From positions 47,967,847 through 48,031,846 of the forward strand of contig CP154954.1 of assembly GCA_039621445.1 (NCBI GenBank): a stretch of 64,000 nt of DNA, in the 5' to 3' direction. Every line of letters begins with the position of its first letter. Position 1 is the first letter of the stretch. This document shows, piece after piece, positions 1 to 64,000 of the stretch. Under the pieces are notes generated by a model, which was given only the letters and a program-made list of their open reading frames with translations, did no database searches and had not been told where the DNA came from. This stretch comes from Euglena gracilis. Its lineage: Eukaryota. Position numbers and translations under genes: made by a program.

Positions 1-63
1 GCCAATAAGTATCCCCAGTGGGTCTTTGCCGTTGCAGCCCATCCCCCCCCCCCCCGCGCACAC

Positions 64-216
64 CCGGAGGACACTTCAGACTCCGCGTCCACGAACCGCA
101 AGTGCTTGGCGGGCATGCCCCGAGCCAGAGGGCCCTTCGGCGTGCCGCAGGGGAGCCGGAATGTGGAGCCCCGCCGCTCCTCGATGAGGCTGCCGACGTC
201 CCCGAACAGCGGGCCG
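64..216 (-). CDS. Exon: end of CNB-B and C-terminal extension (LGPLFGDVGSLIEERRGSTFRLPCGTPKGPLARGMPAKHLRFVDAESEVSS)
   Basis: Continues FELLL-GP in frame, like PKA-R 'FE..LGP'; AG acceptor at 217-218 and GTGTG donor at 63. Confidence 0.75.
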
Positions 217-3200
217 CTGCCCCCTCATCGGGTTCGGCGCTGGCATGGCCATCGGGGTTTCATTGGCGTCCTCAATTCAGAAAAACGAAAACGCGACAAA
301 CATAAAATCGTAACAAGGAAATAGGCAGCTGGGGGGCAAAGAAGCAACTCTCGGATTTGTGGTGGTGATGAATGCATTGGCGTTGGGGGAACCCACCCAA
401 AAATGGAGAACAAAAAATGAAAAGTGCTGTCCGCAGAAAAAACAACAACACAAAAAAAACATCTGAGCCCTTTTTAGATGATACATATTCAGGTGTTATT
501 TTTTCTTTATTTGCTCCTGGCCGTTGCTCTTGTAGACATACTCTCGCCAAGCCCACCTGTGAGGATTCCTAAATGGCGGGGTAGAACGGAGCAGCAGTCA
601 TATCCTTCCTTTGCAGCACTACAGAGCGATAATATATATGATATATTTAGAGAGGTTAGGCCACTTTCAATGAATCGGTCTTTGGCGGATGGTGATTGAA
701 AAACAGGCTGTCGGAAAGAGAGAAAGAAAAATACAGCACTTGCAGCTGCGGATGGAGCAGATGAGCTTCTGCGAAAGAAATCTAATTCGCACCACTTGCA
801 TTTGTATTGTTGATATTATTTGACGACCACTTCTGCTGTGGCATCATTCGTTTGGCAAACGTCTTTGAGCGTTATTAATTCTGATGTTGTTTGTCGGAGA
901 AACATGACATAAATTCTGTGCAGCTTCGAAAGGCATTTGGAATGAGAGGGCAGCAGTAGTTCAAACGTCTTGCGGTCCAACTTGGCAACATGCATCTGTT
1001 GAGAGGGGCGGCGGTGGCAACGGTGCTTTTAATCTAAAAGCGTTGCGGCCATACCATTGCTCTGCGACCCCCGGGGGGGAGGGGAGGGTCACTTTCCACT
1101 CTGAAAAAACCAGTCAGTCACTTTACCCCCTGGGGGGGATCGGCCACTCTTGAATGATGAGGAGGAGGCAATGAAAATCTATCAAAAAGTCTCAAAAATC
1201 AAAAAAAAATCGGGCGCCTTCGGCGCCAGCCCAGCCACTTTTTCATTTTCGGGCCCACCCCCCCCGGGGGGGGGGTTCTTGGCCAGAAAACCAGTCAGTC
1301 ACTCTGAAAAACCAGTCAGTAACCCCCCCGGGGGTGGGGTGGGATAGGTGTTAAGCAATGGTATGGTTGTGGCACATGACCACGCCATTTCATGATGGTC
1401 GCATTCTTTGCTGCTGCCTGGTTTAAACTTTTGACTTTTGAGAACACCAATCAATCGAAATCGAAGCCAGGATTGGGCAATAATCTGCGATACCTGCCGA
1501 TGTGTGAGCCCCTCTGAGCAGCACTAAGGCTTCTTTTCTGTTTATGGCCTGCGCTAACTTCGCTTCTGGCCCAGTTTGCTGTGTAGTGAGTGGCCACGTA
1601 CCCCTTACACCAGTGCTCTTGTGTTGCTCCGCCTGGCCGGATGAGTAAGTCTGGTGTATTTCCAGTGTGTGTGAGCCCCCCCCCCCCCCGGAACAGTCAT
1701 CTGACAGGTTGGCGAATAACGGCGGCCTTGACAACTTTCCATCATACAGGTTGGCAGTTACTGGGGACCCTGACAATTTCCAGGGAGGTTCTCCTTTTGG
1801 CTTTTGGGAGGGGACAAAAATTTTGGGGTGCCCCCTACTGACTTTCATAATTTGGATATAATCAAATACCAATAATATATCAATTTATTTGTCAACCCCC
1901 GAAATTTTCCCGCAATGCGCAATTATTACCCAAATTGGATCATTTCTCATAAAAAACTGACAGGTTCAACCTTTCAAGCCAATTACATTCGACCTGACAG
2001 GCTTGGGGACACCAGGAACATGACAACTTCCAATCATAACTTGTTGGCTGGTTCCGGGGACCTTGAAATTTCCTGGGTGGAACCCTGACAGGCTCGTACG
2101 GTCATGCCAGTTTCAGGGGGCGGGGGGGACATTTATAATAGACCTCTCCATGCCTGGCACCAAAGATAATGCTTCTGCGTCAGGGTTCGATATAAGGACA
2201 GGTGGGGGGGGGGTGGTCCGGACCCCCCCCTGCGGGCCCGGAGGGGGGGGGGGGTGGGGGGGGGCACCCCCCCCCACCTAAACAGGTGCGCGGTCAGGGT
2301 GGCCGAATTTTCGGCCCGGCGCGAAGCGCCGGGCCGAAAATTTTTGACCCCCCAAAACGACCAAAAGTGCCATTTTGGGCACTTTTTGGGCAAAAATGTG
2401 CCAAAAATGCAAAAAATTTTCGGCGCGAAGCGCCGGAGGAAAAAATTGACCCTTTTTTGGGGGGGTCAATTTTTGCCCCCGAGGGTCGGTCCGGACCCCC
2501 CTGGCAGGTGGGGGGGGGGGGGGGGGTCCGGACCCCCCCCTGCGGGCCAGGAGGGGGGGGGGGGGGGGGGGGGACACCCCCCCCCACCTAAACCATGTAC
2601 GCCCTCCTTATATCGAACCCTGTTCTGCGTGTGGAGATGACAATTTCATGCAGACCAATTAAAGCCCTTTACAAGAGCACCTGCGTGGATTTTCTCATCG
2701 AGTTTTATTGATTGCATGAACGAACCCTGGAAAAACTTGTTAAAATACACCAAAGATGCACAGATGCCACAGCACTTTGTGGACACCCCCAATTCTTTTC
2801 AGCCTCACTGCTAATTTGAAACGATGGCAGATGTGTATCACCCTGTATCACCCTGCCATCATACGAATTCGTCACCTGTTGAGTCTGTGGCTTCGATTCA
2901 CTATTCCGAAATACGTACATATATGAGCATGATTTATACCTTGCACACATCTTTTGCAGGCATACTGGGGTGACAGCCTTGCAGTCATAGAGGGGTGATT
3001 GGCCTGTCAGAAATTCGTTCTCCCCGATCAGTGTCAGGCGCCCAAGTTTGCGGATCTGCCAGAGAAATGGGGTAGAATGGAACTTGGCCAAACACATAGT
3101 CCATTAGAGAAGGAAAAGGCGAGGCAAATCGCACGACATAACAGAGCGAGTCAAAACAGCGGCGCATAAAGATATGAATGTTGACAAATGGAAAAACCAC

Positions 3201-6200
3201 AGCATGAAACCATTCCCACCAATTTGGTGGAGCTGAATCGATGTTGGAATTAGAAATTATCCAAAAGTTTCGATATTTTCTCTAAATTTTGTATTGTTAA
3301 TAATCCGGTGACAAATCAAAACAGTTTACAGGAGAGAGCATAGAAAATACTGCAAAAAATATGCATTCGCACTGATACCAGAACTGACCCTATGACGTCT
3401 GACAGGGTGGGCACTGGCAAACCCAATTGCAACGCAACAGACAGAGCACACTGGAACGCTCGCATCCGCTTCATCCGTGTGCTTGCGGATTGTGGCAAAC
3501 CCTTGGAGGACCAGATAGGCAGCACAGCAAGGCTGTGAGAGTGGGGGAGGGTTGCGGTCGGGGCACGGTCCATAGGAGGAGGGTCTCCACCCTCCTCAAA
3601 AGTCGGTCGACACCCTCGTGCACTGTTGTTCGAGGTATACGGGTGCCCTGCATGTGCAACTCCCTTTTGTTGCCGATGCCCATTCGTACGCAACTGTTCA
3701 GAGGGCCCTAAAATAACGAAATCCCATGTGTTGCGTATGTCCTGTGTGTGATACCTGAATGCATGTGCGCAGGAGGAGGTTCGAGACCCTCCTCGAATGT
3801 CGTTTGAGTCCGTTTGAGGAGGGTCGAGACCCTCCGCAAATGTCGTTCAAAATCGTTCTAAGCCCCCACTTTGAGCTCAAACGTTCGAGCTTGAACCTTT
3901 TCCCCCCCGTGAGATTGGAGAGGCACAATCATGCGGCTGCATAGACCCCCTCTCACAAAAAACCCCCAGGTTATAATTTGGATGTCAGGGTCCATGGTGG
4001 TATTTAGGAGGGTCATTAGTTGGGCAAATCTTTCGAAATCTAAAATCAATCCTAACGCGCCTCGCAAGGCTTTAAAACTCCCTATGAGGCATTTTAGGGC
4101 TCATTGCGCAATGGACGCCTTATTTACATACTTCTTGAACCAATTTCATCCGTTTTGTGATTTTTGCAACATTTCTGCTGATTTTTCCTCTTTATTTTTT
4201 TCTTTCTTCACAGCTGTCGACCTTTCTTCGTTGGGTCCAAATTTGACCCCTAATTCTGTCACACAACTGTTTCTAGATGATACAAACACACACCACTGCC
4301 ACCTCCCCACAACTTCATAAATGCCAACCTTGACACCCTCCAGACCACGAGGTGCAACTTGTGATGGGCTAATTTTTTTTCAGTTTCGGGAAGAGGGTGT
4401 GTGATGGGGGTTCCATTATGGGGGGAGACCAATACATATTGTCTTTGGCCACGAATGCTAAACTTTCGCAACGCCCACTCAAGAATTCGAAAAATTTGTG
4501 AAGCGATGTATTTTTGATTTGGCAACTCAGGCATCAACAATGTGACAACCTCCCAGGGTGGGAAGGTGACAACCTCACGAGGGTGATATTGCCAGGCGTT
4601 GCTTAGCGACCGCCGCGGGGGGGGGGGGGTCCAGCTCAGAGGCTGGAAATTTTGAGACGGCTGAGAAAAAGGCCGCTGGCTGCCCCCACTCTTCCCCATA
4701 TCGGAGTCCGCCAGCTGGAACTGGGCCTGACCCCAGTCGAACCGGGTATAAAAAAAAATCGAAACGCCAAAAATACCCAAGAAGCTGCCAAATATGCAAA
4801 AAATCGATCTTTTGACCCCTTATTTGCCCTGGCCAGCCCAAATCCGACCCTTTTTCGCCCATTTTTCGCCCATTTTTGCGCACACAAAAGCCAAAAATCT
4901 GTCATTTTCCAGCCGCCCTTCCGGCGGCTGGAAAATAACTCGTCGATGAGATGGGGGGGAGGGGGGCCGGGCAGGGATGGATGGGAAGCCTTGAAGGGGG
5001 GGGGGTGGGTCGGACCCCCCCCCTCCCGACACGGAGGGGGGGGGGTCGGACCCCCCCCCTCCTACCTCGAAACTGAGGGGGGGCCGAAATTTTTTCGATT
5101 TCATGGACGGGCAAAGGGCCGGAAATTGGGTCGGAATCGGTCAAAAAACCCTGATTTTTCTTTTAAAATCGATCCAAAAATGCTCATTTTTTGAAATTTT
5201 TTGAAGTTTTTGGGGGAAAACACCAACACATCAAAAAATGGGCAATATGGCCAAAAGTCAGCAAAAGGGTGTTTTTTGCTCATTTTCCGGCGCTGCGCGC
5301 CGGAAGAAAATGATGTCAAGGAGGGGGGCCCCCCCCCCTTCTAGGGGGGGGGTGGTCCGGACCCCCCCCCCTCCGGACCCCCCCCTACCATTATCCCCTT
5401 ATTATCTCTACTGGTTGGTTGTTTAAGGCATCTGGTCACTTCAGCTAAATGTTGTCACTGTCATCCATGAGTGCTAGGAACCTGAAGGAGGTGGGCCCCC
5501 CCCCCCCCAACAGTGGTCCACTTCACCTTACAGGGGGGTCGGAACCCCCCCCCCTACCACCTACCTCAATACCGAAGGGCTTCCCATCCATCCCTGGGGC
5601 CGGGGTTGGAAAACGGCTGGAAAAAGTCTACTGGCTGGCTGGAGGCCCCCTTGGTTGTGCTAAGGCAGGAGGTCCCCCCCCCCGGGAGGGATGGGTCCAC
5701 TTCAGCCTAAACAACGCCTTGGCAGGCAGCAACACCTATCACTCAGACCAGTCATCCAGGAGGAAAACGTGTGTAATTGCCCCGAGAGCAGGTGACCGGC
5801 ACCTGCCCGGCCCGCAGCAGGTGATCCTCCGGCTGCAGTCGGACCCGGTCGGGGAGCAGGGCCCTGCGCCTGCCAGGCGGCACACAGCAGGAAAGGACAG
5901 GCCGGGGGCAGGTGGCATTTGTCGCAGCGAGGGGTCCTGGGGGAAGGCCTCCACGAGGTAGTGCAGCTCCTGCAACGACAGCACCTGTGAGGGGGGTTGT
6001 GTTTATCGCGTGGGGTGCCAACCTGGGCTGAAATAGGGGCACAATGGGACGGAACTGGTCTTAAAATCATTTCTTTGCTACCCGCCCCCCCCCCTGGGCA
6101 ATTGTCGCGCGACAAATTGGGCAGCACGGAGGGGGGTGACAATTGCCCGGGGGCGTCAATTGCCCTGGGGCGTCAATTGCCCACCCAGTAGGCCACATGA

Positions 6201-9200
6201 AAAACCAAATGACCAAAAACGCCATCTAAAACACAAATGAATGCGCAAAAATGCAGCTATGGTTGTGATATTGTGCAGAGCATTTGGTATGTGAAAGTTC
6301 TCAGCACGTTGTAGCAAAATAGAAGATCAATCGAGTCGTGTCAGCGAAAAGAAAGTTCACAGACATCTTTTGTGGGGGGGGGGACAAATTGGGCAGCACA
6401 GAGGGGGGTGACAATTTCCCGGGGTGACAAATTGGCCGGCACAGCCAATGGTGACAATTGCCCATAAACTTTTTTTTTAAACTTCAAGGAATCTGTGCGG
6501 AAATTTGTGCATAAATCGATTCTGAGACACGAGGTTTGATTTGAAAGGGTTCAAAATTTGTCTCTGACTTCGTTTACCAGGGGGGCAGTTGTCAGCCCTG
6601 TGCTGCCCCACTTTGTTGCCTCCCAAAATTACCCCTTTCCTTCTGCTGACCCGTTTGTTGGGCAACGGTTGCACTGCGCTTGGGGGAGGGCAGGTACGTT
6701 GCCTGTGGGGAACAGCTGGAAACCCCTTCCCCGCCTGCCGTCTCAGCTCAGGGACCCTCAGGGAGGTGGGGTTCGAGTTTGAGCAACGTATGCACACAAA
6801 ACGGCAGGGCGGAAGAACGCTGGCGGGCGCGGCGCACGTGGGCGAAGCTGGACTGCGCCAGGCAGCGCACGAACGTCTGGATGCGCTGCTTCCCGAGGAA
6901 CGCCAGCAGGCGGCGGTACACCTTGCGCTTCATCCCATACGTGCGCACCGCTGCGGGAGGAGGGCAATTTTTTTTTAAAAAAAGAAAAAAAGAAACGAAA
7001 TTGGAGGTGGGATTTGCAGGGCTGCCTGCAACCACAGTTTGCCAGAAAACGCGCAGGCGCAGCTGTGGACCCTTGCAGTTTGGGGGCTGCGTACTGTATC
7101 CCACCACTGCCAGTGTTGACCGTCAAAAGCGACCAGCACGAGGGCACACCAGTCTTGGCTTGGACGGTGGAGAGGGCGCTGGTGCAGTTCTTCATTGCGC
7201 GGCTTCCCAGCGTGTTGCCGGGTCCAGGCGGTGCACGTCTGCAGCCACGTGCATTCTTTTTTCCCTTGGCAGCTCGTGACGGTTTTTTTTTGACCCAGCC
7301 CAGCGGTCAAATGCCAAAATGGGGGGCAACCCATCTGTTCGGGAGGGGGGGTTGTTAACGGTGAAAGGAGGCCTTGCCACCCGGGAATTGTCAAACTGAT
7401 TCCGGTCGAATTGCCAGCGTCCCCAGCCCACCGTCGGGTGCGACTCCGGCCGCCGGCCACTCCGCCATTCCGGGGAAGCCGGCCACGGCACATCGCCTGG
7501 CCGGGGCCGAGCACCCGGACGAAGGTGCCGTTCACGTGGGACTCCGTGCCCGGCCCCGCCTTGCGACCCAGCCCCGAAAGGCAACACAGCCTCTGCCCCC
7601 CCACCCCCCCCGGCGAGGGGACGGCTCGGCTGGAAGGCAAGGCCGGCGCGCACTGCCCCTCCATGATGACGTAGAACCACGTGGTGGCGACCGGGGCCGC
7701 CCCTGCCGGGGGGGGGGGGGGGGGCTTGTGCTTCGGGGGGCCGGCCCATAACAGGTGCCCCCCCAAGGGGGTCGGTTTGGATGTGGGGTGGGATGCTTCG
7801 GCGTGCCCAGGCTTCTTTTCATGACCTCCAGGGACGCCCGAAGAGGAATCCCCAGGAAAGGCTCAACGGAGAGAACGCCATTAAAACAACCCTTCAAGCC
7901 CCCGTTCTTCATGATGGTCAAACTTGTCTTGCAAATTGCGGGTGTGTGCCGAGGTTTTTTTGCCTTGTGTGCCTCACAGGTCAAAACCTCAGCACTACAT
8001 CACCAGCAGTCAACAATTGGCAAAGAAAAATGAACGGGTCCGGCAACGTTTTTTCTTTGAGTGGCCTCAAAGTCCCTCAACGCTGATTCCTCTGCGTAAT
8101 TTACGTGACCGACAATGTTGTTGACATTTTTTTGTCGGAAATATCCAAAATATTGGAAATATTGGTAGTTTGACTCATGTCGGGGGTCGGATTTTTGACC
8201 AGCAATTCATCACCTATATCATCTCCCCCCCCCCCCGTCAACCCACCCCCTTCGGCCGACCAGCCAAACTGATCCTGCTTTGCCACCAGGGGTCGCAAGA
8301 TTCACAAGTGGATGGGGGGGAGTATGAACCCAGAGGCCCTATTTCCTGGGAGCCTCAGGAGTTGGCCTAAACCTCCAAAAACAGTAAAACAAAATCATAA
8401 ACATTTCTGGCGAAAATTCATCTGAAACGAATGAAAGGGCGTTTTTAAATTAAAAAAAAAGAAAAGGCGCTGGTAAATTATTGCCCTGGCGAAATTTGGT
8501 GCAAATTTTGCCAAGGAAATGCGTTTTCTCAACAATTTTGGAAGGGTCAAATTTGCAGGAACTGATACCCCCCCCCCCCGGAGACTGGGGTCAAGCATGC
8601 CTGAAAATTCAGCCTTGGTTCCAACCCAGCCAAATTTCCCTTTAAACAAAATTTTTTCTGCCACCCGGCAGGGGAGGGTCGAAAAGGTCTTGCTGCCTGA
8701 CCCTACCCCTTCCCTGCCTCGCGGTGGTGCGACACCTCTCAGAAAGGTAAGCTGGAACCCCCACGTATGGGAACCAGACTTCTTTTCACCAACCCCGGGG
8801 GGAGGGAGGTGCCTTGTGCCAGGGGTGCCTGCCCACAGTGGGCACCCCCCGGGGGTCGGTATTGGGTCCCGGTGCCCGCCGACGAAGCGAATATTCCGTC
8901 GAAAACGGCCATATTGCCTTCGGCGCCGGGGGGGGTGTGCCATAGCACCCAGCCCGAAGCTGGATTCCTCCAGGGGGGGGGGGTCGAAATGCCCTACCTC
9001 CCTGTCTGCTCCCAGCACCTGGAATCTGTCCACCGGCAAGTCGCCAAGAACCTGGGACCCTGGCAGTGGACCACAACGGCACCTCACACTGTTTGGGACA
9101 AATACGCACTCCGTTAACTTTCCCGGGTTGGGATCCCGTTTTTGAATTGCGGGTAACGTCCCACCCCTCCGTGTATGGAATGCCTCAAGTCAACTTTTTG

Positions 9201-12200
9201 AGAGGGAAGCCGACGGCAGCCACACCTTCCTCAAAGATCAGCGTCCCGGCCTCGAAGGTCACCTCCTGCAGGGCGTCGATCATTAGGTGCAGCTCCAGGC
9301 TGTCCATTTCGCTGAAGAGGTAATTGTCCCGAAGCGCCTGGGCCACAACGCAGAGCGGCGACGATAGGAGGCCGTGGGAAGCAGGGAGCAGGGCTGATGC
9401 CCGGGGAACGTTGGCAGTGCCTCACCACCGTGAGGAAGGACGCGGTGGGTCGGCCCGTTCCCGATGATTCGGAAAAAGGTGCGACAAAAACGGGCGATCA
9501 ACGCCGGAAAAAATGGTTCGGATAAACAGCAGTGAAAAAGAAAAAGTGCACCAATAATGTTAATATTTTTGATAATGATTTTGCATTTGATAAAGACACT
9601 GGTGCCTGCTCAGGGGATTTCACTCCGTTAAATGCCGAAGAAATGTTTCCTTCAGTCGGAATATCTCCAGCCGTGGCCGGCCACGGCTGGCCACAGATCC
9701 AGCCGCGGATGTTGAACCTGAACACTGAAAAGCACTGCGACAACAGTGAGTTCTCAAGAATGTGGCACTTGTGACTGCAATGGGTGTCCATATTCGTGGT
9801 AACTTGCAGCGCCCCAGCAACCCCAAAAAGCCGCCCAGCGCCTCGCTCAGGTCCCCACGTTTGTGAACCAGGTGCCGGTGGGCGGCTCTTTCGGTTAACT
9901 GAGGCCAATGCAACGACGTTGCCCGGCAATGGTTCAATTTTTGTTCATGCGGATTTAGCCGTAACCCTTCCTTCAAAAAATAAACTCATCAGAGCTTACA
10001 CGGTTCAGGGGTCTGAAACCACGGATGACGGCGATGAAACAATGGCCAGCTGACTGCGGCCGGCCGTGCCCGAAGGCGATCCAAACATTCCACCCAGTGA
10101 AAACAGATGACAAGGTGGTTGGGTCGCCAGCTGCCACCAACTCGGATGCAACATCCCACAGCCATCTCCCCAACCCAGGCACGCACTACACCCGCCTCCC
10201 TGGCAGTCTCGAAAAGCTTTAAACATTAAAGTAAACAATTCCAGAAGAATATCCAAAAAAAAAAGAGGCACCACCCCACTGAGAGCTCAGACAAAAAGAC
10301 CGGAATGATAACAATTTGGCTCATTCTGGGGAGAGAGTGAGGTCAATGGAGGAAATTTTCCCAGGAGAATTTTCGAACCACTTTGTTGGCTTCAGAGAAA
10401 AAATTTTGTCCTCTGTCCTCCCACTTCTGTCCTCCTTCCCTGCATATGATTTAGTACTGGTCCGTTCCCCTCTTTCAAAAAAAAAAGCAAGAGGAGAGAA
10501 AAAGATGGAATTTGTTACAGACAGACAATCCCCCTGGTAGACAATCAAACCCCCGGACCCCCGGCCGCCGGGAAGCGGGGGGGGGGGGGGGCATACGTGG
10601 ATGAGAGCGAAGGTGTCGTTGGCGGACTTGGGGAAGGCGGGCAGCTTGAGAGCGGGCGGGGGGCGGAGGCTGGCGATCTGCGCGATGACCTCCGTGCGGC
10701 GGGCGACAGGGCGCGGCTCGAAGGCGGTGGCAGCCTCCTCTTCGGAGTCGGTGGAGGCCTCCCCGTCCTGGGAGGCGGACCGAGACCATTCTGAACCGCC
10801 AAGGAGCGAGGGGCGCATAGTCTTTGCACTGGGCGGGTAGCCCCCAAACAGGTGTTTTCTTCGGACCCCCCAAAAGACGTCATTGGAGTTGAGGTTTTTT
10901 CGGTGAGGGAAAACGTTGAGAGAAGCACCGTCCCATGGAAAGAAAGAAAGAAAGAGTTCAACTCCAGAGCGTCCCTCAACCACCCCACTCAGAGGCGGCT
11001 GAAAAAGTTGGGCTGACACGAAAAAGGCCGCTGGCTGGCACTGGACGCCCCCGGGTTCAAATCCCGCCCGGCACCAAAGGGGCGGGGAGAGAGGGGACAC
11101 CCAGAGGCAGTCGCCCAGCCGGTACTGCGCCAGCCCCGCCGCGCTGTACGCCTCGTCCTCGACCGCCATGAAGGGGGCCGAGCCCCGGTCACTCATCGTG
11201 GGGGGCGGGCCAATGGCCGGGAGGGAGCCCGGGCCACGGGCTGGTACCTGCGGGGAGCCGGGGGTCACGGGTCGATGTAAGGGCAAGTGGGGGTAAACCC
11301 CCCCCAGTCCAGGAGGGGGCTATGCCCCCCCCACATACAGTGGCGAGGTCGGGGTGACCGATTTTTGGCTGAGCGCGAAGTGCGGGGCGGAAAACTTTGC
11401 CCCCCCCCCGCCCCAAAAATCGGCCAAAATGCCGTTTTTGTTTAGGCAAGTAACTGCAAAAAACCAAAACAAATTCGGTGGAAAGAAAAATATGTATGAC
11501 CTTTTTGGAGGAGGTCCTGGGTACCCCCAGGTGTCGGCCCAGACCTCCCTTTGGTTCTCTACCCTGGACACCATACTTGTGCCAAACTGTGGTAGGCACC
11601 CACTTCCCACATAGATTCACTTAGTGGGGGGAGGACATTTTTCCCAGGCCCCAAACCCACCCACCCACTTTTTTCAAAAAGCCACCCACACACAAACCCC
11701 CAGGGGGGGGGTCAGAGGGAGGGTTACGCTAGGAGGATGCTCCGTAGGAGGATGCTCATGAGCATCCTTGAGTGTCGCTCGAGGATGCTCATGAGCATCC
11801 TCGAGCGTCACTCGAGGATGCTCACGAGCCTGTCTCCAAATCGTTCTGGAGGGCAAATCCCTTCTGTTGCTCAACTGTTCGAGGGCCCCAAAAATAACAA
11901 AATCCCTTGTGTTTCCAAGTCGTTTTGGGGGGAAATCCCTTGTGTTTCCAAGTCGTTCTGAGGGGCAAATCCCTTCTGTTGCTCAACTGTTCGAGGGCCC
12001 CAAAAATAACAAAATCCCTTGTGTTTCCAAGTCGTTTTGGGGGGCAAATTCCTTGTGTTTCCAAATCGTTTTGGGGGGGACAAATCCCTTCTGTTGCTCA
12101 ACTGTTCGAGGGCCCCAAAATAACAAAATCCCTTGTGTTTCCAAGTCGTTTTGGGGGGAAATCCCTTGTGTTTCCAAGTCGTTCTGAGGGGCAAATCCCT

Positions 12201-15200
12201 TCTGTTGCTCAACTGTTCGAGGGCCCCAAAAATAACAAAATCCCTTGTGTTTCCAAGTCGTTTTGGGGGGAAATCCCTTGTGTTCCCAAGTCGTTCTGAG
12301 GGGCAAATCCCTTCTGTTGCTCAACTGTTCGAGGGCCCCAAAATAACAAAATCCCTTGTGTTTCCAAGTCGTTCTGAGGGGCAAACCCCTTGTGTTTCCA
12401 AGTCGTTTTGGGGGGCAAATCCCTTCAGTTGTCAACTGTTCGAGGGCCCAAAAATAACAAAATCCCTTGTGTTTCCAAGTCGTTTTGGGGGCAAATCCCT
12501 TGTGTTTCCAAGTCGTTCTGAGGGGCAAACCCCTTGTGTTTCCAAGTCGTTTTGGGGGGCAAATCCCTTCTGTTGCTCAACTGTTCGAGGGCCCAAAAAT
12601 AACAAAATCCCTTGTGTTTCCAAGTCGTTTTGGGGGCAAATCCCTTGTGTCTCCAAATCATTCTGGAGGGCAAATCCCTTCTGTTGCTCAACGGTTCGAG
12701 GGCCCAAAAATAACAAAATCCCTTGTGTTTCCAAGTCGTTTTGGGAGGCAAATCCCTTTTGTTTCCAAGTCGTTCTGAGGGGCAAACCCCTTGTGTTTCC
12801 AAGTCGTTCTGAGGGGCAAATCCCTTCTGTTGCTCAACGGTTCGAGGGCCCCAAAATAACAAAATCCCTTGTGTTTCCAAGTCGTTTTGGGGGCAAATCC
12901 CTTGTGTCTCCAAATCGTTCTGAGGGGCAAATCCCTTTTGTTATTCAACTGCTCGAGGGCCCCAAAATAACAAAACCCCTTGTGTTTCCAAGTCGTTTTG
13001 GGAGGCAAATCCCTTTTGTTTCCAAGCCGTTTTGGGGGCAAATCCCTTGTGTTTCCAAGTCGTTTTGGGGGGCAAATCCCTTCTGTTGCTCAACTGTTCG
13101 AGGGCCCCAAAATCCCTTGGGAAGACATGTGTTTCTTTTTGTGGTCCCGTGATACATGCAAGCATGACAGTAGGAGGATGCTCGAGATATCGCTCAAGGT
13201 CGCTCAAGGATGCTCATGAGCATCCTCGAGTGCCGCTCGAGGATGCTCATGAGCATCCTCGAGTGTTGTCGGAGGTCGTTCGAGGTCGCTCAAGGATGCT
13301 CATGAGCATCCTCGAGTGTCGCTCGAGGATGCTCATGAGCATCCTTGAGCGACGCTCGAGGATGCTCATGAGCATCCTTGAGCATGCTCAAGGAGCATCC
13401 TCGAGTGTGCTCAAGGATGCTCATGAGCATCCTCGAGCGACGCTCAAGGATGCTCGCTAAGCCCCCCCCCTCTCGAGGGGGGGGGCTTAAAAGCGCTCAA
13501 GGATGCTCAAGCTTGAGCGCTCGAGCTTGAGCATCCTCCTACCGTAACCCCCCCGGGGGTCAGACACCCACCCACGCACCCACCCAAAATCATGCCAAAA
13601 CCACCAAAAACACTGAAAAAATTATCCGGCTGGGCAAAAACCTGACCCATGACGCACCCGGGGGGTGAGGCGCACTCTTGAAAACGCACCCACCCCCCGC
13701 GGGGAGGGGTCGCACAGGTGTTAAGTGAATCTACGGTCTTGAAATAAGGCCTGGGTTTATTTTAATCGCTACTGACCGGGGGGTGGTCGCCATTTTGGCA
13801 AATATCGCTACTGACCGGGGGGGGGTCGTTAGACAAGACCGGGGTCAAAAAATTTTTCTCCTGCTTCACCTCAAGGCGAAAAAAAGTTTCCTTTGTCTGA
13901 CATGGCCACAACTCTCCGCTTCATGATGAAAAAAGGGAGAAACATGCAGCAATCAACAAGGCACCAACACATGGGAGAACTTGTTGACCAGGTTCAAAAT
14001 CAGCCATGAAAGTTATTTTAAAAAAAGGCTGGAGGTAAGGACGTGAATCACCTGGAAAAAGATCGCTACTGACCAGGGGAGTGGTCGTTGGACAAGGCCG
14101 GTCGTTGGACAATGCGGGGGGGGGGAGGTATGACTTATGACATTTGAAAATGATTTTTTGGGGTTTTATGCTTGTCTGTGCAGAGACAGCCGGTGGGATG
14201 GGGGGTCGGGAACCAGAGTAAATTTTAAGATATGACGCCAAATTTGCCCTGTACACTTTCTTCGAGACAGGTCAGTACACACAAAAACACTGGAACTTAT
14301 GAGAATAGGTTAGCCCTGATGTATGCAAAGGTGTGCTCAGAAGAATGTGCTTTTTTCCAAGGACTGCATATGATGTGTGTTATTTGCTGGTGCAATGCCC
14401 ATCAGGTTTTCATTTTTTTGCGGTTTGTGGCCCGGGGGGGGGGGGGGCTATCCTGGCCCCGATCCCCCAGGAGATGGGTGTTGGGCCGAAAGGAGGGACA
14501 TTTTTTCTCTGCAGCGCCAAAAACTGTATTCGCTGAAATGTGCCCGCCCTCTGGCGACGGTAATGTCCATTGCAAAGGCCTTCCCATGCCGCTCCGTCCA
14601 AATCCCCCTTCAGGGTCCATAAGACAGGAGATGAGGCAGGGGTCCAGAGCAAATGGAGCTGTGCACAGTGGAGATGGGAGGGGAGGGCGATTGTTGTGGG
14701 GCTGGCTTTATGTTGTAGTGTTCTACGCAAAGAGAGCCGGGGGGGGGGGGTGCGAATCTGGGGGCTGTAAACTGTGGTCAGTCAGGGGAACGCACAGAAG
14801 GTCAGCTGGAAGGGATGGAGGGCCCGGTCACAGGGGGTAGAAATGCCCCGCTCCACCGACGTCGCGAACCACCACATTGGGTGGGGGCCACTCCACCCAA
14901 TGCCAGCACTTCCCATGCTGCGCCTGCCAATTTTCCCGACGCCGCGGTTGCTTGGCACATCGTGGTAGGGATCCGATTTTCCCGGATTTGTGCGCAACCG
15001 TGTCTTTCCCACCATCACCCCCCCCAAACCCAATGAACACCAAGGTGACAATCTAGACGGTCCGAACACCCCCTGTCATTGGGCAGGGGCGTTCATTGGG
15101 CATGGGGGGGGGTACCATCACCCCCATCGCCAGGAGGGGCCCGGCGGGGTTGATCTGGCGGATGATGCTCCACAGGGTGTGGGTGCCGAGGGCGATGTCG

Positions 15201-16177
15201 AACGTCTCATCGCTGGTGGGCAGCGACCCGCCGTCCCAGCACAGGTCCAGCTGCTGCAGCGTCGGCCCGGGCCGGCCCCAGGCTGGCCAGGGGGCGATGA
15301 GGGGGGAATCCTCCTTAAAGCGCCGGGCCAAACCTTTTTACCCCAAAAATGACCCAAAACCGCCATGGGCACTTTCTGGGCAACGTTTTGTCAGACTGCC
15401 CAAAATATCGGCACAAAGTGACGGAAAACTGAATCTTTGAGGCAGTCCCCCCCCCCGGCCGGCCACCACCCAGCGGGGGGGAGGGAGGCCTTGCGAAAGG
15501 GGCTTCAGACGGTCGAAACCACCCCACCCTCCTTCCTGCCCAACCCTCTGGGGGGATGCAAGGTCCTTGTGGCCGAGTTGTGCAGAAAGTGGTCTTTTCC
15601 AAAGTGCATCCAACAGGAATGTTGTTCTGCGTTTGTGGGGCAATGAGTCCAGCACTGTGCGCGGGACATTGAAGAACAAAAGCCTGCCCAGCCTCTTCCC
15701 CACGACCACGTGGTCTGCTGTTCGTTAACACCTCGCCAAACCGTTCGTTTGGCGGTTCCTTTCCTCAGAAAGAAGCCCATTTCCCACTCAAACCCGAGGC
15801 AAAAGATTCGCCGCAGCCCCAGCCCCGGGGGCCGGCCCAGCGGGAGAGAGCCCACGATGTTGAGGAGCTCGGAGGTGGTGCTGAGGATGGGCCCGATGAC
15901 GAGGTGCTTGATGTGCGTGGCCTCCAGCGCCACCGCCTGGCACACCGCGGAGTCTGCGTCCTTCAGCCCCCGCCAGGCGGTGGCGAGGCGGCACCGCAGC
16001 CACACACAAAAGGCGGCCCAAACCCGATCCAAGTTGCTCAAAGGGCCTTCCCAAGAATTACTGGGGGTGGGGGGGGGGGTGGCGTCCCTGCTGGTCTGAG
16101 TACGCAGCCACACCAACTAGCAGTCACATGGAACATGATGACTCATGTGGACATGAACACAACGCATCCCACACACA

Positions 16178-16223
<46 letters not shown>

Positions 16224-17579
16224 ACACCACACCACACCACACCACACCACACCACACCACACCACACCACACCACACCACACCACACCACACCACACCAC
16301 ACCACACCACACCACACCACACCACACCACACCACACCACACCACACCACACCACACCACACCACACCACACCACACCACACCACACCACACCACACCAC
16401 ATACAACACAAACAAACACAACACAAATATGCACGCACGCACACACAACATGCACACACTCAACACACACTCATCACACAACTAGAGGCACCGTCACACT
16501 GCTGCTCATCAGATATCCTCATCAGATAGGGGTGAAACGCGTCTGGGGCTGATGGACACAGCCTGACCCAAGCACTGCCAGTTTGTGTAGATTTGCCGGC
16601 AGAGGGACACTTTGCTTGAATATTTCGTACAGTTAGCCAAATAAAATAGTTCACCAGCCTCCTCAATAGAAGCCTCAATCAGCACACCATAAACCGAAGC
16701 CAACGTCATGGCAAAACATCACACACAAATGAAATCTTTTGATAAGAAAGAAAAAGAAAAAAGAAGCTGCAGAAAAGCGCGACGGCTCCCAGGGCGCACA
16801 GAAAATGCAGCGTCTCTCAGGGCGGAAACTTGTGCTGGAGGTCCTTGAGCACGGCACTGGTCAGGGTGTGGATCGGCCCGTGGCTGGCGTGCTTCCACAC
16901 GTGGAGGTGCAGCCACTCCAGCGAGGGGTAGGGGTCGGTGGGGGGCACCACTGAGAAGAGGGTGTCGTCCACCTCGGGACGCAGGCCGGACCAGCAGGTC
17001 GCCGGCCAGCATGCAGCCACGCACATGCATGCGCACATGCCCGCGTGACAGAGAAACCCACATGTGTGCACGCACGCACACACCCACCCACCCACACACA
17101 AATAACAACACACACCAAACACAACAGACATTCGAGCGCACAAAGAAAATGAGCGCGTTCACACGACGTGGTTGCAGACATGTTGGGTCACGGCCTGGAA
17201 AGTGCCTCGGCCAAGGAAGTACAGCTCCAGGCGGCGCAGGCCAAAGCAAGTGCCAAGCAGGGTGTGGACGAACTTGTTGGTCACCTCCCCGAAGAGGACG
17301 CACGCCTGCAGCCGCGAGAAACGAGCGATGTTGGAAGCCAGGATGGTTGCTCCCAGCGGGCGACCCAAAGAGATGTTGCGAACCAACTCTCACAAACACC
17401 TTTCACCACGGGCAAACACAACCAAACCCACCCAACACATCACACACAGAGAGAGAAGGACACAGATGCACACACAGGCACACGCACACATGTACACGTG
17501 CACACAGATGAGCAATACGCATAAGCACCACATCCATCTCATAAACAACGCACGTGCACAGAACACAGGCACACACACA

Positions 17580-17647
<68 letters not shown>

Positions 17648-20600
17648 AAGGGAGATACAGACAGACAGAGAGAGAAAGAAGACACACATGGGCGCGCATG
17701 CACACTGTGGTTGGGCAGGTCGCTGGGCAGGGAGGGGAAAGGATACTGCAGCAGGAGGAATGGTTCTTGTAGGCTGCGGTAGCTGTCCCAGTGCTCCTCC
17801 CAGCCCACACTCTCGATGCTGATGCTTTCCAGCGACGGTGCCGGAAGGCCAACTCGGTAGCTTTTGATGGTGACATGAGCAGCATGAGCAATGTGAGCAT
17901 GCTGGACATATGAAAATAACATCAGATCCACTCGAATCCACTGGACCCATTTTTGAAAATATTTTTTGCTTGCATCACATTGAATCGACGGAAAAAGGTT
18001 TGAAGACAACCTTACGTAGGGCTGTTCGGGAAGGTCTGGGGGTCTGGACCCACTCCACCAAGGCAATTCACAACGGAAATTCCTTTGGTTCCGACCAGGG
18101 GCTTTTTTAAGAGTGGGGGGGGGGGGGGGGGCCCCCCCTCCCACCCACCAGGGTCCCCTAAAAATGGCCAAAAATCGCGAAAAATGCTAAGAAATAGCAC
18201 CTTTCTCAAAAATTTTCGGTGCCAAAAAGTATATCCCACCCCCCCCTACCCCCCTGGGGGGACCCCCCCCCGGGGGGTGGGGGGGCTCGGCTGGACCCAT
18301 CCACACTACCCCCCTCCCCCCGGAGGTCCAAGGCTTAAAAAAAAAAACCCTGGTTCCAACATACAAAAAAAGCTGTCGTATTCAGCAGTAATTGGCACAG
18401 ACAGGAAAAAAATGACAGTGACTTGCTGAGGGGGAAAAAAGCGAAGGCACCAAGGACACACATGCTTCCCCCACCCCAGGGGAGGGGGAAGTTGGCCCCA
18501 ATAAATTCGAAAATAAATTTTCGTGAATCCGTAAGTCCGTAAATTTTCCACTTTTGGGGGATCAGTCCCTTCCCCTGAGAGGTTGGCCTCGGGCCTGTCC
18601 TCGCCAACCCAGCCTGACAGGGGGTTGGCCTGCCCCTCTGTACTCGCCAACTTGGCTGAAGCCAACTTCCACCCCTTCCCCGGGTGGGGGGGGGGGGTAC
18701 AGAGAGCCTTCACACCCCAGAGACAGCCTCCCGGGCGGCAGGCGGGTCAGGAGCACGTCCAGCGCCGCGTCAGGCAGGCGGGGCTCGGAGTGCTGGAGGA
18801 ACGCAGCAGTGTACGGCCGCAGCCGCAGGCACTGCAGCCGGGGGACGCTGTGGGCGATCCGCTCGCAGTCCGCCCGGGAGAAGGCGCACGGCGCGGAGAT
18901 CTCCAGCCGCTCCAGCTGGGCCCATGGCCGGGGGTGGCCGCAGACCGTATAAAATGCGCCATTCCACACCCAGGTCCACCAGTGTGGACAACGATGTGGA
19001 AGGGTGCGGTGATAATATAGTTTGTGATACATATGATAATAATTCATGATACGCGTCTCTCTCTGTGTGTAATAAAATGCTATGTGCACACACACACATA
19101 GTATATTGTGATTGTAGTATATAGTATATTACACATAGTATATTGTATATTGTTATTAACATATAATATATATTAAATTGTAACACCATATATGGTATGT
19201 AGAGCGTGGTATAATGCATACAGACAAACACTCTGTGGATATGCACAAATGCGCATACAGATCCTCTGCAGGAAGGTGTGTTCTGTTAAGCTTGGCTTTT
19301 ATGAAGTTTTTGTATTTGCATCCGCTGTGCTTTGCATGTGAGAAGAAGAAGTTTGCCTCCTCATCGACCTCACCCCAGAATTGATGGTCCACAGACAGGC
19401 CATGTTTGGGGTGACTGGTGGATGATGTGCAATATGTCGCGGAACAGAGGGAGGCGCTCCGATCTTTGGCAAACATCGGCAAAACCAAGCAGGTCTGCTG
19501 ACATTATCTTGAGCAGTTTTATAGGGCCCAAACCAGGGGTCACCGGCACTGCCACGGGAGGGAAAAGCAGCCGGCATCCTCCTGGACACAACACTCCCCA
19601 ACACACCCCCGGGACAGCACGCCGGAGCAGACAGGGGAGCCTCGGCGGGAGCACCACACCGGAGGGGATGGCGTGGGGATGCTCGGAGACGCACAGCTCC
19701 CGCAGCTGCGGGAAGGCGCAGCATGCGAACCGCGACCGCGCGGCGGGGGCGACGCAGCCGACGTTTTCGATGTGAAGCACCCGGAGGGCGGGGGCGTCCC
19801 GGCCCTGTCTCTCCAAGGTCCATGGCCCGAGGACCCCCACACAAATATGGGATTATGAGGAGGGGGCAGGTGACCTCTTAACTGAAATGGACTTCGGGCG
19901 TTCGATGGCGCCAGGATGCTTCAGTCGCTCATCTCCCGGCAGAAAGGGAGCGTCTAGGGAGGGCAGCTGAGAAACTTGAGTTGAAATCTGTGGCATGCAA
20001 AAGGGTTGGTCAGGAATGCTCACCGCTCATCGGCATGGAAACCAGCAGGTGGAAGGCTGTTCGATTGGTGACACATCACAAGGAGGACAGTGTGGGGGGG
20101 GACACCTGAGGTTGGCCCCCAGGCGACTCCAGTTCCCTTCTCACGTCGCGGAAATGGGAGGGGGGGGCGAGGGTCGGGGCGGGCGGCGTGCGAGAGGGGC
20201 GGCAGCGCCTCCGGCTTGGCGGGCACCGGCGGCCGCGTGAAGCGCACGCCGCCGAGGCGCAGCTCCGCCAGGCGGGGGCAGCCCGCCAGGAGGGGGCCGA
20301 GCAGCGCGGCGTCCAGCGGCACCTCGCAGCCCCCGCCGCTCGGCGCCGGGTCCGGCCGGTCCGTCTTCCACAGCCGCTCGGGGGCGGGGCGTCCCGTGGT
20401 CCGCCGTCCTCCGATGACACGCAGGAGGGCAGGGGGGGGGGCTGATCGCACCCGACACATCAAATCTGAAGCAGCAGCAAACAGAGGGGTCTCTAAAGGC
20501 CCCGTACAACCCCGTTAACCGTGGTTTTTGATGAGGCGGCCTTTCGCATAAACGACGCATAAACGACACAAACTCTCCCCAGGAGTAAACTAGCAGGGGG

Positions 20601-23135
20601 GGAAAGACTGTTTGGGGGTTGGTGGTGGAGAGTGCCAAGGGGGAACGTGCTTTTGGGGGGGTCTGTTTTTGGACTCTGGAAATTTGCAGCCAAAAAAAGT
20701 TGGCAGCATTCTTCCCTATCATTTGAAAAAAGGCCATTTTTGACCATGTAAAACATGTATAAAAAAAGCAAAAAAAAAACGATCACGTTTGGGGCAAATA
20801 CAAATCTAGGGCGTCAATTTTCCCCAAAAAAAATCCCAATGGGGATTTAAATAACTTCAGCAATTTTGATTTGATTTGGGACACCACAGCCCATTTGGAC
20901 GAACGAAGACGCCAAACGTCAGCCAGGTGCTGTGGAGGAGAGCCCCGGGCGAGGTGCTGGCAGTACTTCACCACCTCACGAAGGACGCTGTAGTGCAGGG
21001 ACCCCGTGAACTCGATGACCCGCAGGCCGGGGGACTTCAACAGCAGCAGCCCCAGCACGCCGGCCTGCTTCTCCTCCCAGCGGTCCCCGGCGATGGACCC
21101 CGCCAGCGGTGGGCGGAGCGAGCACGGGGGAAGTGGCGGGTCCGCACACGTGTCAAACGGTGGGCGAATGCGGGGGTGGGCGGCAAATGCGCACACCCCG
21201 ACTCATCCCCAGGACTGGCTTCATTTGGCTGGGGCACCAACCCCCACCCTCGTTAAACTGCGACCAGACAGGCCGGCAAGTGGCTCCGACACTTTCCTGG
21301 GCGGGGGGACCCCCCGTTCGCCAGGGACGCCGGATTCCCCGAGAATGGGGGTGCCCTGGAATGGAGTGCGGGGTGGAGGTCGACACTGCCAGACTGCCAG
21401 CCGGGGGGTGGCCTGGCCCCCCCGCTGGCCAGCTTCGTCACCGCCATCACCTGCTGGGCGAGGCCAACGAGGAACACCATCGTGCGGGGCGTGGGCGACC
21501 GGAACCGCAGGTCGGCGGGAGGTGGGCCCCGTTTGGGCTCCGGGGGCCATCCCTACCTCCCCCTCCCCCATCCAGAACACTGACTCCTGACAGCAGATAC
21601 TGCGTTCCTCGCCCCATTGCCCCGTACCGCGTGTGTTGTCGATTGTCATGGAAGGTCGTTGGGTTTTTTGACTTTGGCTGGCCGTCCCTGACAGCTCCCC
21701 GGGCATGCCCCAGGGGAGGGGTTTTTGGTTTTGTGGCCAAACCTGGGAAACTGTCCGCGCCGTCCGACCTGCCACGGTTTCCAAAAACCATTCACTCACC
21801 TTTTCCGGAAAACCAGCCAGTCTCAACCCCCCGGAGGTGCACACTCTGGAATCCAAGGGAAAATTGACGACAGGTTTAAAGAAACTGTCCGAGAAAAAAT
21901 TCCAAAGGCGGGCCACTTTGGTGGTTTATCCAACCCCTGCACCCACAGGGCGGGGGTGGGTTGCCATTTGGGGATTGCTTATATTTGGGTGTTGGGCAAA
22001 AATTGGCCAGAAGGCTGCCTGCATTTGTGGATAGCTTGTTTACTTATATATGACTTATATATGCGGGGGGGGGGGTGTTGCACACCAATTTGGCCTGTTC
22101 CCCCTTAATGTTGGCACGCCATATGCCACTCCAAACAACCAGTGAGTTACCCCCTCCCCCCCCCGGGGGGAGGTCAGCCAGAGACTAAGTGATTGGCTTA
22201 GTGTTACGGTCGAGGTGTGGGGGGCGCCTCGGCAAGGGCAGCGGTGCAGTGGAGGAGGCGGTGCGTCGCTCGGTGCCACTCGGAGGACAGGAGGCACAGC
22301 ACCTGCACAAAGGGCAGCCCCAAGTACCTGAACCATGGATTCACTGAAGGAGCTCCATGGGGGGAGGGCAATTCCCCCTGGGCCAAAACCTACCCACCCA
22401 CTTGTGTGAAACACACCCACGACGACCCCCCCCCACGCCACCCATCCAGAAACCCACCCAGAATTAGCTGAACCCCTCAAAAAACTGGAGATCCATTGCG
22501 AACCCCCCCGGGGTCCAACACCTCCAACCCACCCACCCACCTGCCCGCCCACCCACTTTCGAAAAACCCCCAGGGGAGGGGCCACACCCGCAGTCAGTGA
22601 ATCCATAACCCGAACACCAGCTCCAGCAAGAAGTCTGGCGGAACAGGCCGCGGCACGGGGGAAAGGTTTCCGAGAAAGGGTGGGCGAGCACAAAGGCCCA
22701 CATGTGACTGCAGGTGTCATGAGCATGGTGGGGCAGGGGATGGGCAACCCAGATGACCGGAACAAAGGGGAAGAATGAAGTGTCTCTCAAAGGGACCCCC
22801 AGAGTTTTGCAAGGCACGGTTTTTGCCGGGGCAGCCCCATGCGTGAAAAACAAAAAAAACCGTAATATTTTCTGAACATTATTGGGGGGCATTTGGACTT
22901 GCCAAGGGTGCAATCCTTTAGAGTTTTAGGTGGAAAGCAAGACCTTGCACAACACAACACAGCCTTGAGGACTATCCTGTGTTCTCCCCCCAAACACACA
23001 CACACACACAATCCCTTTGAAGGCAGCCACCAAGGACAGAGGCCGGGGCAGAGGCTGGGGCCCGGGCGGGGGGTCGAGGCTGCAGCGGGGCGAAGCGGTG
23101 GCCTCGCGCCGCGCCGCCTTGCGATGCGGCTTCAT
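64..23135 (-). CDS. Multi-exon gene: F-box + LRR-like region + PKA regulatory-subunit-like module (inhibitor motif and two CNB-homology domains); 3' end probably runs off the window start
   Basis: Minus-strand exons join in frame into F-box-like VPPDFLLELVFGYLGLPFVQVLCLLSSEWHR, LRR-like segments (LRVIEF, LAELRLGG, LRELCVS, LERLEIS, LRRLELY, LQQLDL) and RRTEV...FPKSANDTFALIH-ALRDNYLF...CNB-A...CNB-B. The candidate ATG at 23135 follows a pyrimidine tract and an AG at 23197-23198. The link across 11250-15100 is not resolved. Confidence 0.65.
217..951 (-). other. Intermediate intron (GC-AG with terminal stem)
   Basis: The 5' end GCCCTCTCAT pairs with the 3' end ATGAGGGGGC(AG), with +1 opposite -3; removal restores the frame. 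Confidence 0.75.
952..995 (-). CDS. Exon: CNB-B final strand and hinge (MHVAKLDRKTFELLL)
   Basis: Follows a ctctcaacag acceptor in phase 0; matches the PKA-R 'AKLDR..FE.LLGP' pattern. Confidence 0.8.
1050..1365. mobile_element. hAT-like MITE
   Basis: 12-bp TIR CATACCATTGCT/AGCAATGGTATG; flanks GTTGCGGC (1042-1049) and GTTGTGGC (1366-1373) form an 8-bp TSD with 1 mismatch. Confidence 0.75.
2181..2622. mobile_element. hAT-like MITE, copy 1 of a family also present at 35062
   Basis: 18-bp TIR CAGGGTTCGATATAAGGA/TCCTTATATCGAACCCTG; perfect 8-bp TSD TTCTGCGT (2173-2180, 2623-2630). Confidence 0.92.
2966..3055 (-). CDS. Exon: CNB-B ligand cassette (IRKLGRLTLIGENEFLTGQSPLYDCKAVTP)
   Basis: tctctggcag acceptor, GTATGC donor, 90 nt, phase 0; GExEFL...D motif at the phosphate-binding-cassette position. 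Confidence 0.85.
3452..3490 (-). CDS. Exon: CNB-B loop (IRKHTDEADASVP)
   Basis: Preceded by the nonconventional 3' end TTGCCACA and followed by a GTGTGC donor; in frame with its neighbours. Confidence 0.55.
3491..4301 (-). other. Nonconventional intron
   Basis: 5' TGGCAG pairs with 3' TTGCCA(CA); CAG at +4; joins VVGR to IRKHTD in frame. Confidence 0.55.
4302..4325 (-). CDS. Small exon in CNB-B (GIYEVVGR; 5' boundary uncertain)
   Basis: Aligns with the 'G.V.VVGR' segment expected after the FYII/LYII strand. Confidence 0.45.
4592..5721. mobile_element. Degenerate TIR element containing a nested MITE
   Basis: Ends CCAGGCGTTGCTTAG and CTAAACAACGCCTTG(G) are imperfect inverted repeats; no clear TSD. 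Confidence 0.4.
4972..5596. mobile_element. hAT-like MITE (nested)
   Basis: TIR CAGGGATGGATGGGAAGCC/GGCTTCCCATCCATCCCTG; perfect 8-bp TSD GGGCCGGG (4964-4971, 5597-5604). Confidence 0.88.
5751..5984 (-). CDS. Three micro-exons forming the start of CNB-B (VLSLQELHYLVEAF / DRVRLQPEDHLLRA / GAITHVFLLD)
   Basis: The pieces lie in different frames and are reconciled by stem-forming introns 5851-5942 and 5784-5808; the product aligns with PKA-R 'L...E...IADAL....F..GE.II.QG....FYII'. Confidence 0.65.
5851..5942 (-). other. Nonconventional intron (92 nt)
   Basis: CCCCAGGACCCCT...AGGGCCCTGCTCCCC; no GT/AG; removal gives EAFDRVRLQ in frame (position can slide within the C runs). Confidence 0.65.
6838..6950 (-). 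CDS. Exon: CNB-A end and A-B linker (AVRTYGMKRKVYRRLLAFLGKQRIQTFVRCLAQSSFAH)
   Basis: cccgcag acceptor in phase 1, GTGCGC donor; resembles PKA-R 'LWAIDR.TYRRIL....KR..Y..FL'. Confidence 0.82.
7150..7219 (-). CDS. Exon: CNB-A ligand cassette, degenerate (GNTLGSRAMKNCTSALSTVQAKT)
   Basis: Same length as the canonical 'G.SFGELALLYNTPRAATV.AKT'; GTGTG donor at 7149. Confidence 0.78.
7220..7502 (-). other. Nonconventional intron with TSD-like direct repeat
   Basis: 5' GGCCAGGCGATGTGC pairs with 3' GCACCGCCTGGACCC; CAG at +4, CTG at -8; joins VLGP to GNTLG in frame. Confidence 0.8.
7503..7702 (-). CDS. Two exons of CNB-A (GAAPVATTWFYVIMEGQ / ESHVNGTFVRVLGP) separated by a ~100-nt stem-forming intron with an ambiguous junction
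   Basis: cggcag acceptor in phase 1 at 7703; FYVIMEG and VNG..V..LGP are CNB hallmarks. Confidence 0.75.
9226..9337 (-). CDS. Exon: CNB-A start (ALRDNYLFSEMDSLELHLMIDALQEVTFEAGTLIFEEG)
   Basis: cccag acceptor, GTGTGG donor; typical N-x-LF..L....L..IIDAM....F.AG..I..EG. Confidence 0.9.
10597..10767 (-). CDS. Exon: acidic linker, inhibitor motif RRTEV and FPKS segment of a PKA-R-like protein
   Basis: 171 nt, cccag acceptor, GTATGC donor; RRxxV followed by PKS about 20 residues later, immediately before CNB-A, as in PKA-R. Confidence 0.8.
11101..11246 (-). CDS. Exon(s) upstream of the linker (...MAVEDEAYSAAGLAQYRLGDCLW)
   Basis: GC3-rich coding-like sequence, cccgcag acceptor near 11247, GT donor at 11100; it may contain a further small intron. 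Confidence 0.5.
11830..13120. repeat. Higher-order minisatellite
   Basis: ~32-bp CAAATCCCTTGTGTTTCCAAGTCGTTTTGGGGG units interleaved with ~45-bp AAATCCCTTCTGTTGCTCAACTGTTCGAGGGCCCCAAAATAAC units; period ~112-115 bp. Confidence 0.9.
13175..13540. repeat. Array of 22-bp palindromes GAGGATGCTCATGAGCATCCTC (also at 11733-11830)
   Basis: Repeated perfect or near-perfect palindromes with short, related linkers. Confidence 0.85.
15135..21510 (-). CDS. About a dozen LRR-region exons of the F-box/LRR protein (approx. 21400-21510, 20950-21110, 20190-20390, 19870-19990, 19650-19800, 19250-19530, 18720-18925, 17760-17910, 17190-17390, 16830-16990, 15840-15990, 15135-15270)
   Basis: GC-rich coding islands such as SPGLRVIEFTGSLHYSVLREVVKYCQHL, LLAGCPRLAELRLGG, AFPQLRELCVS, WAQLERLEISAPCAFSRADCERIAHSVPRLQCLRL and LLGTCFGLRRLELY fit the FBXL-type 'L..CP.L..L.L' pattern. 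Boundaries are approximate. Confidence 0.65.
16170..16400. repeat. (CA)n followed by (CACAC)n microsatellite
   Basis: Directly visible; explains the spurious THTH/TTPHH ORFs. Confidence 0.95.
17570..17645. repeat. (CA)n(GA)n microsatellite
   Basis: Directly visible. Confidence 0.95.
18096..18352. mobile_element. hAT-like MITE
   Basis: Ends CAGGGGCTTTTTTAAG / CTTAAAAA...CCCTG; flanks GTTCCGAC and GTTCCAAC form an 8-bp TSD with 1 mismatch. Confidence 0.78.
22208..22645 (-). CDS. F-box motif split over two exons (VPPDFLLELVFG / YLGLPFVQVLCLLSSEWHRATHRLL)
   Basis: GT-AG intron 22328-22609 in phase 2; the product matches the F-box pattern LP.ELL..IF.YL......L..VC..W. Confidence 0.72.
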
Positions 23136-23253
23136 CGGCGCAGGGCGCCGCACCCCGCTGGGCAGCGGGGCGGCCCCAGGCAGGGAGGGGAGTCACCTGG
23201 GACGGCCGGCCGGAGAATGCAAAAAAAATAAAACGCATATAAACAAATATATA

Positions 23254-23422
23254 CCTACCCCCCCCCCTGGGAAACTGTCACCTGACAGGTTGGCCGGTAC
23301 CGGGGACCCTGACAACTTCCTATACTGACAGGTTGGCCGGTACCGGGGACCCTGACAGTTTCCCGGGCGGGACCCTGACAGGTTCTCGGGCATGACAGTT
23401 TCCCGGGGGGGGGGGGGGTAGG
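23254..23422. mobile_element. MITE with TA target duplication (Tc1/mariner-like); related degenerate copy at ~1676-2130
   Basis: TIR CCTAC(C)n-TGGGAAACTGTCA / TGACAGTTTCCC(G)n-TAGG flanked by TA on both sides; internal CTGACAGGTTGGCCGGTACCGGGGACCCTGACA duplicated. Confidence 0.7.
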
Positions 23423-24542
23423 TAATAAAATATATAAATATACATATATACATATATATACATATACATATATATAATACCGCAGGGACAGGCGGAGTTG
23501 CGATACGGGGGTCGACACGTGCTCATCACCCACTATTGCGTCAACAACACCAGAGTCGGTGCAATGACTGACTCTGGTCATTGTACAGACTCTGTGCAAT
23601 GACCGGAGTATGACACAGAGTGCTGCACAGTACTCCGGTCGCATTGCACATCGGTCAAAAAAAGATTCCGAAAAACGCTGCCTCTGCCGGTGCTACTGAA
23701 CAAAAAGGGTCTCCTGGTCTTGGGAATGTGAGGCCCCAAAATCGTCGCAGCCCATTGGCCAACGGGTCCTTGTCCAGGCGAAGTGCTTCTGTCCTGGAGG
23801 GTGGTTTGAAACCGCCATTTCCCACAGGCAATTTCACATTCCCGCAGGATCAATGTGTAAAAACCACCAAGCATTTTATTTTTCGCCATTTTTGACCCTT
23901 TTTAAGAAAATTTCTCAATGCTTTGCACCAACAATTTTTTCGGTCCAAAGCCGGGCTGGACCCAACTACATTTCAGGAGACCATGAGGGGGGGGCAGGGT
24001 CTGCAGCCTGGTTGAGAGGTGCTGGCTGGAAAAAATGTGCTGGCTGGCTCCCCCCCCTGACCTGGGGGTAAGGTCCCCTCCGGCTTAAGAAAACCCTGCT
24101 GATGATGGTGCCCACAAAAGCAGACAAACAAAAGAGAGAAAATACTAAAATATAAGGGAGCTGCTACCAAAAGCGAATCACCCGTCAGCATTCAGTAGGA
24201 CTGCTGGTAGTGGTAGTAGTAGTAGTAGCAGCAGGTTTGCCTTGCATCCCAGCGATTTGGGAAATGAAGACTAGGACCAGAGTGCACAAAACGGCAATGA
24301 AGAACAAAACTTACACTTGAAACCTGCCTAACATGGGCCCAATTTTCTACGGTGGCTGCAAGGGGATGCAGCTACGATGTTATTATGTACATTGGTGCAG
24401 TGTGGCAATCGGCGAGAGTTGCGCAGGGTGGCGAGAGCCACCTGGGGGGGGGGGCGAAGGGGGGGTAAGTGCCGCCAACAGTTAGCGCGCCACAGTTCCC
24501 CTCCTGGGGTTGGAAGTTTAGTCAGCCGCCAGGCGACTGGGG

Positions 24543-63690
<39,148 letters not shown>

Positions 63691-64000
63691 CAATGCTTTG
63701 CTGACAGCCTCCCGAGGAGTGTCCTGGTGAAAACTTCAGTCAGACCGACCCTGCCACCACCAGGCCTCTTTTCACCAACGCCAAGGTCGGTGGGGGGGGT
63801 GCCTTGTTCTAAGGGGAGGAGGCAGGTAGCTGTACGCGACTTTTTGCCAAGACAAAAAATTCCAGTTTTGCAGAAAAACGAAGAAGCTTGTATAATTTTG
63901 CTACAAGTACATCATTCAGAACATTAATTTTTTTCAAAATACTATGGCATAATCTCTGATGTGCGAGGCTGCAAATTAATCAGCAATGCACGTGGATCAC

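Follow-up and report, generated by a model that had tools for sequence, protein, structure and literature searches.

Where the nonconventional introns of euglenids come from has been an open question since the 1990s, and a 64,000-nucleotide stretch of the Euglena gracilis genome (the window) raises it in a concrete form: do the transposable elements in it have the build from which such introns are made? The initial annotation had argued that they do, on the grounds that MITEs ending in CAG...CTG with 8-bp TSDs match introns with cuts 3 nt ahead of CAG and 5 nt beyond CTG. Our analysis partly supports this interpretation. As the annotation noted, a MITE origin has been published in general terms; the idea dates from 2014, when its proponents wrote that transposable elements had yet to be identified in the genomes of euglenids (PMC3935182), and the accessible part of a 2025 study still calls the origin of the introns unclear (PMC12501133). 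The cut offsets, the MITE origin, the 'TSD-like' repeats of nonconventional introns and an 8-nt repeat at a gained intron are all in print already. What appears to be new here is the equation of an 8-bp TSD with 3 + 5, and the description of real MITE families with these ends. In the open main texts of the literature, that is, outside supplements and subscription-only papers, we found no earlier statement of this equation or of a link to hAT, and in the main texts of the euglenid-intron papers no MITE family with these ends and no superfamily name.

The elements in question are the following:

Positions 2173 to 2630, no strand assigned: MITE E1 with its TSDs (body 2181-2622, 442 bp)
Positions 4964 to 5604, no strand assigned: MITE E2 with its TSDs (body 4972-5596, 625 bp)
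Positions 18088 to 18360, no strand assigned: MITE E3 with its flanks (body 18096-18352, 257 bp)
Positions 35054 to 35482, no strand assigned: MITE E4 with its TSDs (body 35062-35474, 413 bp)

All four share the termini CAGGG...CCCTG and have no coding capacity. E1 is flanked by an 8-bp TSD (TTCTGCGT/TTCTGCGT, 8/8 identical, the ninth base not being shared) and carries a perfect TIR of 18 bp (CAGGGTTCGATATAAGGA). E2 has an 8-bp TSD that is also 8/8 identical (GGGCCGGG/GGGCCGGG) and a perfect TIR of 19 bp (CAGGGATGGATGGGAAGCC), and E4 combines an 8/8 identical 8-bp TSD (CTTGGGGG/CTTGGGGG) with a TIR of 11/12. The flanks of E3 (GTTCCGAC/GTTCCAAC) are 7/8 identical, short of 8/8, and its TIR is weak and imperfect (CAGGGGCTTTTTTAAG versus CAGGGTTTTTTTTTTTAAG, 10/12 over the first 12 nt). 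The annotated set of four CAG...CTG MITEs with 8-bp TSDs thus holds, with E3 as the one inexact case.

E1 and E4 belong to the same family, with about 88-90% identity over an alignment of 448 columns, and their likeness starts at CAG and stops at CTG, the flanks being unrelated. The two are alike solely from CAG to CTG, and the 8-mer duplicated around each is a different one; the duplication was therefore made at the target. A module of about 83 nt, built of a G-run, TCCGGA and a C-run, occurs in E1 as a direct repeat, one copy near each end, and this subterminal G/C module is common to E2 and E1/E4 (77-82%). Judged by their sequence anatomy, E1-E4 are non-autonomous cut-and-paste DNA transposons (MITEs), and they would make up at least three families (E1/E4; E2; E3). 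Two contigs of run X17 match E2 as far as 5596 and then diverge, which suggests that other copies of E2 exist elsewhere.

The TSDs and TIRs of the four loci are far above chance. A scan of the window for N8-CAG...CTG-N8 with a TSD of at least 7/8 and a TIR of at least 9/12 returned 11 rows, which correspond to five distinct elements and one palindrome cluster, while 40 block-wise Markov shuffles at the same thresholds yielded on average 1.08 rows and never more than 3. With an exact 8/8 TSD and a TIR of at least 10/12, the count was four rows versus none in 60 shuffles. Copies of the E1 TIR (4 versus 0.01 expected) and of the E2 TIR (2 versus 0.03 expected) in the window are confined to MITE ends. 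A metagenome scan with the 18-nt E1 TIR produced eight loci, each matching over just 18-20 nt, and these were discarded as chance matches.

In euglenid nonconventional introns, CAG at +4 to +6 pairs with CTG at -8 to -6, inverted repeats join the ends, direct repeats are frequent at the junctions and a purine starts the downstream exon (Milanowski et al. 2014/2016, PMC3935182 and, in its accessible part, PMC4770533; likewise the accessible part of PMC12501133). Knock-in tests define the rule as N3-CDG...CH'G-N5-6 followed by R, with the 5' spacer strict at 3 and the 3' spacer best at 5 (Nomura et al. 2025, PMC12501133, accessible part). In the mechanism that we propose, nonconventional splicing would recognise a stem closed by CAG:CTG and would cut 3 nt upstream of CAG and, downstream of CTG, after 5 or sometimes 6 nt. 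An element of the build described above that lands in an exon would then be spliced out along with one copy of the TSD, leaving the reading frame as it was, because 3 + 5 equals the length of the TSD; removal at the level of RNA would let the element persist as a nonconventional intron. The arithmetic itself is correct in either orientation, since the element plus 3 plus 5 is the element plus one 8-bp TSD. The stronger claim that the mRNA is restored at any site and in either orientation goes too far, as the published rule also needs a purine at position 6 of the TSD. The asymmetric consensus, which the arithmetic had been said to explain, is left unexplained by it: the TSD accounts for the sum of the offsets and not for the split into 3 and 5. 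Each of E1-E4 carries the full published intron signature in at least one orientation, and for E1 and for E2 the rule is satisfied in one orientation only.

RNA reads and contigs were aligned to positions 1-16200 of the window, the sources being raw RNA-seq runs labelled with the same species and contig sets that are presumed to derive from RNA; the joints described here come from the 15 listed out of 174. A repeat is also seen at 16218-16401 of the window. The aligned RNA defines a partial host gene and its introns:

Positions 63 to 11248, minus strand: host gene, partial (by RNA, 12 exon pieces separated by 7 GT-AG and 4 nonconventional introns)
Positions 211 to 957, minus strand: nonconventional intron of 747 nt (RNA, unique register)
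Positions 5851 to 5942, minus strand: nonconventional intron of 92 nt, N3-CAG...CTG-N6 followed by G (RNA)
Positions 7217 to 7507, minus strand: nonconventional intron with MITE anatomy, and its flanks (RNA joint 7216>7500)
Positions 7544 to 7648, minus strand: nonconventional intron of 105 nt (RNA)

The spliced pieces of the host gene yield a 352-codon open frame, for which no Pfam family and no homologue were found; a homologue search with the 127-aa exon 6836-7216 and an Rfam search gave no match. All four nonconventional introns are removed from the RNA at non-GT-AG borders.

Of particular interest is the intron at 7217-7499, which interrupts the 352-codon frame. Its joint is supported by 28 reads in X21, 12 reads in X22 and one contig each in X15 and X17. 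The RNA removes 283 nt, that is, a CAG...CTG body of 275 bp (7225-7499) plus 8. The flanking 8-mers at 7217-7224 and 7500-7507 read GCCCCGGC and GACCCGGC in transcript sense and are 7/8 alike, the inverted ends are 10/12 complementary, and the downstream exon begins with G. The cut can be placed in seven equivalent registers, N3/N5 among them. MFE and centroid folds alike contain the terminal stem, and the fold energy of the whole molecule is no better than that of shuffles (z +1.22). This intron thus shows all the features listed above for euglenid nonconventional introns. It would be a case of an exonic insertion that persists as an intron, its TSD now having one mismatch. Among E1-E4 and elsewhere in the window it has no sequence relatives.

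The initial annotation had further stated that introns here have their cuts 3 nt ahead of CAG and 5 nt past CTG. This is right for 7217-7499, which allows that register, and does not extend to the other three. Intron 5851-5942 conforms to the published rule with N3/N6 and G, as 7217-7499 does with N3/N5 and G, so that its body plus 9 nt, not plus 8, is removed; its flanking 8-mers are 3/8 alike. Intron 211-957 lies beyond the stop of the 352-codon frame. At +4 to +6 and -8 to -6 it carries the complementary pair GCT/AGC, which is outside the letter rule; its flanks are 4/8 alike, and its downstream exon begins with G. In intron 7544-7648 the stem CCGGCC/GGCCGG begins at +4/-6 in one of two equivalent registers; the CCG/CGG triplet is outside the published CDG rule, and the flanks are 2/8 alike. 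A clear TSD is thus kept in one of the four nonconventional introns examined, all in one gene (7/8, versus 4/8, 3/8 and 2/8). One conventional intron shows a flank identity of 6/8 at the same offsets, because of its AG/GT consensus.

E1 and E2 lie within conventional GT-AG introns by RNA (996-2965 and 3533-5802, respectively), whereas euglenid nonconventional introns interrupt exons, and splicing of E1 and E2 at -3/+5 is therefore not shown. Joints at -3/+5 around them are absent among the 15 listed out of 174, which at an intronic depth of about 0.3-2 is uninformative rather than negative. RNA depth over E1 itself is high (65-83x). We rejected this depth as evidence of expression, as most of the reads fit partly and run into G-runs. 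When E3 or E4 is excised in silico along with one TSD, open frames on the minus strand are joined, with 301 codons for E3 and 278 for E4. This too was rejected as evidence: 18-21% of random excisions do the same (4-8% when the shorter arm is considered), and the joined frames, S/L/P/R-rich or G/A/R/P-rich in composition and with Met absent in one, look non-coding.

Taken together, the best explanation, and in our judgement a probable one, is that E1-E4 are MITEs and that insertions with CAG...CTG ends and 8-bp TSDs are spliced out as nonconventional introns, for example at 7217-7499. A nearby intron that is excised from RNA and has the layout of a MITE is compatible with such elements yielding these introns, and the eight-nucleotide direct repeats published for an intron newly gained in one strain of E. 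agilis (PMC4770533) speak for it as well. The annotated step from MITEs to introns accordingly gains an example with the predicted anatomy and removal of body plus 8, and is weakened by the location of E1 and E2. The layout of 7217-7499 suggests that this intron began as a transposon insertion, and families of the E1-E4 type may be a source of such introns. The junction consensus, a pyrimidine before and a purine after the cut at both junctions (PMC4770533, accessible part), would then result from the TSD being split at the same step, between its fifth and sixth bases, on both sides. A wider reading, to which we give about an even chance, is that euglenid nonconventional introns are supplied mainly by MITEs with CAG...CTG ends and 8-bp TSDs, which remain active in this role, the 3/5 offsets being matched to the 8-bp stagger of the transposase, so that exonic insertions are RNA-silent.

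The transposase that moved these elements may be hAT-like. MITEs of the hAT superfamily (Ds-like ones, for example) have 8-bp TSDs and short TIRs starting CAG.G and lack coding capacity, as do E1-E4; hAT termini follow the consensus YARNG and hAT target sites nTnnnnAn. The hAT label, drawn from TSD length and termini, fits in that E1-E4 have 8-bp TSDs, start with CAGGG and end with CCCTG. The TSDs follow the target-site consensus poorly, with T at position 2 in three of five and A at position 7 in one of five, a sample too small to decide. The window yielded neither a transposase nor an autonomous partner: 287 ORF translations, 275 of them from ORFs outside the tandem array with a length of 90 aa or more and 12 others, gave no Pfam family above cut-off. 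The end motif of maize Ac brought up unrelated primer matches only in the literature. The subterminal G-run/TCCGGA/C-run modules are peculiar to these MITEs compared with those of the hAT superfamily.

An alternative that leaves the model standing is that the mover was Merlin (IS1595-like) or another transposase with an 8-bp TSD. The accessible part of PMC8101967 reports two Merlin families from Euglena gracilis that make 8-bp TSDs and have conserved DDE motifs, and both the lack of a hAT transposase among the 287 translations and the poor target-site fit would agree with them. However, all Merlin TIRs begin with GG according to the same source, whereas E1-E4 begin with CAGGG, as hAT termini would; the CA and TG of E1-E4 are part of the inverted repeat and unlike the flanks. 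We therefore regard a mover other than hAT as unlikely.

It is also conceivable that E1-E4 are ordinary MITEs with no link to nonconventional introns, that the latter arose otherwise, for example through the repair of double-strand breaks proposed for the gapC intron, and that 3 + 5 = 8 is an accident. The GT-AG setting of E1 and E2, the lack of sequence relation between 7217-7499 and the MITEs, and the retention of a TSD in only one of four introns all speak for this. So does an intron newly gained in one strain of E. agilis, which has eight-nucleotide direct repeats at its junctions that the authors interpret as a repair scar (PMC4770533, accessible part). A fixed 8 nt abutting CAG and CTG is, however, not expected of repair scars, and coincidence would have to bring together three independent features: CAG and CTG at the termini, ends that are inverted, and a flank whose 8 nt equal the offset sum. 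Intron 7217-7499 was recovered by the very scan that finds the MITEs, against about one chance row per window. Such an accident seems to us quite improbable. The reverse direction would make E1-E4 not DNA transposons but excised introns that found their way back into the genome, as circular or linear RNA, through reverse splicing or reverse transcription. It would suit their complete splicing signature and the full-length circles reported for excised nonconventional introns (review PMC11282704, accessible part), but is very hard to credit, since 3 + 5 nt would come from the donor site whereas E1 and E4, of one family, have different 8-mers, each duplicated on both sides as the mark of a staggered cut at the target, and E1 and E2 sit in non-coding intron DNA.

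The derivation of nonconventional introns from MITEs, which we favour, has a close parallel. In the introners of Micromonas and Aureococcus and the MITE-derived noncanonical introns of Fritillaria and Amoebophrya, the starting point is the insertion into an exon of a DNA transposon with TIRs and a TSD, after which splicing takes out the element plus one TSD-length, which restores the mRNA; there the spliceosome does the removal, the splice sites come from the element or TSD, and the TSDs are 3-5 nt long (PMC11282704, accessible part). In Euglena, by contrast, it is an RNA stem that sets the cuts, at fixed distances of 3 and 5 nt; the machinery is probably not the spliceosome, and the TSD measures 8 bp.

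The window thus provides the pieces that had been missing from the MITE hypothesis: real MITE families with the right ends, a TSD length that equals the sum of the defined cut offsets, and an RNA-verified intron of the same anatomy. The hypothesis is now concretely testable, by genome-wide counting and with the existing exon knock-in assay. If true, it would give intron gain by introners a non-spliceosomal counterpart. And if such MITEs are indeed the main and still active source, this would account for the high share of nonconventional introns in Euglena, about 70% of all its introns, for most of them being 'slidable', and for the one pyrimidine-to-purine consensus that both junctions share.

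The anatomy of four MITEs (E1 to E4) that start with CAG and end with CTG is beyond chance, and reading the stretches themselves bears out the initial annotation, which had placed all four between direct 8-mers, although the flanks of E3 agree at only 7/8 positions.

MITEs with CAG...CTG ends
E1, 2181-2622: flank 8-mer TTCTGCGT on both sides; perfect inverted ends of 18 bp
E2, 4972-5596: flank 8-mer GGGCCGGG on both sides; perfect inverted ends of 19 bp
E3, 18096-18352: flanks GTTCCGAC/GTTCCAAC, 7/8; poor inverted ends
E4, 35062-35474: flank 8-mer CTTGGGGG on both sides

A scan for N8-CAG...CTG-N8 (target-site duplication, TSD, at least 7/8; ends at least 9/12 complementary; 40-3000 bp) returned 11 rows from the window, whereas 40 shuffles averaged 1.08 rows and never exceeded 3; when exact 8/8 TSDs and ends at least 10/12 complementary were demanded, 4 rows were found versus 0 in 60 shuffles. 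E1 and E4 share 88% identity across 448 aligned columns and, when they are aligned with 30-nt flanks, the similarity begins exactly at CAG and ends exactly at CTG, which fixes the element borders and means that each copy made the duplication at its own target. E2 is a family distinct from E1/E4 and has in common with them a subterminal module (G-run, TCCGGA, C-run; 77-82%), 12 of whose 13 matches within the window fall in E1, E2 or E4.

The scan rows at 33402-33702 are a false positive, the source being clustered, repeated palindromes at 33360-33730 (GGTTGGACCGCGGCC...GGCCGCGGTCCAACC) that mimic CAG...CTG elements. A CAG...CTG pair at 1739-2863 has an exact 8/8 flank (CCATCATA) and weak ends (7/12), with about 1.4 such rows expected by chance; if this pair is real, E1 is nested inside it. 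Further rows with 8/8 flanks and weak ends lie at 20279-21299, 30338-31977 and 36998-37762. At 30805-30892 there is a mini element of 72 nt (CAGAGGTTTTTTAAGG...CCTTAAATATCTG) with an E3-like 5' end and flanks ATATGAGC/ATGTGAAC (6/8 match), which may be a deletion derivative.

The 8-bp TSD and CAGGG ends of these elements agree with hAT features, whereas the small set of TSDs matches the hAT target consensus poorly and no transposase was found in the window (no Pfam family in 287 ORF translations). Merlin elements of Euglena gracilis likewise have 8-bp TSDs but, according to PMC8101967, ends that start with GG, in contrast to the CAGGG of E1-E4; there is about an even chance that 'hAT-like' is the better label. 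Elsewhere in the window, a tandem array at 40500-56000 (13-14 units of ~1155 bp, 97-100% alike; GC ~0.70; + strand strongly C-rich) has all three + frames open, and Pfam gave no family above the cut-off for it; one unit holds ~800 extra bp, C-rich and without MITE ends, near 48.1-48.55 kb.

A transposase with an 8-bp target stagger would leave abcdefgh-CAG...CTG-abcdefgh, from which nonconventional splicing, with cuts 3 nt upstream of CAG and 5 nt downstream of CTG, would join abcde to fgh and restore the original sequence. Because CAG...CTG is identical on both strands, restoration would occur in either orientation. The initial annotation had this hold at any site and in either orientation, which the purine rule limits: according to PMC12501133, knock-in tests show that the 5' spacer must be 3, that the 3' spacer has its optimum at 5 with 6 tolerated, and that the first base of the next exon should be a purine. 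E1 and E2 provide this purine in one orientation only, E3 and E4 in both. The TSD explains the sum of the offsets without explaining the 3/5 split.

According to PMC4770533, a newly gained nonconventional intron in one E. agilis strain has 8-nt repeats at its junctions, which exceed those of the other introns in that analysis and which the authors regard as a repair scar; the two junctions have one consensus, pyrimidine|purine. These repeats and the shared consensus agree with the TSD model as well; we infer that pyrimidine|purine at both junctions would follow if the two TSD copies were divided at one and the same step.

Since the 287 ORF translations from the window contained no Pfam family, gene structure was derived from RNA, with a pair of raw RNA-seq runs plus two contig sets aligned to positions 1-16200. 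Intron calls rest on the 15 joints listed of 174. Four of the 15, near E1 and 7708-7724, are repeat or G-run artefacts; the remaining 11 outline one minus-strand gene, with seven GT-AG and four nonconventional (non-GT-AG) introns, whose joined exons contain a 352-codon open frame.

Introns of the expressed gene, from RNA joints
211-957, minus strand, non-GT-AG
996-2965, minus strand, GT-AG
3056-3451, minus strand, GT-AG
3533-5802, minus strand, GT-AG
5851-5942, minus strand, non-GT-AG
5981-6833, minus strand, GT-AG
7217-7499, minus strand, non-GT-AG
7544-7648, minus strand, non-GT-AG
7702-9224, minus strand, GT-AG
9337-10595, minus strand, GT-AG
10767-11099, minus strand, GT-AG

The libraries are apparently unstranded, so the gene was assigned to the minus strand from its seven GT-AG introns together with the 352-codon frame. 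E1 lies within GT-AG intron 996-2965 and E2 within GT-AG intron 3533-5802, and thus neither demonstrates -3/+5 excision; on such splicing the RNA is uninformative either way, given low intron depth and the 15 of 174 joints listed.

RNA depth at 2161-2700 and 7561-8100 is 20-80x that of neighbouring sequence, with reads that fit partly and continue into G-runs, and a joint 2264>2507, inside E1 between the element's two direct modules, occurs in 8 contigs of set X15; this points to shorter family members elsewhere or G-run artefacts. Tandem repeats at 11831-13456 (periods 34, 112 and 257 bp, then an 86-bp palindromic repeat) lie directly upstream of the final exon piece recovered from the gene. 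Another stretch, 14600-15100, is expressed; 176 reads of run X22 pass from 15019 into sequence absent from 1-16200, so that a splice partner is probably outside that interval. Positions 15028 and 15032 show strong A>G differences.

The intron at 7217-7499 resembles a MITE; it lies within the open frame and was recovered by the same scan as the MITEs. Its joint, 7216>7500 (28 + 12 raw reads, plus one contig per contig set), skips 283 nt and is slidable by 6. In transcript sense, intron and flanks read GCCCCGGC-CAGGCGATGTGC...GTGCACCGCCTG-GACCCGGC, with a CAG...CTG body of 275 bp, ends 10/12 complementary and flank 8-mers 7/8; the length removed equals body + 8, and the published register (N3, CAG...CTG, N5, purine) is among seven equivalent registers. 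A terminal stem is predicted in both MFE and centroid folds. A sequence search of the window found no relatives.

The initial annotation had introns here cut 3 nt upstream of CAG and 5 nt downstream of CTG; 7217-7499 allows this register, and the other three depart from it. Intron 5851-5942 is N3-CAG...CTG-N6, with body + 9 removed (inside the published N5-6 tolerance; flanks 3/8); 211-957 has the complementary triplet GCT/AGC at canonical places (flanks 4/8); and 7544-7648 fits only as CCG/CGG, excluded by the published rule (flanks 2/8). As MITE-like cases these are less clear. One GT-AG intron reaches 6/8 flank identity at the same offsets through its AG|GT consensus, so flank identity alone is a weak measure.

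A MITE origin of euglenid nonconventional introns has already been proposed in print (PMC3935182, PMC6221363, PMC12501133). In a 2024 review (PMC11282704), CAG/CTG is termed a terminal inverted repeat and the junction repeats TSD-like, and the principle that splicing takes out a transposon plus one TSD length is known for introners. We found no publication that states TSD = 8 = 3+5, names hAT or shows actual euglenid MITE families; supplements and subscription-only papers may bear on all three. The MITE-to-intron interpretation has partial support: the geometry holds, as does a single worked example (7217-7499), whereas E1-E4 themselves are only candidate introns and the sample is one gene. 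The main value of these observations is that a long-standing question is made directly testable.

Follow-up and report, generated by a model that had tools for sequence, protein, structure and literature searches.

Gene Structure and Transcript

The window, which is the whole 64,000-nt stretch of Euglena gracilis DNA that was analyzed, contains on its minus strand a gene of at least 13 exons that runs from position 11196 to below position 63. Its transcript is EG_transcript_6716 (EukProt), whose product, P0002, is a polypeptide of 548 amino acid residues. The coding part of exon 1 (11101..11196) begins with the Met and encodes residues 1–32, and exon 2 (10597..10767) encodes residues 33–89 and holds an inhibitor-like site (10701..10687). 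CNB-A starts in exon 3 (9226..9337, residues 90–126). Exon 4 (7650..7702) encodes residues about 127–144, and exon 5 (7500..7544), which lies between two non-conventional introns of 105 and 283 nt, encodes residues 145 to about 159. Exon 6 (7150..7225) holds the site-A cassette (residues 163–177, 7207..7163), and its start is ambiguous (7216–7226) because the intron before it is non-conventional. The end of CNB-A and a long B/C helix are encoded by exon 7 (6838..6950, residues about 182–219), which is followed by exon 8 (5943..5984, residues 220–233) and, after a non-conventional intron of 92 nt, exon 9 (5803..5850, residues 234–249).

For CNB-B, exon 10 (3452..3532, residues 250–276) encodes beta-strands 2–5, exon 11 (2966..3055, residues 277–306) extends from beta-strand 6 through the site-B cassette into the start of beta-7, and exon 12 (954..995, residues 307–320) encodes beta-8 and helix alpha-B with a Leu-Asp-Arg...Phe-Glu motif. 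The intron after exon 12 is also non-conventional, so the end of this exon is ambiguous (954 to 958). Exon 13 (63..209, residues about 320–368) encodes helix alpha-C (324–335), Phe336 and the start of a disordered tail, and the last ~180 residues are encoded past the window start. All of these exons are on the minus strand.

Exon 11, read at 3055..2966, has 30 codons, an AG before it (3057–3056) and a GT after it (2965–2964). Its flanking introns are of the GT-AG type, the upstream one being 396 nt and the downstream one 1970 nt long, and its splice neighbors in P0002 are the exons at 3532..3452 and 995..954. An initial annotation of this DNA had read a kinetoplastid nucleoside-binding signature in the exon, a reading against which absence of the exon from the mRNA would have counted. 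The transcript-derived P0002 contains it at 100% identity. The exon is recognizable only within the spliced protein, and the short exons were not detectable alone. For instance, 150 of the 159 minus-strand stop-to-stop frames (at least 28 amino acid residues, starts below 14000) were compared with Pfam and gave no cNMP_binding match. Similarly, the 132-residue frame with exon 11 had no Pfam match and a 43-residue piece had no PDB match by phmmer. No Rfam match was found in the 64,000-nt window.

Domain Organization and Relatives of the Protein

Pfam PF00027 (cNMP_binding) was found twice in P0002, with an E-value of 2.2e-21 and 76 bits in two stretches, which is above the gathering threshold of 27.5 bits. 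Similar to PKA regulatory subunits (PKA-R), P0002 thus has two CNB domains C-terminal to a linker. Inhibitor sites of PKA-R have the consensus Arg-Arg-x-(Ser/Thr/Ala/Gly)-hydrophobic and lie upstream of CNB-A. The inhibitor-like site of P0002, Arg55-Arg56-Thr57-Glu58-Val59, aligns with the pseudosubstrate of RI-alpha and has Glu at P0, as does that of another EG_transcript protein, P0013 (Arg-Arg-Ala-Glu-Val). The layout of P0002 is a short N-terminus, the inhibitor-like Arg-Arg-Thr-Glu-Val, CNB-A, CNB-B and a long disordered tail rich in Ser and Pro.

The best PDB match of P0002 by phmmer was mammalian RI-alpha (E 1.2e-25, 93.8 bits), to which residues 37–329 form one continuous alignment that includes the inhibitor site and extends through CNB-B. 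The matches to T. brucei PKAR (6FLO) and its site-A mutant (6H4G) were at about 1e-21 (80.7 bits), and that to T. cruzi PKAR (6FTF) was at 1.7e-17. Judged by its sequence, EG_transcript_6716 encodes a divergent PKA-regulatory-subunit-like protein. The AF2 model of P0002 was confident over residues 71–335 (pLDDT >88), with the cassette-B helix at residues 288–293 (pLDDT >90). Its best fold matches were the holoenzyme-state chains of RI-alpha, with target-normalized TM scores of 0.70–0.74, compared to about 0.43 for ligand-bound T. brucei PKAR, 0.40–0.42 for T. cruzi PKAR and 0.40 for ligand-bound RI-alpha. This ranking reflects conformation, and the fold search was rejected as evidence of kinship.

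RI-alpha (1RGS, 2QCS, 6NO7), although the best match in both sequence and fold, differs from P0002 in that it binds cAMP, possesses the canonical Ala and Arg in both cassettes, and carries both a D/D domain and a pseudosubstrate with Ala. In common with PKAR of T. brucei and T. cruzi (PKAR1; 6FLO, 6HYI, 6FTF), P0002 has an Arg-Arg-x-x-Val sequence of the inhibitor-site kind ahead of its two CNB domains and lacks a dimerization/docking domain. Different from these proteins, P0002 has no LRR N-terminus, has Glu instead of Thr at P0 of the inhibitor site and carries the long disordered C-terminal tail. The PKA regulatory subunit 6RSX is, according to its PDB title, from the same organism, E. gracilis, and it has the same tandem-CNB fold. 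Its match to P0002 was weak (E 1.5e-11, 47 bits), and the gene in the window is a separate, distant paralog of that for 6RSX, which the PDB title describes as cAMP-dependent. The earlier assignment of the exon to a euglenid paralog was supported.

P0013 (EG_transcript_3122, 848 amino acid residues) and P0015 (729 amino acid residues) belong to the same small family as P0002, with 161–162 bits per unit against P0002 and a clade support of 100. Among their common features are a site-A cassette that starts with Gly-Ser, a site-B stretch of Val/Ile-Gly-Glu-x-x-Phe-Leu-Thr-Gly and the lack of a lid motif. P0013 and P0015, however, carry Ala-Pro in place of Asn289-Glu290 of P0002, and the alignment shows no Arg-Arg site for P0015. 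A homolog search with the whole of P0002, which was crowded by 8000 low-complexity candidates, returned P0002 itself and one weak match. The search with residues 30–345 of P0013 returned P0013 itself and no further family members, and the protein-cluster search returned only generic CNB clusters.

Residues of the Binding Cassettes

The site-B binding cassette (2981..3025, minus strand) comprises residues 287–301 of P0002, which are the 15 residues quoted in the initial annotation. Its reading of a Glu in place of the Ala and of a missing Arg was confirmed in the protein: Glu290 (codon 3016..3014) stands at the canonical Ala position, and Pro297, which is followed by Leu298-Tyr299-Asp300-Cys301, stands at the position of the phosphate-binding Arg. 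Gly287-Glu288 at cassette positions 1–2 do not vary among the aligned proteins (46 of 46). The T. brucei site-B string that had been given for comparison matches PDB 6FLO exactly; in T. brucei PKAR, E435 is at the Ala position, N442 is at the Arg position and V443 is Val12.

In comparison with the PKA-R cassette consensus F-G-E-[LIV]-A-L-[LIMV]-x(3)-[PV]-R-[ANQV]-A (PMC10354285), site B of P0002 agrees at 3 of the 11 defined positions, which are Gly, Glu and Leu6. This low agreement and the Pro at the Arg position make it very improbable that the site still binds cAMP or cGMP via non-canonical contacts, even though its Gly-Glu and the overall fold are intact and a B-site Arg mutant of RI-alpha (R333) was reported to keep cAMP activation with an EC50 only 5-fold worse (Bachmaier et al., 2019). 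Moreover, a steric conflict of Glu290 with the phosphate would be expected from the behavior of its counterpart in T. brucei PKAR, Glu435. Glu311/435 of this protein are described as clashing with the cAMP phosphate and binding the 3′ and 5′ OH groups of the ribose (Ober, 2024). Because site B of P0002 has no Arg and has an acidic side chain at the place of the phosphate, it would be unable to accommodate the cAMP or cGMP cyclic phosphate, and P0002 probably no longer senses cAMP.

The cassette was also compared with those of 71 kinetoplastid-type (Glu4-type) and 77 canonical units. Of the 16 cassette positions of P0002, 8 (0, 1, 2, 4, 5, 6, 14, and 15) match the Glu4 type, including Gly287, Glu288, Glu290, Phe291, Leu292, and Asp300; Cys301 at position 15 is seen in 10 of the 71 Glu4-type units. 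The mismatches are at Leu3 (66 of 71 Glu4-type units), His9 (67/71), Val12 (62/71), and Ala13 (68/71), and at the last three positions P0002 has Gln295, Leu298, and Tyr299, respectively. In the second half of the cassette, where the Glu4-type residues His9, Val12, Ala13, Asp14, and Val15 are each found in 60–68 of 71 units, only Asp14 fits. Over 37 ungapped residues from the cassette Gly, P0002 has 15 identities with T. brucei PKAR, compared to 12 with RI-alpha. The kinetoplastid signature that the initial annotation had proposed is thus present in part: the Glu for Ala, the missing Arg, Ile/Val0, Phe5, and Asp14 were found, whereas His9, Val12, Ala13, the capping Tyr and the alpha-D lid were absent. 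By residue pattern, the first half of the nucleoside-binding signature of trypanosomes is all that site B of P0002 retains.

The flanking similarities that had been noted with this signature were also mixed. The VVGR match, at window position 4313, falls within a 2270-nt intron and does not occur in the protein. The Ala-Lys-Leu-Asp-Arg and Phe-Glu parts of the second flanking motif are encoded by the next exon (995..954), but the mRNA continues with Leu-Leu-Phe-Gly-Asp and not with Leu-Gly-Pro.

In all three family members, position 0 is Val or Ile and position 5 is Phe. In Glu4-type units, Val/Ile0 was found in 65 of 71 and Phe5 in 69 of 71, whereas canonical units have Phe0 (77/77) and Leu5 (71/77). 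Glu290 itself is replaced by Pro in P0013 and P0015, the two closest relatives, which have Ala-Pro at positions 3–4. Because Pro is found there in both of them, Glu290 may be under no constraint.

In site A, Ser164 of P0002 is at the near-universal Glu position and no Arg is present; both glutamates of trypanosome PKAR are missing from this site. The Ser is found in all three family members, in contrast to the invariant Glu288 of site B. CNB-A of P0002, in which the ribose-contacting Glu is missing, is probably ligand-dead.

Capping Residue and Lid

The motif [YF]x[YF]Y was found in 61 of 71 Glu4-type units, in none of the 77 canonical units and in none of the three family members. In P0002, no such motif occurs within 30 residues after Gly322, and the AF2 model has no ordered element after alpha-C. 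P0002 also lacks the capping Tyr; Phe336, which ends alpha-C near the position of that residue, is the only possible cap. In T. brucei PKAR, the (K/N)YxYY lid is reported to be required for high-affinity binding at site B, and the Y484A/Y485A mutant loses 82-fold affinity (Ober, 2024).

These features bear directly on the suggestion that CNB-B of P0002 is a working kinetoplastid-like sensor of nucleosides (purine ribosides), by which nucleoside-regulated PKA-like signaling would extend to euglenids. Gly287, Glu288, and Glu290 correspond to the three ribose contacts that the structures from T. brucei and T. cruzi assign to cassette B (T. brucei G432, E433, and E435; Ober, 2024), Phe336 could cap a purine, and the missing Arg as well as Phe5, Leu6, and Asp14 are common to P0002 and the kinetoplastid type, among whose domains its CNB-B is also nested in the careful tree described below. 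A working pocket of this kind nevertheless appears unlikely. Loss of the lid tyrosines alone carries the 82-fold cost in T. brucei PKAR, and P0002 has neither the (K/N)YxYY lid nor the capping Tyr. In addition, three residues typical of 62–68 of the 71 Glu4-type units (His9, Val12, and Ala13) are Gln, Leu, and Tyr, and both closest relatives have Pro for Glu290. Finally, site A lacks the universal Glu, so that the two-site allostery of PKAR could not work as in trypanosomes. Nucleoside sensing by P0002 is, on these residues, doubtful.

Phylogenetic Position of CNB-B

In the careful CNB-B tree, the P0002 family was nested among the kinetoplastid-type (Glu4-type) CNB-B domains with bootstrap/SH-aLRT values of 99/96, and lay beside P0044 and P0049. 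In the quick domain tree, the CNB-B domains of the family were also in a clade with Glu4-type CNB-B (SH-aLRT 95). Among the members of this Glu4-type clade are P0137, best matched in the PDB by T. cruzi PKAR (2.8e-62), and P0092, which has an LRR and two CNB domains. The quick whole-unit tree split canonical units from a group of Glu4-type units, P0077 and the P0002 family (SH-aLRT 97), and in it the 38 Glu4-type units formed a clade without the P0002 family (SH-aLRT 95), in contrast to the nesting in the careful CNB-B tree. The family may therefore be either sister to the Glu4-type units or nested among them.

The stem of the P0002 family is long, about 1.0–1.3 changes per column, and attraction artifacts are therefore possible. 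Placement of its CNB-B outside all other B domains was not rejected in either of two AU tests (p 0.245, delta lnL 14.5; p 0.177, delta lnL 10.0). A phylogeny of the kind that the initial annotation had suggested as a check grouped CNB-B with kinetoplastid-type B domains but left the outside placement with p-values of 0.18–0.25.

For each of the three family members, the profile scores of CNB-B favor the Glu4 type. The scores were 56.0 bits with the Glu4-type HMM and 49.2 bits with the canonical HMM, and the cross-score control leans 5 bits in the opposite way. For CNB-A, the advantage of the Glu4-type HMM (18–31 bits) was rejected as evidence, as it was not above the general bias of the profile, which was about 20 bits in the cross-score control.

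Glu290 could also be a chance or convergent change in a degenerate cAMP-type PKA-R pocket that has no special kinship with the kinetoplastid type, in which case CNB-B would be a ligand-free pseudo-CNB. The AU tests, the long branch of the family, the Ala-Pro of P0013 and P0015, and the better match of the whole protein to RI-alpha than to trypanosome PKAR (93.8 vs. 80.7 bits) are all consistent with such a change. Against it are the 99/96 values that join the family to Glu4-type B domains, the lean of the HMM scores and the Val/Ile0 and Phe5 of all three members, which are typical of Glu4-type and not of canonical units, and we regard a chance origin as improbable.

Proposed Decay of a Nucleoside-Type Pocket

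The evidence as it stands supports a decayed pocket. Site B of P0002 is best explained as a decayed relative of a nucleoside-type pocket, although we would give this explanation only about even chances. Most likely, CNB-B would share its ancestry with the "ribose-binding cassette" domains of kinetoplastids, with which it groups in trees. In both, Gly-Glu is followed by a Glu in place of the Ala and by Phe-Leu, Asp14 is present and the Arg is absent. The helix half of the cassette, from Gly-Glu to Phe-Leu, has been kept, and its loop half, together with the alpha-D lid and the capping Tyr, would have decayed or never been acquired. At best, such a site might bind a ribose-bearing ligand weakly, without a lid. 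P0002 would then be a cAMP-insensitive and possibly ligand-independent PKA-R-like scaffold or pseudo-inhibitor.

The interest of this protein lies in when and how the PKA of trypanosomes went from cAMP to purine nucleosides. A Euglena paralog that carries half of the cassette, in an organism that also has a PKA-R described in the PDB as cAMP-dependent, would represent either a natural intermediate or a product of decay. A bolder and rather unlikely proposal is that the Glu-for-Ala "ribose-binding" CNB lineage predates kinetoplastids and coexists in Euglena with the cAMP-dependent PKA-R (6RSX), and that EG_transcript_6716 encodes a member without the lid, in which a nucleoside, or a different ribose-bearing metabolite, is still sensed by site B. 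If true, the switch from cAMP to nucleosides occurred before the split of euglenids and kinetoplastids, and the protein would be a natural intermediate for study. The main texts of three papers, Ober (2024), Bachmaier et al. (2019) and the Leishmania PKAR3 paper (PMC11006142), do not mention Euglena, nor do the supplements searched (12 of 26, 4 and 3 files, respectively), and the names EG_transcript_6716 and EG_transcript_3122 were not found in the literature searched.

Set beside P0002 by its published description, Leishmania PKAR3 is also a second, divergent PKAR paralog in its lineage, with an N-terminal region that has no recognized domain profile (PMC11006142). It is reported to bind nucleoside analogs and not cAMP (PMC11006142). 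Different from P0002, however, PKAR3 keeps the nucleoside-type pocket and a nanomolar affinity.

One further observation concerns the contacts themselves: the Gly, Glu, and Glu named as cassette-B ribose contacts are all present in P0002 and Phe336 lies close to where the capping Tyr would be, which counts against reading the pocket as decayed.

The Exon and Its Gene

The stretch at window 3055..2966 (-) consists of 30 open codons, preceded by AG at 3057-3056 and followed by GT at 2965-2964, and contains the 15 residues quoted in the initial annotation (3025..2981, -). Because of its shortness, the exon was not recognizable alone: of the 159 minus-strand frames starting below 14000, 150 were searched against Pfam and none, the 132-aa exon-bearing frame included, gave a cNMP_binding match, and a 43-aa piece around the exon had no PDB match. 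A word search with this piece returned two proteins. P0001 is a 130-aa ORF of an assembled-read contig whose genomic frame is identical to that of the exon. P0002 (eukprot:EG_transcript_6716) is 548 aa long and carries PF00027. The borders assumed for the exon were the splice borders in P0002, in which the exon was 100% identical; thus, the exon is present in the mRNA. We take "EG" in the transcript names to stand for Euglena gracilis, which fits the non-conventional introns of the gene.

Exact-match mapping and junction solving placed residues 1-368 of P0002 on 13 exons from window 11196 down to 63 (-), of which the stretch at 3055..2966 is exon 11 (residues 277-306). The last ~180 residues lie past the window start. 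GT-AG borders could be drawn for 8 of the 12 introns, including both beside exon 11 (396 and 1970 nt). The introns after exons 4, 5, 8, and 12 (105, 283, 92, and 747 nt; window 7545-7649, approximately 7226-7499, 5851-5942, and 210-953, all on the minus strand) had no possible GT-AG borders. Non-conventional introns are known in euglenids. The window copy differed from the transcript at 5 of the 368 mapped residues (41, 70, 71, 335, and 341), and is an allele or near-identical copy. The VVGR previously described as flanking the pocket was found in an intronic frame at window 4313 (-) and is absent from the protein. The introns also contain scattered repeated elements, in which long G and C homopolymer runs surround a TCCGGA core with poly-A/T flanks. 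Two of them (2196-2290 and 2470-2590) lie inside the 1970-nt intron, and similar runs were found near 1250-1340, 4940-5060, and 5330-5400.

Fold and Inhibitor-Like Site

P0002 contained cNMP_binding twice (Pfam, E 2.2e-21). In PDB phmmer searches, its residues 37-329 aligned continuously with mammalian RI-alpha (E 1.2e-25). The E values were about 1e-21 for T. brucei PKAR (6FLO and the site-A mutant 6H4G) and 1.7e-17 for T. cruzi PKAR (6FTF/6HYI), and the match to 6RSX, an E. gracilis subunit solved as "cAMP-dependent," was weak (E 1.5e-11). The AF2 model, built from a 46-sequence alignment, was confident for residues 71-335 (pLDDT mostly >90). Residues 288-293 form the site-B cassette helix in this model, followed by alpha-B (314-321) and alpha-C (324-335), with no ordered element past alpha-C. 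Thus, the gene encodes a PKA-R-like paralogue distinct from 6RSX. The model (m8d79cf06274b) adopted the extended, holoenzyme (catalytic-subunit-bound) conformation, which is a property of the prediction and no evidence of function.

The two representatives nearest to P0002 were P0013 (eukprot:EG_transcript_3122), a paralogue given that it is the second record of the EG_transcript series, and P0015. They scored 161-162 bits per unit, and the next best scored 105 bits (among the best 150 of 1607 relatives). These three proteins, hereafter the P0002 family, all begin site A with Gly-Ser and have Phe-Leu-Thr-Gly in site B. Arg55-Arg56-Thr57-Glu58-Val59 of P0002 (window 10687-10701, -) falls on the RI-alpha pseudosubstrate in the alignment, and P0013 has Arg-Arg-Ala-Glu-Val at residues about 62-66; no Arg-Arg inhibitor-like site was found in the aligned P0015. 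P0 of known PKA-R subunits is Ser, Thr, Ala, or Gly. The Glu at P0 in both EG paralogues further points to a non-standard regulator.

Site-B and Site-A Pockets

As described in two reports (Ober 2024, PMC10959531; Bachmaier 2019, PMC6440977), the cassette Ala is replaced in T. brucei PKAR by Glu311/Glu435, which bind the 3' and 5' OH groups of the ribose and would collide with the phosphate of cAMP; the Arg is replaced by Thr318/Asn442 and an Ala by Val319/Val443, and Tyr370/Tyr482 cap the purine. Ober 2024 gives an 82-fold loss of affinity for the Y484A/Y485A mutant. The T. brucei site-B string given in the initial annotation matched the 6FLO chain exactly in our alignment.

Scanning all 1.84 billion representatives yielded 1607 relatives at E <=0.001, of which the best 150 were analyzed and gave 165 tandem units covering both domains. 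Excluding the P0002 family, 77 units had a canonical site B (Ala4 and Arg11), 14 were of other types, and 71 had Glu at position 4 (Glu4 type); one of the latter, P0103, appears to be a canonical unit that was misaligned. The Glu4-type consensus was sharp ([VI]-G-E-L-E-F-[LI]-x-x-H-x-x-V-A-D-V). The lid motif [YF]x[YF]Y within 30 residues past the conserved Gly was found in 61 of the 71 Glu4 units vs. none of the 77 canonical units. Glu-for-Ala site B with a YxYY-like lid motif extends beyond PKAR1-like proteins (71 of 165 units from the best 150 of 1607). Proteins of about 1000-1800 aa that contain 3-5 tandem CNB pairs have it, as do proteins in which it is fused to PAS, HATPase, and protein-kinase domains (P0004-P0012, P0014, P0017, P0062, P0067, and others).

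As had been noticed from the sequence, site B of P0002 lacks the Arg and has an acidic residue, Glu290, at the position where trypanosome PKAR clashes with the cyclic phosphate. It agreed with the Glu4 consensus at positions 0, 1, 2, 4, 5, 6, 14, and 15 and departed from it at Leu3, His9, Val12, and Ala13; of the 11 defined positions in the canonical PKA-R consensus given by PMC10354285, it matched 3. Over 37 ungapped residues from the cassette Gly, P0002 was identical to T. brucei PKAR at 15 and to RI-alpha at 12. No lid motif was found within 30 residues past the conserved Gly of P0002, nor in P0013 and P0015. P0013 and P0015 have Ala-Pro at the Asn289-Glu290 of P0002, and these residues argue against constraint on Glu290. 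Site A of P0002 fits worse than site B: Ser164 occupies the ribose-binding Glu position, which is Glu in nearly all other units, and there is no Arg.

Judged from these residues, P0002 site B is very unlikely to bind cAMP or cGMP. A ribose-bearing ligand is conceivable, as all three residues named as ribose contacts in cassette B are present. However, CNB-B has neither the lid, the capping Tyr nor the conserved loop half, and Tyr299 stands at the small Ala13 position, so that high-affinity, trypanosome-style nucleoside sensing is unlikely. Since the Glu of site A is missing, P0002 probably has no working two-site allosteric relay of the PKA-R kind. P0002 is best read as a cAMP-insensitive PKA-R-like protein with decayed pockets.

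The transcript that gives the P0002 sequence is publicly available, but we found nothing in print about it: neither EG_transcript_6716 nor EG_transcript_3122 was found in the literature searched. None of three main texts (Ober 2024, Bachmaier 2019, and a report on Leishmania PKAR3) contained "Euglen," nor did their supplementary files searched (12 of 26, 4, and 3, respectively). Beyond this, the literature searched contained only a remark that Euglenozoa are without a cAMP-dependent PKA.

Descent of CNB-B

Three trees and two AU tests were computed. In a quick whole-unit tree of 77 of the 165 units, the P0002 family (support 100), the canonical units (97), and 38 Glu4-type units (95) met at an unresolved centre, and a split separated the canonical units from the Glu4-type units, P0077 and the P0002 family (97). 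In a quick domain tree of 46 units cut into A and B domains, each set rooting the other, CNB-B of the P0002 family grouped with P0077 and the Glu4-type B domains in a clade of 25 rows (SH-aLRT 95). A careful tree, in which 12 A domains served as the outgroup to 46 B domains, nested the family within Glu4-type B domains (99/96), with P0044 and P0049 as its neighbours (96/98). This clade contained P0137, whose best PDB match was T. cruzi PKAR (2.8e-62), and P0092, with the LRR + 2 CNB architecture of PKAR1. Trees with the family placed outside every other B domain were not rejected by the AU tests (p 0.245 and 0.177). The family's branch was long.

CNB-B of the three members scored higher with the Glu4-type than with the canonical profile (56.0/49.2, 58.3/46.1, and 49.9/35.4 bits), with a cross-score control of 5 bits in the opposite direction. 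At positions 0 and 5, all three also have Val/Ile and Phe, respectively, as the Glu4 type does and the canonical units do not. A larger Glu4-type lean in CNB-A was discounted because the control bias equaled it. Descent of the family's CNB-B from the Glu4-type lineage is therefore favoured, though not proven, by these comparisons. Given such a descent, Glu290 would most simply be a retention, lost on the P0013/P0015 branch.

Repeats Elsewhere in the Window

Tandem repeats at window 11831-13113 and 13190-13456, 0.6-2 kb upstream of the start codon of the PKA-R-like gene, had periods of 112, 145, and 257 nt, which are built from a unit of about 34 nt, as well as 33 and 86 nt. At 16169-16480 and 26015-26284 there are microsatellites, CA-rich and (TG)n, about 230-310 nt long. 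Finally, about 40450-56000 is occupied by an array of 13-14 tandem copies of an about 1.15-kb unit, spaced 1125-1158 nt apart except for a single 1952-nt gap, with most copies 95-100% alike. The GC content of the array is about 0.70, its GC skew is strongly negative, and its proline-rich frames gave repeated chance tblastn matches.
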